Assembly: GCA_964592385.1 (NCBI GenBank)
Contig: CAZQEQ010000002.1
Coordinates: 25,441-89,440 of the forward strand
DNA from: an uncultured candidatus Brocadiaceae bacterium
GTDB lineage: Bacteria; Planctomycetota; Brocadiia; SM23-32
Length of the DNA: 64,000 bases
Direction: 5' to 3'
Under the pieces are notes generated by a model, which had not been told where the DNA came from, searched no databases, and worked only from the letters and a program-made list of their open reading frames with translations. The stretch's first letter is position 1, and every line of letters begins with the position of its first letter. This document shows positions 1 through 64,000 of the stretch, piece by piece. The translations under genes and the position numbers were made by a program.

Positions 1-28
1 AGCAAGGGACTGGGAGGGACCGGACAAG

Positions 29-3000
29 ATGATTACCCGATCGAGTGCGTGCAGGCCGTGCATGGCGGTTGTCGCTCTCCTGGCGTTCACGGCGGGCTGC
101 ACGACGGCCCGGGGACAGGAGGAAGCGGCGCCGGAGGTGCGGGGCGCGCTGTCCCCGGAGGGCGTGACGGTTGACCCGCTGATCGCCGAGGGCGAGGCGC
201 CGCCGCCCGTCTGGGCGCCGGCGGCGCCGCAACAGGAGACCACGCGCCCCTACCGCTGCCGCATCGTCAGCTACGCGGACAAGTGGACCCGCCACGGATT
301 CAGCAACTACATGTGGTGGCGCCACCCCAACGGGCCGGTGGGCGAACGGGCGCCGGACTCCGAACTCTACAGCCTCACGCACGACCTGGACGTGGACGGC
401 GACGGCCGGACGGAGGACGACTACGTGGCCTCGCTCGTCTTCAGCCTGACCGAGCCGCTCAGCATCCCCGACTGGCCGATGGCGATGGCCTTCCCGGAGC
501 GGCGCAGCTCGCGCTTCTACGGCGGCGTGAGTTGGTACGTCTCCAACAGCACGCCGGAGCAGTCCCGCTTCTGGGTCGAGCAGGGCTACAACCCGGACCA
601 CAGCCCGCCCTTTTACGACGCCCGCGCCGAGGACCACCCCCTCCAGGGACAGGCCAACGAGAAGGTCGTGGACAGCTTCCACCGGCACTACTGGGCCATC
701 GTCTGGAAGAAGGATGACTTCCTGAACGACGGCGACAGGTATCGCGTCACCTTCGACGAGACCAGCCGCCTCGCCTCGATGTGTACGCGCAACTACTGGC
801 TCGGCTACGACGACGTGCGCATGATCGTCCAGGACGGCGAGCAACTCTACATCTCCGACACGGAGCAGTTCGACATCCCGACGAAGGGCTACGCGCCGAT
901 GCGCGGGAGGGTCTTCCTGCTCTATCCGACGGTGGCCACGTGGGCGGAGTACGAGCCGCGCGACCACTTCATCCACTTCGACCACGCCCGCGCCCGCTTC
1001 GCCAGGCACGAGTTCACCGACGTGCGCGCCGTCGGCTGGTACCTGGCCAAGGACCGGCTGCAGGGAAAGCAGAGCCACATCAAGTGGTACGGCTTCGAGG
1101 CGGACGCCGTCGTCCACCGCCCCGCGCAGGGAAGCGTCAACATCGACATGGTCAAGGTGCCGGCCACGGAGGGCGTGCCGGAGTTCTACGCGGCCACCTG
1201 CGAGCTGCCCTATCTAGTGTGGAGGGACATTCACCGCTACGGCGATTCGCCGTTCCACACGCTGGAGGCGCGCTACGTCTATCGCAAGGACGGCGACATG
1301 GGCAGCATGTTGTTCGGCGAGAGACCCCACGGCCCGGACGAGCCGGCGACGAACTTCACCTGGTACGACGCGCTCGCCATCTGCAACACCCTCTCGGAGA
1401 TGGAGGGCAAGGAGCCCTGCTACTACGTGGACGCGGAGTTCAACGAAGTGTTCCGCAACGTGCACGTCGCCACGCACGCCGTCGGGCCCGACTATACCGA
1501 GCGCAACCTGAAGAACCCGACCTACGAGGAGGTCCCGGAACCGGTGGTTCACGTCAAGTGGGACGCCAGCGGGCACCGCCTGCCGACCGTCGCCGAGTGG
1601 CGCGCGGCGGCGGGGAATGCGGGACCGGGCTGGGTCGCGCAGAACAGCGAGGGCACCACCCACCCGGTGGGCAGATCAAAGCCCAACGAGCGCGGCCTCT
1701 ATGACGCGATCGGCAACGTGTGGGAGCTGGTCTGGACGCACGGAGACGCCTTCGACCCGGAGCAGGCGGACGCGCAGGTCGCCCTGGGCGGGGACTTCCA
1801 CCACCCGCATGATCCGACCTCTGCGTCGGCCGCGGCGTCGCCCTACGGCGACGAGCCGTACGACGGCGGCCACAACATCGGCCTGCGCCTGGTCTGCCGC
1901 GAGAAGGGCCTGGGCAGGCCGGCCATGGGCGCGGCCCCCGGCCAGCCCGGCTACTCGGCTGATCCCGTCCCCGCGTGGTCCTTCCGCAGGGACGAACGGA
2001 CCGCGGCCCGCACCGAAGAGGCCGAGCCGGAGACCCCGGTCCTGGACATGGCGGCGCTTGAGGGCGGGCAGTTCGTCCGCTTCCCGGAGCGCAACACGAT
2101 TACCGTCGCGCCGCTGGACGTCGCCAAGTACCCGACCACCTACGCGCAGTGGAAGCGCGTGCTCCAGTGGGCGGAGGCGAACGGTTACACCTTCAGCAAG
2201 ACCGGCGACATGGGCAGCATGTACTGGTATGCCTTCACGCACCGCCCCGACGAGCCGGTCGTCCAGCTCACCTGGCATGACATGCTGGTCTGGTGCAATG
2301 CCCTGTCCGAGATGGAGGGCCGGACCCCCTGCTACTACGAGGACGAGGAGTGCACGGAGGTCTATCGCAGTGCGTTCACCTACCGGGCGCTGAAGGTGGA
2401 CGGGCCGGAGCTGGTCGCCGCCGAGCCGCACCGCTACGCAGAGTACTCGGCCTACGCCCAGCCGTGGCTGTTCGTCCGGTGGGACACCGACGGCTACCGC
2501 CTGCCGACCGAGGCGGAGTTCGAGTACGCCCTGCGCGGCGGCACGCAGACCAACTACTTCTGGGGGACGGACGACGCGAAGAAGGACGATTACACCTGGA
2601 ATATCCTGAACGCCGGCGGCCGCACGCACCCCGTCGGGCAGAAGCAGCCCAACCCGTTCGGCCTCTACGATGTGCAGGGCAACGTGTACCAATGGCTGTT
2701 CAGCCGCTACAGGACCAGGATACCGGGCAGGCCCCCCGAACTGGACACCAACAACCCCAAGCAGAACCCGTACCTGTCCTGGCGGCAGCCGAAAGAGCTG
2801 TATTCCCCGCCGGGCGCCGGGATGCTCGTCGCGGGCGGGTCGTTCCTCTACGGCAACTTCAACGTCAACGGACAGCACGGCGTCACGGTGGACTCGCAGA
2901 ACTCCGTCAACGCGCTCTGCTACTACCCCGACGTGGGCTTCCGGGTCGTGCGCTGCGAGGCGGGCACCCACCCGCGCGACGGGCTGGAGCCGCTGGCAGA

Positions 3001-4120
3001 GTGGCCGACCGTCATCGAGATAGACCCGGCCGACTACGACCCGCTCCAGGGCGCCGCGTGGCGCGGCAACCTGCTCCGCGCGGGCACGTTCGAGACGCGC
3101 GGCGTCCGCCGGCTCAAAGGCCCGAAGTGGAAGTTCGAGACCGGCGGCCCGGTCGAGAGCTCGCCCGTGGTCACCGGGGGCGTCCTCTACGTGGGAAGCC
3201 ACGACGGCTTCTACGCCCTCGACGCCGGGACCGGCGAGCAGAAGTGGAAGGTGGACGTCCGGGGAGGCGTCAAGTCCTCGGCCTGCGTGGCTGGCGGCAC
3301 GGCCTTCTTCGGCGGCAACGACGGCAAGCTCTGCGCGGTGGACGCGGCGGGCGGCGAGGTCCGGTGGACGGCGCAGGGCAACGAAGCGCTGACCACCTCC
3401 CCCGCCGTGGCCTACGGCGTCGTCTTCGTCGAGGGCGCCTGGGGCTTCGACCCCGAGACTGGGAAGCAGGTCTGGACCACCAGCCGCGGGAGGCTGCGCG
3501 GGCAGGGCGACGCCCGCCGCAGCTCGCTCCTCGTCGCACCCGGCGGCGTCCTCTACCAGAACGGCTCGCCCTGCGACATCGTGACGGCCCGCTTCACCAG
3601 CGGCGACGGCGACACCTGGGCCAGCCAGAACACCGAGGCCCTCTGGGAGGACATGTTCTTCACGACCAACAGCGGCGTCGGCGGCGCCGTGAACCTGCCC
3701 ACACTGGTCGCGACCGACCTGGAGACCGGCCGCAAGAAGTGGAGCCGCGAGATCGTCCTGCCCGGGCAGTCCGTGGCCGAGCGGAAAGTAGTGCTCTGTT
3801 CGCCCGCCGTCTGGAACAACAAGGTCTACATCGGCTTTGACGGCGGCGCGCTCTTCGCCTTCGACGCCCTGCGCGGCAGCGACCTGTGGACCTTCAAGGC
3901 GCGCGACGCCATCCGCTCCTCGCCCTCGATATCGGCCGAGGACGGCGTCCTCTACGTCGGCTCGCACGACGGCAACGTCTACGGCCTCGACGCCGAGACC
4001 GGCGAGGAGCTCTGGCGATTCAAGACCGGCGGCAAGGTGACCTCCTCGGCGTGCGTCGCCGACGGCGTCGTCTTCATCGGCAGCGAGGACGGCACTATCT
4101 ACGCGCTCGAGGGCGAGTGA
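29..4120 (+). CDS. Large lipoprotein: unknown N-terminal region, two tandem FGE-sulfatase (SUMF1-like) domains, C-terminal PQQ/BamB-like beta-propeller
   Basis: 1363-aa ORF. The N-terminus MAVVALLAFTAGC is lipobox-like. Two internally duplicated segments each carry GDMGSM, W(Y/H)D..(A/L)..CN.LSEMEG..PCYY, GYRLPT.AE, THPVG, N..GLYD..GNV(W/Y) motifs typical of the formylglycine-generating-enzyme fold. The last ~350 aa are repeated blades of the form VLYVGSHDG..YALDA.TGE..W. Confidence 0.8.
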   Translation: MITRSSACRPCMAVVALLAFTAGCTTARGQEEAAPEVRGALSPEGVTVDPLIAEGEAPPPVWAPAAPQQETTRPYRCRIVSYADKWTRHGFSNYMWWRHPNGPVGERAPDSELYSLTHDLDVDGDGRTEDDYVASLVFSLTEPLSIPDWPMAMAFPERRSSRFYGGVSWYVSNSTPEQSRFWVEQGYNPDHSPPFYDARAEDHPLQGQANEKVVDSFHRHYWAIVWKKDDFLNDGDRYRVTFDETSRLASMCTRNYWLGYDDVRMIVQDGEQLYISDTEQFDIPTKGYAPMRGRVFLLYPTVATWAEYEPRDHFIHFDHARARFARHEFTDVRAVGWYLAKDRLQGKQSHIKWYGFEADAVVHRPAQGSVNIDMVKVPATEGVPEFYAATCELPYLVWRDIHRYGDSPFHTLEARYVYRKDGDMGSMLFGERPHGPDEPATNFTWYDALAICNTLSEMEGKEPCYYVDAEFNEVFRNVHVATHAVGPDYTERNLKNPTYEEVPEPVVHVKWDASGHRLPTVAEWRAAAGNAGPGWVAQNSEGTTHPVGRSKPNERGLYDAIGNVWELVWTHGDAFDPEQADAQVALGGDFHHPHDPTSASAAASPYGDEPYDGGHNIGLRLVCREKGLGRPAMGAAPGQPGYSADPVPAWSFRRDERTAARTEEAEPETPVLDMAALEGGQFVRFPERNTITVAPLDVAKYPTTYAQWKRVLQWAEANGYTFSKTGDMGSMYWYAFTHRPDEPVVQLTWHDMLVWCNALSEMEGRTPCYYEDEECTEVYRSAFTYRALKVDGPELVAAEPHRYAEYSAYAQPWLFVRWDTDGYRLPTEAEFEYALRGGTQTNYFWGTDDAKKDDYTWNILNAGGRTHPVGQKQPNPFGLYDVQGNVYQWLFSRYRTRIPGRPPELDTNNPKQNPYLSWRQPKELYSPPGAGMLVAGGSFLYGNFNVNGQHGVTVDSQNSVNALCYYPDVGFRVVRCEAGTHPRDGLEPLAEWPTVIEIDPADYDPLQGAAWRGNLLRAGTFETRGVRRLKGPKWKFETGGPVESSPVVTGGVLYVGSHDGFYALDAGTGEQKWKVDVRGGVKSSACVAGGTAFFGGNDGKLCAVDAAGGEVRWTAQGNEALTTSPAVAYGVVFVEGAWGFDPETGKQVWTTSRGRLRGQGDARRSSLLVAPGGVLYQNGSPCDIVTARFTSGDGDTWASQNTEALWEDMFFTTNSGVGGAVNLPTLVATDLETGRKKWSREIVLPGQSVAERKVVLCSPAVWNNKVYIGFDGGALFAFDALRGSDLWTFKARDAIRSSPSISAEDGVLYVGSHDGNVYGLDAETGEELWRFKTGGKVTSSACVADGVVFIGSEDGTIYALEGE

Positions 4121-4126
4121 GGGGCC

Positions 4127-5050
4127 TCAGTCGCCCGCGCCCTCTGCCGGACGTCGGGCGACGGCCGCGCCAGCGTGTTTGACCCGCACCTTGTAGACGG
4201 ACTTCCGCGCGGTCACGTACAGCGTGCGCCCGTCGGCGTCGCCGAAGGCCAGGTTCGCGGGCCGCTCCTCCATGCGGATGGTCTCCAGGTGCTCGCCCTT
4301 TGGGCTGACGATCCAGACGCCGTCGTAGGCCGTGATGTAAACGTTCCCCTTCACGTCCACCTTGATGCCGTCCGCGCCGAGCCTCTCGGGCCGCTCGGTC
4401 CGGATGAAGACACGGTCGTTCGCCAGCGACCCGTCCTCCTTCACGTCGAACGCGCGCAGGCAGTCCTTCTCCGTGTCCGCCACGTAGAGCACCTTCTCGT
4501 CGGGGGAGAAGGCAAGCCCGTTCGGCATGGCGAAGTCCCGGACCGCCAGCGTGAGCTTGCCGTCGGGACCGATGCGGAAGACGCCCTGGAAGTCCAGCTC
4601 GCGCTGCTCGGCGCGCACCCCGTACGGCGGGTCGGTGAAATAGACGGACCCGTCGGACTTCTCGACCAGGTCGTTTGGGCTGTTGAGCCGCTTGCCCTCG
4701 TACTGCGAGGCGAGCGAGGCCGCCACGCCGTCCTCGCCTGTGAGTGAGACCCGGCGGTTTCCGTGCTCGCAGGCGACCAGGCGCAGGTTGCGGTCGAATA
4801 TCAGCCCGTTCGAGTTGCCGCTGGGGCGCCGATAGACCTCCGGCCCCTTCTCGCCGAGCCGGTAGATCGTGTCGGCGGGAATGTCGCTGAAGACCAGGTA
4901 GCCGTCCGGGTGCCAGGCCGGCCCTTCGGTGAACTGGAGCCCCGTCGCCACACGCTCCAGCTCGCCGGCCACGAGCGACTCCTCCTGGGCGGGCGCCGCG
5001 GCAACCGCCGCAATCAGCAGGACAACCATGACCATCATCAACTCCTGCAT
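4127..5050 (-). CDS. SMP-30/gluconolactonase/LRE-like secreted protein
   Basis: 307-aa ORF with a hydrophobic signal peptide (MVMVVLLIAAVAAAPA). Motifs EGPAWHPDG, LNSPNDLV, GSVYFTDPPYG, PNGLAFSPDE and ADGIKVD match the six-bladed lactonase family. GGAGGG lies upstream of the ATG at 5050. Confidence 0.85.
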   Translation of the reverse strand: MQELMMVMVVLLIAAVAAAPAQEESLVAGELERVATGLQFTEGPAWHPDGYLVFSDIPADTIYRLGEKGPEVYRRPSGNSNGLIFDRNLRLVACEHGNRRVSLTGEDGVAASLASQYEGKRLNSPNDLVEKSDGSVYFTDPPYGVRAEQRELDFQGVFRIGPDGKLTLAVRDFAMPNGLAFSPDEKVLYVADTEKDCLRAFDVKEDGSLANDRVFIRTERPERLGADGIKVDVKGNVYITAYDGVWIVSPKGEHLETIRMEERPANLAFGDADGRTLYVTARKSVYKVRVKHAGAAVARRPAEGAGD

Positions 5051-5069
5051 CGTTCCCTCCTACGCTTTG

Positions 5070-5172
5070 CTGAGCCTCGCGGACTAGAGTCACTCAACCG
5101 AACCTCGGGACAATACCTCCAAGACAGGGGTCTTCCTTCCTGCTCACTTCGTCATCCTCTCACGCGGGCCTC
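5070..5172 (-). repeat. Intergenic repeat R1, copy a (about 103 bp)
   Basis: The reverse complement aligns over about 100 bp with 8551-8652 (roughly 83% identity by eye). It includes the core ATTGTCCCGAGGT(C/T)CGGT(C/T)GAGT and the end GTCCGCGAGGCTCAG. It sits immediately upstream of the RBS/ATG of the 4127-5050 gene. Confidence 0.8.
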
Positions 5173-5227
5173 CGTAACGGTACTGAGCCATTATCGGTTC
5201 GCCCCGCCGGTGCGCAACGACGTCTGT

Positions 5228-5445
5228 TCGTCCCGCAGGGACGATTGATAGCAGCCCACCGATTCATCGGTGGGGGCCGATGGTTCACCTCCCGCCAGTC
5301 CCGTAGGGACGGCTGAACGTCTGGCGGGCCGGCGTCCCGTGCGTTGCCTCATTTCAGCCGTCCCTACGGGACTGGGCCTGTTGCGGTTCGGCCGGAGTCC
5401 CAGCAGTGAACTGCTGGGCTATTGTCACGCCGCCCCTCCGGGGCG
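5228..5445. repeat. REP/BIME-like hairpin cluster forming a ~218-bp imperfect foldback
   Basis: A perfect 23-bp inverted repeat, CCAGTCCCGTAGGGACGGCTGAA (5295-5317) and TTCAGCCGTCCCTACGGGACTGG (5353-5375), is flanked by two inverted copies of a two-hairpin unit (5228-5274 and 5399-5445). Example hairpins are CCCACCGA-TTCA-TCGGTGGG and CCCAGCAG-TGAA-CTGCTGGG. Confidence 0.8.
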
Positions 5446-5508
5446 CCACGAACCGGACATCGCCCGGTCACCGTCCGGCCGCCCCTCCGGCGCGCCGGGC
5501 GCCGTGAC

Positions 5509-5536
5509 ATTATAGTCCGTCAGGCCACGGCGACAA
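5509..5536 (-). promoter_or_regulatory. Candidate sigma70-like promoter reading into the hairpin cluster and the lactonase-like gene
   Basis: The minus strand reads TTGTCG-N16-TATAAT (plus-strand cgacaa at 5531-5536 and attata at 5509-5514). It would give a ~450-nt structured leader. It is only hexamer matching. Confidence 0.35.
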
Positions 5537-5552
5537 ACTGTGGCTGCCAGGG

Positions 5553-7301
5553 TCATGCCTCCGGCTCGTGGGGCGCCGGTTGCAGGGCCGCCAGGGTCTC
5601 CCTGACGTCGGGGCTTCGGTCGGCCCGCGCTATGCGCTCCAGGTGCGGAACGGCGGCCGGGTTGCCCGCCTTGCGCAGCGCCAGGAGCAACCTCCTCTGC
5701 CGGTCGCGGAGCAGCCCGCCGTACCCGGTCAGGGCGGGCACAGCGGGGCCGACGTCGCGCCTGAGGATGCGCGCCAGCGCGCGGACGTCGAGGCCGGGAT
5801 ACCTGCGCTCCTCGAGGAGGAAGGCGACGGCGGCCTCGTCGTTCGACCAGCCCAGCGCCCGTATCGCCGCCCTCCGGACTCGCCGGTCGAGCGTGCTCCG
5901 GTACGCCATGAGCAGGGGCTCAGCCCCCCCGGATCCCGGCCCCGGCGGGACGGCCGTGAGCGCCTGGAGCCTCTTCCGCGTCGCGCTTTCCCACGCGAAG
6001 GACGCCGCCAGCACAACCGCCGCCGCCGCGCACGCCAGATAGACGGCGTCGAAGCCGCTGACCAGGCCGGCGCCGGCAGCGATCACCAGAAGGCCGTACG
6101 GAACGGCGGCCGCCAGGACGGCCTTCGCGACGTTCCCCGCCTGCACGGCGAGCGAAATCGCCAGCCCCGCAGAGAGAGCGGTCGCGACGCCCAGCCCGAT
6201 GACGATGCTCCCCCGGCCCACGAACTCGAGCCACTCCCCCGTCTGCACGACGAGCAGGTACGAGGCCGGCAGGCCGACCGACCAGATCATCAGCGTCGCG
6301 AACGCGCCCAGCAGGCCGTGCCGCCAGCAAAGGTAAACGCTCGCCGCGCCGAGCACCAGCCAGACGCAGACGGGCAGCACGAAGTGGGCGAAGCGGTAGC
6401 CGCGCGTCACCAGCGCCTTCACCCGCCCGACGTCCAGCAGGCCCGCGCCCAACATGCCTTCTCGGAAGAGGTCTGAGTCGATGGGACGGGCCGTCGAGGC
6501 GACGACGCGGAACGCCTCGGCCGGGGAGAGGTCCGGCGAGTGGGCCAGCACGTAGGCGACCGTGGCCGCCACGCGCGGGGCGGCGAAAGAGGTGCCGCGC
6601 GCCTCCATCTGCCGCAGCAGCCATTCGTGCGGCAGGAACTCGCAGTCGATGAAACTGACGTCCCCCGAGGCTGCGATGTCCACGTGCGGACCGTAGTTGG
6701 AGCGGAGCGCCTTGCCGCCCGGCGTCGCGCTGGCGACGGCTATCACGTCGGGGTAGGCGGCGGGGTACCCGGGCGCGTCCGTGTCGTCGTTGCCCGCCGC
6801 CGCCACGACGAGGACCCCCGCGGCCGCCAGGCGCCCTATCAAATCCTCCTCCTCGGCGCCGGGCTCGGGCGAGGAAAGGCTGACGTTGACGACGACGCGC
6901 GCGTCCGGGTGTCTCCCGACGTAATCGAGGACGGAGCGGAGGCCGTCCAGGTAAACTTCGCGGTCGATGCCTTCGCCCAGGCCCTCAACGGGAACGGAGA
7001 CGAGGCGGGTGCGGCAATAGCTGAGGATGACCCGCGCCACCAGGCTGCCGTGGGTCACGTCGGAGGCCTGGAGGCCGGCCACGCGGCCCTCGACGAAGTC
7101 ACGGTCCACCTCCGAGTCGAGCACGAAGATGACCGGCGCCCGCTCGTCCGCCGGCGCCCGGGGGGAGCAGCCGACCGCCAGGACGGCCAGCCAGACAAGG
7201 TACACGCGCCAGGTCACGGTCCGCCCTCCACGCGTCGGGCGCCCCGCCCGCCGCACAAAACGGCTGACAGCATGAAGCGCGGAGACCGCGGAGAACAACA
7301 A
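5553..7301 (-). CDS. Subtilase (S8) domain fused to a polytopic membrane region and C-terminal HEAT-like repeats
   Basis: 582-aa ORF. The signal is lipoprotein-like (LAVLAVGCS). Catalytic-triad contexts are VLDSEVD (Asp), THGSLVA (His) and GTSFAAPRVA (Ser). About 6 hydrophobic helices follow, then HEAT/PBS-lyase-like repeats (RRAAIRALGWSNDEAAVAFL, GNPAAVPHLERIA, SPDVRETLAAL). The exact start is uncertain. Confidence 0.8.
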   Translation of the reverse strand: MLFSAVSALHAVSRFVRRAGRPTRGGRTVTWRVYLVWLAVLAVGCSPRAPADERAPVIFVLDSEVDRDFVEGRVAGLQASDVTHGSLVARVILSYCRTRLVSVPVEGLGEGIDREVYLDGLRSVLDYVGRHPDARVVVNVSLSSPEPGAEEEDLIGRLAAAGVLVVAAAGNDDTDAPGYPAAYPDVIAVASATPGGKALRSNYGPHVDIAASGDVSFIDCEFLPHEWLLRQMEARGTSFAAPRVAATVAYVLAHSPDLSPAEAFRVVASTARPIDSDLFREGMLGAGLLDVGRVKALVTRGYRFAHFVLPVCVWLVLGAASVYLCWRHGLLGAFATLMIWSVGLPASYLLVVQTGEWLEFVGRGSIVIGLGVATALSAGLAISLAVQAGNVAKAVLAAAVPYGLLVIAAGAGLVSGFDAVYLACAAAAVVLAASFAWESATRKRLQALTAVPPGPGSGGAEPLLMAYRSTLDRRVRRAAIRALGWSNDEAAVAFLLEERRYPGLDVRALARILRRDVGPAVPALTGYGGLLRDRQRRLLLALRKAGNPAAVPHLERIARADRSPDVRETLAALQPAPHEPEA

Positions 7302-7380
7302 GACAAAGGAATGCAGAACATCTTATCCCGGCTCTGCGGTCTCTGCGCTCTCTGCGGTGAATCCGTTTTGCCCGGCGTTC

Positions 7381-8157
7381 TCACGCGTCCACAATGCATC
7401 CGCGCAGGTAGGCGGCGAAGCGGCTGACGCCGCCGACCGGGTCCTCCGGCTCCTCGTACTCGATGGACAGGTAGCCCCGGTAGCCGGCCTCGCGCATGAT
7501 GCGGACCACCTTGCGGTAGTCCACCTGCTCGCGCCCGTCGCCCTGCCGAACGGTCACTTTGGCGTGGGTCGTGACGGTGCTGGGGGCGCACCGCGTGTAT
7601 TGCCCGTAAATGTCGCCCGTGAAGTTGCCGAAGTCCAGGTTCAGGCCGACCCAGGGGTCGTCCGCCATGTGCTCGATCAGGTCGAGGACGCCGGCGGCGT
7701 CGGAGGTCAGTCCGCCGTGGTTCTCCAGGGCCAGGACAACGCCGGCTACGGCGGCGATTCCGGCGCACTCGGCCAGGCCGTCGCGGACCCACCCGCGCGC
7801 CGTCGCCTCGTCAACGCCGTCCGGCTGCGGGCCGGCGAAGACGCGCAGCACCGGGGAGCCGAGCCGGGCCGACTTGACCAGCCAGTCCTTGACGTGCTCG
7901 ATCTGCTTGCGGCGCGCGTCGGCGTCGGCGTTGCTGAAGTTGCCCCCGACGGCCGTCCCGCTCACCTCCAGGCCCCGCCTGAAGACCTCTCGCTTCATGT
8001 AGTTCAGGTACTCGTCGGTTTCCTGGGGGAAGTAGTACTGGGTCAGCTCGACTCCGTCGAATCCGAGCTCGACGCACGTGTCCAGGAAGGACTCCATGCT
8101 CATCCCGCCCGCTTTCAAAAGGTCCCTGTACGAGTATGCACAAGTCGCCAGCTTCAT
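7381..8157 (-). CDS. Sugar phosphate isomerase/epimerase (xylose isomerase-like TIM barrel)
   Basis: The ORF track gives 7381-8196. I prefer the ATG at 8157 (MKLATCAYSY), which is preceded by CAGGAGGGCGGC. Motifs GFDGVEL, LRVFAGP, LALENHGG, LNLDFGNF and GYLSIEYE are typical of the family. Confidence 0.85.
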   Translation of the reverse strand: MKLATCAYSYRDLLKAGGMSMESFLDTCVELGFDGVELTQYYFPQETDEYLNYMKREVFRRGLEVSGTAVGGNFSNADADARRKQIEHVKDWLVKSARLGSPVLRVFAGPQPDGVDEATARGWVRDGLAECAGIAAVAGVVLALENHGGLTSDAAGVLDLIEHMADDPWVGLNLDFGNFTGDIYGQYTRCAPSTVTTHAKVTVRQGDGREQVDYRKVVRIMREAGYRGYLSIEYEEPEDPVGGVSRFAAYLRGCIVDA

Positions 8158-8188
8158 GCCGCCCTCCTGTGTCGCCCCGCGCCGCCGT

Positions 8189-8434
8189 TCAGGCAACGGC
8201 CGTGTGCTGGACCTCGCTGTCGCCCTGCACGCCGTGGCTCTGCGGGGGCTGGGGGAAGTAGATGCTCGGGAACATCGCTGCCAGCCGGTCGGCCTCCTCG
8301 GGCCGCCGGCCGATGATATTGTCGCGTTCGCGCGGGTCCTCGACCAGGTCGTAGAGTTCGTCCTCCTCGTCCCCGCCGCAGAAAGACGCGTGGTCCTGCC
8401 GCAGCGAGTCGAGCATGATGACGACGAAGTTCAT
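8189..8434 (-). pseudogene. Internally deleted sulfatase remnant (N- and C-terminal signatures joined in frame)
   Basis: The product reads MNFVVIMLDSLRQDHASFCGG, which is the sulfatase N-terminal metal-site context. It is followed directly by DEEDELYDLVEDPRERDNIIGRRPEEADRL, a sulfatase C-terminal signature. The ~400 aa in between, including the Cys/Ser-x-Pro-x-Arg active-site segment, are absent. Confidence 0.55.
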
Positions 8435-8550
8435 CGGGCGTCCTGTCAAGAGCGCTCCAAAGGGAGAATGCCGTACCTTACGCGACCCCCGACGGGTTGT
8501 CAAACGGCCGCGAAGCGGGCCCGGGGAAACCTCGGTTCGCTCTCTCTACA

Positions 8551-8652
8551 GAGGCTCGCGTAAGAGGGTGACGAAGTGAGCAGCGGGAAAACCCCTGTCT
8601 TGCAGGCATTGTCCCGAGGTCCGGTCGAGTCACCCTGGTCCGCGAGGCTCAG
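8551..8652 (+). repeat. Intergenic repeat R1, copy b
   Basis: GAGGCTCGCGTAAGAGGGTGACGAAGTGAGCAG...GGCATTGTCCCGAGGTCCGGTCGAGTCACCCTGGTCCGCGAGGCTCAG. It is the inverted counterpart of 5070-5172. Confidence 0.8.
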
Positions 8653-8721
8653 TTCACGTTCGGCGCCCCGGAGCGGCGGCGTGAGGGTGAGCCGGCGATG
8701 TTTGATTCGCGGAGGCCCGGA

Positions 8722-8830
8722 GGGGCGGCCCGCCACACGTTCAGCCGTCCCTGCGGGACTGGCGGGGGGTAGGCCATCGGTTCCCACCGATGAATCGGTG
8801 GGCTATTATCGGGCGTCCCTACGGGACGGA
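8722..8830. repeat. Hairpin-cluster module R2, inverted copy of 5228-5332
   Basis: The reverse complement aligns with 5228-5332 at roughly 85% identity by eye. It contains CCCACCGA-TGAA-TCGGTGGG (8783-8802), GGGCGTCCC-TAC-GGGACG, and TTCAGCCGTCCCTGCGGGACTGG. Confidence 0.75.
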
Positions 8831-8846
8831 GGGAGGTCGTTGCCCG

Positions 8847-8905
8847 CTTATCTGGCAGGCATTGTCCCGAGGTCCGGTCGAGTCAGCCTGGTCCGCGAGG
8901 CTCAG
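8847..8905 (+). repeat. Intergenic repeat R1, copy c (3' half only)
   Basis: GCAGGCATTGTCCCGAGGTCCGGTCGAGTCAGCCTGGTCCGCGAGGCTCAG differs from copy b by one base over 51 nt. Confidence 0.85.
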
Positions 8906-8933
8906 TAATGCACACTGACTGCTCAACTGAGAC

Positions 8934-8961
8934 TTGACTTCCGGCGCTCGGCTCCTATAAT
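8934..8961 (+). promoter_or_regulatory. Sigma70-like promoter TTGACT-N16-TATAAT
   Basis: TTGACT is at 8934-8939 and TATAAT at 8956-8961, 64 nt upstream of the ATG at 9025. GAGGGAGGA RBS is at 9011-9019. Confidence 0.55.
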
Positions 8962-9024
8962 CTACGGGACGTTTGGTGCGAGAACAGAACAGGGAAGGCC
9001 GACGGACCGCCGAGGGAGGAATAG

Positions 9025-9879
9025 ATGAACGCTTTGACCAAGGTGTTGGTGGTTCTGGTGCTGGTTCTGAGCGTCGCCTTTGCCGCCGCGGAGATGGTGC
9101 TCTACCGCAAGAGGGAAGACTTCGCCACAAAGTACCGCGAGGCAAGCGAGCAGTTGCAGACAGCACAAAGGGACCTGGAGACGAGAAACGGCGAACTGTC
9201 CGACCTGAAGGGGCAGACCGACCTCACCATCGCCGGGCTGCGCCAGCAGGTCCTGACCCTTGAGGACCAGGTGAAGGACGAACAGGCCCGTGCCAACGAC
9301 CTGAACACCTCCCTCGAGCAGGAGAGGGCCAACGTTGGGCGGCTAACCGAGGCCACCCAGAGCCAGCAGACCAGGATTGACACCCTCCTGACGTCGCTGG
9401 ACGGGCTGAAGACGCAAGTCACCGAGTTGCAGGGCATCATCACCACCAAGGAGAACTCCATCAAGGGGTTGCAGGACACCGTGGTCCAGAGGGACACCAC
9501 GATAACGGACCTGACGGTCGAGCTCACGCAGGTCAAACAGGTCAAGACCGAACTGGCTGAGGAGAAGGGCCGGCTCGACGGCATCATCGCACAACTGCGC
9601 ACCCTGGGCTTCCGCATTCCGCCCGCGCCCACCCCGCCCATCAACGCCCTGGTCATCAGCGCCGACAACGCACTGGGGACGGTAGTTATCAACAAGGGCA
9701 CCGACGGCCAGGTGAAGCCGAACACGCACTTCACCCTCTATGACGATGAGGGGTTCATCGCCACGCTGGTGATCCATGAGGTCTCGGACACCGTTGCGGG
9801 GGGCCGCGTGATCCGGACCGCCGAGGGCAGGCAGGTCCACGTCGGGGCCAGCGCGACCACGGAGATACAGCTCGACTGA
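9025..9879 (+). CDS. Membrane-anchored coiled-coil protein with a small C-terminal beta-rich domain, unknown function
   Basis: 284-aa ORF. N-terminal TM helix (VLVVLVLVLSVAFAAA). About 190 aa of heptad-like Q/E/L/T-rich sequence. C-terminal ~80 aa read ALVISADNALGTVVINKGTDGQVKPNTHFTLYDD... It has a strong RBS and promoter. Confidence 0.75.
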   Translation: MNALTKVLVVLVLVLSVAFAAAEMVLYRKREDFATKYREASEQLQTAQRDLETRNGELSDLKGQTDLTIAGLRQQVLTLEDQVKDEQARANDLNTSLEQERANVGRLTEATQSQQTRIDTLLTSLDGLKTQVTELQGIITTKENSIKGLQDTVVQRDTTITDLTVELTQVKQVKTELAEEKGRLDGIIAQLRTLGFRIPPAPTPPINALVISADNALGTVVINKGTDGQVKPNTHFTLYDDEGFIATLVIHEVSDTVAGGRVIRTAEGRQVHVGASATTEIQLD

Positions 9880-9921
9880 GCCGGCATCCGTTCCCTGACT
9901 ATCACAGCAGAGGCAGCCGAA

Positions 9922-11082
9922 ATGACAGACAACAAGATGCTGCAGGGCCTGCTCCTCATCTGTATCGTTTGCCTGTTGGGTGCGACGGCCGTCACCTTGC
10001 TCGATTATAGCCGCTACACGGAAGATGGGTCGGCCCGCGTGGCGGCGGCGGCGGAAGCGGCGCCGGAAACTGCCACGGCGCCGGAGAGCGCTTCCGTGCT
10101 CCGGCTGGCCCCTGAGGACACCTGGGCCGTCGGGATTGTCGACGTCAAGGCGCTGCTGGCCGCGCAGATCATCCAGGCCCTGAAACCCGAGGCCGAGCCC
10201 GGGATGCCTGCCATGGACCCGACGCAGATGGCCCAGGGGGTGGACTCGGTTGCCACGTTCGGCTTCACGGCCGGCGAGGAGATGCTCTGGTGCGCCCTCG
10301 TGGAGTGCCAGGAGGGCGCACGGGCGGCGCTCGAACAGCAGATTGTGCAGATGGGCGAACAGGTGACGGTGGCGGGCCTGACCGCGTACGCCATCAAGCC
10401 GCCTGCCGCGGAACCAGGGATGGCGCCCATGGCCCCCGCTGACATCCCCGGCGTGCCCGACTTGTCCGCGCAGGAAGGCGTGCTGGCGTTCGCTGACGAC
10501 ACCACGCTCCTGGCCGGCTCCTCGGAGAGCGCCCTGGGCACGATGATCGCGAACTACCAGGGCGACTCGGGCGCCGGCGTCGGCAGCGAGTTGCAGCAAC
10601 TGCTCCAGGGACAGGCCGGCAGTCAGGTCCAGTTCGCCGCCGTCCTGCCCGGCGCGCTGAGTGATCTCGTGCCCGAGGGGCAGGCGGGTGAGGTGCCGGC
10701 GGGTCTGGCGAGCCTGAAAGGCGGGGCCCTCGGCGTCAACCTGGCTGCGGACGTTAAACTTGCCGCAATGCTCCGGCTCGGCACGGATGCGGACGCACAG
10801 CAAGTCGTGCAGGAAGCCACGGCCCAACTGGACCCGCTGAAGCAACAGGTCCAGCAGATGGCACAGGCCGACGCCGCGATGCAGCCCCTGGCTGACGCGG
10901 TCAACGGCATATCGGTCTCATCCGCCGGGACCGACGTGAACATGTCGGCGACCCTGACCGCCGATGCCATCAAGAGCCTGCCCGCGTTGGTGATGGCCGC
11001 CATGATGGGCGGCATGGGCGGGGCGATGGACATGGGCGGCGAAGCGATGCCCGAGCCGGCGTTCGATTTCGGTACCGAATAA
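9922..11082 (+). CDS. Membrane-anchored Ala/Gln/Gly-rich protein, unknown function
   Basis: 386-aa ORF, 42 nt after the previous gene. N-terminal TM helix (LLLICIVCLLGATAV). It has a Met/Gly-rich tail and is followed by a strong terminator. I recognise no catalytic motif. Confidence 0.65.
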   Translation: MTDNKMLQGLLLICIVCLLGATAVTLLDYSRYTEDGSARVAAAAEAAPETATAPESASVLRLAPEDTWAVGIVDVKALLAAQIIQALKPEAEPGMPAMDPTQMAQGVDSVATFGFTAGEEMLWCALVECQEGARAALEQQIVQMGEQVTVAGLTAYAIKPPAAEPGMAPMAPADIPGVPDLSAQEGVLAFADDTTLLAGSSESALGTMIANYQGDSGAGVGSELQQLLQGQAGSQVQFAAVLPGALSDLVPEGQAGEVPAGLASLKGGALGVNLAADVKLAAMLRLGTDADAQQVVQEATAQLDPLKQQVQQMAQADAAMQPLADAVNGISVSSAGTDVNMSATLTADAIKSLPALVMAAMMGGMGGAMDMGGEAMPEPAFDFGTE

Positions 11083-11153
11083 ACGGCGGCTCCGAGCGGG
11101 CCACCCCAGGCAGCCACCGGGGAACAGCGCAGGTCACGAGTGACAGGAAACAA

Positions 11154-11198
11154 GGCCAGGTGAGCCTCGAAGCCGTTCGGAGGCTCACCTGGCCTTTT
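11154..11198 (+). terminator. Rho-independent terminator
   Basis: A 15-bp stem, GGCCAGGTGAGCCTC...GAGGCTCACCTGGCC, is followed by TTTT. It lies 72 nt after the stop at 11082. Confidence 0.8.
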
Positions 11199-11217
11199 GC
11201 TTCGTGGGCGGGAATTC

Positions 11218-11247
11218 TTGGACATCGCCCCCGCCGGACATTATAAT
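11218..11247 (+). promoter_or_regulatory. Sigma70-like promoter TTGGAC-N18-TATAAT upstream of mreB
   Basis: TTGGAC(A) is at 11218-11224 and TATAAT at 11242-11247, 36 nt upstream of the ATG at 11283. Confidence 0.45.
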
Positions 11248-11282
11248 TGCGCCGGGACACGGCGCCACCGGCGAGAGGAGCC

Positions 11283-12365
11283 ATGGCAATGGCTGGAGGT
11301 TTGGGGCTCTCCATGCACAGGGCACTCAACTGGTTGATGAGCCTGGGGGCAAGCGACCTCGGCATTGACCTGGGCACGGCGAACACGCTCGTCTGCGTGC
11401 CGGGCAAAGGCGTTGTGCTGATGGAGCCTTCCGTCGTAGCCGTCAAGACCGGAACCAGCCCGCCCGTAGTGCCCCTGAACGGCCGCGCCGTCGGCTACGA
11501 AGCCAAGCGCATGATCGAGCGCACGCCGGAGAACATCAAGGCCATTCGCCCCCTGAAAGACGGCGTGATCGCGGACTTCGAGATCACCGAGATCATGCTG
11601 CGCTACTTCATCGAGAAGGTGCAGAGCCGCTCCTGGGGCGTCCGCCCGCGCATCGTCGTCAGCGTGCCCAGCGGCATCACGTCGGTCGAGAAGAAGGCCG
11701 TCAAGAGCAGCGCGATCAACGCCGGCGCGCGCCGCGTCTTCACCGTGCCCGAACCGAAGGACGGCGCCATCGGGGCCGGGCTCAAGATCAGCGAGCCAAT
11801 CGGCACGATGGTGGTGGACATCGGCGGCGGAACCACGGAGGTCGCCGTTCTGAGCCTGGGCGAAGTCGTCACCCTGGAGAGCCTGGGCGTGGCCGGGGAC
11901 GAGATGGACGACGCCGTCATCACCTACGTGCGGGACATGTACGGCCTGGAGATAGGCCACCGAACCGCCGAGGAGGTGAAGATCGCCATCGGCTCTGCCT
12001 ATCCGCTCCAGGAAGAGGTCAGCTACGAGATCCGCGGCAAGGACATCGCCGCGGGCCTGCCCAGGCGGCTGGAGATCTCCAGCGCCGAGATACGGGAGGC
12101 GATAAGCGCCCCCATCCACCGCATCATAGACGCGGTCAAGTCCTGCCTGGACAAGACCCCCCCGGAGCTGGCCAGCGACCTGCTGAACAGCGGCATCACG
12201 GTCCTCGGCGGCGGCGCGCTCATCCCGGGCATCAAGGAACTGATGGCCGAGGAGACGGGCCTTGAGGTCGGAATCGCCGACGATCCCCTCACTGCCGTGG
12301 CCCGCGGCACCGCCATACTGCTGGAGCGGCTCGACGAGTTCGCGGACCTCCTCGCCGAGGATTGA
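11283..12365 (+). CDS. mreB: Rod shape-determining actin homologue MreB
   Basis: Motifs DLGIDLGTANTLV, KDGVIADFE, VVDIGGGTTEVAV and VLGGGALIPGI. The ORF track starts at 11247, but that codon overlaps the -10 hexamer. I prefer the ATG at 11283 after GAGAGGAG. The start is uncertain by a few codons. Confidence 0.9.
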   Translation: MAMAGGLGLSMHRALNWLMSLGASDLGIDLGTANTLVCVPGKGVVLMEPSVVAVKTGTSPPVVPLNGRAVGYEAKRMIERTPENIKAIRPLKDGVIADFEITEIMLRYFIEKVQSRSWGVRPRIVVSVPSGITSVEKKAVKSSAINAGARRVFTVPEPKDGAIGAGLKISEPIGTMVVDIGGGTTEVAVLSLGEVVTLESLGVAGDEMDDAVITYVRDMYGLEIGHRTAEEVKIAIGSAYPLQEEVSYEIRGKDIAAGLPRRLEISSAEIREAISAPIHRIIDAVKSCLDKTPPELASDLLNSGITVLGGGALIPGIKELMAEETGLEVGIADDPLTAVARGTAILLERLDEFADLLAED

Positions 12366-12826
12366 CCGGTCTCGAAGGAGCTTTTGCCCGCGGGCTCACA
12401 CGGCCAGACTACTGCGTGCGAAGCCCGACCGACCTGCGCGCCTCATTGCACCCGCGCTGCGACCGGTGCTCATCCTCGGAGTCGTGCCCATGCCGGGGAA
12501 CATGAGGACGAGGGTGGTGGCCTTTCGCACCATGCCGCTTCCCGTGGAGGCTGTGCGAACCATGTCATCCCGAGGCGGCGCCTGAAGGGCCGCCGAGGCT
12601 TGCGCGCCGTACGGCGTGGATATCCGTGCGCCGGAAGGGCGCTTTTGTCGCATAATCGAGATTCCCGCCGCAAGGCGGGCAAGCCTCGTCCCGCCTGAGT
12701 GGGACTCGGAATGACGGATTCCCGGCGCGCGTCGCGCTCCCCATGTGCAGGGACGGCTGCTCGCACGGGACGACAGATGAACTGAAACCCGAGTAGGGGC
12801 CAAGGCCCGGCCCCAGGATTCGCACC

Positions 12827-14083
12827 ATGGCTGCCGACCTGCCGCCTGAAACGCAAGAAACCGGCCCGGTCCCTTCCCTGTACCGGAGGCGCGGCTACCG
12901 GCACACGGTGAGCTGGGCCTTCTACGGCGCCTTCTTCGCCATCGTCATCGGCCAGGGTCCCTTCGTTATCCGCCAGCTCGGCGGGACGGCGCTCCAATCG
13001 CTCATGGTGAACGTCGGTCTGGCCGTGCCGCTCGTCTTCGCCGTGCTCTGGGTCCCGTTCGTCGAGCGCCGCAACCCGGTCCGGCTCACCGGACTTCTTC
13101 TGGGTGTGGCGGGGGTACTGCTGGTGTTCAGCGGCCTGGCGAGCGGCCTGTGGTCCTTCGTGCTGGTGCTGGCGGGCGGGACGATGCTGGCGGCCCTTTC
13201 GCGGCCGAGCCTCGGCGCGGCGCTCCGGCAGGTTTACCCCGACCGCTGGCGGGGCAAGCTGCTCAGCCTGCCCAACACGGCCTCCATGCTCGTGCGCGTC
13301 GTCTGCCTGGTTTTGGTGGGGCGGTTGCTGCGTCGGGACATCGGGCTGTACCGGTGGGTTTTCCCGGCGGCCGGCGTCTGCCTGGTTGCGGGCGGCCTGC
13401 TGTTCCGCGGGATCGGGGGGAGCCGGGGGACGAGGATTGAGGCCGACGGAACGGACGCCCGCAGCGCCGCACGCCAGATGGCGGACGGCGTCCGTGACGC
13501 GTTCGGCAACCGCGTGCTGCTGATCTTCCTGCTCGGCTACTCCATAACGGCCTGCGGCGGCGTGCTCTGCGGGAACGCGCTCCCCCTGTTCGCGCGGGAC
13601 GACCTGGCCCTGACGACCGAGCAGTGGGGCTATGCCAGCGCCGGGAGCATGTTGGCGATACTGGTCAGCTTCTACGCGTGGGGCGTTCTGCTGGACCGTT
13701 TCGGCGCCCCCTTCACGATGGTCCTTTCGTGGGTGTTCCTGTGCGGCATGATCGGCGCGCTCTACCTGGTGCGGAGCTGGTCCGTGTTCTTTCTTCTGAT
13801 GGCCGGGCGGGGCGTCTTCGACGCGGGCAACATACTCGCCTTCTTCCCCGTCGTGATGCACTTCACCGACTCCGACCGCACGACGAGCGGCATGGCGCTG
13901 CACTTCACCCTGTGGGGCATCCGGTGGGTGCTGATGATTCTCCTCGTGGTCCTGGTGGTGGACGCGCACCTGTTCGCCGTGCGGTACCTGTTCCTGGTGA
14001 GCATGGCGCTCGTGGCCGTCGGGACGGCCGTGATGGCCGCCGTCTGGCGCTGCGACAGGCGCCGCCCGACGGCCGGCCGTTGA
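12827..14083 (+). CDS. MFS-type transporter
   Basis: 418-aa ORF with about 12 hydrophobic segments in a 6+6 arrangement and a central charged loop (GGSRGTRIEADGTDARSAARQ). Substrate is unknown. Confidence 0.75.
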   Translation: MAADLPPETQETGPVPSLYRRRGYRHTVSWAFYGAFFAIVIGQGPFVIRQLGGTALQSLMVNVGLAVPLVFAVLWVPFVERRNPVRLTGLLLGVAGVLLVFSGLASGLWSFVLVLAGGTMLAALSRPSLGAALRQVYPDRWRGKLLSLPNTASMLVRVVCLVLVGRLLRRDIGLYRWVFPAAGVCLVAGGLLFRGIGGSRGTRIEADGTDARSAARQMADGVRDAFGNRVLLIFLLGYSITACGGVLCGNALPLFARDDLALTTEQWGYASAGSMLAILVSFYAWGVLLDRFGAPFTMVLSWVFLCGMIGALYLVRSWSVFFLLMAGRGVFDAGNILAFFPVVMHFTDSDRTTSGMALHFTLWGIRWVLMILLVVLVVDAHLFAVRYLFLVSMALVAVGTAVMAAVWRCDRRRPTAGR

Positions 14084-14149
14084 GGTGGCCCCGCGCGTCC
14101 GTTTGCCTTATCATGGCCGCTCCGCTGGCAGCGGGGGAGCGGTGAAGAC

Positions 14150-15190
14150 GTGAGCTACCGGATCGGCATGGACGTCCTGAACCTGAGGCCCGCCCCGCGC
14201 CCCGCGCACACCGAGTACTGCAGCAACGACGCCCTCGTCCGCGCCGTCACCGGGCTCGACCCGCTCAAGAATGGGCGCGCCTGGCGGGCGTTCCAGGACG
14301 CCTGGCAGATCGACCTCGTCTGGGTCACCAACGACGGTCCCGTGCCGTGGAACGAGAGGGGAAGGACGACGGACATGGGGCACGCCGTCTTCCTGGAGGG
14401 CGGGCGGGACAAGCGGCCGGCCGCGCCCTGCCCGTTCGCCTCCGTCGAAGACGTCTGGGAGTTCGACGCCGTCGAGGAGTACGGCCTGCCCGATTTCGAC
14501 GGCCTCGTCAGCTACTACGAGCAGTGGCACCACGAGGGCCAGGCGGCCAACCCGGAGCAGGTCTGGCCGGGCGGCTACTACAAGACCATCGTCTCCGGCG
14601 CCATCGAGGCGTTCGGCTGGGACATGCTGCTTTCTGCGGCAGCGGACCAGGCCCGGTTCGAGCGCGTGCTGGACGGCTTCTTCCGGCTCAGCCTGCACCA
14701 CTATCGCGCCTGGGCGGAGACCTCCGCCGAGGTCTTTATCTGCCATGATGACATGGTCTGGAGCGAGGGGCCGTTCATGCACCCGGAGTTCTACCGGGCG
14801 GCGATCTTTCCGCGCTACCGGGCGCTCTGGGACGTGCTGCACCGCAAGGGCAAGCGGGTGCTCTACTGCTCCGACGGCGACTTCACCATGTTCCTGCGCG
14901 ACCTGGCCGACGCCGGCGCGGACGGCTTCATCTTCGAGCCCCTTGTGGACCTGGAGGCCGTGGTGGGGGACTTCGGCGGCACGCACGTCATCGTCGGCAG
15001 CAAGGTGGACTGCCGCACGCTGACCTTCGGCACGCCGGAGGGTATCCAGGCCCAGGTGGACGCGACGCTGGAGTTGTGCGCGGACTGTCCGGGCTTCGTC
15101 TTCGCCGTGGGGAACCACGTTCCGAGCAACGTCCCGGTCGAGAACGCGCTGTTCTACTTCGATTATCTCAGCAGCCACTGGCACAGGTAG
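14150..15190 (+). CDS. Uroporphyrinogen-decarboxylase-like (URO-D family) protein
   Basis: 346-aa ORF with a GTG start after GGGGGAG. The C-terminal half (VFICHDDMVW, VLYCSDGDF, DAGADGFIFEP, FVFAVGNHVP) resembles URO-D/MtaA-like TIM-barrel enzymes. The assignment is by eye only. Confidence 0.6.
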   Translation: MSYRIGMDVLNLRPAPRPAHTEYCSNDALVRAVTGLDPLKNGRAWRAFQDAWQIDLVWVTNDGPVPWNERGRTTDMGHAVFLEGGRDKRPAAPCPFASVEDVWEFDAVEEYGLPDFDGLVSYYEQWHHEGQAANPEQVWPGGYYKTIVSGAIEAFGWDMLLSAAADQARFERVLDGFFRLSLHHYRAWAETSAEVFICHDDMVWSEGPFMHPEFYRAAIFPRYRALWDVLHRKGKRVLYCSDGDFTMFLRDLADAGADGFIFEPLVDLEAVVGDFGGTHVIVGSKVDCRTLTFGTPEGIQAQVDATLELCADCPGFVFAVGNHVPSNVPVENALFYFDYLSSHWHR

Positions 15191-15201
15191 GGGGGTACTC
15201 C

Positions 15202-17943
15202 ATGTCTGACGACGCCGGCCCGGTTCTCTGGCACGCCCTGCCGGTTGCATCCGTGGCGGAGCAGCTCGGGGCGGATATCGTCGAGGGGCTCTCCGGCAGG
15301 GAGGTGCGGCGGCGGCTGCTTCGCTTCGGCCCGAACCAGCTCCGGCGCGCCCGGTCGGTGCCCTGGTGGCGCGTGTTGGCCGCCCAGTTCAAGAGCCTGG
15401 TGGTCCTGCTGCTGGTGTCGGCCGCCGTCGTCGCCTTCGCCATGGAAGACGTGCTGGAAGGGCTCAGCGTCGCGGTCGTGATCCTGCTGAACGCGGGGAT
15501 CGGCTTCGTCACGGAGTACCGGGCCGGCCGGGCTATGGAGGCGCTCCAGAAGCTCGGCGCGGCCGATGCCGTCGTCCTGCGCGGCGGGACGCGCCTGACG
15601 GTGCCCGCCACCGACGTGGTCCCCGGCGACCTGCTGGTCCTGAACGAGGGGGACTCCATCGTGGCGGACGCCCGGCTCGTGGAGTCCGCCGGCCTCCAGG
15701 TGGACGAGGCGGCGCTGACGGGCGAGTCGGTGCCCGTCGTTAAGACGGTCGCCCCGCTCGACGATGCCGAGACGGCGCTTGCGGACCGCCTGAACATGGT
15801 CTTCAAGGGAACCCACGTCGCCGGGGGGAACGCCCTGGCCCTGGTGACCTCGACCGGGGTGAGCACGGAGATCGGCCATGTCAGCGAACTGGTCAGCGCG
15901 ACCGAGGACGTGGAGACGCCCCTGGAGAGGCGGCTCGCCCGCATGGGGCGCAGGTTGATCGTTTTCTGCCTTGGCGTGGCAGCCCTGGTTGCGGTGCTGG
16001 GCATCGCCCGGGGGCGGGAGACCTTGCTGATGATCGAGGCCGCCATCGCGCTGGCGATCGCGGCTGTGCCGGAGGGGCTGCCCGCCGTGGCGACGATAAC
16101 GCTCGCCGTCGGCATGCGCAGGATGGTGCGCCGGAACGCGCTGGTGCGGCGGCTGCCCGCCGTCGAGACGCTCGGCTCGGCCACGTGCATATGCACGGAT
16201 AAGACCGGCACGCTGACCCGGAACGAGATGACGGTCTCGCGGGTCGCCGTGTGGGGCCGGCAGGTCGAGGTCTGGGGCTCCGGCTACGCGCCGGAGGGCG
16301 AGTTCGTCGAGGCGGGGAAGTCAGTGGACGCTGCCGAGGACCCGCAGCTTCGACCGCTCCTGGTGGCCTCGGCCCTTTGCAGCAACGCCACGGTCGAGGG
16401 GAGTCCGGCGGGCGAATGGGTGGTGACCGGCGACCCGACCGAGGCCGCCCTGGTGACGGCGGCCGCCAAGGCGGGGCTGCGGGCCGGCGAGTTGCGCCGG
16501 ACCTACGTTGAGCGCAAGGAGTTCCCCTTCTCCAGCGACGCCATGATGATGGGCACGGTCAACGAGGGGCTGGGCGAGGGGCTCGCGCCCGGCGGGGGCA
16601 CGGCCCTCTGCGTGAAGGGGGCGCCGGCGAGGGTCGTCGAGCACTGCTCGAGGCTGAGGACCCCGAGCGGCGAGCGGGACCTGGACGCGGCTGCCCTCGG
16701 CAAAGTCCTCGCCGAGAATGAGGCGATGGCCGGCGAGGGGCTGCGCGTGCTCGGGGTTGCGTACCGTTCGCTCGAAAGCGTGCCGGCCGACGCGGGTGAC
16801 GCCTACCGGGAGTTGACGTGGCTGGGCCTGGTGGGCATCGCCGACCCGCCGCGCGAGGAGGTGCGCGAGACGGTGGACATTCTGACCGGGGCGGGGATAA
16901 AGACCGTGATGATAACCGGCGACCAGCCGGCGACGGCCGCCCGCATCGCGGCGGCGGTGCATGTCGCTCCGGAGGGGGCAGATGTTCTCACGGGAGCGGA
17001 CATTAATCCGCTCGATGATGACCAGTTGACAGAGGGGGTGACGGCGGTGGAGGTCTTCGCGCGCGTCAGCCCGGAGCAGAAGGTGAGAATCCTCCGGGCG
17101 CTCCAGCGGCGCGGCGAGATATGCGCCATGCTCGGCGACGGGGTGAACGACGCGGTGGCGCTCAAGGGCGCCGACATCGGCGTGGCCATGGGCATCAAGG
17201 GCACCGACGTGGCCAAGGAGACGGCCGACATGGTCCTGCTGGACGACCGGTTCGTCACCGTCGGGCACGCCGTGCACCAGGGCCGCATCATCTACTCGAA
17301 CATCAAGAAGTTCATCCATTACCTGTTCAGCTGCAACCTGAGCGAGATATGCACGATGCTCCTGGCCTCGCTGCTGGGCCACCCGCTGCCGCTGCTGCCT
17401 CTACAGATATTGTGGCTCAACATGATAACCGACGTGCTGCCCGCCCTCTCGCTCGCCATGGAGCCGGGCGAGAAGGACGTGATGCGGCATCCGCCGCGCT
17501 CGGCGGACGCCGCGCTGCTGGACGGCCGCACGGCGAAGTCCATCGGCGGCTACGCCTTGCTGATCACGGTCTGCACCGTCGCCGCGTTCCTGTTCGGCCA
17601 TCACGTGCGGGGGAACGTCGCCGGCGCGGCGGTTACGATGAGCTTCCTGACGATCGGCTTCGCCCAGCTCTTCCACGTCTTCAACTCGCGCAAGGAGCGG
17701 GGCGCGCTGCGGGGGCGCGAGTGGCTGGGCAATCCGTTCGTGCTGGGCGCGGTGGTCGTGACGGTGGGGCTCCAGCTTGCGGCGGTCTACGTGCCGGCAC
17801 TGCGCCTTGTCCTGAAGACGGTGCCGCCGACGGGGGTGGACTGGCTCGTGATCGCCGGGTGCTCCCTGGCGCCGCTCATCGTTGGACAGGCGGCGAGGCG
17901 GGTGGCGGACGCTCAGGCGCGGCGGGTGCGCACGGCCTCGTAG
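15202..17943 (+). CDS. P-type cation-transporting ATPase (P2-type, Ca2+/Mg2+-like)
   Basis: Motifs LTGESVPV, CTDKTGTLTRNEM, MITGDQPATA and GDGVNDAVALKGADIGVAMG, plus 10 predicted TM helices. I prefer the ATG at 15202 (MSDDAGP...), 11 nt after the previous stop. Confidence 0.9.
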   Translation: MSDDAGPVLWHALPVASVAEQLGADIVEGLSGREVRRRLLRFGPNQLRRARSVPWWRVLAAQFKSLVVLLLVSAAVVAFAMEDVLEGLSVAVVILLNAGIGFVTEYRAGRAMEALQKLGAADAVVLRGGTRLTVPATDVVPGDLLVLNEGDSIVADARLVESAGLQVDEAALTGESVPVVKTVAPLDDAETALADRLNMVFKGTHVAGGNALALVTSTGVSTEIGHVSELVSATEDVETPLERRLARMGRRLIVFCLGVAALVAVLGIARGRETLLMIEAAIALAIAAVPEGLPAVATITLAVGMRRMVRRNALVRRLPAVETLGSATCICTDKTGTLTRNEMTVSRVAVWGRQVEVWGSGYAPEGEFVEAGKSVDAAEDPQLRPLLVASALCSNATVEGSPAGEWVVTGDPTEAALVTAAAKAGLRAGELRRTYVERKEFPFSSDAMMMGTVNEGLGEGLAPGGGTALCVKGAPARVVEHCSRLRTPSGERDLDAAALGKVLAENEAMAGEGLRVLGVAYRSLESVPADAGDAYRELTWLGLVGIADPPREEVRETVDILTGAGIKTVMITGDQPATAARIAAAVHVAPEGADVLTGADINPLDDDQLTEGVTAVEVFARVSPEQKVRILRALQRRGEICAMLGDGVNDAVALKGADIGVAMGIKGTDVAKETADMVLLDDRFVTVGHAVHQGRIIYSNIKKFIHYLFSCNLSEICTMLLASLLGHPLPLLPLQILWLNMITDVLPALSLAMEPGEKDVMRHPPRSADAALLDGRTAKSIGGYALLITVCTVAAFLFGHHVRGNVAGAAVTMSFLTIGFAQLFHVFNSRKERGALRGREWLGNPFVLGAVVVTVGLQLAAVYVPALRLVLKTVPPTGVDWLVIAGCSLAPLIVGQAARRVADAQARRVRTAS

Positions 17944-18872
17944 AAGCTGCCGCAGAGCCGGCGGATCTCCTCGATGCGGGCCAGCCTGTCGATCCAGTCG
18001 GATGCTATGCTCTCCCGCCCGTAGTAAACCCCGGCCAGCCCGCCGGCAACGCACCCGACCGTGTCGGTGTCCCCGCCCAGGTTCACTGCGACGAGCAGCG
18101 TCTGGCGGAACCCCTGGCCCCTCAGGAAGCTCCAGATGGCCGCCTCGAGCGTCTCGACCACGTATCCGCCGGAGCGCACCTGGAACCGGTCCAACTGCCC
18201 GACCTTCATGGACAGCACGGTCTGAATGTGCTCCCTCTCGGCCTCCCACGGTTCGCCCCGGTAGTGGCGGCGGGCGTGCTGGATGGCCTCCTCGATGGCC
18301 GTCTTGCGTTCCAGGCCGTCGAGCAGATAGGAGACGATCAGGCAGTAGATGCCGCAGCACATCATGGCGCGGGGATGGGCGTGGGTGATGGCGGACACCT
18401 CGTGCGCGGCCGCGAGCATCTCGGTGCGGTTGTGCCGGAAGTGGAGCGCGACGGGGAGGGTGCGCATCAGGGAACCGTTGCCGTTGGCGCCTTCACCGCT
18501 CAGGCCGGCTGAGACGGCGGCAGTGCCGACGCTCATGCGCTGCATCGCCGCGGCGGTGGTGGCGCCGTAGCCGAACGGCAGGCCGTAGGGCGTCCAGCGC
18601 CCCTCCCGCCACCAGGCCAGGAACGCAGCGCCGACGGCTTCGGGCCGGTATCCGCTGCACAGGCTGTCAGTGAGCGAGAGGAGCAGTGAACTGTCGTCGG
18701 ACCATGCGCCGACCGGTTGGCCGTGGGGGCCGCCTCCCGTCATTCCCTCGATGGGTTCCACCGCGAGCGAGTCGCGCAACGCGCCCTCGAACGGGACGCC
18801 GAGGGCGTCCCCGACGACGGCGCCCAGTATGCCGCCGCACACTCGCTCTTCCAGGCTGAGGCCCCTTGCCAT
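17913..18872 (-). CDS. ADP-ribosylglycohydrolase family protein
   Basis: Motifs GAVVGDALGVPFEG near the N-terminus and NLGGDTDTVGCVAGGLAG near the C-terminus. The 3' end overlaps the convergent ATPase gene by 31 nt. Confidence 0.85.
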   Translation of the reverse strand: MARGLSLEERVCGGILGAVVGDALGVPFEGALRDSLAVEPIEGMTGGGPHGQPVGAWSDDSSLLLSLTDSLCSGYRPEAVGAAFLAWWREGRWTPYGLPFGYGATTAAAMQRMSVGTAAVSAGLSGEGANGNGSLMRTLPVALHFRHNRTEMLAAAHEVSAITHAHPRAMMCCGIYCLIVSYLLDGLERKTAIEEAIQHARRHYRGEPWEAEREHIQTVLSMKVGQLDRFQVRSGGYVVETLEAAIWSFLRGQGFRQTLLVAVNLGGDTDTVGCVAGGLAGVYYGRESIASDWIDRLARIEEIRRLCGSFYEAVRTRRA

Positions 18873-18899
18873 GCATCTCCAACCGCGCGGGGCGGGTTG

Positions 18900-20255
18900 T
18901 TAGCCGACGTTGATGCTCATCAGGAACTCGGCGTTGTTCTGCGTCTTGGCCAGCTTGTCGTGCAGCAGTTCAACGCTCTCGATGGGGTTCATCTCGTTCA
19001 ACATGCGGTGGAGCAGGCGGACGCGCTTGAGCTCCTCAGGGTCGAGCAGGAGCTCTTCCTTGCGGGTGCCGCTGCGGGTGATGTCCAGGGCGGGCCAGAT
19101 GCGCCTGTCGGCCAGGTTGCGGTCCAGGTGGAGTTCCATGTTGCCCGTGCCCTTGAACTCCTCGTAGATAACCTCGTCCATTCGACTGCCCGTCTGGACC
19201 AGGGCGGTGGCGATGATGGTCAGGCTGCCGCCTTCCTCGATCTTACGCGCGCTGCCGAAGAACTTCTTGGGCTTCTGCAGGGCGCTTGCCTCCACGCCGC
19301 CGCTGAGTATCTTGCCGCTGTGCGGCATCTCGGTGTTGTGCGCTCGGGCCAGGCGCGTGACGCTGTCGAGCAGGATGACCACGTCGCCGCCGAACTCCAC
19401 GACGCGTCGGGCCTTCTGCAGGACCATCTCGGCGACCTGGATGTGCCGGCTGGCCGGCTCGTCGAAGGTCGAGCTGATCACCTCGGCTGCGGGCACGGTC
19501 CGGCGCATGTCGGTCACTTCCTCCGGCCGCTCGTCGATCAGCAGGATGATGAGCTTGACCCCCGGGTTGTTCTGGGCGATCGAGTTGCCCATCTTCTGCA
19601 GCAGAATGGTCTTGCCGGTTCGCGGCGCCGCCACGATGAGGCCCCGCTGGCCCTTGCCGATGGGCGTGACCAGGTCCACCATCCGCATGTCTATCTCGCT
19701 GGACTCCCTCTCCAGGATCAGCCTTTCGGTGGGGTGGTAAGGCGTCAGGTCCTCGAAGACGGCCAGGTTGGTGACAGCCTCCGGGTCCTGGAAGTTGACC
19801 GCTTCCACCTTGAGCAGGGCGAAGTAGTGCTCCTTGTCCTTCGGCGGGCGAATCTGCCCCATCACCAGGTTGCCGGTGCGCAACCCGAACCGCCGTATCT
19901 GGCTGGGCGAGACATAGATGTCGTCCGGGCTGGGCAGGTAGCTGTAGTCGGGCGACCGCAGGAAGCCAAAGCCGTCCGGCAGCACTTCCAGAACGCCTTC
20001 GCCGTAAGTGGCCCCCGCCTTGGCAACGCGTTTCTTGAGCAGCACGAAGATCAGTTCCTGCTTCTTCATGCCGCTCAGGTTCGTGATGTTCTCGGCCTTT
20101 GCCACCTGCTGAAGCTCCTTGACGGTCATCTTCTGCAGGTCCGATATGTGCAGTTCCTCCGCCATCGTGCCGGTGGCCGTCTGCTGGGGGCCGTTGTCGC
20201 GATCTCCGTTCAGGTTGCCGTTGTTGGGGCGCCTGTCTCTCCTTCCGTCAGCCAT
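18900..20255 (-). CDS. rho: Transcription termination factor Rho
   Basis: N-terminal [16 protein letters not shown] (Rho_N), an RNA-binding region, Walker [26 protein letters not shown] and the C-terminal ATPase domain. I prefer the ATG at 20255, preceded by GGAGG. There is a short Arg/Asn/Gly-rich N-terminal extension. Confidence 0.92.
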
Positions 20256-20256
20256 C

Positions 20257-20955
20257 TTAACCTCCGTCTGCTTCTTCGGGTGTTCTTCCAGTCTGGGGGG
20301 GCCCGGACACGCCCCGGCGACCGCTGCCAACCGCGCAGAGGTCCGGCCAGAGCGCCTGCAACTGGCTTTCCAGTTCGCCCGTGTCCCCGACGTTCCTTAT
20401 CACGAAATCTGCAAGTCTTCTCTTCTGCCTCACGGGAACCTGCGCGTGAGTTCGCTTCTCGAACTGGCCGCCGTCCATGCGGCGGCCCGTCAGCGCCCGC
20501 TCCCGCCGCAGCCGCTCCGGTGCCTCGACGAACAGCAGCGCGTCGCAGAGCTCAGTGTGCAGGTCCGTCTCTACGAGCAGCGCGGCGTCCAACGCGATCA
20601 GGGGAGCCCTGTCGTCGCGCCGCAGTTGGCGAATCCGCGAACGGATCCTCTCCAGAATAGGAGGATGGACAATGTCATTGAGCTTCCGGGTCAACTCGGA
20701 GTCGCCGAACACGGTCTCTGCCAGTCGAGGGCGATCAACCTCGCCTCCCTCGTCCAGTATGCCGCGCCCGAACGCCTCCGTCAGTCGGGCCTTCACGACG
20801 GGCGACGCCAACTGCCGGTGGCCGATCCCGTCGGCGTCCACCACTGCCGCGCCGCGGCGCCTGAGCATCTCTGCCACGGTGCTCTTGCCGGCGGCCAGGC
20901 CCCCGACAATCCCGATTACGGGCGCCGTGCTCCGCCGTGTGGTGGTTTCTCTCAT
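20257..20955 (-). CDS. coaE: Dephospho-CoA kinase
   Basis: P-loop [13 protein letters not shown] and VVDADGIGH. The start overlaps the polA stop (ATGA). Confidence 0.8.
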
Positions 20956-23696
20956 TTCGTCTCCGCCCAGTTCTTCCCGACGGCCGTATCCACCTTCAGC
21001 GGCACGTCGAGCTTCAGCGCCCCGGTCATCTTCTCCGTCACGAACCGGCGGACCTCGTCCAGGTCAGCGTCGGGGCACTCGAAAACCAGTTCGTCGTGTA
21101 TCTGCAGGAGCATGTGAGAGCGGTCGCTCACCTGCGTCAGGCCTGCGTGTATCTCAATCATCGCCCGCTTGATAAGGTCCGCGGCCGAGCCCTGTATGAC
21201 CGTGTTGACGGCGATGCGCTCGGCGGCGCTGCGCGCGGCGCCGCCGCCGCGGATGCCCTCGATGCGCCGCTTGCGGCCCGCCAGCGTCCTTACGCAGCCG
21301 TCCCGGCGGGCGCGGTCTATGGCCTGCCCCATGAACTGCTTCACCTTCGGGTAACGCTCGAAGTACTCGCTGATGAACTCCTCCGCTTCCGGCAGGGGCA
21401 CGTCGATCTGCCGGCTCAGGCCGTAGGGGCTCAGGCCGTAGATGATGCCGAAGTTCACAGCTTTGGCCTGCTGCCGCATCAGGGCGGTGACGTCGTCCTC
21501 GTCCACGCCGTTGACCTGGGCCGCCACGAAGCGGTGGATGTCCCGGTCCTCGTGGAATGCCCGGCTGAGGGCGGGGTCGCCCGAGCAGTGCGCCATGATG
21601 CGCAGCTCCACCTGCGAGTAATCGGCGCCCAGCAGGGACGTGTCCGGCTCGCCCGGCACGAAGGCCCGGCGTATCCGCCGCCCCAGCGCCGTGCGCACCG
21701 GTATGTTTTGCAGGTTCGGGTCGCTGCTGGACAGGCGGCCCGTGGCCGTTACGGTCTGGTTGAAGGATGCATGGATGCGCCCGGTCTCCGCGTTGACCAT
21801 CCCCGCCAGGGCGTCCGCGTAGGTGGGCTTCAGCTTGTTCAGCTCCCGGTATTCCAGCACGTGGCCGGCGATTGCGTGTTCGCGCTTGAGGTCTTCCAGA
21901 ACGTCGCTGGCCGTGGACCATCCCGTCTGCCGGCGACTGCCTCGCGGGGTGGGCAGCCCAAGCTTCTCGAAGAGCACGGCGCTCAACTGCGCCGGCGAGT
22001 TGACGTTGAAGTCTTCCCCCGCGTCCCGGTGGATTGCCTCTTCCAGCCCGGCGATCTTCGCGGCGAACTCCTCGCTCAGCGCGGCAAGCTCGTCCGTGTC
22101 CACCCTCACGCCCGTCCACTCCATCATCGCCAGGACGGGCACCAGCGGCAGTTCGAGCCGCACGAACAAGTCCCACAGCCCCTCGGTTTTCAGCTTCTCG
22201 GTCAGCAGGTCGCAGAGCTGGAGCGCCACGTCCGCGTCCTCGCAGGCGTAGCCGGAGACCTTCTCCAGCGGGACCGTGTCCATGGTGCGCTGCGTCTTGC
22301 CCTTGCCGATGAGCTCCTCGATCCCGACGGGCCGGTAGTCGAGGTGGCGCTGCGCCAGGGCGTTCAGGTTGTGCGAGCGGTCCGACGGATGGAGCACGTA
22401 AGAGGCGACCATGGAGTCGCACTCCAGGCCGCGCAGTTCCACGCCGTGGGTCTTCAGCACGGCGATGTCGTACTTGAGGTTCTGGCCGAGCTTCCCGGGC
22501 CTGTCCGCCTCCAACACGGGCCGCAGGATGTCCAGGCTCTCCTGGAGCGGGCAGACTCGGGCGCCTTCCGGGCCGCCGGTGGCGACGTAAACGCCCTGGT
22601 CCGCACGCCAGCTGAACGCGAATCCGACGATCCGGGCCCGGCGTGGCTCGAGGCTGGTCGTCTCCAGGTCCACGGAGACCCTCTCCTGCCGGCCCAGCTC
22701 CTCCGCCAGTTGCCGCAGGCTGGGCAGGTCCGTCACGGTGGCGTAATCCTTCCGGGCCAGGTCCAGTGTCCGAATCTCGGCTTCGTGCTCGAACAGCACG
22801 GCCTGCGCCGGGCCCGTCCCGGGGGCTGGTCCCGAGGGGCGGAGCGGCGCCTCCCGCCGCAGTGAATGGAAGCCGACCGCCCTGTAGAAGCGGTCCACCT
22901 CGGCGGGCTCCGCGTCGCCCTCGCGGCACTGCTCCCAGTCCAGTTCCACGGGCAGGTCGCGGCTGAGCGTGACCAGCTCACGGGCCATTTCGGCGTCCTG
23001 GCGGTGCTGTGCCAGCCGCTCGCGCAGCTTGTCGCTGGCGACCTGGTCAAGGTTCTCGTAGAGTCGTTCCACGCTGCCGAACTGCCGGATGAGCTTCACG
23101 GCAGTCTTGGGGCCGACGCCGGGCACGCCCGGGATGTTATCGGTGCTGTCCCCGGCCAGGGCCATCATCTCGACGACCTGCCACGGCTCGATGCCTTTCA
23201 GTTCCTTGAGCCGGTCGGGATCGAGCAGGACCTCGCGGTCCTTGTGGACGTGAAGGACCTTCACGTGCTCGTCAACGAGCTGCTCGGCGTCCTTGTCGGT
23301 GGTGACGATAACGGCGTCTATCCCCCTGGCGTTGGCCTGTGTGGCGATGGTCGCCAGCACGTCGTCGGCCTCCTGTCCCGCTACGAGCAGCCTTGGCACC
23401 CCGAGCGCGTCCAGCATCTGGTCAATCAGGGGCAGCTGGCGCTCCAGTGGTTCCGGCATGGGGGCGCGGTTGGCCTTGTAGTCCTCGTATGCCTGGCGGC
23501 GAACCGACTCTCCCGGGCCGTCGAACGCCACGACCAGGTAGTCGGGCCTGTACTGGTCACGCAGCTTCTCGATCATGCGGGCGAAGCCGTAAACGGCGTT
23601 GACGGGCTCTCCGTCGGGCCCCGTCAGTCCTTTAATGGCGTAGAAGAACTGGTAGATGTGCGCGTACGCGTCGATTGCGAACAGTCTTTCGGGCAT
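20952..23696 (-). CDS. polA: DNA polymerase I
   Basis: 914 aa. It has a 5'-3' exonuclease N-terminus, a 3'-5' exonuclease motif VSVDLETTSL, polymerase motif A DYSQVELRIMAH, motif B RQQAKAVNFGIIYG and motif C LQIHDELVFE. Confidence 0.95.
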   Translation of the reverse strand: MPERLFAIDAYAHIYQFFYAIKGLTGPDGEPVNAVYGFARMIEKLRDQYRPDYLVVAFDGPGESVRRQAYEDYKANRAPMPEPLERQLPLIDQMLDALGVPRLLVAGQEADDVLATIATQANARGIDAVIVTTDKDAEQLVDEHVKVLHVHKDREVLLDPDRLKELKGIEPWQVVEMMALAGDSTDNIPGVPGVGPKTAVKLIRQFGSVERLYENLDQVASDKLRERLAQHRQDAEMARELVTLSRDLPVELDWEQCREGDAEPAEVDRFYRAVGFHSLRREAPLRPSGPAPGTGPAQAVLFEHEAEIRTLDLARKDYATVTDLPSLRQLAEELGRQERVSVDLETTSLEPRRARIVGFAFSWRADQGVYVATGGPEGARVCPLQESLDILRPVLEADRPGKLGQNLKYDIAVLKTHGVELRGLECDSMVASYVLHPSDRSHNLNALAQRHLDYRPVGIEELIGKGKTQRTMDTVPLEKVSGYACEDADVALQLCDLLTEKLKTEGLWDLFVRLELPLVPVLAMMEWTGVRVDTDELAALSEEFAAKIAGLEEAIHRDAGEDFNVNSPAQLSAVLFEKLGLPTPRGSRRQTGWSTASDVLEDLKREHAIAGHVLEYRELNKLKPTYADALAGMVNAETGRIHASFNQTVTATGRLSSSDPNLQNIPVRTALGRRIRRAFVPGEPDTSLLGADYSQVELRIMAHCSGDPALSRAFHEDRDIHRFVAAQVNGVDEDDVTALMRQQAKAVNFGIIYGLSPYGLSRQIDVPLPEAEEFISEYFERYPKVKQFMGQAIDRARRDGCVRTLAGRKRRIEGIRGGGAARSAAERIAVNTVIQGSAADLIKRAMIEIHAGLTQVSDRSHMLLQIHDELVFECPDADLDEVRRFVTEKMTGALKLDVPLKVDTAVGKNWAETK

Positions 23697-24279
23697 GGAA
23701 GTGGCCGACCCAGAGCCAACTGCTCAGTCCGGATGCACCGCTGGCCGGGCGGTCGTCCGGTTCCCGCGCGTGCGGGTCGGCGGTTGCCCCACCGCCTTCA
23801 CAGTTCCATGCATGTCATGAGCCGCCGGCGCGCCTGAATCTCTGCCGCGCGGCGTGGGACTGTGCATGGCGATCCCGCAGCAGTCACGGCTATAGACCCC
23901 GATTTCAGACAGGCGACCTGAGGCGCTGCTGCAAGCCCCGTCGTGACTTCGGCAAGGCTGTGTGCGCCGACGGGCTGCGTCGGCCTGCAACGGCTATTCT
24001 GGCCTTTGAATCGCCTGCTTCGGCCCCCGTCCGCTCGGTATTCTCGCTCGGCCTCGGGCCGAGGGAGCGGGTTCTGCAACAGCGCTGGAGGCCTTGCGGG
24101 CTAAGATCTCGTCAAGGAAACTGCCGGGTGTTTGGACTGAACGGGGTGGTCAACGCAAGCAGTCGCAATACGAAGCCGGCTGTCTTGAATGTCTCTCGCA
24201 GTGACAGGTATAGCGTACCGTTTCGCGGGGGCGGTGTCAAGCGCAATCGGGCGGCCCCGCGCTCAGCCGGCCGGGACGG

Positions 24280-24310
24280 AAAAAACGCACGGCGCCTGGT
24301 GGCGCCGTGC
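24280..24310 (-). terminator. Rho-independent terminator
   Basis: The minus strand reads GCACGGCGCC-ACCA-GGCGCCGTGC followed by TTTTTT. It lies 27 nt downstream of the stop at 24337. Confidence 0.85.
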
Positions 24311-24336
24311 GCGGTGTGCTCGTTGGCTTCTGCCGC

Positions 24337-25425
24337 TTACTCCTGTTGGTCTTCTTTCTTCTCCTGCTGTTTCTGCTGTAACAGTTTCAGCTTCTCTTCG
24401 TAGGCCCTCTTGGCGGCCTCACCGGCAAACTTGCCCAGCCCGCTCCAGTCGACCTCGTCCGGCGAAGGCGGGCCGGAGCGAAGGCGTTCGGCGCGGGTCC
24501 TGGCTCCGCCAATCAGCGGAAGGTCCAGCGTGACCTGCTTGATCAGCGGGTCATCGAGGGCGAAGGTCCCCATCTCGCCCCTCTGGAACAGGGCCATCGT
24601 GAGCCTGACGATCTGAATCCTCAGCTTCTGGCCTTCCGTGAGGGTGCCGGCCTGGTAGCTGGCGAGCAGCTCTTCCAGCCCGCTCCTGGCCCCCTCAACG
24701 GCGTTGCGGACGCGGGCGACCAACTCGTCGAGGACCGGCCCCATCTCCCGCTCGAACTCCTTCTCCATTACCTCGCTGACGGCGCTCCAGTCGGTGCTCG
24801 TCAGGTCGGACCAGTCGGCCTGGTGGTCTTCGAGGACGACGGCGACGACCTCTTCCATCTGGGCCATCAAGTCGTCCAGCGCCGCATTGGCCTTGTCCTT
24901 GACCATCTCGATCAGCCTCTCCTGCCCTTTGGGCAGGTACTCTTCTGTAAGGCGGGTTACGCCCTCGTCAAACAGCTCCGGCGCGCGGGTCTGGAGTTCC
25001 TCGGTCCACTTCTTGCGCCATTCCGGCAACTGCTCGACGAACTGCTCCAGCCTGGGCTTCAGGTGCGTTGCCAGCAGGTCCGGCGCTTCGGCACGGAGCT
25101 TCTGGATCGCCCAGTAGGGCAGCCGTCCGGTGGTGATTCCGGGCACATCTCGCTTGGCGAGGATGTTGTCCACGCCCTGGAATGCCAGTTGGACGACGGT
25201 TGCGGGTTCGAGCCTTGTCCTGAGCATGTTGTAGAGCACGCCCAGGTACGTGGCAATGACGGCGAGTATGATCAGAAAGAACGCCGCAGTCATCTTCCAC
25301 GCTTTGGAAGCGCTGCGGGCCAGTCCTTGCGCTTCAGCGGCCAGTGCTGCTACTTCCTCAGCGAATTCCGGGGGAACTCCGGCACCGGGCGTTTCGGACT
25401 CGGGAGTCACGTCCATATCGGCCAT
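24337..25425 (-). CDS. Single-pass membrane protein with long helical ectodomain/cytodomain, unknown function
   Basis: 362-aa ORF with one TM helix (MTAAFFLIILAVIATYLGVL), a helical Glu/Leu/Lys-rich body and a K/E/Q-rich tail. A clean terminator lies downstream. Confidence 0.65.
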   Translation of the reverse strand: MADMDVTPESETPGAGVPPEFAEEVAALAAEAQGLARSASKAWKMTAAFFLIILAVIATYLGVLYNMLRTRLEPATVVQLAFQGVDNILAKRDVPGITTGRLPYWAIQKLRAEAPDLLATHLKPRLEQFVEQLPEWRKKWTEELQTRAPELFDEGVTRLTEEYLPKGQERLIEMVKDKANAALDDLMAQMEEVVAVVLEDHQADWSDLTSTDWSAVSEVMEKEFEREMGPVLDELVARVRNAVEGARSGLEELLASYQAGTLTEGQKLRIQIVRLTMALFQRGEMGTFALDDPLIKQVTLDLPLIGGARTRAERLRSGPPSPDEVDWSGLGKFAGEAAKRAYEEKLKLLQQKQQEKKEDQQE

Positions 25426-25516
25426 CAGTCTCCCTCCCTTGTGTCTCTGCTGTTTGCCAATCGGTTCTCAGTCAACTCGTTGTGCCTTTGGCGTTGCACG
25501 AGCATCGTGGTCACGC

Positions 25517-26317
25517 TTACTCCCCAGCCCCGGGTATGCGCCAGCCGGCCTCGAACTTGTAAGTCGGCAGTTGCTCCTTCATCAGCGCCAGCAGCACCTT
25601 GACGGACTGGTCCACGATCTGCTCCTCGGTCTTGTCGTCCGGCAGCGGGGGGAACTGCTCTATCAGGGCCAGAATCTCCTCGAAATCCTGCTTTCCTTCT
25701 CCCCACCGCTTTTCCAGCACGTTGAACAGCGCCAGGTGGTTGGCTTCGATGATCTTGCTGACGACCAACCGGAGGTCATCTTCGGACAGTTGCGCCTGCT
25801 CGGCGATCATCGTCTCGTGCTCGCGTATCATGCCCGTAAGCCGGTCCTCCAGGAGCTCCCTCAGCTCTGTCCGGAGTTCGGCCAGGACATCTTGCGCCGC
25901 CATCTGGAGGGCGCCCGTCAGCTGCGGAGCGACCCGGTTGAACTGCTCGCGCGCGATGGGCTGCACGTCCTCCGCGAACGCGTTCAGCTCGTTGGAGATG
26001 GTCTCCTGGAGCCCCATTTCCTCGATCAGTTTCAGCAACTCCTCGCGGAAGGTCGGCCCGGTTTCCTTGAAGACCATCTGCAGGTTCTGGCCGATCTGCA
26101 ACTGCTCGAACTGCTGCTCGAACTGCGTTTTCAGGTCTTCAGACTGCGCCAGGGATAGCGCTAGGCTCCAGTAGGCCCACAGGTAAAGCAACACGATGAC
26201 CAGCCCGACCACGACGCCCAGCAGTCTGACGAGGCTCGCCTTGCGCGACGATGCGCGAATCGTGTGCAGCGATTCCCGCGCCTCCGCGAGCTCGTCCTGT
26301 AGTTCACTGACACTCAT
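25517..26317 (-). CDS. Single-pass membrane helical protein, same architecture as 24337-25425
   Basis: 266-aa ORF with one TM helix (LLGVVVGLVIVLLYLWAYWSLAL) and a helical E/Q/L-rich body. A promoter-like element lies 175 nt upstream. Confidence 0.65.
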   Translation of the reverse strand: MSVSELQDELAEARESLHTIRASSRKASLVRLLGVVVGLVIVLLYLWAYWSLALSLAQSEDLKTQFEQQFEQLQIGQNLQMVFKETGPTFREELLKLIEEMGLQETISNELNAFAEDVQPIAREQFNRVAPQLTGALQMAAQDVLAELRTELRELLEDRLTGMIREHETMIAEQAQLSEDDLRLVVSKIIEANHLALFNVLEKRWGEGKQDFEEILALIEQFPPLPDDKTEEQIVDQSVKVLLALMKEQLPTYKFEAGWRIPGAGE

Positions 26318-26500
26318 CTCTCATTCCCCTCAAACTCTCATGCTCAAAGAACTTGGCCAACTCTCCGTCTGCTCAGCCCTCTGAAATAGGTCTATCACCT
26401 CCTCCCACGGGACACTGCAAAGAGCATCCGAGAATCGGTGTGTCAATGGCTGACCAACACACCTGCTCGACTGAATAAAAGGACGGATGATGGCGGGAGA

Positions 26501-26529
26501 ATACTAATCCATTGCCCTCCGGTTGTCAA
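26501..26529 (-). promoter_or_regulatory. Sigma70-like promoter TTGACA-N17-TAGTAT with A/T-rich upstream tract
   Basis: The minus strand reads GAAAAATAGGG-TTGACA-accggagggcaatggat-TAGTAT (plus-strand tgtcaa at 26524-26529, atacta at 26501-26506). Confidence 0.5.
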
Positions 26530-26575
26530 CCCTATTTTTCGGTGCTCGACGTGCCCACCCCCGTGCCGCCACGCC

Positions 26576-28840
26576 CTACAGAAGGGAGATCGGGTCCACG
26601 TCCACCACGGCCTTCACTCCGGCGGGCCCGCCCAGCAGCGGCGCCGCGCGTCGCAGCAGGTCCTGAACCGAACGGGCGTCCGGGCACTTCAGCAGCAGGT
26701 GCTGACGGTGTCGCCCCCGGATGCGGGCGACCGGCGCCGGGGCAGGCCCGAGCACCTGCGAGCCGTTCTCCAGTTCCTCGCCGAGCCTCCGCAGCGCGAC
26801 CGCCAGCGCGCGCGCGTGTTGCTCGACCCTTGTCAGGTCGCGCCCCCGGCACACGATCCGCGCCAGCCGTCCGAACGGCGGATAGCCGTACCTGCGCCGA
26901 TGGGGCAGCTCGTGCCGGGCGAACGCCGCGTAGTCGTGCCCGGCGGCGGCCCGGATGCTCGGTTCCTGAGGCATGAAGGTCTGTATGACGACCCGGCCGC
27001 CGGCCGGTCCCCGGCCGGTGCGCCCTGCGACCTGCGCCAGCAACTGGAACGTCCGCTCCCGAGAGCGGAAGTCCGGCAGGTGCAGCGCCACGTCGGCATT
27101 GACGACCCCCACGGTGGTCACGTTCGGGAAGTCCAGGCCCTTGGCCACCATCTGGGTCCCGATCAGGATGTCGGCCCGACCGCTGCGGAACGCTTCCAGC
27201 TTCTCCTCGTGGGCCCGGCGCGCCTTCGTGGTATCGCTGTCCATGCGGATGGCCGCGTGTGCCGGGAAAAGCTGGTCCACGGCCTCCGCCACCCGCTCCG
27301 TGCCGGTGCCGCCGAAGCGGATGCCTTCCAGCCCGCACTCGGGGCATGAGGTGGGCGGGCGCTGCTGGTGGCCGCAGTAGTGGCACTCGGCGACGCGCGT
27401 CTTGCGGTGGAAGTTGAGCGTGATGTCACAGCGGGGGCACTTCAGCACCCAGCCGCAGCGGGCGCAGTGCACGAACGGCGAGAACCCCCTGCGGTTGATG
27501 AAGAGCAGCGCCTGCTGGCCCTGTGCCAGGCTGTCGCGAATGCACCCCTCGAGGCGCCGGCTGATGACGCGCAGCCGGCCTCGTCCGGCCCATTCATCGC
27601 GCATGTCCACTATCTCGACCGGCGGCAGGGGGTGGCCGCCGATGCGCCGCGTCAGCCGAGCCGCCGTGTACCGGCCCGTCTGGCTGTTGTGGTAACTCTC
27701 CAGCGAGGGCGTCGCGGAGCCCAGCACCACCAGGGCGTCGTCGTAGCGGGCGCGCATGATCCCCACGTCCCGGGCGTGGTAGCGCGGCGTCGTGTCCTGC
27801 TTGAAGCTGTTCTCGTGCTCCTCGTCGATGACAAGCAGCCCGAGCGTGGGCAGCGGGGCGAAGATGGCCGACCGGGCCCCCACCACCACGTCGGCCTCCC
27901 CGCGACGGATCAGCTCCCACTGCTGGCGCCTTTCCGCCTCGGTCAGGCGGCTGTGGAGCACCGCCAGACGGCGGAACCGACTCCCGAAGGCGCGCACCGT
28001 CTGGGGCGTCAGGCTGATCTCCGGCACCAGCACGATCGCCTGTTTCCCGGCAGCGACGACGTCGGCGATGGCGTGCAGGTACACCTCGGTCTTGCCGCTC
28101 GACGTTATGCCGTGCAGCAGCACGACGCCGAAGTGCCCCTGCTTCAGGCGGTCGGTTATGTGGCTGTGTGCCTCCCGCTGCTCCGGCGTCAGGACAAACG
28201 GCTCCTGCGGCTCCATCTCGACGCTGCTGAGCGGGTCGGCCCGTTCCACCGTGCGCAGGGCGAGGTGGATCATGTCCCGCCGCTCCAGCGCCTTTGCCGA
28301 GGAGCGCGACGCGCCCGCCGACCGGAGGACGTCCACCAGCGGGCCTTCCCCCCCCGAGGCGGCCAGCGCGCGCAGTATCTTGCTCTGTGCGGGGCTCCTG
28401 TCGAACACGTCGTCGGCGGTCTGCTCCGCCTGCTCGATCGGCATCGCGAGGCGCGCGAACTGGATCTTGCGCGCCCTGCGCCCGCCGCGCACCGCAGCCG
28501 GCAGGATCGCGCTGAGGGCCTCCCCCAGGGAGCACTGGTAGTAGTCCGCCATCCACCGCCCGAGCCGGAGCATGACGTCGGTGAACAGGGGCGTCTTGTC
28601 CAGGCATTTCAGGACGGGTTTCAGGCGGCTCACCGGCAGGTCCGAGTCCGCCCGGAGCCCGACGCAGTAGCCGAGGATGCCGGGGCGGTTGCGGAAGGGG
28701 ACGCGCACCCTGCTGCCCACGCTGATCAGGCCGCGCAACTGCTCGGGGACCAGGTAATCGAAGGTCTTGTCCACCGACAGATTCAGCGCCACGACTGCGA
28801 CTCTCTGCGCGTCTCGGTCGGTCTTCGCATCCGTGGTCAT
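26576..28840 (-). CDS. priA: Primosomal protein N' (replication restart helicase PriA)
   Basis: 754 aa. Motifs: N-terminal VAVVALNLSVDKTFDYLVP, Walker A GITSSGKTEVY and DEEHE. A Cys-rich zinc region reads CARCGWVLKCPRCDITLNFH...CHYCGH...CPECG. Confidence 0.92.
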   Translation of the reverse strand: MTTDAKTDRDAQRVAVVALNLSVDKTFDYLVPEQLRGLISVGSRVRVPFRNRPGILGYCVGLRADSDLPVSRLKPVLKCLDKTPLFTDVMLRLGRWMADYYQCSLGEALSAILPAAVRGGRRARKIQFARLAMPIEQAEQTADDVFDRSPAQSKILRALAASGGEGPLVDVLRSAGASRSSAKALERRDMIHLALRTVERADPLSSVEMEPQEPFVLTPEQREAHSHITDRLKQGHFGVVLLHGITSSGKTEVYLHAIADVVAAGKQAIVLVPEISLTPQTVRAFGSRFRRLAVLHSRLTEAERRQQWELIRRGEADVVVGARSAIFAPLPTLGLLVIDEEHENSFKQDTTPRYHARDVGIMRARYDDALVVLGSATPSLESYHNSQTGRYTAARLTRRIGGHPLPPVEIVDMRDEWAGRGRLRVISRRLEGCIRDSLAQGQQALLFINRRGFSPFVHCARCGWVLKCPRCDITLNFHRKTRVAECHYCGHQQRPPTSCPECGLEGIRFGGTGTERVAEAVDQLFPAHAAIRMDSDTTKARRAHEEKLEAFRSGRADILIGTQMVAKGLDFPNVTTVGVVNADVALHLPDFRSRERTFQLLAQVAGRTGRGPAGGRVVIQTFMPQEPSIRAAAGHDYAAFARHELPHRRRYGYPPFGRLARIVCRGRDLTRVEQHARALAVALRRLGEELENGSQVLGPAPAPVARIRGRHRQHLLLKCPDARSVQDLLRRAAPLLGGPAGVKAVVDVDPISLL

Positions 28841-29128
28841 GGGCGTTGGCTGCCGGACATGGGCGTGTTCACCGCCCGGCCATTCTCGTGTCGGGCGTCC
28901 GCGCTGTCAACCGATGGCGTCCCGTCGGGGCTCCGGGCACCCCGCGTCCCTGGCCGCTTCCCGGCGTTGACGGACGGCTTATTGTCCAGAGGAGTTGACA
29001 AACGCTCGTGTTCCGTATAACTTTATACGCGGTGGAGTCGGAAGAAACGGAGACGGTGCGCCCGGCGCGGGCTGGTTTCGGGTGCCGCAGCGGGTGGGCC
29101 GGCGGGTCTGCTGCATGGGAGAGACAAT

Positions 29129-30190
29129 ATGGCCGCCATGAGACGCCGTTCTGGTTCCGGGATCATCGTCGTGTTGGTGATCTTCGTGGTTCTTGCCTTC
29201 GCCGGCATCGGTAGCGCCGTCTGGCTCTATCGGGAGCTTGCGCAGGTCAAACAGGTGATGCTGGTTACTCAGGACGCTGTCGCGTCGAGCATTCAGCCGG
29301 TCTTCGACGACAACATGTGGGCTCTGTCCAAACAGGACCCCAGCGAACTCGGCGTCGTTTACACTGTGGACAGCTTCCGCGAGGTCGCCGCGAAGCTGGA
29401 GGTGGCTGCCGAGTACGAGGGCCCCTTCATGGACCTCATTGGCTGGGACAGCCTGAACGGCATGAGGAATGCTCTGGAGATGTCTCCGGCCCAGCAAGAA
29501 GTCGAGGCGAAGGGAGAGACGAAGTTTGCGGAGGTGAGCGGCTTGCTCGCGTTCTACGAACGCGTTTACCAGTCCCTGCGCCAGGAGAACGAAAACCTGA
29601 GGACCGGCAACGCCGACCTCTCCGGCCGCCTGGCTGCGGCCCAGGACAATGTGGTTGCGACCGAGAAGAGGCTCAACGAGAGACTGAGCCAGGAGACGGC
29701 CAACTTCAAGAGCAAGCTGGACGAGTTGCGCATCGGCTACAATGACATCTCCACCAAGCTGGATGATCTGGGCAAAGTGGCCCTGGACTGGGAGCAGAAG
29801 TACCAGGGAGAGGTGCAACTGCGCAAGCAGGAGCAAGACAAGTACAGCCGGGGCATCGCCGCGTGGGAGAAGCGTTACAACGCCGCCGTCGCGCCCCCGC
29901 CCAAAGAGGAACAGCTCGTGGCCGACGGCAAAGTCATGACCCTGGACGTGAAGAACGGCTTCGTCTATGTGGAGGGCGGCAAGGACAAGGGCTTCAAGGA
30001 AGACGCCCAGTACGTCGTCTTCGCCCGGATGCCGGGCGGGGAACTGCGCAAGAAGGGGGCCATTCTGATCGGCAAGGTCGACGATAACGTGTCCCGAGCT
30101 ACGGTCGCCGAAGAGGTGGAAGGTGTGGTCATGATCGCCGGCGACCTCTTCGTCTCCGCCGAGCGCTGGCAGCGGTTCCAGGAGGAGTGA
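29129..30190 (+). CDS. Membrane-anchored coiled-coil protein with small C-terminal beta-rich domain (same architecture as 9025-9879)
   Basis: 353-aa ORF. TM helix IIVVLVIFVVLAFAGIGSAVWL, then coiled-coil-like segments. The C-terminus reads GKVMTLDVKNGFVYVEGGKDKGFKEDAQYVVF...GKVDDNVSRATV. RBS is GGGAGAGA. Confidence 0.7.
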   Translation: MAAMRRRSGSGIIVVLVIFVVLAFAGIGSAVWLYRELAQVKQVMLVTQDAVASSIQPVFDDNMWALSKQDPSELGVVYTVDSFREVAAKLEVAAEYEGPFMDLIGWDSLNGMRNALEMSPAQQEVEAKGETKFAEVSGLLAFYERVYQSLRQENENLRTGNADLSGRLAAAQDNVVATEKRLNERLSQETANFKSKLDELRIGYNDISTKLDDLGKVALDWEQKYQGEVQLRKQEQDKYSRGIAAWEKRYNAAVAPPPKEEQLVADGKVMTLDVKNGFVYVEGGKDKGFKEDAQYVVFARMPGGELRKKGAILIGKVDDNVSRATVAEEVEGVVMIAGDLFVSAERWQRFQEE

Positions 30191-30276
30191 CCCGGCGGCC
30201 CTGGAGCACGGGATTCGGTTGCCTTGCCGGGTCTCTCCCTGTCGTCTGCCCGACGCCGTTCTCCGTCCGTTTCTGT

Positions 30277-30351
30277 TTCCCGGTGGTGTAATTGGTAACA
30301 CAGCAGGTTTTGGTCCTGCCATTCCTGGTTCGACTCCAGGCCGGGAAGCCA
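30277..30351 (+). tRNA. tRNA-Gln (anticodon UUG)
   Basis: The cloverleaf was folded by hand. Acceptor TTCCCGG/CCGGGAA (U1-A72). D arm GTGT-AATTGGTA-ACAC. Anticodon arm GCAGG-TTTTGGT-CCTGC. T arm CCTGG-TTCGACT-CCAGG. Discriminator G and encoded CCA. The 3' half closely resembles E. coli tRNA-Gln. Confidence 0.9.
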
Positions 30352-30465
30352 GCCTACCTCCGCACGGCGCCCTGCGCATTTGCACCTTTGCCTACCTTCG
30401 GCTAACCTGTTGCCTTTCCTTGTCCGGCCGCCCGCGACGGCGCAAGGTGGAGGGTCAAAGGCCTT

Positions 30466-32352
30466 ATGGCTCGACAGGAAACGCTGGCCCCACACCCCCG
30501 GCTGTATGCCTCGCGCGCCCAGATCGAGGGGCTGCGCCGTCGGCCGCGATTGAAGTTCCTCCAGGATGCCGCGCGACAGGTCGCCTCGAGGGCGGACCAG
30601 TATGCCAAGGCCGGCCCCTCCGTCCCCCTGCCCGGCGGGCACAATCAGCACCTGCGCCGGGCCTTCGCCGTCCATGTCCGCGTCGTGGCCTTGCTCGTGC
30701 AATGGCTTCGCAGCGGCGAGGAGAGGTATCGCGGTGCGGTCCTGGACATGGTGCGGGAGATGGCCGGCTGGGAGCACTGGTCGTGGATGGCCTGGCGGGA
30801 CAACGACCCGCGGCCGGAGGCCGTCTTCGACCTGAGTTACGGCGCCAATAGCTTTACGCTGGCCGTGGCCTTCGACTGGATGTTCGGCTCCCTGTCCGAG
30901 GGCGAGCGCGAGCTGTTCCGCCGGACGGCCCGCGAGCGCGCGCTGCGGCCTTTCCTCTTCCACGTCGAGAATGAGCAGTGGCCGCACTGGTTCGCGCAGG
31001 AACACTCGAACTGGAACGGCGTCTGCGCCGGCGGGGCCGGGCTGCTCGCGCTGGCAATGCACGACGAACTGCCCGAAGCGCGCGAGGCCCTGCCGCTGGT
31101 CGAGAGCTCCCTCGATCCCTTCATGCGGTGCCTGGAGGAGACCGACGGCGGCTGGACCGAAGGCATCGGCTACTGGAACTTCGGCATGAGGTACGCGCTC
31201 TCGTACCTGCTCAGCCACGAGCGGACCATGGGGCGGCGCCACCCCCTGCTGCGGCTGCCGTCCACGAAGCGCAGCCTCGCGTTCCCGCTCGACTTCTGCC
31301 CGAACGGCGTGCCGTGCAGCTTCGGCGACTCGAACCATTGGGTCCCCGTGCCGATCCATCACGCCGCCGCCGCGCGACTGAACCGGCCCGACGTGCAATA
31401 CGCGCTGGACCTGCACCTGCGGCAGGGAGGCGTCGTGGAAGGGCAGTGGTCCACCTCGGCGGAATGGCTGCTCCTGCACTCGGGCAGGGCCGCGCCGAAG
31501 CCCCGCCGTGAGCGCGGAGTGGTCAAAATGTATCGCGGCATGGACTGGGGGATCATCGCGGACAGGATGCCCGCCCCGCGCGTCTGCCTCGCCGTCCGGG
31601 GCGGCACGACGAAGGTCTTTCACGGGCACCGGGACCTGCTCAGCTACCACTGCGTCGTCGGCGATGAGGCCCTCATCAGCAGCATCGGCGTGGACGAGTA
31701 CCTGGACACCACGTTCAGCCCGCGCCGCAACGAGCTCTTCGAGACCGGGCCGCTCTCCAAGAACGTCATCCTTATCAACGGCGTCGGCATCGCGGAGGGC
31801 TCCAGCGTTGCCTCGGAGGTGCTGCGCTGCGACGGGGTCGTCGGCATCCGCATGGACGCCACGGAGGCCATGGGGCAGTCGCGGGGCGAGGGACCGGCGG
31901 CGCAGTTCTGCGGCCGGGCCTTCCTGATGCTGGACGCGAAGGCGTTCCTCATCGTTGACCGCGTCGAGATGCCGTTCGAGGGGCGCGTCGAGTCCCGCGC
32001 CCACACTTACGCCGAGGTGGCGGCCGGCGCGAGCGGCGCGGACCTGACCGGCGAGAGGCATCGGATGAGGGTCGCCTGCGCGTGCTCCGCGCCGGCGAGC
32101 TTCCACACGGCGCTCACGGCGCCCACGACGCCCGGCCGCCCCGCCAACGTGCTGAGGTGGTGCACGGACGGCCTGCACACGAGCGTGACGATGGCGACTC
32201 TCCTGTCGCCGGGCGCCGGGACGGCTGAGGTGCAGCTAGAGGAGCAGGGGAGTCGGGTCGTAGTGTCCGTGCGGCTCGGACGTGGCAGGTCGAAAGTCAC
32301 GCTTACCCGCCGCCTGCGGTTCCCCCGCGCGCGACGGGCGAAGAGGCAATAG
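30466..32352 (+). CDS. Heparinase II/III-like polysaccharide lyase family protein
   Basis: 628 aa. It has an N-terminal HPRLYASRAQIEGL motif, an alpha/alpha toroid-like region, and HGHRDLLSYHCVVGDEALI, which is typical of the heparinase II/III C-terminal domain. Confidence 0.75.
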   Translation: MARQETLAPHPRLYASRAQIEGLRRRPRLKFLQDAARQVASRADQYAKAGPSVPLPGGHNQHLRRAFAVHVRVVALLVQWLRSGEERYRGAVLDMVREMAGWEHWSWMAWRDNDPRPEAVFDLSYGANSFTLAVAFDWMFGSLSEGERELFRRTARERALRPFLFHVENEQWPHWFAQEHSNWNGVCAGGAGLLALAMHDELPEAREALPLVESSLDPFMRCLEETDGGWTEGIGYWNFGMRYALSYLLSHERTMGRRHPLLRLPSTKRSLAFPLDFCPNGVPCSFGDSNHWVPVPIHHAAAARLNRPDVQYALDLHLRQGGVVEGQWSTSAEWLLLHSGRAAPKPRRERGVVKMYRGMDWGIIADRMPAPRVCLAVRGGTTKVFHGHRDLLSYHCVVGDEALISSIGVDEYLDTTFSPRRNELFETGPLSKNVILINGVGIAEGSSVASEVLRCDGVVGIRMDATEAMGQSRGEGPAAQFCGRAFLMLDAKAFLIVDRVEMPFEGRVESRAHTYAEVAAGASGADLTGERHRMRVACACSAPASFHTALTAPTTPGRPANVLRWCTDGLHTSVTMATLLSPGAGTAEVQLEEQGSRVVVSVRLGRGRSKVTLTRRLRFPRARRAKRQ

Positions 32353-32369
32353 AGCAAGGGGAGAGCACG

Positions 32370-33548
32370 ATGGCGCTGCCCGTCAGGAAGGTCAGCAAGA
32401 AGGCGTTGGCGCAGGCTCGGAGGATCCGCGAGGACCTTCATCGGCATCCCGAGTTGGGTTACCAGGAGGAGCGCACGGCGTCCGTGATCGCCGCGTTCCT
32501 GCGCGACCTCGGCCTGGATGAGGTGCGCACGGGCGTGGCGGAGACGGGCGTAGTCGGGCTGCTGCGCGGGGGCGATGGGAATCGGACCGTCGCCCTGCGG
32601 GCCGACATCGACGCACTGCCCATCCGGGAGGAGACCGGGCTGCCCTACGCGTCCGTGCACGAGGGCCTGATGCACGCCTGCGGCCACGACGGCCACACGG
32701 CCATACTGCTGGCCGTGGCGCGCCTGCTGGCCGGGATGCGGGAGAAGCTGCCCGGCAACGTCAAGTTCATCTTCCAGCCCGCCGAGGAGGGCGGCGCGGG
32801 AGGCCGGCGCATGGTCGAGGAGGGCGTGCTCCACGCCCCGGAAGTGGACGCCATCTTCGCGCTCCATGGAAGCAGCGAGATCAATCCGGGTCAGATCCGG
32901 CTCGCCCCGATCCCGAACGCCGCTATGATGAGTTTCCGCGTTGACATCAGCGGCCGTGGCGCGCACGGGGCGGCGCCCCACGTCTCCGTTGACCCCATCC
33001 TTATCGGCGCCCAGATCGTGGTCGCCGCCCAGAGCATCGTCAGCCGGGAAACGCGCCCAGACACGCCTGCCGTCATCAGCATTTGCGCCTTCAACGGGGG
33101 CACCAAGGAGAACATCATCCCCGACGGCGCCCGCCTGCTGGGCACGATCCGCGCCGTCGAGATGCCCGTACTGCGGGGCCTGGCACGCAGGCTGGGGCGG
33201 GTGGCGCGGGGTGTCGCAAAGTCCCTTCGCGGCAGCGCCGAGTTCAGCGACTTCGGCCAGTATCCGCCCACAGTGAACGACCCCGGACTCCTGGAAATGG
33301 TCAGGGGGGTCGGGACCGAGCTGCTCGGCCGGCGCAATGTCCTTCAGGCGACGGAGCAGCGCATGGGCGCCGAGGATTTCTCTTTCTACCTCAGCAGTCA
33401 GGGCGGCGTGCCCGGCGTGATCTTCCGCCTCGGCGTCGAGTCGGAGACGAACCTGCACACGTCCCGGTTCGACTTCGGCAGCGCGGCCCTCGAACCCGGC
33501 ATCCTCATGCTGGCCAACGTGGCGCTGGCCGCCCTGGAGCAGGGCTGA
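32370..33548 (+). CDS. M20D-family amidohydrolase (N-acyl-amino-acid/hippurate hydrolase-like)
   Basis: Motifs DLHRHPELGYQE, MHACGHDGH, FIFQPAEEGGAG and GAEDFSFY. Confidence 0.88.
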   Translation: MALPVRKVSKKALAQARRIREDLHRHPELGYQEERTASVIAAFLRDLGLDEVRTGVAETGVVGLLRGGDGNRTVALRADIDALPIREETGLPYASVHEGLMHACGHDGHTAILLAVARLLAGMREKLPGNVKFIFQPAEEGGAGGRRMVEEGVLHAPEVDAIFALHGSSEINPGQIRLAPIPNAAMMSFRVDISGRGAHGAAPHVSVDPILIGAQIVVAAQSIVSRETRPDTPAVISICAFNGGTKENIIPDGARLLGTIRAVEMPVLRGLARRLGRVARGVAKSLRGSAEFSDFGQYPPTVNDPGLLEMVRGVGTELLGRRNVLQATEQRMGAEDFSFYLSSQGGVPGVIFRLGVESETNLHTSRFDFGSAALEPGILMLANVALAALEQG

Positions 33549-33585
33549 GCCTTCTCGGGCAGCCGGCTCCTGTTTCGGCGCCGCC

Positions 33586-34752
33586 TCACTTCGGCGGGTC
33601 GCCCCAGTCGGGCACGTCGAGCAGTTCGCCGCCGGCCAGCGCGGACTTGTGCGCCATCACCCCCGGCGCCATGTAGCGCACCGCCTCCCAGACGTTGATG
33701 GCCGGCGTGCGGTCGTGCGCGACGGCATCCACGAACTCGTTCACCAGGTACGCGTGCGAGCCGCCGTGCCCGCCGTAGACCCCGTCGCCGAGCCCCGCCT
33801 CGTAGGCCGCCGTCACCTCCTCCGGCAGGGGGTCGCGCATCTCGTCCACGGTGAGCTTCGTCCAGCTGCCCTTGGTGACCCAGTTGCCCTCGCGGAACGA
33901 TCCGTCCGTGCCGAACAGGCGGAACATCTCCTCGCCTGTGTGCCCGATCTGCCGGCACTCGCCGACGCGCATTGTGGCGCCGTTGCTCATGTGGAACAGG
34001 GCGATCTCGTTGGCGAAGCTGTCGCCGAAGTAATCGTCGCCCGTCTCATCCTTCTGGCCCCAGGCGCAGACCTTGACGGCGTGGGCGCCCATCACGCAGA
34101 CCGGCCCGCTGACCGAGTGGGTGGGGTAGTGCATCGGGCCGCTGACTACGCCACGTTCCCTGTAGGCGCGGGCGCGCTCGGCCCACTCGCTGCCGGCGCG
34201 GCCGGTGGCGCGGTGGCGCTGCACGTCGCGCAGGTTGCAGCCGGGCGAGTCCACGTCGTGCAGGTACTGCGCATCGGCGTGGACGAACCGGCCGAACGCC
34301 CCCTCGGCCGCGCGGCGGCGGCAGTACATCGTCTCCGGGCGGTGGTAGGTCGTCTCGCCGAGCATGTAGTGCAGTCCCGTGCGCCGGACGGTCTCGACGA
34401 GCCGGTCGCACCATTCCAGTATCTCGTCGCCGTCCGGCACGCAGAGGATCGGCACGGCGCTGTAGACGTGCTTGCCGGACTCCAGGGCCTGCGCGGCCTG
34501 TGGCGCGTGCAGCCAGGGCTGCGTGATGACGGCCAGCGCGTCCAGGTCCGAGGCGCAGATCTCCTCGAAGGTGGCATAGGCGTCGGACGGACTGAACTTG
34601 TCCTTCCAGGACTCCCTGGAGGCGAACTCCTCGATGCGGTCCGGCTCCAGGTCGCAGAGCGCCATCCTGTCCACGAGCGGGTGGTTCTTGAAGAGCTCCG
34701 CGAACTGCCGCCCGAAATCTCCCAACCCGACCAGCCCCAGACTGATTCCCAT
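33586..34752 (-). CDS. Gfo/Idh/MocA-family oxidoreductase
   Basis: N-terminal Rossmann motif LGLVGLGDFGRQF and a C-terminal alpha/beta domain. 388 aa. Confidence 0.85.
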   Translation of the reverse strand: MGISLGLVGLGDFGRQFAELFKNHPLVDRMALCDLEPDRIEEFASRESWKDKFSPSDAYATFEEICASDLDALAVITQPWLHAPQAAQALESGKHVYSAVPILCVPDGDEILEWCDRLVETVRRTGLHYMLGETTYHRPETMYCRRRAAEGAFGRFVHADAQYLHDVDSPGCNLRDVQRHRATGRAGSEWAERARAYRERGVVSGPMHYPTHSVSGPVCVMGAHAVKVCAWGQKDETGDDYFGDSFANEIALFHMSNGATMRVGECRQIGHTGEEMFRLFGTDGSFREGNWVTKGSWTKLTVDEMRDPLPEEVTAAYEAGLGDGVYGGHGGSHAYLVNEFVDAVAHDRTPAINVWEAVRYMAPGVMAHKSALAGGELLDVPDWGDPPK

Positions 34753-34971
34753 CGCTTCATGTCTCCCTGGGCAAAAGCGACGCGAGTCTACGCAGTCAAC
34801 GGTGTGCTGTCAAAGGTCCCCGGTTCCTCCGGGAGGGTCGGCGTGGGCGCGACTGTTCGGACTTGAGTGGATGCCCGGAACGGACGGCCTCTGGGCGCCG
34901 TTCCAGGCGCTCCCAACGGCCTGCGTAGGTCTTCCCACGCCGAGTTGAACAGTTGCGCGACAGGGCGCCGT

Positions 34972-35000
34972 TTGGCAACGGCGGCCGCCCGTGGTATAAG
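34972..35000 (+). promoter_or_regulatory. Sigma70-like promoter TTGGCA-N17-TATAAG
   Basis: TTGGCA is at 34972-34977 and TATAAG at 34995-35000, 75 nt upstream of the GTG at 35075, which is preceded by GGAGGAAG. Confidence 0.45.
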
Positions 35001-35074
35001 CTCGGAGCAATGCTGGGAAGTATCTCTATGCGGCGAACCGCCGCCGTGTCCCGCTTAGTTCGGAGGAAGACGTT

Positions 35075-35680
35075 GTGGACGTACAGGCAGGGCGAGTGGT
35101 CATGCTTGTGGTGCTGGTTCTTTGTTGTGGAGGCGTCTGCGTTTCCGAAGGGGCGCAGGGCAAAGCTCCGGCCGTGCCCGAGAATACCTACCTGTACGTA
35201 TCGCCGCCTGTGGCAAGTCGCATTGACGTGTTTTGGGATCACCCGAGGGACCTCACAGGCGTTGTCGGTTACCACGTCTATCGCGACGGCAAGTTGGTCG
35301 CCACTAAGGCCAACGATGACCCCGGCCACCCGGCGAATAACGTTCATCCCGACACGGGCCTTTCTCCGCCGACGAAATACACCTACACCGTGACCGCCGT
35401 TGACAGGGACGGCAACGAGAGCGAGCACACCGCGGCCGTCAGCGCGACCACTGCCCCAGGACCGGCTCCTAACCTGGATGTCCTCATCAAGCCATCGAGG
35501 ACGTCGGGCGTCGCGCCCCTGTCCGTGTTCTTCGACGTTACGGACACGGCCAGCTTCACCGACGGCTCCTTCGTGGACGCCACCTGCGTCTGGGATTTCG
35601 ACGCGGATGGCACGGACCCCACGGGCAAATGCCGGAAGGCCAGCGCGGACTTATGCGCCATGACGCCCGGTGCCACGTAG
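35075..35680 (+). pseudogene. Truncated secreted FN3 + PKD-like protein
   Basis: The ORF has a signal peptide, an FN3-like module (RIDVFWDHP...GYHVYRDG...[15 protein letters not shown]) and the start of a PKD-like module ([13 protein letters not shown]...WDFDADG). The reading frame then runs into unrelated duplicated DNA at about 35639 and stops at 35680. Confidence 0.55.
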
Positions 35681-35725
35681 CGCACCGCTTCCCAGACGTT
35701 GATGGCCGGCGTGCGGTCGTGCGCG
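35639..35725 (-). repeat. 87-bp duplicated fragment of the 3' region of a Gfo/Idh/MocA gene
   Basis: It aligns base-for-base with 33635-33721, with 6 mismatches in 87. It encodes [16 protein letters not shown](V/M)[12 protein letters not shown] on the minus strand. Confidence 0.85.
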
Positions 35726-35904
35726 TCGCCGCTGAGGGCGTGGCAGATGAGCACCGTGTTGTCCCGCTCCGGCGTCAGCTCGCCGTAAGTCTCGTAGGTC
35801 ACGTCAATGGGGCTCAGTCTGGCGCCGCTGCGCAGTTCCAGGTCATTCGGCGGCTTCCCTCTGCGCCAGGTGCTGGCTCTGCTGCTTGAGCGCATAGCCT
35901 GCAT
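35726..35904 (-). pseudogene. 5' fragment of a homoserine O-acetyltransferase (MetX-like) gene
   Basis: The minus-strand translation [41 protein letters not shown] matches the conserved MetX N-terminus. It then joins directly to the oxidoreductase fragment. The remaining ~300 aa are absent. Confidence 0.6.
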
Positions 35905-35972
35905 GCGTGCCTGTGCTCGGCACGCTGACAGGCCGAACGCGCCGCCGGCCCCGCCTGACAGGACGAGATAGG

Positions 35973-38900
35973 CTACTCGGCCTTTGCAGCATTCTCCTCA
36001 AGCATGACCTCAACGCCGCTAATAACCGGTGTCGTCGTTGAGTTGACCTTCCTGGACTTAGGAATAAGTTCCAGGGTTACGCTATTCTTGGCGAGGATGC
36101 CTTTGAATTCCTTCACCAGAGCCCGAAACTTGCCGCCCGTGGCCTTCACAATGTCGAAGTCCCGCAGCACCGTCTCCCCCTGCAATCTTACGTCGAAGAT
36201 GCGTTCGCCAGCTCTCACGTCGTCTATCTCAGCGAAGTGCAATCGCATCGTGTACGTCTTTGCCAATCTGTTCGGGAGCCGGAGGATCAAAGGCGGGAAG
36301 TATTCCCTCCTCGCCGTGTTCCAGCGCGGGGCCGGGGGCGGCGTTTTCACTTTGCCGCTTTTGTCAAACTTGACTTGCAGGAGCTCTTTCCTCAGGCCAA
36401 TCGCAGCCAATGTATCCCAGGGGATGGCCATTTCAGCAGTAAGAGCATCCTCCGTTGTCCGCGTGGCGACCGACCAGTCCCCGTTCCAGTCCGTATCTTC
36501 CTCAACGACAGCATTGGCCTTCGCTATGCTGTATACCCGGAGCCACTCTCCGTAGTCAACTCCCGCAGGTCGGCTCGGCTCGCCAGACAAACGAAGGCGA
36601 CACATGTCCTTCAGGTCTCTGGCAACGTACTTCCCCCAGCCGGCCTCAAGCTGGTCCCCCTGGTAGAAGATGATCGGGAGGCCAACTTCGGCGCCGGCCG
36701 CCGGCGTGATATCCAGGTGCTCCCACGGGAAGCACGCTTCGACTACATAGGCCTTTTCTGTGTTGTTTTCAACGACCTCGAGCGCCGGCCCGGTCATGGA
36801 TTCGCCCAGGCCGTGGTGGACCGCATATGTCCGCTCCTTGGCAGACACATTAAGTTGAAGGAACGGCTCCACCCCGGGTTTGACTGCAACAAGCGCCATG
36901 CCAGCGGAACGCCGTTCCCGAGCAAAGGTCTCGCTCGTCGACTTCGCCAACAGCAGCAGCCCGTGGTCGTTCCAACCCAGTCGGCATTCCCCGTTGTCGA
37001 ATATGTTCACGCGGAACCCCCCGTCACCCCAGTCATCCGGTTTGCCGTCCAATGCGACCTTGTCCAGGCGCGGGATGTCGAACGCGTAGCTCCACAGCCC
37101 GTCATATCGTGCGCCGGAGGCCGAAACGCCGAGGTGGAGGACGTGCGGACTCTGTTTGTCCGTCATATACAGCTCAAACGAATCGTCTTTCCATACCGGT
37201 GCATCTTCCCCTTTGGTTTCAGCCTTCCAGAGTCTTGTGCCCCCGCGATGATCCACGTCCGCTGCTCGCTCGTAAGCAATGTAAAGACTGTCATCGTCGT
37301 GACGGAGCCGAATACACGCCTTTCCTTCGCGGAAAGACACCTGGGGGCTTTCGTCCCAACAGGGGTCGTGCAAATGCCCGTCAATTTGGGGCGGCCGCTC
37401 GCAGCCGAGAGACAAGGCCGACATCTCCTGGTCATAGATAGCCAGGTTCAGAGCCGCCCGTCTGAGACCCCGGTAACCGGAAGCATAAATCCAAGGGCGT
37501 TCCGTTCCCGTTATGGCCACCCGATCGGCATCGAAACGATACGGTCCGAATGCTCCGCCGCGAAGAACGTGGAACGGCACCCCGAGAGACGTCCTTTCAT
37601 GACCTCCCCCGCGCCCCGTGCTCCCCACTTCCATGCCGAAACCCGGACGAGGCATGCCCAGCCAGAGAACGCCCTCGTCATCCCGACGGTCGCCAGGTGC
37701 GCCCAGGTTCAAAGCCGCGTGTCGCAGCGGCGATCCCAGCACGTCGGTGTGGTCAGAAAAGACCCCCCAGTCCTCATTCTTCCGAGTCCTTGTGGGCACC
37801 AGGGCCAAAGAACACTCAAAATTGTAAGAGCACGAGCACCCAAGGCTTCCTTCGCTCGAAATGAGTAATCCAAAGGCTGGCATCAAGCTCACCGGGCCTG
37901 CCCTGCCCCCACACGAAGGCCTTACGCCGCCGAAGTGGCGCAGGCCGCTATCGTCGACGTAGTCGTAAATCCCAAGTGTGGCGGACCGAAAGAAATCTGC
38001 TGCCGCCGAAGAGAGAATTCCGCCACAACCAGCGGTTCGTACGTAGAAGTGCCCCCTCTTCTCGCCGGTAAGCGGATGGGTGTTCTGGCCGAAGTTTCCC
38101 CTGTCCTTTGAAGAGCGTTCAGGCATGCGTCCCCATTGGCGTGCCCACTCCGGCGCTTCTTGCAATGGCATCGCCTTGAGCAGCCGGCCGGTCTGTGCAT
38201 CATGCTGATAGCATACGGAGCCGACATTCAGATACACGTGCTCATCATCTGCGGCCAGACTGTCAGGGAGACGCGCGTTCCCCTTAGAAAGGCCCAGCCA
38301 CACGTGCTCGTCGCCTTCGGCCGGACCGGCAGCGGCAAGGGGATGATCGATCGAAAGGTCCGTCTCCAGGGACCATAACTCAGTGCCGTTGTATGCATCC
38401 ATGGCAATAACGCGGTTATTTGACCCCAAAACAAAATACCGCCCATTGGCAGCCCTTGGGGTGCCGCACTCGGTCCTGGTGGCGATTCTGCCGGGGCCCG
38501 GACCGCCGAACCAGAGAAGCTCCAGCGGCCACTTCACGCGCTGATCGCACGTGACCTCCGAGTCCCAGTCGAATGCACCTGGGAGTTTTCCACGCACCAC
38601 GTGCAATGATTCGCCGCTGGAGCGGACCTCCGCAGCCGGCACCTCGCCATCCTTAAGCAATTTCTCAATACCGGACCGCGGTACCTGATCGAAGTACATG
38701 AGACCGCCGCACGGGCGGAGGACTCGATACAGATCCTTCCCACGTAAATCATCGCTTTCTCCGGATACGACAACGACATTCGCGAAGTAAGGAGCATACG
38801 GAAGGCTCGCGGCACTTTGCAGATACTGGACGACCAGGCGCGAACCATAAAGCTCCGTCGTGCCAAGCAGGCGGGCCCGCTCTTCTTGCACCTTCGACTT

Positions 38901-40301
38901 GTCGCCCAAGACGCTAACGACATGAAGCCCCGTTTTGCATGCCAGGGCTTCGGTGAAACCTGCGTCCGGCCGGCCAATGACAAGGGCATATCCCTTCGTT
39001 ATCCTTGACTGCTCGATCAGCTCGAGAAGGCCCGCCAGTGTTTCCGTTGCGTCCACGCCCTCCATGTTCGGTCTCGTCTTCACCGACGGCCCCGTTACCT
39101 TGCGCCCTTCCGGCGCGCTTTCCTCGCGCGGTTGGAAACAGTAGATCAACCCCTCGGTCGTTGCCACGACAAGTCGGCCATCTGCGACGGCGATCCCCCG
39201 CGCACGCCCCCGGACCCCATAGCGCCACATCTCTTTGCCATCAGAAGCCGCAGTCACGAGGTTTTCCTTACCCTCCAGCAGCGTCTCACGAGCCAGCACG
39301 CAATTGTCCGCCACAAACGTATGTTCCGCGTCGGGAACGATATCCCCGTTTGCAAGCGAATAAGCAAGAACCCCCTGTGGTTCCTGGCCATTGAAAAACA
39401 AAGCGTTTTCCTCGTCAATAGCCGTCCAGACTCCGCCAAGATGCGTCGTATGCCTGTAGTAGAGCAGCCGCCCGGTGGAGCGATCGTACGCCGCGGGGAG
39501 GGCCCTGCCGGTCGGAACCAGCAAAACGTCCTTGGAGGCAAGAACATATCCCTGCGGCGCGACCCCGGTAAGCGCGTAGGCATCGTGTGGCTGCATAATG
39601 TACATGTTGTCGCTCGTATCGTTACACCAAATGACCTCGCCGGTGTCGGCATCAAGAGCGTAGACATAGACACCTTCGGATGGCCACATGCCCGCGGTGA
39701 CGTAGCACGTTCCGCTATTAACGAGCACCCCGCTGCGGAGCGGCCAGCGCGAGATCATGCGGTCGTTCCCAAGAATCTGATCATCCCCTGGCGCAGCTTG
39801 AAACTGCCAAATCAGCTCCCCGGTAATCGCCTCCAGGCAATACACAAAACCGTCGTCGCAGGCGACGTAGCATTTCCCCTTTGCGACGTGTGGAGCGAAC
39901 CGCACCGGACCGCCGGTCGTGAATCGCCATCTGGCGTCCCCTGTGGCAACGTCCAGTGCCCGAACCGTATCGTCAGCTGAGGAGCCAAAATAGACCAGGC
40001 CGCCCGCGACGACCGGCTGGAGAACGTCGTCGAACTCGATGCGGTCGTGTTGCCGCCTCGAACCGTGCCCCCACGTGGCATCCGGCCAGGCAGGCCGGGG
40101 AGCCTGCCGAGGCTCATATACCCAGGCCAGGGCAAGAGGGAACTGGAGGTTCTCCGGCGTGGCGGCGCTCCTGGCCGCGTCTGCCCTGTAGCATGGCCAA
40201 TCGGAACCATAAACGTCAAAACCAAGCAGGAACCAACACGCCAGCGTAAGAAGTATGCAACGCTTCGCCCAAACTTTGCACATTATTGCCGCCTTTCTCA
40301 C
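35973..40301 (-). CDS. 1442-aa secreted multidomain protein: PQQ-like propellers, methyltransferase-like insert, CBM9/DOMON-like modules, C-terminal malectin-like domain
   Basis: The protein has a signal peptide and PQQ/BamB-like blades ([24 protein letters not shown]). A middle segment reads [33 protein letters not shown]9-like segment reads [12 protein letters not shown]...LYIAYE...DDSFELYM. The C-terminus, [36 protein letters not shown], is typical of malectin-like domains. G+C is visibly lower than in neighbouring genes. The start may be the GTG at 40301 or the ATG at 40283. Confidence 0.85.
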
Positions 40302-40710
40302 TTAGCGGTCATCGTACGGTGCGACGGGCGCCTGGCAGTAATGATATACGGCTGGCGCGCCTCTGTCCACTCCTTGCCTTGGTCGGGCTATCTGAAGAGG
40401 GTCAGGCCGGGCGCGGAGGGGGCGATCCCGGCCTCACCGCCAGAGCAAGAAGGCCGGCGGCCAGCAGCTCGTATCTGCAGCAATAGGCGAAGAGGCCACG
40501 AAAGGCTCCTGTTGCGCGTGAAGATGACTGCGGCGCTGGGGGAGGGCGTTGCCCCCTCAGCGCCGCATTTGGGCCGTCGCCCTGCGACGGAGGGCATGGC
40601 GGGCTCGATCCGCCTCGACACGTTGAAGCCGGGGACCCATGCCATCACGCTGCACGTCTATTCGTCCACCACGTTGCAGCGTGAAGCTCAGACTGTGATC
40701 GTCACTTTGC

Positions 40711-40992
40711 CCTAGCAGCCTGTTGAAGAACTGGGCTCGGCCGCGCCGCCGCCAGGCGCAAGCAGATCAAGGCGCGAGGCCGCTGGCGTGCCCCCTGCGC
40801 CACGTCGAGGCCGAGCAACACGGAGATGCGACGCAAATGGCGGCGGCCCAAGGGGTTGGGGCGGCGCGGGGCCGTCTGCTGCGTTGCGTCTCCTCGACGA
40901 TACGTCGAGCATCGCCTGCGTCGCCGCGCCTTGCATCCGACCCCGCGGCGCTCCCAACGCGACCAGATCCAGTTCTTCAACAGGCTGCTAGG
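40711..40992. mobile_element. 282-bp foldback (MITE-like) element or candidate invertible segment with 24-bp perfect terminal inverted repeats
   Basis: CCTAGCAGCCTGTTGAAGAACTGG at 40711-40734 is the exact reverse complement of 40969-40992. The 234-bp interior is itself an imperfect palindrome; for example, GATCAAGGCGCGAGGCCGCTGGCG corresponds to the reverse complement of CGCCTGCGTCGCCGCGCCTTGCATC. Confidence 0.6.
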
Positions 40993-41135
40993 ATGCCGGC
41001 AAGGGCTAGAGCGCCCGGGACGGCGGCCGCGACGAGATCGTCAAGCTGCTGGAAGCCGCAGAATAGTGCAAGGCACCCGACTCCAATGCCTTCGAGTCCG
41101 GCACAACGCTGCCCATCGGGCCAAGAAGATTTTTC

Positions 41136-41164
41136 TTGACACCGTTGTTGGCCGGGGGGAGAAT
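41136..41164 (+). promoter_or_regulatory. Sigma70-like promoter TTGACA-N17-GAGAAT with upstream T-tract
   Basis: TTGACA is at 41136-41141 and GAGAAT at 41159-41164, preceded by GATTTTTC. It lies 130 nt upstream of the GTG at 41294, which is preceded by GGGAGGAGG. Confidence 0.45.
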
Positions 41165-41293
41165 CTTACCAACTTGGCTAGCAGCTTTTGCCTAGGCAGG
41201 CCGGGCTCGACCAACGGCAGGCGGCTGTGCCCTTCTGCCGGGTGGACAGCGGCCAAGTAGCACGGCCCCGATCTGCAGGGAGGAGGTAGAGAC

Positions 41294-42913
41294 GTGGGCG
41301 CGAAACGCCGAGCTGTAGCGGTCTTCTTGCTTGCTGTCGGCATCATATTGGCCATAGTGGGGACGGTTCTTCCCGGGCCGAAGGTGGGCGGAGTGGTCTC
41401 GTGTGAGTGGCGCGCGAAAAGTCATCTTATCACAGGGGCATACAAAGCCTATGGGATCAAGGAGTGTCCCCGGCCCTTGTGGTTGGCCAAGAGCGTTTTC
41501 ACGAACTCCACTAACGGCCGCGTCACCGACCTACGCGTGCGTTACAGGCTAAGCCGCTATGCGGACTGGTGCCGGTGGCACGAATACCCGGCGGTCGATC
41601 CGGGACAGACCGTCGTTGACCTTTACCACCCGCTATTGGACGACGGCATCGCGCAGCTCACAAGCCGCACACCGGGCGAAATCGAGATGGAGTACGAATA
41701 CACCGACCCGTTGGGCGGCGTGGAGAAGGACAGTGACAGCCGCGAGATCATGGTCCTGAGCCGCCGGGAGTTCATCTACTCGGACTTGCCGAGGGAAGAG
41801 CAGACCGGCTCCTTCCAGGACAGGATGACCAGCGATTACCTGTTGACGGCGTGGGTGACGTCGGTTGACGCCCCCGTGGCCAAGCTGGCGTCCATGGCCA
41901 ACGAGAACGCCGGCGGCGTGGGAGCGACTGCGGACCTCGAATCCTTCCAGAAAGTGATGCGCGAGCTCTATGACATCATGCTCGACATCCGTGTCACCTA
42001 CCAGCATCCGACCGTCGGCGTGGACGCGCGGAAATCGCTGGACATCACCGGCATCCAGAGCGTGCAATACCCGCGCGACACGATCGAGAAGCGCAGCGGC
42101 ACGTGCATCGACCTGGCCATTCTCTATGCGGCAATGATGGAGTCCGTCGGCATCCGCCCGCTGGTCATCAACATAGACCACCACACCTTTCCTGTGGGCG
42201 TGGCACCGAACGGGGATTGGATGCCGGTCGAGGCCACCTGCGTCGGGGGCGGTGGCGAGCAAGCGGGCACTTTTGACCAGGCCGTCAAGATCGGCCTCGA
42301 GACACTGAAAGATGTGCGTCAGAGCGGACGCTATAGCGTCGTGAACGTCTTCATGAACCGTGCGGCCGGGATATCCTGTCCCGAACTGCCGGCCGCGCCC
42401 GCGGACGTCCTCGAGGAGTGGGGCGTCGTCAAGGATGTGGAGGCCGCGCGCCGCGCCGGTGGCGGGGGTGGCGGCGGCGGCGCTGGCGCCGGTGCCGGCG
42501 ATGCCGGCGGGGGTGGCGGCGGAGGAGAGCGCGAAACCACTCTGTCCGCCGGCAACTGGAGCGCGGTGTTTGCGACGCCGGACGGATCCCAACGTACCGG
42601 CATGTGCCAGATAACGGGCGAAGGCGGCCCGCGCGCGAAGCTGGTGTTCACGCTCGAATACAGCATGATGGACCAGTTCGGCACGCCGCACCAGTGCAGG
42701 GAGGTCAACACGTTCCACGGCGAAGTCGGGGACGGCGTCCTCACGGCAACGTGCAACGAAGTGGTCTGGACGATGGACGGAGAGCCCCAGTCGCCAATGG
42801 GCCTGCCGTTCCGCCTGCAGATGACCATCGGCGGCGACGGCAGCACTATGACCGGCACTGTGCAGAACGCCACGGGCCAAGGTGGCAGGCTCCAAATGCA
42901 GTTCACGGGATAG
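41294..42913 (+). CDS. Membrane-anchored transglutaminase-like (papain-fold) protein with Gly-rich linker and C-terminal beta-rich domain
   Basis: 539 aa with an N-terminal TM helix. The core RSGTCIDLAILYAAMMESVGIRPLVINIDHHTFPV...WMPVEATC resembles the Cys-His-Asp/Glu transglutaminase-like core. A linker reads GGGGGGGGAGAGAGDAGGGGGGG. The C-terminal ~110 aa are unassigned. Confidence 0.65.
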   Translation: MGAKRRAVAVFLLAVGIILAIVGTVLPGPKVGGVVSCEWRAKSHLITGAYKAYGIKECPRPLWLAKSVFTNSTNGRVTDLRVRYRLSRYADWCRWHEYPAVDPGQTVVDLYHPLLDDGIAQLTSRTPGEIEMEYEYTDPLGGVEKDSDSREIMVLSRREFIYSDLPREEQTGSFQDRMTSDYLLTAWVTSVDAPVAKLASMANENAGGVGATADLESFQKVMRELYDIMLDIRVTYQHPTVGVDARKSLDITGIQSVQYPRDTIEKRSGTCIDLAILYAAMMESVGIRPLVINIDHHTFPVGVAPNGDWMPVEATCVGGGGEQAGTFDQAVKIGLETLKDVRQSGRYSVVNVFMNRAAGISCPELPAAPADVLEEWGVVKDVEAARRAGGGGGGGGAGAGAGDAGGGGGGGERETTLSAGNWSAVFATPDGSQRTGMCQITGEGGPRAKLVFTLEYSMMDQFGTPHQCREVNTFHGEVGDGVLTATCNEVVWTMDGEPQSPMGLPFRLQMTIGGDGSTMTGTVQNATGQGGRLQMQFTG

Positions 42914-42962
42914 CCGCCCGCCGGGCAGCCGCGTGCAGCAACAGACAAGGGGAGATAGAACG

Positions 42963-43622
42963 ATGAGAGCCAACTGCAGAATCGGTCTGAGCAGCATGAT
43001 TCTGATCGTCATGGCGGTCGCCGCCGCGCCGATTGCCTGGAGCGCCAACCGGTACGATGCGACCTTCGATGTCCAGCCCAACGGCGACGCGAAGGTTGAA
43101 ATGATCTTTACGCTGCCTATGGCGGAGTACACGCAGATGCGCAGCAACCTGCCCATGCTGCACCTGCTGCTGCGCGATCTCGCCTCGGAACGCAGTGACA
43201 TTGAGGTGAGAGACAGGGACGCGCAGTACAACGATGCAGAGCGCACCGTGGACTTCACCATGCTCGCCCTGGGCGGCGCGAAGAACATGGGAGACCACTG
43301 GGAGATCGATGTGGACAAGGACCGCGTCTTCTCAAACCTGAACGAATCCGAGAGGACGGTTTACTTCATCCCCAACATCGAAGGTGAGATGGGGAGCTTC
43401 CAGGGGCAGGAGAATTACGTGTTGCCGGATGCAGCCACCCAGATCAAGTGGGACAAGGGTAAGCGCCTGATTACTTACGTCATGCCTGTACCTGCCGCCC
43501 CCTCTGCCCCGGGCAAGATGGTTCTCTGGGCCCTGGCGGCCGTGTTCATCTTAGCAGGGGCCGCTTTGTTGGCCATGCCTGCTCGGCGGGCCGCACCCGC
43601 CGGGGAGAAGGAAGAGGAGTGA
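42963..43622 (+). CDS. Secreted protein with C-terminal membrane anchor, unknown function
   Basis: I prefer the ATG at 42963, preceded by GGGGAG. It has a signal peptide (MILIVMAVAAAPIAWSA), a C-terminal TM helix (VLWALAAVFILAGAALLAM) and an acidic tail. It begins 50 nt after the previous gene. Confidence 0.6.
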   Translation: MRANCRIGLSSMILIVMAVAAAPIAWSANRYDATFDVQPNGDAKVEMIFTLPMAEYTQMRSNLPMLHLLLRDLASERSDIEVRDRDAQYNDAERTVDFTMLALGGAKNMGDHWEIDVDKDRVFSNLNESERTVYFIPNIEGEMGSFQGQENYVLPDAATQIKWDKGKRLITYVMPVPAAPSAPGKMVLWALAAVFILAGAALLAMPARRAAPAGEKEEE

Positions 43623-43775
43623 AGGGCGCTTCACCCGAGCCCTCTTCTTGGTCTGCTCGGGGCTTTCCCGGACGCACTTGACGAGGACCGCGGTGGGGAC
43701 CGCTTCACAGCATCCGTCCGCGCCTCCGGACTATCCCTCCGGGGGCGGCATGTCAGGCCGGCACCGTGCGCGCCG

Positions 43776-44858
43776 TCAGCCTGCCCAGTCGAGCACTGCC
43801 TCCACCATGGCCTCGTACTGAGGCAGGCAGCGCCCGCCGGCACCGCGGATGTAAGGTGACGCCGTCGGGCTCACGATCAGCCCGCGGCGGTCGTCGAAGA
43901 CGGCCTCTATCAGCGCGCGCACCTGCTCGCGTATCCGCTCTGGCGTGGACTCGTACATCTCGTTTATCTGGATGTTGCCCTCCAGGCAGGTCGGCCCGCG
44001 CGCGGCCTGCTTCGCCTCGGCGGGGGTGATGTCCCCCAGCGGCGGCGCCTCGAAGGGGTGCAGCACGTCCACGCCCGCCTCCACGAAAGAGCCGATGACC
44101 TTCTTCATCGCGCCGTGGCAGTGCACGTGGACGCGCCCGCCGGCCTCGTGAACCCGGTCGATGATCGGCCTGTCGTAGCGGATGTTGAACTCGTCGAAGT
44201 CCCGCGGCCCGTGCAGCGGGGGGGCGATGAACTCCTGGCCGGCCAGGCTGAAGTACGGCCCCAAACCCCGCTGCAGCAGGTACTTGAGCCGCGTCAGGAT
44301 GACGTCCCGCTCCCGCGCCAGCAGGGCGTGGATCACGTCCCGGTCGGTGACGGACATGATGGCGAAGTTCTCCGACCCGCAGAGCTCCGCCACGATCCCG
44401 CCGGGGTTGTGCCCCAGGCTGACCTCCGCGATGCCCGCCTCGCCGACCTCGCGGTCCGCCTCGAAGAACGACGAGACCTCGCCGCCCACCTCGGGCATCG
44501 GCAGGGACAGGTACGTCTCGGCGTCGGCGGCGCTGTTGATGAAGTGTGTCCTGTCCAGCCCCGGCTGGCCGCGCAGGCTGACCAGCCGTGACGCCTCCAG
44601 GTCGCCCGCCGGCGCGTGGAGCACGCTGACCTCGCGCTCCCAGTCGTCGGAGTGCGGCTCGCGGCGCGTCTCGACGGGCGGCCTGCCCTGCACCCGCCCG
44701 GACCACCAGCCGCGCTTCAGTTCGCTGTGCTCGGCCAGGTAGGCCCGGAGCGGGTCGTACGACGGGTCGTCGGCCGGGTAGCCCGTGCGGCTGTAGACCG
44801 CCGGCCGGTCCATCTCCTCGTGGAAGTAGCACCGCCTCAGCCGTTCGCGCCGCGTCAC
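43776..44858 (-). CDS. Uroporphyrinogen-decarboxylase-like (URO-D family) protein
   Basis: 360 aa. The C-terminal half (VHVHCHGAMKKVIGSFVEAGVDVLHPFE, CLEGNIQ, GLIVSPTASP) resembles URO-D-like TIM-barrel enzymes. The start overlaps the upstream gene's stop by 4 nt. Confidence 0.6.
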   Translation of the reverse strand: MTRRERLRRCYFHEEMDRPAVYSRTGYPADDPSYDPLRAYLAEHSELKRGWWSGRVQGRPPVETRREPHSDDWEREVSVLHAPAGDLEASRLVSLRGQPGLDRTHFINSAADAETYLSLPMPEVGGEVSSFFEADREVGEAGIAEVSLGHNPGGIVAELCGSENFAIMSVTDRDVIHALLARERDVILTRLKYLLQRGLGPYFSLAGQEFIAPPLHGPRDFDEFNIRYDRPIIDRVHEAGGRVHVHCHGAMKKVIGSFVEAGVDVLHPFEAPPLGDITPAEAKQAARGPTCLEGNIQINEMYESTPERIREQVRALIEAVFDDRRGLIVSPTASPYIRGAGGRCLPQYEAMVEAVLDWAG

Positions 44859-46009
44859 AGGTGCCCCTCTCCGCCCGCGACCTCGGGCTTGTCCAGCAGG
44901 CCCTCGGTCCGCTCCTCGACGGGCGCCAGGGCCGGCAGCCCGTTCTCCGGGCGGTCCAGGTAGAAGTAGGCGCAGCTCGACCAGTCGTCCTGGCGCTCGA
45001 AGAGCCCCCCGCCCGGCTCGCTGCCGGGCGAGCAGTCCATGACCTCCGGCCCCGCGCCGGCCCGGTAGACGGTGCGCCCCTCGAAGTGCCAGCGCGCCTT
45101 GTGCTCGGTGCCCCAGTAGCCCATCTGCTGGATCGTCACGCGGCAGTCCCGCCCGAAGTAAACCGGGTCGGGCACGTGGTGGCGGTAGAAGCAGAACTGC
45201 ATGTTTCCGTGGTCGGCCACGTGGCAGCCCTGGTAGAGGGTCGCGTAGCGGCCCTGGCCCCAGCCCGTGCCGATGTAGTCCTCCGTGCCCGTGCCGCTCA
45301 GTGTGGGCAGGTCAGCGTCGCCGTCCAGGTACACCTTCACCTCGCCCTCGCCCCACCATGAGCGGTAGTAGAGCTCGCGGTCCGCGATCACCCCGACGTT
45401 GGAGCCCAGGAACCGTCCCCTGCCCTGGACGCGGGGCAGTATCTCGAAGTCGCGCTGCATGGCGGTCGGGTTCTCGCGGCGCCAGTGGGCGTGGAAGTAG
45501 AGCGCGTCATCCGGCAGCGCGTCGCCGAGGGTGTAGTCCACGTCGTAGAAGAACGCCCGCAGGTCCGCGCCGCTCTCGTTCGTGACGACCAACTTCATCC
45601 CGGTGCGGAAGGGCATGGGCACGCAGCAGTTGAAGCTGCGCCCCTCGGGGCTGCTGAACAGGGCCGACTCGAAGCGCGCCATGCGCCCCAGGCCGGTGCC
45701 GAAGAAGTCGCCCAGCGGCGCGCTCACAGCGGGCGTCTCGGCGCCGTCCCAATAGAAGTCCAGCTTCAGCCCGCGCAGCATACGCGGCGAGCGGTTGCTG
45801 ATGGTCACCCATATGCGCCGCACGACGCCGCTCGCGCCCTGTGCCTCGGCCAGGACGACCTGCTCGCCGGCGGCCAATGGCAGGCAGGGGCGGCCCTTGC
45901 GGCCGGCGTTGGCCTGGGCGGCCTGTCCCTTCTCCCCCTTCGGGTTCTCGGCGCTCGCCCAGCGCGTCTCCACACCCTCCGGCACCACGTACAGCGGATG
46001 CGCGTCCAT
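44855..46009 (-). CDS. DUF2961-like protein (family that includes GH172-type glycosidases)
   Basis: 384 aa. The motifs RIWVTISN...LKLDFYWDG and LSGTGTEDYIGTGWGQG are characteristic of DUF2961, as I recall it. Confidence 0.75.
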   Translation of the reverse strand: MDAHPLYVVPEGVETRWASAENPKGEKGQAAQANAGRKGRPCLPLAAGEQVVLAEAQGASGVVRRIWVTISNRSPRMLRGLKLDFYWDGAETPAVSAPLGDFFGTGLGRMARFESALFSSPEGRSFNCCVPMPFRTGMKLVVTNESGADLRAFFYDVDYTLGDALPDDALYFHAHWRRENPTAMQRDFEILPRVQGRGRFLGSNVGVIADRELYYRSWWGEGEVKVYLDGDADLPTLSGTGTEDYIGTGWGQGRYATLYQGCHVADHGNMQFCFYRHHVPDPVYFGRDCRVTIQQMGYWGTEHKARWHFEGRTVYRAGAGPEVMDCSPGSEPGGGLFERQDDWSSCAYFYLDRPENGLPALAPVEERTEGLLDKPEVAGGEGHL

Positions 46010-46101
46010 TCCGTCCCTCCTTTTACTTCCTCGCGGTTATGTTCGAGCTGTCTCACCCGCACATCACGTCAGAATACTGCTCATGGGGGCGCCCCGACGC
46101 C

Positions 46102-47169
46102 TCACGGGCTCTCCGGGGCGCCGGAGGGCATCGGCTGGTGCGTGCGCGTCGGGCCGATCAGCCGCATCCGCCCGTCCTCGTCGAAGACGACTCGGTCTAT
46201 GTTAACGGTACGGTTGCCGGACGGATGCTCTGGGTCGGCGTGGGCGTGATAGACCATGAACACCTCGCGCCCGTCGGGCGAGGTCGTGAAGCTGTTGTGC
46301 CCCGGCCCGGAGACGCCCTTCTCGGGGTCCGTGCGGGCCAGAGGGTTGGAGTCGCTCTTCGTCCACGGCCCCAGGGGCGACTCGGCCGTCGCGTAGCCGA
46401 TGCCGTAACGGGGGCTCGCGTAGTGGGTGGCCGAGTAGGTCATGTAGTAGCGGCCGGCGTGCTTGAGCACGAACGCGCCCTCGTTGCAGCGGACGCGCAC
46501 GCTCTCGGGGTCTTCCCATTCCTGGTCCGCCTCCGCGCAGAGGACGGGCTCGCCGGCCGGCCCCGAGAGGTCTTCCTTCAGGCGCAGACCGTGTATCTTG
46601 CCGTAGATGTAACGTTGCCGCGGCCGCGCAGTTGCGTTCTCGACCACTCCCACCTGGGCGAAGTAGAGATACGGCGTGCCGTCGTCATCGACGAAGACGT
46701 GCGCGTCGATGCATGACCAGCCGATGTCGCACCAGGGCCCGTGGAGGTCCCGGAACGGCCCCGCCGGGTCCTCGCTGACGGCCAGGCAGAGCCGGAACCC
46801 CTCCTCCTTCTCGCGCTGACAACTGAAGCCCATGTAGAAGAGCCCCCGGTAGCGGAAGACCTCCGGCGCCCAAAATGAGCCGGTCCCCCACGAATCCTCC
46901 GCCCGGCGGTAGGCGTAGCCGAGCTCGGTCCAGTGGACCAGGTCCGGCGATCGCCAGCACCTGAACCCGTCCCGCGCCGTCGTCCCGTAAAGGTAGTAAG
47001 CGCCCTCGTGCAGCAGCACGAAGGGGTCGCCCATGCGGATCTCGCCGCCGACGGGATTGGTGTAGGTGTCGCCGGCCACGTCCTGCGTCTCGTAAGCCGC
47101 GTGCGCGGCGGAGCAAGCCGTGGCGACGATCAGCGCCAGCGGCACGAGGAACTGAAGCATCCCCATCAT
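46102..47169 (-). CDS. Glycoside hydrolase family 43 protein
   Basis: It has a signal peptide (MLQFLVPLALIVATACSAAHA). Motifs include NPVGGEIRMGDPFVLLHEGAYYLYGT, FWAPEVFRYRGLFYM, IDAHVFVDDDGTPYLYF and EGAFVLKHAGRYYMTYSA. I prefer the ATG at 47169, preceded by GAGGGAGA; the ORF track start is 47226. Confidence 0.85.
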   Translation of the reverse strand: MMGMLQFLVPLALIVATACSAAHAAYETQDVAGDTYTNPVGGEIRMGDPFVLLHEGAYYLYGTTARDGFRCWRSPDLVHWTELGYAYRRAEDSWGTGSFWAPEVFRYRGLFYMGFSCQREKEEGFRLCLAVSEDPAGPFRDLHGPWCDIGWSCIDAHVFVDDDGTPYLYFAQVGVVENATARPRQRYIYGKIHGLRLKEDLSGPAGEPVLCAEADQEWEDPESVRVRCNEGAFVLKHAGRYYMTYSATHYASPRYGIGYATAESPLGPWTKSDSNPLARTDPEKGVSGPGHNSFTTSPDGREVFMVYHAHADPEHPSGNRTVNIDRVVFDEDGRMRLIGPTRTHQPMPSGAPESP

Positions 47170-47233
47170 TCGGTCTCCCTCTTCTGCCTTGATGTCCTGG
47201 GCACACGAATTGTTCCCTGGCGTCACGCGCAGG

Positions 47234-49006
47234 CTACCGGTCCAGCAGGGAGTCGTTCAAAGTGAACTTCTGATTCAGGATTCTGAAAAGCGCCGCGGCC
47301 GCACGGAGGTCCTGCTTCCTCTGTTGCCCGCCTCCTTCCTCGGCCGGAGCAGGGATGTTCTCGAGAACGAGGATCGCCGCCTCTTTGGCGACAGGGAACT
47401 TGCGGAACTCGTATCCCATCTTGCCGACAGTCTGCTGACACATATTCCGGAGACGTGCTAAAATCGGAGGGTCCATCTTTGCCAACTCTATAGGCCCGGA
47501 CAGATCTTCGGGCAGTATCGCCCCTTCCCTGAGCGATTCGTGCACCCTACCGTAGTCATTGATGAAGGCTTGGCGATACAGTAGGCTTGGCACAAGGTCC
47601 TCAACAATGAACTGGATATCCGGGACCTCCTGGCCGTCGAACGCTTGTCCAGTGACGTACAGGCCCTGACAATCGGCCTCTCTGGCCTTCTTCAATGCAT
47701 CAAACCCGGCCGGGTCTCTGTCATAGACGGCAACTGCGCGAGCCCCCCGCCTCGTAGCGCGCACGCGAAGGTTGCCAAACTCGTTCTCTCCGGCGCCACC
47801 GCAGGGAATGACACTCGTCTTCGTCAGATCAAGGTGGTGGAGCCCTTGCGCCGCGCATGCCTGGCTCGATGCTACCAGGAGCATCTGGTCGGACATTCCC
47901 TCCACCAGGACGTTCCTTTCCGCCAGAAACAGGCTGTAGCCCAGCGGGAGTTGAAGAGCGCTCTGGATTGGCTCTTCGTGCAATCGCCGATATGGCTTGT
48001 TGTCCACTACAGAGACCGTTCCCTCCTTACCGACAAGACGCACCTGATGGATGCGATTAGGGTCGATCATGAAGGGAGAAGGGGTCGCATAGACGATCTG
48101 GCGTTTGCTGGCTGAATGCGCAGCCAAGTCCTGCAGGTACTGGCGCAACATGGCTTGGGCGGCTGGATGCAAGCCAGTCTCAGGTTCGTCCAGCAACAGA
48201 ACGCTCGGCGGGCCAGAGGACTTGGCCTGTGCCAGGACTTCGAGTTGCACGATCGTAGCCAGGAGAAGCGTCAGGCCGGAGCCGAGTTCGGAAGCCCTGA
48301 AATGCTCATGGCGTTCATCGCGGAAGAGTATCTCCAAGCGTCTGTCAGGAGTCGCGTAAGGCTCGACCTCGGGGCAACTGGGGATCAGCGCTCTGAGGAG
48401 ATCTGTCAGTCGATACCTAGTGCTGAGAAGCATCTCGCGTTGCCGTGTCTCCGGAGCGCGGAGCAGTTGCGCCGCGTGACAACCGCCGGCCTCCAATAGC
48501 CTGCGCACGACCACACTATCTTCTGCGTTGAGTTCCTCAAGGTTGTCCAGTGCCGCTGGAATTCGCTCCCTGGCATCCGGGTCGCTGAGATCCAGCAAGT
48601 GCACCTGTGGAAAGAACGTGTCGGCTTGTTCCCTCCTGAGCTGTCTATCCGTTGGGGTACCTGGAACGCCGGAGTCCACACGTCCCGCTCCTGGTGTATT
48701 CCACAAGGACACACGTTCCGGCGGCTGCGCAGTCCCGGTTAGCTGGCGGGTCTTCTTGCCCCTGCCTGGTCCCCCAGGTATGAACCACGTTGTGGAGACC
48801 TCCAGCCCCTCACTGGCTACTGTACCTTTCGTCGTGTCTGCTGCAACATCTAGCCTGCGTGGGTACCTGTAGGCCTCAAGCGCCCGGAGGAGGTTCGACT
48901 TGCCTGCATCATTAGGGCCGACGAAAACGGTGACATCGGGTTCGAAATAGATGGGTTGAGGGCTGAACCCTTTGTAGTCCCGCAACTCCATGCGTTCTAG
49001 GATCAT
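47234..49006 (-). CDS. OLD-family nuclease (ABC-type ATPase + Toprim)
   Basis: Walker A GPNDAGKSN, signature-like SELGSGLTLL and Walker B VLLLDEPETGLHP. The Toprim domain shows NVLVEGMSDQ and VAVYDRDPAG. I prefer the ATG at 49006, preceded by GGAGGAAAGG. G+C is about 53% on sampled lines. Confidence 0.8.
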   Translation of the reverse strand: MILERMELRDYKGFSPQPIYFEPDVTVFVGPNDAGKSNLLRALEAYRYPRRLDVAADTTKGTVASEGLEVSTTWFIPGGPGRGKKTRQLTGTAQPPERVSLWNTPGAGRVDSGVPGTPTDRQLRREQADTFFPQVHLLDLSDPDARERIPAALDNLEELNAEDSVVVRRLLEAGGCHAAQLLRAPETRQREMLLSTRYRLTDLLRALIPSCPEVEPYATPDRRLEILFRDERHEHFRASELGSGLTLLLATIVQLEVLAQAKSSGPPSVLLLDEPETGLHPAAQAMLRQYLQDLAAHSASKRQIVYATPSPFMIDPNRIHQVRLVGKEGTVSVVDNKPYRRLHEEPIQSALQLPLGYSLFLAERNVLVEGMSDQMLLVASSQACAAQGLHHLDLTKTSVIPCGGAGENEFGNLRVRATRRGARAVAVYDRDPAGFDALKKAREADCQGLYVTGQAFDGQEVPDIQFIVEDLVPSLLYRQAFINDYGRVHESLREGAILPEDLSGPIELAKMDPPILARLRNMCQQTVGKMGYEFRKFPVAKEAAILVLENIPAPAEEGGGQQRKQDLRAAAALFRILNQKFTLNDSLLDR

Positions 49007-49114
49007 GTTTCCTTTCCTCCGGTAGCGATAACGGTCCGGTGGTCGAGAGACACGGGATACATGCAACTCTGATGCAAATGGCGCAGGAGACCCAAGCTGG
49101 CATACGCCCAGACA

Positions 49115-49348
49115 TCATACCGAAACGGCTGCGTAGCGCAGGACGTCGATCTCGGCGCCGCGCCGCACGGCCTCTTCGGCCAACTCGTGTACCTGCGCGG
49201 TTACGTCATCCGACAGATAGTACTCGCCGCAGTTCTCGCACACCTGCGCGGGGACGTCCTTGATGATGACCGTGGTATCGTCACGCTCAAGGGTTACGGT
49301 CGCCGTCCCTCCGTGCGTGTTGCCCGTCTTGCAGATCGCGCACTTCAT
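49115..49348 (-). CDS. YgiT/MqsA-type zinc-ribbon protein (putative antitoxin, no HTH domain)
   Basis: 77 aa: MKCAICKTG...VTLERDDTTVIIKDVPAQVCENCGEYY. It has two CxxC pairs. The start overlaps the upstream gene's stop (ATGA). Confidence 0.8.
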   Translation of the reverse strand: MKCAICKTGNTHGGTATVTLERDDTTVIIKDVPAQVCENCGEYYLSDDVTAQVHELAEEAVRRGAEIDVLRYAAVSV

Positions 49349-49671
49349 GGTTGTCTCCTGTTTCTGAAATCCTCATCCCAGATCTGGGCATCTGGCTCAT
49401 AGGCCGTGACGACGATGGCAGTCCGTGTTTCCCTATCCACCGCGAGAACGACGTGGACAGGCCGGGACTCAGCGTAACCCAGGAGCAGTCGGCTCGGGTA
49501 AGGAGTGTCGTCGGGATAGTCTGCTATCACCTCGCCGTGGCGGATGACATTCAGCACGTGCTCGCTTGTCAGACCGCGCCGGAACATCCGTCTGACGGCG
49601 TGGCCGCTGAACAGGACTCTGTCGAACTGCCGGTTCCGGCTCGCGCCTGAGCTGGGCTCTTGGTCTGTCAT
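49345..49671 (-). CDS. DUF4258-like protein (putative toxin)
   Basis: This is the 3' 327 nt of the spurious 589-aa ORF 49345-51114, starting at the ATG at 49671. The sequence FSGHAVRRMFRRGLTSEHVLNVIRHGEVIADYPDDTPYPSRLLLGY...VHVVLAVD matches my recollection of DUF4258. Confidence 0.7.
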   Translation of the reverse strand: MTDQEPSSGASRNRQFDRVLFSGHAVRRMFRRGLTSEHVLNVIRHGEVIADYPDDTPYPSRLLLGYAESRPVHVVLAVDRETRTAIVVTAYEPDAQIWDEDFRNRRQP

Positions 49672-49980
49672 ACACTGTCCTATGCTTCCCGACACGTGAA
49701 GCCGGAGTGCGAGAGTCGATTCAGACTGTGCCGGACAGCACCAGTATAGGCGCGGCGGGCAGGCGGCGCAAGGCGAGCGCGGGAACGACGCAGACGGCGC
49801 TGCGCGGGGACGGGCCGATGCTGCTCGAAACCGTTTCTCTTGCGATGCTGCTTCATGTGTGCAAGAATCCCTGTAGCGCGTGCTTGCCGGGCGAGCTGTC
49901 CTCCTGTGCGCGCCGTTGCTGTCCTGCTCGGGGCAGGATGGTCCGTGTGGTTTCCTCATGTGGCACGGGGTTGGGAGCGC

Positions 49981-51921
49981 ATGAGCGTGGACTCCCTGAC
50001 AAGCGGGTCCGGCGCAAGTCCTGGCACGGTGCCGGGTTTGCGGCGCGGGCCCTCGTGGCGTAGCCTCTTGTGGGCGGGCGCGTGCTTTCTGTTCTTCCTG
50101 TTGTTCTTCCTGTACGTCTGGCTGCGCGTTGCTCCCGCGGGTCTCTACCATTGCCGATACATGGAGTTTCCTCCCTTCTCGCTGGGGGCGGTGTTCGTCA
50201 AGGAGTTCCTGGCGTATGCGGGCGGGCCCATCGAGTACGTGTCGGCGTTTCTGTCGCAGTTGTTCTACCTCTCTTGGGCCGGTGCTCTGATCATCACGGC
50301 GGTTGCCGCGCTGCTCTGCGTGGCGGCTTATGCGTCCTTTACGGCCTTTGGCGGCACTCGCCTTCCCGTGCTGTACTTCATTCCGGCCCTGCCGGTGTTG
50401 ATGCTGTACAGCCGGTACTCGCACGCCATGACGCTCGTCCTGGCGGTGTTGGCGTCGGTGCTGTGCATGGTCCTTTATGCGTCCCTGCCGCTGCGTCGTC
50501 CTGTCCTGAGGGCGGGGGCATTCCTGGTGCTCTCGTGCGCCCTCTGGTACGTGGCCAGTGGTGCATACGTGATCTTCGTCGTTCTGTGCGGCGCGCTGGA
50601 GCTTCTGACAAGGCGCCGGGTCCTGCTCGGTCTGGCCTGCGTTCTGCTTTCCCTGGTCGCGCCTCCGGTAGCGGGCACATATCTTCTCCCGATCACGATC
50701 GAAGATGCTTACGTGGGGGGCATGCGTTCGATGATCGGCCCGCACACCGGGGATCTGGCGGCCCTGATTGCCGTGGTCTGCTTGCTGGCCTTCTTTCCGA
50801 TAGTTGGCGTCGGAGTTGCGCTTTGGCACCGGCTGGGAAGGAGGGGGGCGGGCGTGGCTGGCAGTGCGGCGTCGACCCCTGAGCGGCCCAGGCAGCCGGG
50901 ACTCATGCACGTCCTCGTGTCGTCCGCAGTGGTCGCCGCGGGGCTTGTCGTGGTCTATTCCTTTTTTGACAGGGACTTGGGCACGCTCTGTCGAATGGAG
51001 TGTCTCTCGCGACGGGGCACGTGGGAGCGGGTCCTGCGTGAGGCGCGCCGTCTTTCCCCCGCGTGTGCCCGCGGCGAGCTGGCGACATGGAATGTCAACT
51101 GGGCCCTCTATCACACCGGCCGACTACCGTACGAGATGTTCTCTTACCCGCAACATGCTTACTCGCTCATCGGGACCAGCGAATACTACAGGAGATTCAA
51201 TTGGCGCGTGCCGACGTACGGCAAGTGCGCCGACGTGTGTTTCGAACTCGGGCTTGTGAACACGTCGGAACAGATGTCCCACGAGGCACTGTGGGTCGCC
51301 GGGGACTACGGACCGACGCTCTTGCAGCTTGCCCGGATATACATCCTCAAGGGGCAGCCTGAAGCCTCGCGCATGTTCCTGACGGCGGTGAGCAAGGACC
51401 TGGTATACGGATCGGCAGGCAGACGTTACCTGGAGTTGCTCAAGAGCGATCCCGAGCTTTCCACGGACCAGGAGGTGCAACGAGTACGGTCCCTGATGAT
51501 GCACACGGACCTGCCCCATTCGTCCTTTGAGGGCAGGCTGTTGGAGCTGCTGAGAACGAACAGGCAGAACCGGATGGCTTTCGAGTACCTGATGGCGGTC
51601 TACCTGCTGACGGGTCAGATCGAGAAGCTCGCCATGAACATGGAGCGCCTGGACGACTTCGCATACCCCGACGTTCCGCGTCATTACGAGGAAGCGCTCT
51701 TGCTGCACACTGCCATGACGGGCAGGGCGGCTGACCTGGGGGCACGGCGCATCAGCCCGCAGACGATGGCGCGATTTCAGCATGTCAATCGCGTGCTTGC
51801 CGATTGCAGGGGCAACCGGGCGGCAGCCCTGGGTGTCCTTGCCAGGCAGCACGGTGACACCTACTTCTTCTACTATCTGTTGCACTTCGCGTCCGCGCCT
51901 GCCAGGGGGACGAGCGGATGA
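49981..51921 (+). CDS. Polytopic membrane protein (~10 TM helices) with C-terminal TPR-like helical domain, unknown function
   Basis: I prefer the ATG at 49981. The N-terminal ~370 aa are hydrophobic helices. The C-terminal ~270 aa form helical repeats (LLQLARIYILKGQPEASRMFLTAV..., AFEYLMAVYLLTGQIEKL). The family may be DUF6057-like, from memory and unverified. Confidence 0.7.
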   Translation: MSVDSLTSGSGASPGTVPGLRRGPSWRSLLWAGACFLFFLLFFLYVWLRVAPAGLYHCRYMEFPPFSLGAVFVKEFLAYAGGPIEYVSAFLSQLFYLSWAGALIITAVAALLCVAAYASFTAFGGTRLPVLYFIPALPVLMLYSRYSHAMTLVLAVLASVLCMVLYASLPLRRPVLRAGAFLVLSCALWYVASGAYVIFVVLCGALELLTRRRVLLGLACVLLSLVAPPVAGTYLLPITIEDAYVGGMRSMIGPHTGDLAALIAVVCLLAFFPIVGVGVALWHRLGRRGAGVAGSAASTPERPRQPGLMHVLVSSAVVAAGLVVVYSFFDRDLGTLCRMECLSRRGTWERVLREARRLSPACARGELATWNVNWALYHTGRLPYEMFSYPQHAYSLIGTSEYYRRFNWRVPTYGKCADVCFELGLVNTSEQMSHEALWVAGDYGPTLLQLARIYILKGQPEASRMFLTAVSKDLVYGSAGRRYLELLKSDPELSTDQEVQRVRSLMMHTDLPHSSFEGRLLELLRTNRQNRMAFEYLMAVYLLTGQIEKLAMNMERLDDFAYPDVPRHYEEALLLHTAMTGRAADLGARRISPQTMARFQHVNRVLADCRGNRAAALGVLARQHGDTYFFYYLLHFASAPARGTSG

Positions 51922-53504
51922 GCAACCGCGTCAGGACGGTGTTGCTGCTGTGTGCGCTCCTGGCCTTGCTTGCGGGCGGCCTTGTCCTGCACGGGGTTCG
52001 ACCTGAGGCCCCCGCAGTTGCGCAGTGCGAGCGCACGCGCCGGATGCCCAGGATTCGCCCGGACTATGTCGGGACGGTCATCCCTCCGAACATTGCCCCC
52101 CTGAACTTCCTGGTGGAGGAGCCGGGCACGCAGTACTGTGTCAGGATATCCTCCAGGCAGGGCGAGCCGATCGAGATTCTCAGCAAGACGCCTCAGATCG
52201 TGATTCCCGAAGGGCCGTGGAAGATACTGCTGGACCTCAATCGTGGCGAGGAACTGCAGTTTGACGTTCTCGCAAAGGGGGCGGACGGGCAGTGGCGTCG
52301 CTTCGATGCCATAACAAACACGGTCTCCACCGCCCCCATCGACAGCCACCTGGTCTATCGACTTCTCGGAACGGGCTACATCGACATAGCTGACTTGGGC
52401 ATCTACCAGCGGGACGTCGAGGGCTATGCAGAGAACCTCATCTTCCACAACAGGTCCATGGGTGGCGGATGCATCAACTGCCACACGTTTCTCAACGGCG
52501 GAACGTCCGACATGATACTGCACGTCAGGGGCGACCAGTGCGGATTCGCCATGGTGATGGCCCGCGACGGCGACGTCATCAAGGTCGACACGCGGACCGA
52601 GCACAATCCTGCGCCGGCGGCCTACAGTTCCTGGCATCCCAGCGGGCGGGTGGCCGCCTTCTCCGTCAACAAGATAAGGCAGTTCTACCACACGATCGGC
52701 CACACCCGAGAGGTCTACGACGCTGACTCCGACGTGTGCCTCTACCTCGTGGACTCGGCGACCGTGACGAGCACGGCAGCGCTCTCGGACCCCGGGCGCC
52801 GGGAGAACTGGCCAGCGTGGTCGCCGGACGGGGAGTATCTGTACTTCTCCAGCGCGCCCGATCTGCCGCGCGAGCGTTTCGAGGACATCAAGTACGACCT
52901 GATGCGGATCAGCTACGACGTGGAGACCGGCCAGTGGGGCAAACTGGAGACCGTGCTGTCTGCCGGGGAAACGGGACTCAGCATGAACCAGCCAAAAGTC
53001 TCTCCGGACGGCCGGTTCCTGCTGTTCTGCATGTCCGACTACAGCAGCTTCCCCCTTGACCGGGCAAACAGCGATCTGTACATGATGGCGCTGGGAACGC
53101 GCAGGTACTGGCGCCTGGAAATCAACAGCGACAGTAGCGAGGCATGGCATTGCTGGTCGAGTAACGGACGTTGGATCGTCTTCAGCAGCAGGAGGCTTGA
53201 CGGCGTCTTCACGAGGCCGTTCTTCAGCTATATTGATGAGGACGGGAACGCCCACAAGCCGCTGCTGCTTCCCCAGAGGGACCCGGCGTTCTATGACACC
53301 TTCCTCCAGATGTATAACGTCCCGGAACTCGTCAAGGAGCCTGTCCGGGTGAGTGCGCGAGAACTCGGCCGAGCCATAAGCGGGCCTGCGGTGTCGGTCT
53401 CTCCTGCGGCGGTTACCGGCGCCACCCCCCGCGCCAAGGCAAAGGCGAGTCCTGCAACGGCGTCGTCTCCGGACGCCGGTGAGCCTCCGATCCCACGGCA
53501 ATAG
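51918..53504 (+). CDS. Signal-anchored protein with a single CXXCH motif and TolB/PD40-like beta-propeller repeats
   Basis: The start overlaps the upstream stop (ATGA). It has an N-terminal anchor (LLLCALLALLAGGLVL) and the motif GGGCINCHTF (CXXCH). PD40-like repeats include WSPDGEYLYFSS, VSPDGRFLLFCMSD and WSSNGRWIVFSSRR. Confidence 0.7.
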   Translation: MSNRVRTVLLLCALLALLAGGLVLHGVRPEAPAVAQCERTRRMPRIRPDYVGTVIPPNIAPLNFLVEEPGTQYCVRISSRQGEPIEILSKTPQIVIPEGPWKILLDLNRGEELQFDVLAKGADGQWRRFDAITNTVSTAPIDSHLVYRLLGTGYIDIADLGIYQRDVEGYAENLIFHNRSMGGGCINCHTFLNGGTSDMILHVRGDQCGFAMVMARDGDVIKVDTRTEHNPAPAAYSSWHPSGRVAAFSVNKIRQFYHTIGHTREVYDADSDVCLYLVDSATVTSTAALSDPGRRENWPAWSPDGEYLYFSSAPDLPRERFEDIKYDLMRISYDVETGQWGKLETVLSAGETGLSMNQPKVSPDGRFLLFCMSDYSSFPLDRANSDLYMMALGTRRYWRLEINSDSSEAWHCWSSNGRWIVFSSRRLDGVFTRPFFSYIDEDGNAHKPLLLPQRDPAFYDTFLQMYNVPELVKEPVRVSARELGRAISGPAVSVSPAAVTGATPRAKAKASPATASSPDAGEPPIPRQ

Positions 53505-53615
53505 TGGGCCGGTGACGGGGGCCCCCGCGCGTGCCGGTTATGCCGTGAGACGGCCCGCCAGGATCACGCTGCCTGCTCCGTCCGGTACTTGTTCCCGCCG
53601 CCGGCATTTTCGGGC

Positions 53616-53652
53616 TTGACAGGGTGGCTATGGACGGGTATAGTAGCTATAC
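53616..53652 (+). promoter_or_regulatory. Near-consensus promoter TTGACA-N17-TATAGT overlapped by the palindrome GTATAG-N3-CTATAC
   Basis: TTGACA is at 53616-53621 and TATAGT at 53639-53644. The palindrome GTATAGTAGCTATAC is at 53638-53652. The element is 53 nt upstream of the dinB ATG. Confidence 0.55.
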
Positions 53653-53696
53653 GGATGATAAGTATCCGCCGTTTCGGGGAGCCTGGGGGGGGACAG

Positions 53697-55037
53697 ATGA
53701 GGGCGCCGGTGATCGTTCACGTGGATATCGACGCGTTCTTCGCCTCGGTCGAGCGGGTCATTCGGCCCGAGTTGCGGGGCAGGCCGGTGATCGTCGGCGG
53801 CGGGACCGAGGGCAGGGGCGTGGTCGCCTCGGCCTCCTACGAGGCCAGGCCCCGCGGCGTGAGGGCCGGGATGCCCATCTACCAGGCGCGCGAGCTCTGC
53901 CCGGACGGCGTCTTCCTGCCGCCGCGCCACGGGGAGTACAACCGGTTCTCCGAGCGGGTCTTCGACGTGCTCTCGGAGGTCAGCCCGTCGGTGGAGCAGG
54001 CGTCCATGGACGAGGGGTACGCGTCGCTGCGGGGCTGCGAGAGGATGTACGGGGCGTGGTCGGCGCGGCCGGCGGCCAGGCTGCCGTTCGTGCGGGAGGC
54101 GGACGGCATCTACCGGCGCCGGGAGGGGCGAGCGGTGCCGCCGGGGGAGCGGGCAATGCTGCCGGAGGGCTGCCGCTGGCCGGCGGCGGTGGCGCTCTGG
54201 ATCAAGCGGGCCGTGCGGGCGCGCACGGGCCTGACCGTGACGGCCGGGCTGGGCGCGAACAAGCTGGTGGCGAAGGCGGCGTCCGGTTTCGGCAAGCCGG
54301 ACGGGCTGGTCGTGGTGGAGCCGGGCCGGGAGGCGGACTTCCTGGCCATGCTGGGCCTGGGCGACCTGCCGGGCATCGGGCGCGCCACGCTGGAGAAGTT
54401 CCACAAGTGGAACGTGCGCACCGTGGAGCAGGCGCGTCGGCTGCCGGTCGAGCTGCTCGGGGACGCCTTCGGCGAGGAGAACGGGCGGGCGATATACCGC
54501 CTGCTGCGCGGCCAGGGCTCGGCCGAGCCGCAGGAGCGCGGGCGCCCGAAGAGCATCAGCCGCGAGACGACCTTCTGGACGGCGTCCAACGACTACGGGT
54601 TCGTCGAGTCCATGCTGTTCTACCTGACGGAGCGGCTGGGGCGGGCGCTGCGCCGGGAGAGGCTGGAGGGGCGGACGGTGGGGGTGAAGCTGCGCTACCA
54701 GGACTTCCACACGGTACAGCGGTCACGCTCGGTGGGGGGGCACACGGACCGGGACGACCGGATATTCGAGGCGGCGCGGCGCCTGCTGCGGGCGCAGTGG
54801 CGCCGGAGCCGGCGGGTGCGGCTGGTGGGCGTGGGGCTGACGGACCTGCGCCCGGCGCGCGCGTTCCAGTACACGCTCTTCGACGATGGGGCGGAGCGCA
54901 GCCGGCGGCTGGACCGCTGCCTGGACGGCCTGCGGGAGCGGTTCGGGTTCGGCGCGGTGCGGCGCGGGCTCTCGATCGACCTGGCCGAGGTCGAGGAGCG
55001 GGCGGAGCCCGTCTCGCCGGCGCACGCGCATTCGTGA
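53697..55037 (+). CDS. dinB: DNA polymerase IV (Y-family)
   Basis: Motifs VIVHVDIDAFFASVE, SMDEGYASL and AGLGANKLVAKAAS. I prefer the ATG at 53697. Confidence 0.9.
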   Translation: MRAPVIVHVDIDAFFASVERVIRPELRGRPVIVGGGTEGRGVVASASYEARPRGVRAGMPIYQARELCPDGVFLPPRHGEYNRFSERVFDVLSEVSPSVEQASMDEGYASLRGCERMYGAWSARPAARLPFVREADGIYRRREGRAVPPGERAMLPEGCRWPAAVALWIKRAVRARTGLTVTAGLGANKLVAKAASGFGKPDGLVVVEPGREADFLAMLGLGDLPGIGRATLEKFHKWNVRTVEQARRLPVELLGDAFGEENGRAIYRLLRGQGSAEPQERGRPKSISRETTFWTASNDYGFVESMLFYLTERLGRALRRERLEGRTVGVKLRYQDFHTVQRSRSVGGHTDRDDRIFEAARRLLRAQWRRSRRVRLVGVGLTDLRPARAFQYTLFDDGAERSRRLDRCLDGLRERFGFGAVRRGLSIDLAEVEERAEPVSPAHAHS

Positions 55038-55081
55038 CTCAAGTGGCTCAGGTGCCCCCGCCTGAGAGGGCCCGCGGCCGC

Positions 55082-55110
55082 TTTGACCTTCCTTGACGCG
55101 CCGGATAGAA
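55082..55110 (+). promoter_or_regulatory. Sigma70-like promoter TTGACC-N17-TAGAAT
   Basis: TTGACC is at 55082-55087 and TAGAAT at 55105-55110, 49 nt upstream of the ATG at 55159. Confidence 0.5.
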
Positions 55111-55158
55111 TCGGGCCGGTGCTATCGTCCGGTTCCATTCCCGGGGAGTGTTCGTCGA

Positions 55159-57114
55159 ATGCCGCCGCATCCTGAAGCAGACGAACGCGCGCCTGGAACG
55201 CTGGCGACGCCGAGGAGCGTGCTGCTGGGCTGCGTCCTGTGTGGCCTGATCGGCCTGGCCGGGCCGTACTGGTGCTTCTACCTGATGTCCTCGACGATGT
55301 TCGCCGACTACCACACGGCGGGGGCGACGTTCTCTCTGCTCCTGCTGATCGTGGTGTTCAACCTGGGTCTGGCGCGCGCCTGGCCCCGGTCGGGCCTGCG
55401 GGGAGGGGAACTCCGGCTCATCACGGCGATGACGCTGACGAGCGGGTCCATAGCCACCTCGGGCCTGATAGCGTATCTGGTGCCCGGGATGACGGCGCCG
55501 TATTACCACGCCAACGAGACGAACCTGATGCACACGCGGCTCTGGCCGCACCTGCCGAAGTGGCTGTTCGCGCTGGATCCGGACGGGGGGACGGTGGCGA
55601 TACGAAAGTTCTGGCTCGGGCTGCCTGCGGGCGAGCCGATCCCGTGGGGTCCGTGGATACGGCCGCTGACGTGCTGGGGGATATTCGTCCTGGCCATGTT
55701 CGCGTGCATGCTCGCCGTGATGACGATCATGCGCAAGCAGTGGATGGATCACGAGCACCTGAGCTACCCCATAGCGCAGGTGCCGGCCGAGCTGTGCCGG
55801 GTCGCCGAGCGTGGGGGAGCGAGCGGCTCGATCCTGCGCAGCCGGGCCTTTTGGATCGGGGGCGGGATAGCGTTCCTGCTGGCCAGTTCCGCGGGGCTGC
55901 GGCATTACTTCGGTTTCTTCCCGGCGTTCAACGTCAGCCACAGGGTGACCGGCCTCGGGCCGATGGACCTGCCGGTCAACCTGCGGCCCGTGGTGCTGGG
56001 ACTGGTGTTCCTCATCCCGAACCGTGTGGCGTTCAGTGTCTGGTTCCTGGCGCTGGTCTCCTGGGTGCTGCGCTCGTTCCTGCGGGCCTACAACCTGGGG
56101 CTCAACGAGTGGATGCTCTACGGCGTGGTGGGGCACCCGGAGCTTCAGCACATGGCGATGGGGTCGATGATTGCGTTCACGGCGGGCAGCCTTTGGGTGG
56201 CGCGGCGTCACCTGCGACGTGTGGTTCTCTGCGCGCTGGGCCGGCAGGAGGGCTATGACGCCGGCGAGCCGGCCTCTTACCGCAGCTCGCTGCTCGTGCT
56301 CGCCGCCGGTGGTGTCGTGGCGCTGGTGTGGTTTCGTCTTGTGGGATTCCAGTTTTTCTTCGGTGCGATACTGCTGTTGCTGACGTTCGTCGTCTATTAC
56401 GCCATGGCGCGGGTGATCGCGCAGTGCGGGCTTCCGGCGATCAACTCGCCCGTCGTGCCGAGCCCGTACATGGCGAGCGCGTTCGGCACGAGCCTGCTGG
56501 GGCGGGAGCAGGTCATCGGGCTGGGGACGCACCTGAGCTGGCACGCGGACCTGCGCAACTCCCCGCTGTCCGGCGCCGGCCATGGGATGTACCTGACGGG
56601 GCGGCGTTCCGGCGGACTGCTGTGGCTGCTGTTGGTCGGGCTGGTCATCACGTACGTGGCGGGGACGCTTTTCACCGTTCGCCTGGGCTATCGGCAGGGC
56701 GCAAGCGGCATGCACCCCTGGTATGTCAACAACTCGTCCAACCTGACCTGGTACTGGACCTCCGCCATGTCGCAGGCCGATCGCGATCCCAGCTGCGCGG
56801 GTATGGCGTGGATGGGCAGCGGGGCGGTCGTCATGGCGGCCCTGATGGTGGCGCAGAGGCTGCTCTTCTGGTGGCCGATCCACCCGGTGGGTTTCCTCAC
56901 CAGCGGGGCATACCTGGTGACGGCGTTCTGGTTCTCGATCTTTCTTGCGTGGTTCATCAAGGTGCTGGTGACCTACTTCGGGGGCGGGAGCGCCTACAGG
57001 GCGGGGCGACGTTTCTTCATCGGGCTGGTGCTGGGCTACTTCGTCGCCGGCGGCATCTGGGCGATTATCGACACCTGCGCCCGTTCAGTCGGCAACGCCG
57101 TCTTCGTGCTCTGA
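55159..57114 (+). CDS. Uncharacterised polytopic membrane protein, paralogue 1 of 3
   Basis: 651 aa with about 13-14 hydrophobic helices. It shares ordered motifs with the next two genes (GPYW, ADYHT.GA, DPDGG, GEPIPWGPW, MRKQWMDHEHLSYPIAQVPAEL, FWWPIHPVGFL). RBS GGGGAG lies upstream. Confidence 0.8.
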   Translation: MPPHPEADERAPGTLATPRSVLLGCVLCGLIGLAGPYWCFYLMSSTMFADYHTAGATFSLLLLIVVFNLGLARAWPRSGLRGGELRLITAMTLTSGSIATSGLIAYLVPGMTAPYYHANETNLMHTRLWPHLPKWLFALDPDGGTVAIRKFWLGLPAGEPIPWGPWIRPLTCWGIFVLAMFACMLAVMTIMRKQWMDHEHLSYPIAQVPAELCRVAERGGASGSILRSRAFWIGGGIAFLLASSAGLRHYFGFFPAFNVSHRVTGLGPMDLPVNLRPVVLGLVFLIPNRVAFSVWFLALVSWVLRSFLRAYNLGLNEWMLYGVVGHPELQHMAMGSMIAFTAGSLWVARRHLRRVVLCALGRQEGYDAGEPASYRSSLLVLAAGGVVALVWFRLVGFQFFFGAILLLLTFVVYYAMARVIAQCGLPAINSPVVPSPYMASAFGTSLLGREQVIGLGTHLSWHADLRNSPLSGAGHGMYLTGRRSGGLLWLLLVGLVITYVAGTLFTVRLGYRQGASGMHPWYVNNSSNLTWYWTSAMSQADRDPSCAGMAWMGSGAVVMAALMVAQRLLFWWPIHPVGFLTSGAYLVTAFWFSIFLAWFIKVLVTYFGGGSAYRAGRRFFIGLVLGYFVAGGIWAIIDTCARSVGNAVFVL

Positions 57115-57172
57115 CGGACCTGCCCGCCCGGCGTGGCGCTCGTCCCCTTCCCGGGCCCGTCCGGGGTATCAT

Positions 57173-57201
57173 TTGTCGTCTTCGGCGCAGTCCGGTATAA
57201 A
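57173..57201 (+). promoter_or_regulatory. Sigma70-like promoter TTGTCG-N17-TATAAA
   Basis: TTGTCG is at 57173-57178 and TATAAA at 57196-57201, 45 nt upstream of the GTG at 57246. Confidence 0.4.
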
Positions 57202-57245
57202 CGCCCGGCGTCGTGTGAGTACCGAACGGCTGGTGGGAGGAGAGC

Positions 57246-59195
57246 GTGGGCGACGGCATGGCTGAAAGCACCTGGGGGCCTCGGCGCTGGGTCAGCCTTC
57301 GCAGCGTCGTGCTGGGCGCCGTCATGAGCGTGGTGGTCGGGCTGCAGGGGCCTTACTGGACCATCTACCTGCAGACCTCCCGTATGTACGCCGACTACCA
57401 CACGGGCGGCGCGGCGTTCTGGTTGTTCATGCTCATACCGTTTTTCCTGCTGTTCAATCTGGCCGTCGGGCGTGGCAGCCGGCTGGCGTGGCGGGCCGAG
57501 GAACTCACGGTCGTGACGGCCATGATGTTCATCAGCGGGTCCATAGTCAGCTCCGGGCTGATCGGCCACTGGCTGCCGAGCATCAGCGCCGCCTGCTACC
57601 ACGCCACCAGCGGCAACCAATGGCGTGAGCTCGTGTGGGACAACTTGAGGCCGTGGATGCGCCCGATCGATCCAGACGGGGGGAACGTCGCCGTCACGCA
57701 GTTCTGGGAAGGGCTGCCGCCGGGTGAGCCTATTCCCTGGGGGCCGTGGGTGCGGCCGCTGGTCGCCTGGGGCGTTCTGTTGCTGGGGCTCTTCGCGTGC
57801 ATGACGGCGATCATGGCCATCATGCGCAAGCAGTGGGTGGATCACGAGCACCTGAGCTTCCCGATCGCGCAGGTGCCGGCCGAGCTGTGCGCGGGAGCGG
57901 TCAATCCTCTGCGCGAGTCCTCGATCTTCCGCAGCAAGGCGTTCTGGGTCGGCCTGGGGATGGCGTTCCTGGTGGCCAGCATGGGCGGGGTGAGCTTCTA
58001 CGCCTTCGGCAAGCCGTTCTACTTCCGCATCCGCCAGACGGTCACTGGACTGGGCCCTCTTGGGTTGCGGGTCAACACCAGCTTAGTGGTCATCGGCCTG
58101 GCGTTCCTGATACCGAACCGCATCGCCTTCAGCGTGGTGGCGCTGTCGCTCATGTCATGGGGCACCAAGTCCTTTATGCGCGCGTATAACCTTGGCATGC
58201 GGGGCGGCGACGGCTCCGTGGAGCTGGGATTCCTCACGATGGGGGCGATGGTGATGTTCGTGCTGGCCAGCGTCTGGCTGGGGCGGCGGCACCTGCGCCG
58301 CGTGCTGCGCTGCGGCCTGGGAACGGGCGATCGAGACTACGACGCCGAGGAGCCGTGCAGCTACCGGTCGGCGCTGCTGACGATGCTGGCCGGGATGGCG
58401 GTCTTCGTGGGCTGGCTGGTGGCGGCCGGGCTGGGGCTGGGGTACGCGCTCTGTGTGTTGGCGGCGTTCCTGGTGATCTACTATGGCATGGCGCGGGTGA
58501 TCGCGCAGTGCGGCCTGCCGTCGGCGACGCCGCCGGTGATCCCGGCCAGGTTCGTGGGCGACCTGTTCGGGGTCGAGAACCTGGGCACGCGGCAGGTGGC
58601 CCTGCTGGGCTCCCAGGTCTGGCACGCGGACATGCGAAACGGTGCCATGTCCGGCGCGGCCCACAGCATGTACCTGGTGCAGAGGCGCCGGTCGGGACTG
58701 TTCTGGGCGCTGTTGCTCGCGCTGGTCGTCACTTACGTTACGGCCTGCTACTGCACGGTTTGGATCAGCTACCGGCACGGGGCACTGAACATGGACCCCT
58801 GGTTCTTCATGACTTCCTCGCGCATTCCCTGGTGGTGGGTTTCGGGGACCCTGGGGCGGCAGGAGGGCTTCAGCCTGCTCGGCCTGTCGTGGACCGTGTT
58901 CGGCGGGCTCATCATGGGCGCACTGATCCTGGCTCAGCGATCTTTCTTCTGGTGGCCGATCCACCCGGTGGCGTTCCTGATCTGCAACAGCCACATGGTG
59001 TACAACCTCTGGTTCTCGGTGTTTCTGGCGTGGCTGGCGAAGGTGCTGGTGGTCAACTTCGGCGGCCACAGGGCTTACCGCAGCGGGCGCCGGTTCTGCA
59101 TCGGCATGGTGATGGGCTACTTCCTGGGGGGCGGCCTCTGGGGCATCGTGGACACGGTGACCGGCAAGGTCGGCAACGCGGTGTTCTACCTCTGA
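57246..59195 (+). CDS. Uncharacterised polytopic membrane protein, paralogue 2 of 3
   Basis: It aligns over its full length with paralogues 1 and 3. The start is the GTG at 57246 (after GGGAGGAGAG) or the ATG at 57258. Confidence 0.8.
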   Translation: MGDGMAESTWGPRRWVSLRSVVLGAVMSVVVGLQGPYWTIYLQTSRMYADYHTGGAAFWLFMLIPFFLLFNLAVGRGSRLAWRAEELTVVTAMMFISGSIVSSGLIGHWLPSISAACYHATSGNQWRELVWDNLRPWMRPIDPDGGNVAVTQFWEGLPPGEPIPWGPWVRPLVAWGVLLLGLFACMTAIMAIMRKQWVDHEHLSFPIAQVPAELCAGAVNPLRESSIFRSKAFWVGLGMAFLVASMGGVSFYAFGKPFYFRIRQTVTGLGPLGLRVNTSLVVIGLAFLIPNRIAFSVVALSLMSWGTKSFMRAYNLGMRGGDGSVELGFLTMGAMVMFVLASVWLGRRHLRRVLRCGLGTGDRDYDAEEPCSYRSALLTMLAGMAVFVGWLVAAGLGLGYALCVLAAFLVIYYGMARVIAQCGLPSATPPVIPARFVGDLFGVENLGTRQVALLGSQVWHADMRNGAMSGAAHSMYLVQRRRSGLFWALLLALVVTYVTACYCTVWISYRHGALNMDPWFFMTSSRIPWWWVSGTLGRQEGFSLLGLSWTVFGGLIMGALILAQRSFFWWPIHPVAFLICNSHMVYNLWFSVFLAWLAKVLVVNFGGHRAYRSGRRFCIGMVMGYFLGGGLWGIVDTVTGKVGNAVFYL

Positions 59196-59333
59196 CGGGA
59201 GAGACCCGCCCGCACTGGCGCACTCGCCTTCCACGTTGTAGCCTATTGGCCCGACTGGTCACGGTGCACAAGGAGTTGACCGAGATTGGCAGAGGGACAG
59301 GACAGCCTCAGGGCTGCTGAAGCAAGGGGCTTC

Positions 59334-61250
59334 ATGAGCGCCCGCGCACTGGCGCTGGGGTGCGTGATGTGCCTCGTCACGGGCGTGGCGGGGCCCTATT
59401 GGACCATCTACCTTCAGTCCTCCCGCATGTACGCCGACTACCACACGGGGGGCGCGTCGTTCTTCCTGCTGGGCCTGCTGGTGATCTTCAACTTTGGTCT
59501 GGGCCGCCTCTGGAAGTCCGCCGCCCTCCGCGCGGAGGAGTTGATGGTCGTCGGCGCCATGATGCTGGTCGGCGGCTCCATTGTCTCTTCCGGCCTGATC
59601 GCCTATTTCATCCCGACCATCACGGCGCCGTATTACTTCGCCAATCCGTCCAACCAGTGGAACGTGGTCCTGTGGGAGCACCTTCCCAGATGGCTGTCTC
59701 CGCTGGACCCGGACGGCGGAACGTTCGCGATCCACAAGTTCTGGGTCGGCCTGCCTTCGGGCGAGCCCATTCCCTGGGGGCCCTGGGTGAAGCCCCTTGC
59801 CCTTTGGGGCGTGTTCCTGATGGCCTTCTTCGCCTGCATGATGGCCTTGATGACGCTGATGCGCAAGCAGTGGGTGGACCACGAGCACCTGAGCTTCCCG
59901 ATCGCACAGGTGCCCGCCGAGCTGTGCGCAGCGGCCGACCCCGGGGGCGAGACCGTGCTGCGTCGGAAGGCATTCTGGATAGGCATGGGCCTCACGTTCC
60001 TGGTCGCCAGCCTGAGTGCCGTGAGCCATTACGTGGCTGACGAGCCCATCTTCCTGCGCGTGCGGCAGTGGGTCGGGACGGAGCCGTGGCGCCTGCCCAT
60101 CTACCTCGACCTCGTGGTCGTGGGGCTGGTCTTCCTGATCCCGAACCGCGTCGCGTTCACCGTCTGGTTCGTGGCCCTGGCCTCGTGGGTGGTGCGCTCG
60201 TTCCTGGAGGCTTACAACCTGACCCTTACGCAGGGAGCGATATACGGCGGCGAGATGAACCATGTGGCAGGCGGGGCGACTTTCGTGTTTGTTGTCAGCA
60301 GCCTCTGGCTCTCGCGGGACCACCTGAAGAGGGCCTGGCGCTGCGCCCTGGGCACGGGTGAGGAGGGCTACGACGCCGGTGAGCCGTCGTCCTACCGGCT
60401 GGCGTTCTTCGTGATCGTGCTGGGCCTGGTTGTGGCGGTGGGCTGGCTTCGGATTGTCGGGCTGCACCTGACGTACGGCGTCATCCTGATCCTGGTGACA
60501 CTGGCCGTTTACTATGCCATGGCGCGCGTGGTGGCGCAGTGCGGCCTGCCGGCCATCAGCCCGCCCATGTACCCGAACATGTTCGTCGCCAGCATCTTCG
60601 GCAGCGAGAACCTGGGGGCCAATCAGGTAACCGTCATGGGCATGCACTACGGGTGGCATTTCGACATGCGCAACTCGCCCATGTCAGGCGCAGCGCACGG
60701 GATGTACCTGACGCGCCGGCGCCGCAACGGCCTGTTCTGGGCGATGCTGCTCGGGCTGATCATTGCCTACGTGGCGGCGGCCGCCACTACGGTGCGGGTC
60801 TGCTACCGCCACGGCGGCCTGAACATGGACCCGTGGTTCTTCAGCACCTTCCCCCAGTACACGGCCTGGCGGTGGGCGCAGTACACCATAACCCAGCATC
60901 AGGGGCCCAGCTTCGTTCGGATGCTCTGGGCGGGCGGCGGAGCCGGCCTGATGACGCTGCTTGTCTGGGCGCAACGCTCCTTCTTCTGGTGGCCGCTGCA
61001 CCCGGTGGGGCTGCTCATCTGCTCCAGCCACATGGTGTACTTCTTCTGGGCCTCCGTCTTCACGGCGTGGCTCGTCAAGTTCTTCGCAGTGAAGATCGGC
61101 GGCTACGGGGCGTACCGGGTGGGCAGGCGCTTCTGCATCGGCATGGTGCTGGGCTACTTCGTCGCAGGTGGGCTCTGGGCGATCGTGGACACGGTCATCA
61201 CGTTGTTCACGACGACTACGATCCAGGGCAACGCGGTTTTCTACATATGA
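59334..61250 (+). CDS. Uncharacterised polytopic membrane protein, paralogue 3 of 3
   Basis: It aligns over its full length with paralogues 1 and 2. I prefer the ATG at 59334 after AAGGGG; the ORF track's TTG at 59286 is possible. Confidence 0.8.
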   Translation: MSARALALGCVMCLVTGVAGPYWTIYLQSSRMYADYHTGGASFFLLGLLVIFNFGLGRLWKSAALRAEELMVVGAMMLVGGSIVSSGLIAYFIPTITAPYYFANPSNQWNVVLWEHLPRWLSPLDPDGGTFAIHKFWVGLPSGEPIPWGPWVKPLALWGVFLMAFFACMMALMTLMRKQWVDHEHLSFPIAQVPAELCAAADPGGETVLRRKAFWIGMGLTFLVASLSAVSHYVADEPIFLRVRQWVGTEPWRLPIYLDLVVVGLVFLIPNRVAFTVWFVALASWVVRSFLEAYNLTLTQGAIYGGEMNHVAGGATFVFVVSSLWLSRDHLKRAWRCALGTGEEGYDAGEPSSYRLAFFVIVLGLVVAVGWLRIVGLHLTYGVILILVTLAVYYAMARVVAQCGLPAISPPMYPNMFVASIFGSENLGANQVTVMGMHYGWHFDMRNSPMSGAAHGMYLTRRRRNGLFWAMLLGLIIAYVAAAATTVRVCYRHGGLNMDPWFFSTFPQYTAWRWAQYTITQHQGPSFVRMLWAGGGAGLMTLLVWAQRSFFWWPLHPVGLLICSSHMVYFFWASVFTAWLVKFFAVKIGGYGAYRVGRRFCIGMVLGYFVAGGLWAIVDTVITLFTTTTIQGNAVFYI

Positions 61251-61330
61251 GCCTCCCCGTTTTGCTCGACCCGCGGCGCCGGGCCTGATATCATGGGGCG
61301 CGGTCAGCTTTGTCCCTAAGAGTACATGCC

Positions 61331-62329
61331 ATGAAACCGTGGTCCACATTGGCGCTGGTTCTGGGGCTGACGGGGGCATCCCTGGCGGCCGGCGCCGTCC
61401 GGGAAGAGGCCCTCGTTCGGGTCAACGACCACGTTGTCACCCGGGCAGAACTGGAGCAGCACATCCGCATGGCCCAGCCCGAGGTGCCGAAGCACTCCTT
61501 GGAAGCTCCGCCACTGGGCTACGAACGGCTGGAGACGGAGATGAAGAAACGCGCCCTTCGCGCGTTGGTCCGCAGGCGCGTGCTGCTCGACGCAGCCCGG
61601 GAACAATACGTCATGGACGAGCAGTACGAGGTGGTTCTGGACGCCTTCGCGGAGGAGCAACTCCGCAAGTTCGAGGCCCGAATCGGCTCCAGACTCAAGG
61701 CGCGCGTGAAGTTGTCCGAGATGGGCCTGACCGCCGCGCAGTACAGGAAGCTGCAGGTGGACAACGCACTCGTCTCGCAGCTGCTGTGGGAGAAGGTTTA
61801 CTCCGACATCAGCATTGCCCCCGCTGAGGTGCGGCAATACTATGTGGCACACCGGGACGAGTTCCAGGTCCCCGCGGTTCTGGCATATCGCCAGATACTG
61901 TTCGCCGTCGTGGAACCGGCGGATGTGCCGCAGATGCAGACCAGGGCGGCGGCGGTACTGAGAGAAATCGAGGGCGGTGCGGGCTTTGCCCTGATGGCCG
62001 ACCGCTACTCGGCCGACCGCGACGCTTACCCCGGCGGCCTCCACGAGGTCAAGCTGCCGGAGGACAACCTGGACTGGCGCCCCCAGGCCGTGGAGGGACT
62101 TGAGGTCGGCCAGATCTCCGCCGTGAGACAGGTGACGGGCGGGTACGCCATCGTCAAGTTCGAGCGCCTGACGTCCGGCCGCGTCCTTACCTTCACGGAG
62201 GCCCAGGCGCGGATAGAGCAGGACTTGCTCGCCCGCAGGCGGATGGACGCTGAGGAGGCATACGCCGAGCGGCTGGAAGGCAAGGCCCTGGTCGATTACT
62301 ATCCCGCCGCGAAGGACCTCGGGCTTTGA
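61331..62329 (+). CDS. SurA/PrsA-like parvulin-type peptidyl-prolyl isomerase
   Basis: It has a signal peptide (LALVLGLTGASLAAGA) and a SurA-N-like helical region. The parvulin domain is recognisable (YRQILFAV...GAGFALMADRYSAD...GGLHEV...GQISAVRQVTGGYAIVKFE). Confidence 0.75.
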   Translation: MKPWSTLALVLGLTGASLAAGAVREEALVRVNDHVVTRAELEQHIRMAQPEVPKHSLEAPPLGYERLETEMKKRALRALVRRRVLLDAAREQYVMDEQYEVVLDAFAEEQLRKFEARIGSRLKARVKLSEMGLTAAQYRKLQVDNALVSQLLWEKVYSDISIAPAEVRQYYVAHRDEFQVPAVLAYRQILFAVVEPADVPQMQTRAAAVLREIEGGAGFALMADRYSADRDAYPGGLHEVKLPEDNLDWRPQAVEGLEVGQISAVRQVTGGYAIVKFERLTSGRVLTFTEAQARIEQDLLARRRMDAEEAYAERLEGKALVDYYPAAKDLGL

Positions 62330-62390
62330 CCCGCCACCCCGGGCCTCCCGGGCGCGTTCGGCACCAAAACCGTCTGGATGACTCCCCGCG

Positions 62391-64000
62391 CTATCCGGTC
62401 GTCCCCCTGATGCGCCGGCCTATCCGGGCGCTGATAGTCCCCAAGGCCAGCAGCACCGCCGCGCCCGCCACTGTCAGGAGCCCGGCCAGGAGGAACGGCG
62501 CGTAGTTGTCCTCGGCGACTATCTTCAGTCCCGCCACCCCCAGCACGACCGCCAGCAGCACCACGAAGCTGGCGACGGGCGACAGGCCGCTCTTGTGCCA
62601 GATGAGCGCGCAGAGCCCGAAGACGACGAGCACTATCAAGCCCATCAGCAGTTGGGCCGCCGAACCTGCCGCGCACCTTGCGTTGACGTGGGCCGGGACG
62701 TCGGGGTTCAGGATCAGCCCCTGGAAGTAGAACTGCTCCGGCAGGTGCGGCTTGGTCCCGGCGAACACAGGCGCCTCCCGGACGCCCTTCCCGCTGACGC
62801 GGCCGGTGAGGACCTCCGCGTTGGACATCCACTGTGGGTTCCTGGCCGCCTGGCCGCCAGCGACCTGGGTTTCCCATTGTTGCTCGCCCGGCGTGGCAGT
62901 GGGCTGAAGGTCGCGGATGGACGACTCAAAGTAGCGCTCGTTGCGCAGTCGTTCCAGCGTGCCCGATGAACTGATGACCCGGTATCCGCGCGGCAGTTGC
63001 AGCACCCAGCCGAGCCGCAGCACGCGCACGCCGCGGAACGAGGGCATGGTCAGGCCGACCGAGGTCAGCTTGCCCAGTTCCTCGACGCCCAGTTCCTCCC
63101 ACTGGACTTCGACCTTAACGGGGCCCTGGACGCCTTGCACCTGGGCGATGGGTATCTTGGTCACTTCGCCGTCGGACGTTTCCTCGACCAGCGGCCGCAC
63201 GCGCCGCCCGTTGACCAGGGCGTGCCAGAGCTTGGCGTTCTCCGGAAGCCGGACCTCCAGGAACGGCTGGTAGCGGCTGCGAATGCTGGCGATCAGGCTC
63301 GTGATGCGGTTGCCCTCCCGCGTCAGCGTCGTGTCCAGCTTGCACGTCTCGATGACGGCCGTCACGACGTCCGCCTCGTCGTGACGCACCGAGCTGAGCG
63401 CGAGCAGGTAGGGATGGGCCATGTAGCGGAACGCGAACAGGATGGGCACGGTCTCCCGGCCGATCTGCGCTGCGACCGACGGCGGGAGCTGCCGGAACTG
63501 CACGGGGATCTCCTCCTCGTCTATCGGCGTCAGGTGCTTCAGCTCGTCGGGCAGCGGCGCCAGCTCGAGCGACGGGTCTCCCGTGACGGCCACGTAGCCG
63601 ATCTCGCGCTCCACCTCGTCCATCACCCCGATGACCACGGGGCCCTCGAACTGCCTCTGCTGCTCCTCCGGCGTAAGGTCCATGCTGTACTCGAAGATGA
63701 GTTGATACTGCCCCTTCACCTCGCTCTGGAGCTCGACGCGCCACAGCTCTCCGGCTTCCTCGTCCGCGTCGGGCTCCTCGACCTTCTCCTGGATCTTGAT
63801 GTTCTCGCCGCGGATGTTGGGCTTGGTGACCCCAGCCGGCAGCCGGACCAGGAACTCCTTGACGCCGGCGTACTGCACGGTGAACTCGACCGTGGACGCG
63901 CCCATCAGGTAGTCCTCGCCCAGCCGCACGTAGTTGAAGGTCCGCACGAGCACCTTCGGCGAGATGCTGGTCACCTCGACGTCGAGCTGCCAGGGGGACT
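62391..64000 (-). CDS. Large protein with C-terminal membrane anchor helices, 5'-truncated by the window edge
   Basis: The frame stays open upstream of the listed GTG at 63974 all the way to position 64000. The body is beta-rich and the C-terminus has 3 TM helices (LLMGLIVLVVFGLCALIW, VASFVVLLAVVLGVAGL, FLLAGLLTVAGAAVLLAL). I recognise no family. Confidence 0.6.
   Translation of the reverse strand, partial: SPWQLDVEVTSISPKVLVRTFNYVRLGEDYLMGASTVEFTVQYAGVKEFLVRLPAGVTKPNIRGENIKIQEKVEEPDADEEAGELWRVELQSEVKGQYQLIFEYSMDLTPEEQQRQFEGPVVIGVMDEVEREIGYVAVTGDPSLELAPLPDELKHLTPIDEEEIPVQFRQLPPSVAAQIGRETVPILFAFRYMAHPYLLALSSVRHDEADVVTAVIETCKLDTTLTREGNRITSLIASIRSRYQPFLEVRLPENAKLWHALVNGRRVRPLVEETSDGEVTKIPIAQVQGVQGPVKVEVQWEELGVEELGKLTSVGLTMPSFRGVRVLRLGWVLQLPRGYRVISSSGTLERLRNERYFESSIRDLQPTATPGEQQWETQVAGGQAARNPQWMSNAEVLTGRVSGKGVREAPVFAGTKPHLPEQFYFQGLILNPDVPAHVNARCAAGSAAQLLMGLIVLVVFGLCALIWHKSGLSPVASFVVLLAVVLGVAGLKIVAEDNYAPFLLAGLLTVAGAAVLLALGTISARIGRRIRGTTG

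Follow-up and report, generated by a model that had tools for sequence, protein, structure and literature searches.

Do an OLD-family nuclease gene and the toxin-antitoxin-like pair directly upstream of it form one defence system, or do two unrelated modules merely lie side by side? The locus that raises this question is a 2.4-kb block in the window, by which we mean the whole 64 000-nt stretch of candidatus Brocadiaceae DNA that was analyzed. The first-pass annotation had suggested that the three genes might work as a single toxin-antitoxin-OLD defence unit. The parts did not co-occur in the other loci compared, and evidence of independent mobility was found; both had been named at the outset as counting against a unit, which is not supported. 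We consider it likely that two independent, known modules make up the block as a small defence islet and that insertion, not function, has made them neighbors.

Layout of the locus

The genes and all features within them lie on the minus strand. The gene for a DUF4258-family toxin (49345..49671, 108 aa; Pfam PF14076) is followed by that for a YgiT/MqsA-type zinc-ribbon antitoxin (49115..49348, 77 aa, CAIC...CENC; TIGR03831), the toxin stop and antitoxin ATG overlapping in the 4 nt ATGA (49345-49348). A spacer of 108 nt (49007..49114) leads to the OLD gene (47234..49006), which encodes a single ATPase-Toprim fusion protein of 590 aa. Its start is the ATG at 49006 (MILERMEL...), an N-terminus that agrees with homologues. 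A gap of 64 nt (47170..47233) separates the OLD stop codon from a same-strand GH43-GH172-URO-D gene string. The three reading frames agree with the ORF listing at the coordinates first reported, the 4-nt overlap and 108-nt spacer are both present in the sequence, and the toxin-first order was confirmed.

A candidate sigma-70-like promoter, TTGCGC-17 nt-TATACT, can be read on the same strand at 49743..49771, leaving 71 nt to the start codon of DUF4258; it falls under the consensus-scan threshold, and promoter and terminator scans gave nothing above shuffled expectation. The spacer has an GGAGGAAAGG ribosome-binding site 5′ of the OLD ATG and no terminator-like hairpin, its fold being unremarkable (z-score +0.71). 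With one strand, a 108-nt spacer and no terminator detected, cassette and OLD gene may be co-transcribed. Likewise, since no terminator was detected in the 64-nt gap 3′ of the OLD gene, read-through into the GH43 string is possible.

The OLD protein

Profile matches supported the family assignments made on first reading for all three proteins. In the OLD protein the ABC ATPase domain is matched by AAA_15 (E 7e-20) and AAA_21 (E 2e-18), and the Pfam model OLD-like_TOPRIM scores E 3.3e-4 at 21.6 bits, slightly below its 23.2-bit cut-off. The PADLOC 'Old' model matches the protein (2.7e-24), and the AriA and GajA models match its ATPase domain. By sequence and by profile its best PDB match is TsOLD (6P74); GajA is matched only weakly, at E 0.09 by the single sequence and 1e-14 by the profile. 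An AF2 model (pLDDT 80.8) has the same best match in Foldseek (6P74, E 2.2e-15, 588 columns), followed by GajA chains. Whole-chain TM-scores against solved OLD proteins are only 0.33-0.37, which we tentatively attribute to a different relative orientation of the domains.

All motifs quoted in the first-pass annotation were found. Walker A is GPNDAGKSN (48893..48919, K36); Walker B, LLLDEPE, continues into the D-loop in VLLLDEPETGLHP (48164..48202; D273, E274 and H280); the Toprim motifs are NVLVEGMSDQ (E369, D373) and VAVYDRDPAG (D429, D431). The nuclease call was checked by aligning the catalytic residues to TsOLD, and the metal-binding ligands proved intact. Metal A would be held by E369, D429 and D431, corresponding to TsOLD E377, D431 and D433, and metal B by D373 (TsOLD D381) plus E469/D470, both of which are invariant or nearly so in OLD homologues. 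The candidate general-acid Lys/Arg is R535/K536.

After the Toprim core the model has helices at residues 474 to 589. We modeled the C-terminal region, residues 355-590 (47237..47944), on its own (pLDDT 78.7); it consists of Toprim and a C-terminal helical bundle. Its best matches are the class 2 regions 6NJX, 6NK8, 6NJV and 6NJW (E 2e-4 to 9e-4, TM 0.43-0.54, about 240 columns; TsOLD 9.8e-3), the confidence of the model and of its class 2 match both being moderate. By genetic context the protein is class 1, as a single gene without a dedicated partner in the ±10 kb annotation and the Rfam scan. It departs from the TsOLD-like form of that class, a Toprim without the class 2 helical domain, and its C-terminal region as modeled folds most like class 2.

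Among the annotated neighbors within ±10 kb there is neither a helicase nor a reverse transcriptase nor a Toprim gene of its own, and the Rfam scan of the window matched no retron RNA family. Gabija, retrons and PARIS in their canonical forms had been excluded on first reading, and this holds. The OLD clade is tiny: a search of 1.84 billion representative proteins gave four matches at E<=1e-30 and three clusters at E<=1e-100.

A proline in the H-loop

Among 120 homologues this OLD protein is unique in having a proline (Pro309, codon CCT at 48080..48082) in place of the H-loop histidine, which the other 119 keep; all other catalytic residues of both domains are conserved. The replacement was missed on first reading. 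The protein recurs unchanged in at least four independent assemblies. TsOLD H310A has no ATPase activity and P2 Old H332A does not kill (PMC7049728), and for this reason P309 is predicted to abolish ATP hydrolysis. With Walker A and Walker B intact, the protein probably still binds ATP without hydrolyzing it. By analogy with GajA it may be a nuclease regulated by nucleotide binding, or it may be attenuated. The proline argues against hydrolytic activity and leaves descent from the OLD family untouched. R241L (R in 116 of 120 homologues) was considered as a second ATPase defect and dropped, because TsOLD itself has Leu at the equivalent position (ELGLG).

A harsher reading of the proline takes the OLD gene for a copy that is disabled or in decay, with a dead ATPase and no role in defence, which would leave the toxin-antitoxin cassette as the sole active element. 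The uniqueness of the replacement and the two His mutants agree with this, as does the need of VcOLD for Walker A and B in defence. However, the 590-codon frame is intact and the remaining catalytic residues are conserved. GajA does its work without hydrolyzing ATP, and YbjD with a mutated Walker A retains anti-phage phenotypes (PMC10568477, PMC13261556); some OLD proteins can thus do without hydrolysis. In addition, TsOLD ATPase mutants retain nuclease activity in vitro, and Asn occurs naturally at the H-loop of some class 1 OLDs (PMC7049728). We regard a dead copy as rather unlikely, though it is the strongest of the rival readings.

The DUF4258/YgiT cassette

The toxin matches PF14076 at E 3.8e-23 (82 bits against a 25-bit cut-off) and keeps all 15 invariant columns of a 33-sequence alignment; the family-invariant residues H24, R32, Y52, D55, H73, Y91 and W98 are present. 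DUF4258 has been placed among BECR-fold, RNase-like proteins of the RelE/ParE superfamily (PMC11980606; a 2026 bioRxiv preprint), and the family as a whole awaits experimental characterization (PMC11980606). The antitoxin matches YgiT_finger TIGR03831 at E 5.7e-14. Of the 131 positions of the MqsA_antitoxin profile it covers only 1-59, from which follows a zinc ribbon without the MqsA HTH, as first described. PDB sequence searches with the two small proteins returned only noise.

We compared 149 DUF4258 loci (80 species and 69 viral contigs). Of these, 146 have a YgiT partner (median 75 aa, none of 110 aa or more). In the 80 loci from genomes, a YgiT-like ORF is the next one downstream, in the same orientation, at least 70 times. 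Overlaps of 4 nt or 1 nt predominate at the junction, 4 nt being the commonest. DUF4258 is already known to pair with an MqsA-type zinc ribbon; Gerdes 2025 lists 17 DUF4258-MqsA fusions (PMC11980606). Relatives of the toxin are abundant, with more than 430 at 50-70% identity across phyla.

Neighbors of the cassette were compared by all-against-all BLAST clustering, and genes for HsdM, HsdS and type IIG enzymes were sought specifically with phmmer. The nearest relatives are 63-70% identical in amino acids and 73-75% in nucleotides. They sit between hsdM and hsdS in type I restriction-modification operons (L312-L315) or are surrounded by hypothetical genes (L310); another relative lies directly 3′ of a type IIG enzyme. 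No third neighbor family is common to more than five of the 80 cassette loci.

Type II toxin-antitoxin cassettes stabilize islands and plasmids (reviewed in PMC2701414). The two modules might be mechanistically independent, with the cassette serving as an addiction module that protects an OLD gene, costly or in decay, against deletion. This is consistent with that known stabilizing role, with the relatives embedded in type I operons or directly following a type IIG enzyme, and with the foreign composition of the OLD gene described below. Yet most DUF4258/YgiT loci have no recognizable defence neighbor, and adjacency by itself cannot separate a stabilizing role from chance clustering. We hold this role to be unlikely, a little more so than a dead OLD copy.

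Test for an association of the cassette with OLD genes

No OLD-type Toprim gene occurs in any of the 149 DUF4258 loci. Only two have even a weak ABC-ATPase match; one is a HEC-02B-like ATPase without Toprim and the other lies 4 kb off on the opposite strand. Conversely, neither DUF4258 nor YgiT was found at any of 60 loci with an OLD C-terminal region of this type. At close range the picture is the same: OLD is absent from all three of the closest cassette relatives, and the pair from all three of the closest OLD lineages, a small sample because the close clade comprises only three other lineages.

The closest OLD relatives (43-48% identity) keep other company. Two (L005 and L008) sit 3′ of a type IIG/DrmMI-like enzyme and one (L001) between MgsA and a PDDEXK_3 gene; no neighbor is conserved between the window and the three sister lineages. 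At 39 loci of distant OLD-like genes a conserved neighbor was tried as GajB, as a positive control. It proved to be an MG2-domain protein and was rejected, the set being a lineage-conserved chromosomal neighborhood and not Gabija; the clustering method does pick up conserved neighbors.

The cassette has a sharp edge. Compared with the nearest cassettes, 517 nt of the two genes show 73-75% nucleotide identity, which drops to 29-39% past the YgiT stop codon. On both cassette flanks it is 29-44%, and the break falls exactly at that stop codon, so the spacer is the seam where cassette homology ends.

Against these data stands the proposal that the three genes are one lineage-specific defence unit and one operon, in which the toxin-antitoxin pair would sense infection or control the OLD protein, or the reverse. 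The shared strand, the short spacer and the lack of a detected terminator would suit it, and the degenerate H-loop could mean that control has been handed to a partner. Proposals of multi-gene systems that unite an ABC ATPase with a BECR toxin already exist (ptuXYZ, PMC11980606). The identical three-gene arrangement also recurs in at least four independent metagenome assemblies of one population, but these carry the same sequence and count as a single observation. The uniformly negative co-occurrence counts, the end of cassette homology at the YgiT stop codon and the very different phyletic spread of cassette and OLD gene all oppose a unit, which we judge very improbable.

A variant of this idea starts from a sister lineage whose OLD proteins are 61% identical to each other and have an upstream type IIG/DrmMI-like restriction-methyltransferase, at an 18-nt gap or with a 4-nt overlap. 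This OLD protein and its few relatives would then represent a distinct, very rare lineage combining class 1 context, a class 2-like C-terminus and a swappable upstream partner, a slot that DUF4258/YgiT would fill here; the transfer of control to this pair would account for the loss of the H-loop histidine. We give this equally little credence.

Base composition and signs of insertion

The G+C content is 59.1% for the OLD gene, 60.6% for DUF4258 and 62.8% for YgiT, against 66.6% for the whole window; in neighboring genes it is 63.2% (DUF6057), 62.8% (PD40), 68.4% (GH43) and 70.8% (GH172). The 2.4-kb block is among the lowest 0.4% of sliding G+C windows. GC3 is 0.67 for OLD, about 2.5 sd below the window (0.855 ± 0.073); it is low for DUF4258 (0.71) and ordinary for YgiT (0.82), leaving OLD as the only clear outlier of the three. 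Elsewhere in the window an unrelated 1442-aa PQQ/malectin gene is equally low (GC3 0.68).

The first-pass annotation had put the contrast at about 53% in the OLD gene against 70-80% in its flanks, and had taken the whole block to be horizontally acquired. The contrast is real, although its size was overstated. As to acquisition, the OLD gene, compositionally foreign by its GC3, has probably been acquired horizontally.

No flanking direct repeats beyond chance 12-24-mers were seen, nor any integrase or transposase within 10 kb; the nearest tRNA is at 30277. For the flanking DUF6057 gene no homologue closer than 44% identity was found, and there synteny is limited to the DUF6057-PD40 pair, the upstream side being different. 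No strain lacking one module and no empty site was found, so for this lineage the order of the two insertions, and their independence, are inferred from other genomes.

Preferred reading and its meaning

We return to two independent modules. The first would be a mobile two-gene type II toxin-antitoxin cassette, in which the DUF4258 BECR-fold toxin would act as an RNase and the 77-aa zinc-ribbon protein, made from the overlapping downstream gene, would neutralize it by direct binding. Without a DNA-binding domain in the antitoxin, any autoregulation must differ from that of MqsA. The second would be a stand-alone OLD-family enzyme, class 1 by context, with the ABC ATPase as sensor or regulator and the two-metal Toprim nuclease as effector; on activation by phage, the nuclease would nick or degrade nucleic acid, as TsOLD, P2 Old and VcOLD suggest. 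The cassette may have landed next to the OLD gene or the reverse, as cassettes do beside restriction-modification genes elsewhere. The modules differ in evolutionary depth, with more than 430 toxin relatives across phyla versus four OLD matches.

The catalogue gains a divergent OLD gene of class 1 and a typical cassette of the DUF4258/YgiT kind, which matters little. The case does show that same-strand adjacency is no evidence of a system. DUF4258/YgiT cassettes and, separately, this OLD clade repeatedly adjoin restriction-modification enzymes. An OLD protein with a natural His-to-Pro H-loop and an otherwise intact active site is a ready test of whether class 1 needs ATP hydrolysis. The tiny clade, with its class 2-like C-terminus and no helicase, blurs the context-based boundary between class 1 and class 2.

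Comparison with known systems

Class 1 OLD proteins (P2 Old, TsOLD 6P74, Vibrio cholerae OLD and E. coli YbjD/OldB) likewise have no split partner and neither helicase nor reverse transcriptase. In sequence and in whole-chain fold TsOLD matches best, yet identity is only about 18%, and the N-terminus resembles the YbjD/DUF2813 type. TsOLD has no helical bundle, whereas the C-terminal region here is about 220 residues with a bundle at its end, and TsOLD has His (H310) where our protein has Pro309. Class 1 genes are isolated according to a 2023 review; this one adjoins another defence-type module.

The class 2 OLDs of B. pseudomallei and X. campestris (6NK8, 6NJV-6NJX) have a Toprim with a helical C-terminus and are the best match of the isolated region, in whose helical part K536, a conserved Lys/Arg, occupies the position of BpOLD K562. 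Unlike class 2/Gabija (B. cereus GajA), the locus has no UvrD/PcrA/Rep-like gajB downstream or within 10 kb; the gene downstream of OLD is a GH43 glycoside hydrolase. PARIS (AriA/AriB, class 4) uses the same ABC ATPase and Toprim blocks, split there and fused here, and its DUF4435 partner is absent. Retron Eco8 (class 3) also shares the two blocks, but no reverse transcriptase or retron RNA accompanies them here.

With E. coli MqsR/MqsA (YgiU/YgiT) the cassette has in common the toxin-first order and the N-terminal CxxC...CxxC zinc ribbon. The toxin there is MqsR (PF15723), here DUF4258. [quoted passage not shown] Among the DUF4258/MqsA-type pairs themselves (PF14076; Ntox49/Colicin-like BECR branch) the cassette is a typical member with no substantial difference.

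Gene content of the block

Three minus-strand ORFs had been read in the first-pass annotation as an OLD-type nuclease gene downstream of a toxin–antitoxin-like cassette; their positions and strand proved accurate, and profile searches upheld the family assignments of all three proteins. The cassette comprises a DUF4258 toxin gene (49345-49671, 108 aa; PF14076, E 3.8e-23) and a YgiT-type zinc-ribbon gene (49115-49348, 77 aa; YgiT_finger TIGR03831, E 5.7e-14), joined by an ATGA overlap and separated by a 108-nt spacer from the OLD gene (47234-49006, 590 aa). The zinc ribbon matched the MqsA profile only over the N-terminal 59 of 131 positions and so lacks the HTH domain. The OLD protein matched AAA_15, AAA_21, OLD-like_TOPRIM (near threshold) and the PADLOC 'Old' model (2.7e-24).

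On one side of the block, GH43, GH172 and URO-D lie within 10 kb; over the same distance the other side carries two copies of DUF6785, a Y-family polymerase, a PD40/Tricorn-like protein and DUF6057. Neither a helicase nor a reverse transcriptase is encoded in this range, which also lacks a split Toprim protein, an integrase and a transposase; a search for retron RNA was negative. The DUF6057 membrane protein and the PD40/Tricorn-like protein next to it (49981-53504, plus strand) are kept as a pair in distant relatives, with 39-44% identity in L173 (8001-11534) and L174 (1015-4529), loci from outside the window; DUF6057 homologues occur in Planctomycetota and Limisphaerales. The Acido-Lenti-1 RNA motif (Rfam RF01687) has three copies above the gathering threshold in the window, at 5229-5274 (-), 5399-5445 (+) and 8783-8828 (+). 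Along with the DUF6057 homologues, these motifs hint that the source organism, a deep-branching lineage of high G+C without close database relatives, belongs to the PVC group or Acidobacteriota.

Base composition

G+C and GC3 were 59.1% and 0.67 for OLD, 60.6% and 0.71 for DUF4258, and 62.8% and 0.82 for YgiT; the whole window has 66.6% G+C and a GC3 of 0.855 +/- 0.073 (37 ORFs), and the flanking genes range over 62.8-74.2% and 0.79-0.97. The low-G+C islet described from hand counts is real but less sharp than claimed, those counts having been too extreme. A foreign origin of OLD is likely because its GC3 lies ~2.5 sd below the window mean, though the gene for a 1442-aa PQQ/malectin/CBM9 protein (35973-40301, minus strand) is equally low at 0.68. 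Neither att-like repeats nor a nearby tRNA was found at the islet edges. The 1442-aa PQQ beta-propeller/CBM9-like/malectin protein, which is not defence-related, is encoded within a second low-G+C stretch at ~35.4-40.3 kb.

Co-occurrence of the cassette and OLD

The suggestion that the three genes form one toxin–antitoxin and nuclease defence unit was examined both ways, from cassette loci and from OLD loci. Toxin relatives at 50-70% identity number more than 430, spread over Planctomycetota, Brocadiia, Acidobacteriota, Desulfobacterota, cyanobacteria, spirochaetes and one Methanotrichaceae archaeon. We sampled 80 species-level genome loci and 69 viral contigs (149 loci). A YgiT partner was present in 146 of these, nearly always 70-80 aa long, never enough for an HTH, and in most cases its gene and the toxin gene share 4 nt or 1 nt. 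An OLD-type Toprim region was found in 0/149. Only two loci gave even a weak ABC-ATPase match, one a Toprim-less HEC-02B-like ATPase and the other on the opposite strand 4 kb away, and when all neighbours were clustered, any further gene family was confined to at most 5 of the 80 genome loci. At one locus (L045 629-2533) a Toprim-less ATPase of 352 aa (PADLOC HEC-02B, E 4e-132) is encoded 340 nt beyond the pair, a further instance of the cassette beside a candidate defence gene.

Among the nearest relatives of the cassette (63-70% amino-acid identity), those of L312-L315 (L312 1123-4511; L313 198-3651; L315 262-3694) are inserted in type I restriction-modification operons, between hsdM and hsdS, and that of L310 has hypothetical genes around it. 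Another cassette (L052) directly follows a type IIG enzyme, and an HsdM-like neighbour occurs in 4 of the 80 genome loci. DNA alignment of the window cassette with its nearest relatives gave 73-75% identity over 517 nt spanning both genes, and 29-44% in the flanks on either side.

From the other direction, neither DUF4258 nor YgiT appeared in any of 60 loci with the same type of OLD C-terminal region (56 metagenome, 4 viral). The OLD clade is tiny: exhaustive HMMER searching of 1.84 billion representatives returned four proteins at E<=1e-30, and its three other lineages are represented by L005, L008 and L001. The gene immediately upstream of OLD encodes a type IIG/DrmMI-like restriction-methyltransferase (1258 aa) in L005 (methyltransferase 2206-5982, OLD 6001-7779; 18-nt gap) and L008 (2-1396 and 1393-3171; 4-nt overlap). 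The sister-lineage OLD proteins P0003 and P0004 share 61% identity, against 27% for their two methyltransferases, and the pairing may be a conserved two-gene arrangement there. In L001 the OLD gene is flanked by MgsA and a PDDEXK_3 gene.

A type IIG/DrmMI-like gene also precedes OLD in L006 and L007. In 55 viral loci (L182-L240, e.g. L182 3044-5140), a conserved C-5 cytosine DNA methylase comes after an ABC-ATPase gene that is a distant relative of the OLD ATPase domain. Metagenome OLD-type genes 28-29% identical to the window protein (L116-L135, e.g. L116 6001-10137) share a conserved chromosomal setting that includes an MG2-domain protein and a phosphoribosyltransferase, which suggests a lineage-fixed, possibly non-defence homologue.

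These counts and, most of all, the settings of the closest relatives, together with homology that stops at the YgiT stop codon, speak against the three-gene unit. Because DNA similarity ends at that codon, the mobile unit is the two cassette genes, with spacer and OLD outside it. The block is two independent modules of known kinds, side by side; elsewhere the cassette and, separately, the OLD clade tend to lodge beside defence genes, which fits ordinary defence-island clustering. OLD and the cassette share a strand and a terminator scan detected none, so co-transcription in the source organism is possible and a functional link peculiar to this lineage keeps a small probability.

The H-loop proline

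In alignment, 119 of the 120 best homologues have the H-loop histidine; only the window OLD has proline (residue 309, YATPSPF, codon 48082-48080, minus strand). It is not a sequencing error, since at least four independent assemblies encode the identical protein. In Thermus scotoductus OLD (TsOLD), H310A abolished ATPase activity and kept in vitro nuclease; in P2 Old, H332A abolished killing (PMC7049728). Defence by Vibrio cholerae OLD requires Walker A and B. By contrast, GajA works without hydrolysing ATP, and mutating Walker A of YbjD leaves its anti-phage phenotypes in place (PMC10568477, PMC13261556). The window protein is predicted to bind ATP without hydrolysing it, with its nuclease site intact, and would be either a crippled nuclease or one that senses nucleotides.

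Comparison with known systems

DUF4258 is among 13 BECR-fold families of RelE/ParE-superfamily toxins and has no characterised member; the published catalogue includes 17 DUF4258-MqsA fusions (PMC11980606). In a 2026 preprint the family is assigned to the Colicin-like/Ntox49 branch. The window cassette keeps all invariant toxin residues, including H24, R32, H73 and Y91, and the four zinc-binding cysteines. It does not belong to the MqsRA systems, whose toxin is of another family and whose antitoxin has the HTH missing here.

By sequence, profile and whole-chain fold the best solved relative of OLD is the class 1 TsOLD (6P74), followed by GajA and retron/Septu ATPases. E369, D429 and D431 align with its metal A ligands E377, D431 and D433, and D373 with D381; E469 and D470, which vary little or not at all within the family, are likely the remaining metal B ligands. 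OLD classes are defined by genetic context (PMC10568477, PMC12392090), by which the window OLD is class 1. Modelled alone (236 residues, pLDDT 78.7), however, its C-terminal region has its closest matches in the class 2 regions from X. campestris and B. pseudomallei (E 2e-4 to 9e-4, TM 0.43-0.54), which consist of a Toprim and a helical domain, whereas TsOLD comes sixth (E 9.8e-3). The clade-invariant R535/K536 in the helical part stand where B. pseudomallei OLD has its catalytic K562. This suggests, with moderate support, that the boundary between class 1 and class 2 is not purely structural.

Follow-up and report, generated by a model that had tools for sequence, protein, structure and literature searches.

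We identified three adjacent genes encoding full-length paralogs of the DUF6785/DUF6784 membrane protein family in the window, i.e., the whole stretch of 64,000 nt of Planctomycetota DNA analyzed here. Their products, which stem from ancient duplications, are probably secondary transporters that each function independently, have the YS1/OPT fold of plant iron-chelate and oligopeptide transporters and would operate by an elevator-type mechanism, likely as proton-coupled importers and as dimers. A testable function can thus be proposed for a large family (~7,500 clusters at 50% identity) that is spread across many poorly studied phyla, is annotated in Pfam as DUF only and was not mentioned in any paper within the literature searched. 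This would also bring bacterial proteins that are invisible to OPT-HMM-based surveys under the YS1/OPT fold, of which a single plant protein has been solved so far.

Three tandem members of the DUF6785/DUF6784 family

The locations of the three genes and of the surrounding features are listed in Table 1. The same product lengths (651, 649 and 638 aa) were obtained from public gene calls for identical contigs. Full-length MAFFT alignment showed pairwise identities of 51%, 55% and 56%, far above chance, in agreement with the first-pass annotation, which had described three full-length paralogs identical at roughly half of the positions and had regarded values below ~25% on proper alignment as undermining paralogy. 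Every motif that it had listed was present in all copies and in the same order.

Table 1. Features of the paralog array and its flanks (positions refer to the window)
Feature	Position	Strand	Description	DUF6785 E-value	DUF6784 E-value
DinB/DNA polymerase IV	53697..55037	+	Pfam IMS, IMS_C, IMS_HHH; start from public call; conserved upstream neighbor		
Sigma-70-like promoter match before copy 1	55083..55111	+	TTGACC-17-TAGAAT, 10/12; consensus match only		
Copy 1	55159..57114	+	ORF, 651 aa, DUF6785+DUF6784 membrane protein, clade c1	1.4e-89	9.7e-26
Conserved 69-nt block, copy 1	55729-55797	+	Encodes MRKQWMDHEHLSYPIAQVPAELC (MRKQW...AELC)		
GC-rich hairpin, copy 1-copy 2 spacer	57149..57166	+	Weak T tail; terminator-like		
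Copy 2	57246..59195	+	ORF, 649 aa, DUF6785+DUF6784 membrane protein, clade c2	2.1e-86	3.9e-24
Conserved 69-nt block, copy 2	57822-57890	+	Encodes MRKQW...AELC		
Copy 3	59334..61250	+	ORF, 638 aa, DUF6785+DUF6784 membrane protein, clade c3	1.6e-100	8.2e-22
Conserved 69-nt block, copy 3	59859-59927	+	Residues 176-198		
SurA-like periplasmic PPIase	61310..62329	+	Pfam SurA_N_3 + rotamase, signal-peptide-like N-terminus; conserved downstream neighbor		

All three products matched PF20581 (DUF6785) over the entire profile (1-498 of 498) and, in N-to-C order, PF20580 (DUF6784), with scores of 290-337 and 78-90 bits, respectively (gathering cut-offs, 25 and 26.4 bits). Both profiles were also matched by 70 of the 70 aligned relatives, and at the family level the three copies are typical full-length members that show no difference from the Pfam definitions. 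The family assignment suggested by the first-pass annotation was therefore correct, as was the reported lack of ABC, MFS and RND signatures: no other Pfam family was matched by the copies at E≤0.01, and APC/LeuT and GT-C signatures were likewise missing. NCBIfam searches with the three copies at E≤1 and a search of the family profile against PDB sequences at E≤10 returned no match.

Predicted structure

An AF2 model of copy 3, built from the 70-sequence alignment, reached a pLDDT of 94.8 and a pTM of 0.94. In a Foldseek comparison with the PDB, its sole significant matches were the barley HvYS1 structures 7wst_A and 7wsr_A (E-values of 7.5e-9 and 9.3e-9, respectively; probability 1.00, TM 0.64-0.70, ~700 aligned columns over the full length). 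The next-best match had an E-value of 0.012 and a TM of 0.08, and LeuT, MFS, ABC and similar structures were found only at E>0.01 and TM≤0.17. A calibrator, the model of a bona fide bacterial PF03169 protein, matched 7wsr_A only, with a TM of 0.53-0.58, this model being weaker (pLDDT 61). DUF6785/DUF6784 proteins are thus confidently predicted to have the two-domain YS1/OPT fold, composed of a transport 'core' and a scaffold and hitherto seen in YS1/OPT transporters only. The first-pass annotation had proposed a new permease family and had noted that a confident structural match to a characterized transporter family would remove the novelty. Permease is still the most likely function, whereas the fold is not new, and the novelty is reduced accordingly.

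The model contains ~14-15 membrane helices, slightly more than the 13-14 hydrophobic helices counted before. Two of them are discontinuous (residues 67-84/88-101, with a Gly/Ser-rich break, and 429-442/449-460), and two helix-loop-helix hairpins have extended loops (residues 3-59 and 379-422). The Pro/Trp-rich periplasmic loop comprises residues 102-148, that is ~47 aa instead of the ~65 aa estimated earlier. The C-terminus carries a conserved motif, GN.VF.[IL], with residue 636 of copy 3 modeled as strand.

It is very unlikely that these proteins are membrane-embedded enzymes (GT-C-like glycosyltransferases, polymerases or ligases) that use the Pro/Trp-rich loop as a catalytic or binding module. 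The conserved periplasmic motif DPDGG...FW.GLP.GEPIPWGPW, which is absent from OPT, and the DUF-only annotation are compatible with such a role; however, no GT-C or other enzyme fold rose above Foldseek noise (all non-YS1 matches, TM≤0.17), and the strongest conservation was found in the intramembrane hairpins and helix breaks, elements that are typical of transporter cores. Judging from the model, they are most likely nutrient transporters and not a novel type of machinery.

Comparison with YS1/OPT transporters

HvYS1 (OPT superfamily, PF03169, TC 2.A.67, PDB 7wsr/7wst) is similar in size to the three copies (~640-680 aa), and its hairpins, discontinuous helices, arm helix and C-terminal strand follow the same order as in the model of copy 3. 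On the other hand, the copies differ from YS1/OPT proteins by the additional ~47-aa loop, which is inserted after the second and before the third TM element, and by a beta-hairpin at residues 243-258 of the model, and their neighbor genes suggest cargo other than metal-chelates or peptides. YS1 further has a Cys250-Cys671 disulfide, proton-site aspartates and substrate residues, to which no residues of the copies could be matched.

PF03169 was matched neither by the three copies (E≤0.01) nor by the 70 relatives (E≤10). Alignment of the family with 19 bacterial OPT proteins by hhalign, whose power was limited by an OPT alignment with Neff of ~2.2, gave a probability of 1.1% and an E-value of 0.046 and covered only 46 columns, in the C-terminal hairpin at equivalent positions. 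As no sequence-level link was detected, the shared fold may reflect either common ancestry with OPT or convergence. Inverted repeats of the YS1-type core and scaffold were not detectable in the sequence, which is uninformative for the fold.

Motif correspondence between the family and YS1 was assigned by helix order only. In the copy 3 model, the most conserved DUF6785 block (MRKQWVD.EHLSFPIAQVP.EL) is located where the third TM helix ends, ahead of a short helix. By helix order, this is the same TM3-to-arm-helix slot that is occupied by the OPT signature IPLRQVLVVDYKLVYPSGTATA (HvYS1 184-205; pattern PLR[RKQ]V[ML]VV..L.YP[SE]G.A.A), and the two segments have a similar pattern, R-[RK]-x-[MW]-V-x4-L-[PST]-[YF]-P. 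The best match of a sub-profile of the block on the OPT profile was the signature itself (residues 124-137), without reaching significance (P=0.43). In HvYS1, proton-binding acidic residues are located on TM8/TM9 (Asp446, Asp490 and Asp494). At the break of the helix that corresponds by order to YS1 TM9, the family has D444 (58 of 70 members) and R446 (65 of 70), and a match seen by eye between this motif and the YS1 D490/D494 segment (D..QD[LF]KT) was not recovered by the profile test.

An elevator mechanism was proposed for YS1 by the HvYS1 authors. The same principle, a rigid hairpin/broken-helix domain sliding on an oligomerizing scaffold, is that of other elevator-type secondary transporters (GltPh/EAAT, NhaA and CitS), which differ in having unrelated folds (NhaA and similar structures appeared as Foldseek noise, TM ~0.1). 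Transport by the three paralogs would probably follow an elevator mechanism as well. They would probably carry out proton-coupled import, with direction and ion coupling taken purely by analogy with YS1/OPT.

Age and copy number of the array

Each copy groups with same-position orthologs from other Planctomycetota MAGs: c1 with L001_5926, L004_5732 and L005_7733, and c2 with L001_7986 and L004_7913, while the c3 clade contains same-position orthologs from L001 and L004 and also takes in the single-copy loci L006-L011 and L013, c3 being the copy kept in single-copy genomes. The triplication is therefore ancient. In accordance with this, the window copies are 64-71% identical to these orthologs versus 51-56% to each other. 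The triplication itself is an ordinary case of ancient paralogs kept in tandem.

One alternative is that the three paralogs are subunits of a hetero-oligomeric complex, for instance heterodimers joined by their C-terminal strands, and that the array has been kept because all of them are needed. The c1-c2-c3 order is conserved in the window as well as in L001 and L004, at least three genomes in all, the conserved C-terminal motif is modeled as strand, and HvYS1 itself dimerizes via its C-terminal strand (PMC9691689). We nevertheless consider this unlikely. The slot between DinB and PPIase holds from one to three copies (one in L010, L011 and L013, two in L005 and L014), which argues against an obligate form of the heteromeric complex that had been suggested; no c1 or c2 ortholog was found in c3-only genomes among the retrieved loci; in other phyla, a 20-kb region almost always contains a single family member; and each copy has its own ~130-nt spacer and SD. 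Furthermore, elevator transporters are active without the need for oligomerization according to the HvYS1 authors (PMC9691689).

It is most likely that each paralog acts alone as a secondary-active solute transporter in the cytoplasmic membrane, probably as a dimer that would be held, by analogy, through the conserved C-terminal strand GNAVF[YV][LI]. The copies share the core motifs and differ at a few clade-specific positions of the core, which fits related but non-identical substrates: 8 of the 11 clade-specific positions fall in the core domain, which makes up 38% of the columns. Transport, its direction and mechanism, proton coupling, dimerization and substrate class are inferred.

Constraint on the 69-nt block

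A nearly identical DNA block had been noticed in all copies and attributed to either strong constraint on the MRKQW...AELC loop or gene conversion. The block spans 69 nt (~75 nt in the original description) and is 90-96% identical between copies, compared with 62-65% for the whole genes. In the model it takes in the cytoplasmic terminus of the third TM helix together with a loop and a short helix whose first residue is Pro. Strong constraint was confirmed, as W180, L186, P189 and Q192 of the loop are invariant in the 70 family members.

Gene conversion was not supported, since the block shows as few synonymous differences between genomes (0.29 for orthologs, 0.26 for non-orthologs) as among paralogs within one genome (0.22); for example, c2 of the window and c1 of L004 differ at 2 of 21 codons. 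Identical codons numbered 16-20 versus 14-15 expected from codon usage, with uncorrected P values of 0.005, 0.20 and 0.012 that were not adjusted for choosing the most conserved window. Codons of 1- and 2-fold degeneracy are abundant in the block, and its GC3 bias is strong. Its similarity is explained by amino-acid invariance plus codon bias, and gene conversion is not needed. A recent local amplification, partly homogenized by gene conversion, is consequently extremely improbable: the block identity and the excess of identical codons might point to it, but the P values ignore the selection of the block, and each paralog is closer to its orthologs in other genomes than to its neighbors.

Gene neighborhoods and possible substrates

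Genes adjacent to other family loci encode GH38, GH20, a GH42-like protein, DUF4838, a heparinase-like lyase, PfkB kinase, Gfo/Idh/MocA oxidoreductases and sulfatases, and amidases and dehydrogenases are also present in these neighborhoods. Carbohydrate-related genes accounted for ~9 of 36 adjacent genes versus ~2-3 of 36 distal ones (the latter counted among the distal genes listed). The neighborhoods thus lean modestly towards sugar and glycan catabolism. If this lean holds, the family could help explain the movement of degradation products across the inner membrane in Planctomycetota and related heterotrophs. A broader reading, which we put forward as tentative and rather doubtful, is that DUF6785/DUF6784 represents an unrecognized, sequence-orphan branch of the YS1/OPT fold that was repurposed in phyla able to degrade glycans (Planctomycetota, Latescibacterota, Poribacteria, Omnitrophota and others) as an inner-membrane importer of glycan breakdown products or other non-peptide organics, with tandem arrays like the present one serving as a specificity set or as mixed C-terminal-strand dimers.

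The direction of transport is not fixed by the fold alone, and the proteins could instead be exporters or flippases that handle, e.g., metallophores, peptides or envelope precursors. A periplasmic SurA-like chaperone/PPIase is encoded downstream as a conserved partner, DUF6057 and PD40 proteins are encoded upstream, and one member of the family carries a fused permease module of the MacB/FtsX type, which often serves export. However, the fusion is a single case, the PPIase linkage is limited to one Planctomycetota clade, and the family neighbors are mostly catabolic enzymes rather than biosynthetic clusters. The OPT-superfamily members in the papers found are also uptake systems, namely HvYS1 and the folate and peptidoglycan-fragment transporters; to our knowledge, this applies to all characterized members of the superfamily. 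Export is hence quite unlikely, and nutrient import remains the preferred reading.

Regulatory signals and flanking genes

Promoter-like hexamers had been assigned to copies 1 and 2. That of copy 1 was recovered as a consensus match, with promoters of Planctomycetota being poorly defined. The copy 2 hexamers (TTGTCG-17-TATAAA, 57174-57202) failed the promoter-scan criteria. The significance of the hairpin between copies 1 and 2 is doubtful because terminator-like sites were no more common than in shuffled sequences (5 found versus 5.5 expected). Copy 1 has an SD-like GGGGAG ~10 nt ahead of its ATG, and copy 2 has a GTG start preceded by the SD GGAGGAG.

A PPIase homolog lies directly downstream of the c3-clade gene, on the same strand, in L001, L004, L006, L007, L010, L011, L012 and L013, and DinB is located upstream of the paralog slot in 11 loci. 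DinB is probably a synteny marker, and its functional link to the paralogs is unlikely. The DinB and PPIase genes beside the window triplet give no clue to the substrate. Upstream of the triplet there are also genes for a polytopic protein with DUF6057 and for a PD40 propeller protein.

Sequence family and predicted fold

The three tandem genes between those for DinB and a SurA-like PPIase are ordinary members of a known, uncharacterised Pfam family. Their MAFFT alignment gave 51-56% pairwise identity across the full length and contained all of the shared motifs listed in the first-pass annotation, in the order claimed, so that the claim of full-length paralogy holds. The DUF6785/DUF6784 assignment, tentative in the first-pass annotation, was also correct: in Pfam, all three copies match the entire 498-position DUF6785 profile (E 1e-87 to 1e-100), followed C-terminally by DUF6784 (E 1e-22 to 1e-26), and no other family at E<=0.01. 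The same 651/649/638 aa products are present in public gene calls for identical metagenomic contigs. No NCBIfam model matched copies 1-3, profiles of 3 and of 70 sequences retrieved no related sequence from the PDB, and no paper found in a literature search named either domain. A profile search placed 7,462 clusters (50% identity) in the family at E<=1e-3, and scanning a single genome for each species gave 545 confirmed relatives, distributed among Planctomycetota, Latescibacterota, Poribacteria, Omnitrophota, Zixibacteria, Desantisbacteria, Armatimonadota, Gemmatimonadota and Bacteroidota.

An AlphaFold2 (AF2) model of copy 3, built from an alignment of 70 relatives gathered mostly from Planctomycetota MAGs (A2), reached a pLDDT of 94.8 and a pTM of 0.94. 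In a Foldseek search of the PDB with this model, the sole significant fold was that of barley Yellow Stripe 1 (HvYS1; 7wst_A and 7wsr_A, E 7.5e-9 and 9.3e-9, probability 1.00, TM 0.64-0.70), with an alignment of ~700 columns and 13-14% identity; the next-best match had an E of 0.012 and a TM of 0.08. The HvYS1 structure was released in November 2022, which we take to postdate the AF2 training cut-off, and the prediction was therefore not copied from it. For calibration, we modelled a bona fide OPT protein (PF03169, E 2.8e-111), found full length through the annotation of a Pseudomonas plasmid, with an alignment of 19 relatives (A3); a signature-peptide search for full-length YSL proteins had returned exon-sized PF03169 fragments only. 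The calibrator model was of medium quality (pLDDT 61) and serves for helix order and as a lower bound only. It matched 7wsr_A alone (E 3.4e-14, TM 0.53-0.58), and thus the likeness of the DUF6785 model to YS1 is no poorer than that of this weaker model of a true OPT protein. Based on these models, we confidently assign the DUF6785/DUF6784 family to the YS1/OPT transporter fold.

The order of secondary structure in the copy 3 model follows the description of HvYS1, which features a pair of helix hairpins whose loops are extended (TM1-H1 and TM8-H6), a TM2 that is discontinuous, arm helices lying almost horizontally and, at the C-terminus, a strand through which the dimer is formed (PMC9691689). 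Its conserved motifs fall on these elements (see table). The positive-inside rule would make the loops rich in K/R (57-66, 176-178, 209-212, 328-339, 461-464 and 594-599) cytoplasmic and so put the Pro/Trp-rich loop of 47 residues (102-148) on the periplasmic side. Relative to OPT, the latter forms an insertion: the equivalent connection in the calibrator has ~4 residues.

Relationship to the OPT superfamily

Judged by sequence, the family is not in the OPT superfamily: in a low-threshold Pfam search, PF03169 was matched at E<=10 by 0/70 members, and hhalign of the family profile against the bacterial OPT profile was not significant (probability 1.1%): the alignment covered the last helical hairpin alone, at equivalent positions. 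A 2026 OPT-wide phylogeny does not include relatives of this kind. An internal inverted repeat was undetectable by hhalign of half-profiles. On the other hand, the OPT signature (HvYS1 184-205, between TM2 and TM4; numbering checked by recovery of K482, D490, Q493 and D494) and the conserved block of DUF6785 share, by helix order, the same slot, the junction of TM3 and the arm. The best match of the block sub-profile on the OPT profile is exactly this signature (MRKQWVDHEHLSFP vs LRRVMVVQSELPYP, P=0.43), which we take as consistent with the fold match and no proof. We also considered by eye that D[ML]RN at the TM9 break corresponds to the proton-site motif D[LF]KT of YS1/OPT, and rejected this since the profile test did not recover it.

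Our position is that the family folds like a YS1/OPT transporter and probably works like one, and homology to OPT is plausible; the fold assignment adds what sequence methods miss for this Pfam family. Uptake by HvYS1 is described as proton-driven and elevator-like (PMC9691689). By structural analogy, each paralogue would by itself be an elevator-type solute transporter, with transport probably coupled to protons.

Age of the triplication and the near-identical block

Copies 1, 2 and 3 of the window belong to three separate clades (c1, c2 and c3) of a neighbour-joining tree. Each clade includes the same-position gene of two related loci, L001 and L004, and two additional paralogue clades sit elsewhere in the same MAGs. 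Orthologues share 64-71% identity vs 51-56% for paralogues. The order DinB - copies - SurA-like PPIase is conserved across related loci; the window, L001 and L004 carry three copies, L005 and L014 carry two, and L010, L011 and L013 have a single copy, which always belongs to clade c3. The triplication is therefore ancient and variably retained, neither recent nor driven by conversion. Outside this slot, the family is nearly always single per 20 kb. Variable copy number and mostly single members argue against an obligate hetero-complex, which had been suggested as one hypothesis, and for autonomous paralogues. Positions that are invariant within each clade and differ between clades lie in the inferred core domain in 8/11 cases (the domain covers 38% of columns; binomial P about 0.02), several of them adjoining conserved core motifs, which mildly supports diverged specificity. 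In a Brocadiaceae-labelled MAG (L016), the second DUF6785 copy is broken into two ORFs that overlap (profile positions 6-366 and 358-653), either because it is a frameshifted pseudogene or through misassembly.

A 69-nt block is 90-96% identical between the copies, for which strong constraint or gene conversion had been proposed. Codons for identical residues differ within the block at a frequency of 0.22 when paralogues of one genome are compared; across genomes the frequency is equally low, at 0.29 for orthologues and 0.26 for non-orthologues, compared with about 0.40 outside the block. The block consists mostly of Met, Trp, Lys, Gln, His, Glu, Asp, Phe/Tyr and Cys codons, and the GC-rich gene set has one dominant codon for each of these residues. 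Codon usage alone predicts 14-15 identical codons vs 16-20 observed (P 0.005, 0.20 and 0.012, uncorrected for picking the most conserved window). On these controls, gene conversion was rejected as unnecessary for the block, which leaves constraint, with W180, L186, P189 and Q192 invariant in 70/70 sequences of A2: the likeness is due to amino-acid invariance, with codon bias added.

Of the promoter-like hexamers reported for copies 1 and 2, only the site before copy 1 stood; no site upstream of copies 2 and 3 passed the scan, and another lies before the PPIase gene. Every copy has an SD-like sequence as well as a spacer of ~130 nt. Terminator-like hairpins were no more frequent than in shuffles, and an Rfam search of 54900-61400 for riboswitches or other RNA elements gave no match at E<=1.

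Gene neighbourhoods and substrate

DinB and the PPIase directly adjoin the triplet, with DUF6057 and PD40 proteins further upstream, both just before DinB, and no substrate clue was found in the flanking genes of the window. The 4-nt overlap of the DUF6057 and PD40 genes suggests translational coupling. A GH172-like DUF2961 protein lies beside a GH43 glycoside hydrolase 8-10 kb upstream of the triplet.

Across the family, neighbours were picked by linkage alone (tightly linked, same strand). They include a GH38 alpha-mannosidase, a GH42-like protein, two DUF4838 proteins, a heparinase II/III-like lyase, galactose-binding/T9SS proteins, sulfatases, Gfo/Idh/MocA oxidoreductases, PfkB kinase, transaldolase, G6PD and a Zn-dependent dehydrogenase, as well as an amidase, an M20 peptidase, PhyH, ETF and UvrD. 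An initial hand-picked sample looked strongly carbohydrate-related. De-replication to 23 locus groups, in which 36 adjacent proteins were set against 36 distal ones, weakened this signal, with about 9/36 adjacent vs about 2-3/36 distal proteins carbohydrate-related (the latter among the top 25 families listed), and therefore no substrate is named. The neighbours show a modest lean to sugar and glycan catabolism, which is no identification. Papers found on members of the OPT superfamily name iron-phytosiderophore complexes, glutathione, metal complexes, folates and peptidoglycan fragments as cargo, so cargo diversity within the fold is normal.

In Latescibacterota and Gemmatimonadota loci, the gene that directly follows the DUF6785 gene, in the same orientation, encodes a conserved ~495-aa protein with no Pfam match, which may be a lineage-specific partner. 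One member, P0296 (2,120 aa), is fused to an N-terminal MacB_PCD and FtsX-type permease module; other long members carry ~200-aa insertions between the DUF6785 and DUF6784 parts, with no Pfam matches. As Rosetta-stone fusions, the long members gave a single informative case, the MacB_PCD+FtsX protein, which is too thin a basis for a functional link.

Other features of the window

Three Acido-Lenti-1 RNA motifs exceed the RF01687 gathering cut-off of 37 bits, two of them forming a divergent pair ~125 nt apart. An OLD-family gene adjoins two small genes, annotated on an identical public contig (L082, from which the coordinates were converted) as encoding an MqsA/YokU-like antitoxin and a DUF4258 protein; together they may be a defence or toxin-antitoxin islet. 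The GC content of the window is lowest (0.60 vs about 0.68 elsewhere; GC skew negative) across an ORF of 1,442 aa, which may be foreign DNA or encode a repetitive surface protein. A 527-aa ORF that converges on the PPIase gene has hydrophobic helices at its C-terminus and no Pfam match, and a related ORF is present at three loci of relatives (L007, L008 and L010).

Table. Features of the window, the copy 3 model (residues) and loci of relatives (L)
Feature	Position	Strand	Remarks
Copy 1	55159-57114	+	ORF, 651 aa
Copy 2	57246-59195	+	ORF, 649 aa
Copy 3	59334-61250	+	ORF, 638 aa
Sigma-70-like site before copy 1	55083-55111		10/12 matches
Sigma-70-like site before PPIase gene			9/12 matches
First hairpin, copy 3 model	helix 3-27, loop, helix 37-59		GPYW..YL and ADYHT.GA
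Broken helix, copy 3 model	67-84/88-101		break rich in Gly/Ser
Long helix, copy 3 model	149-183		MRKQW at its end, then loop EHLSF
Short helix, copy 3 model	189-199		PIAQVPAELC
Second hairpin, copy 3 model	379-403/414-422		YYAMARV.AQCGLP
Second broken helix, copy 3 model	429-442/449-460		H.D[ML]RN...SGA.H.MYL
Final strand, copy 3 model			conserved tail GNAVF[YV][LI]
DUF6057 polytopic membrane protein	49981-51921	+	just upstream of DinB
PD40/Tricorn-like beta-propeller protein	51918-53504	+	
GH172-like DUF2961 protein and GH43 glycoside hydrolase	44855-46009 and 46102-47226	-	
OLD-family ATPase/TOPRIM nuclease	47234-49066	-	AAA_15, AAA_21, OLD-like TOPRIM
Small gene pair	49115-49348 and 49345-49671	-	
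1,442-aa ORF	35973-40301	-	
527-aa ORF	62391-63974	-	
Acido-Lenti-1 RNA motif (RF01687)	5229-5274	-	46.6 bits, Rfam
Acido-Lenti-1 RNA motif (RF01687)	5399-5445	+	39 bits, Rfam
Acido-Lenti-1 RNA motif (RF01687)	8783-8828	+	50.9 bits, Rfam
Split DUF6785 copy	L016:12035-13162 and 13129-14022	+	
~495-aa downstream protein	L074:11903-13381, L080:11903-13390, L071:11892-13424, L075:11969-13462, L076:11892-13493, L055:11992-13494
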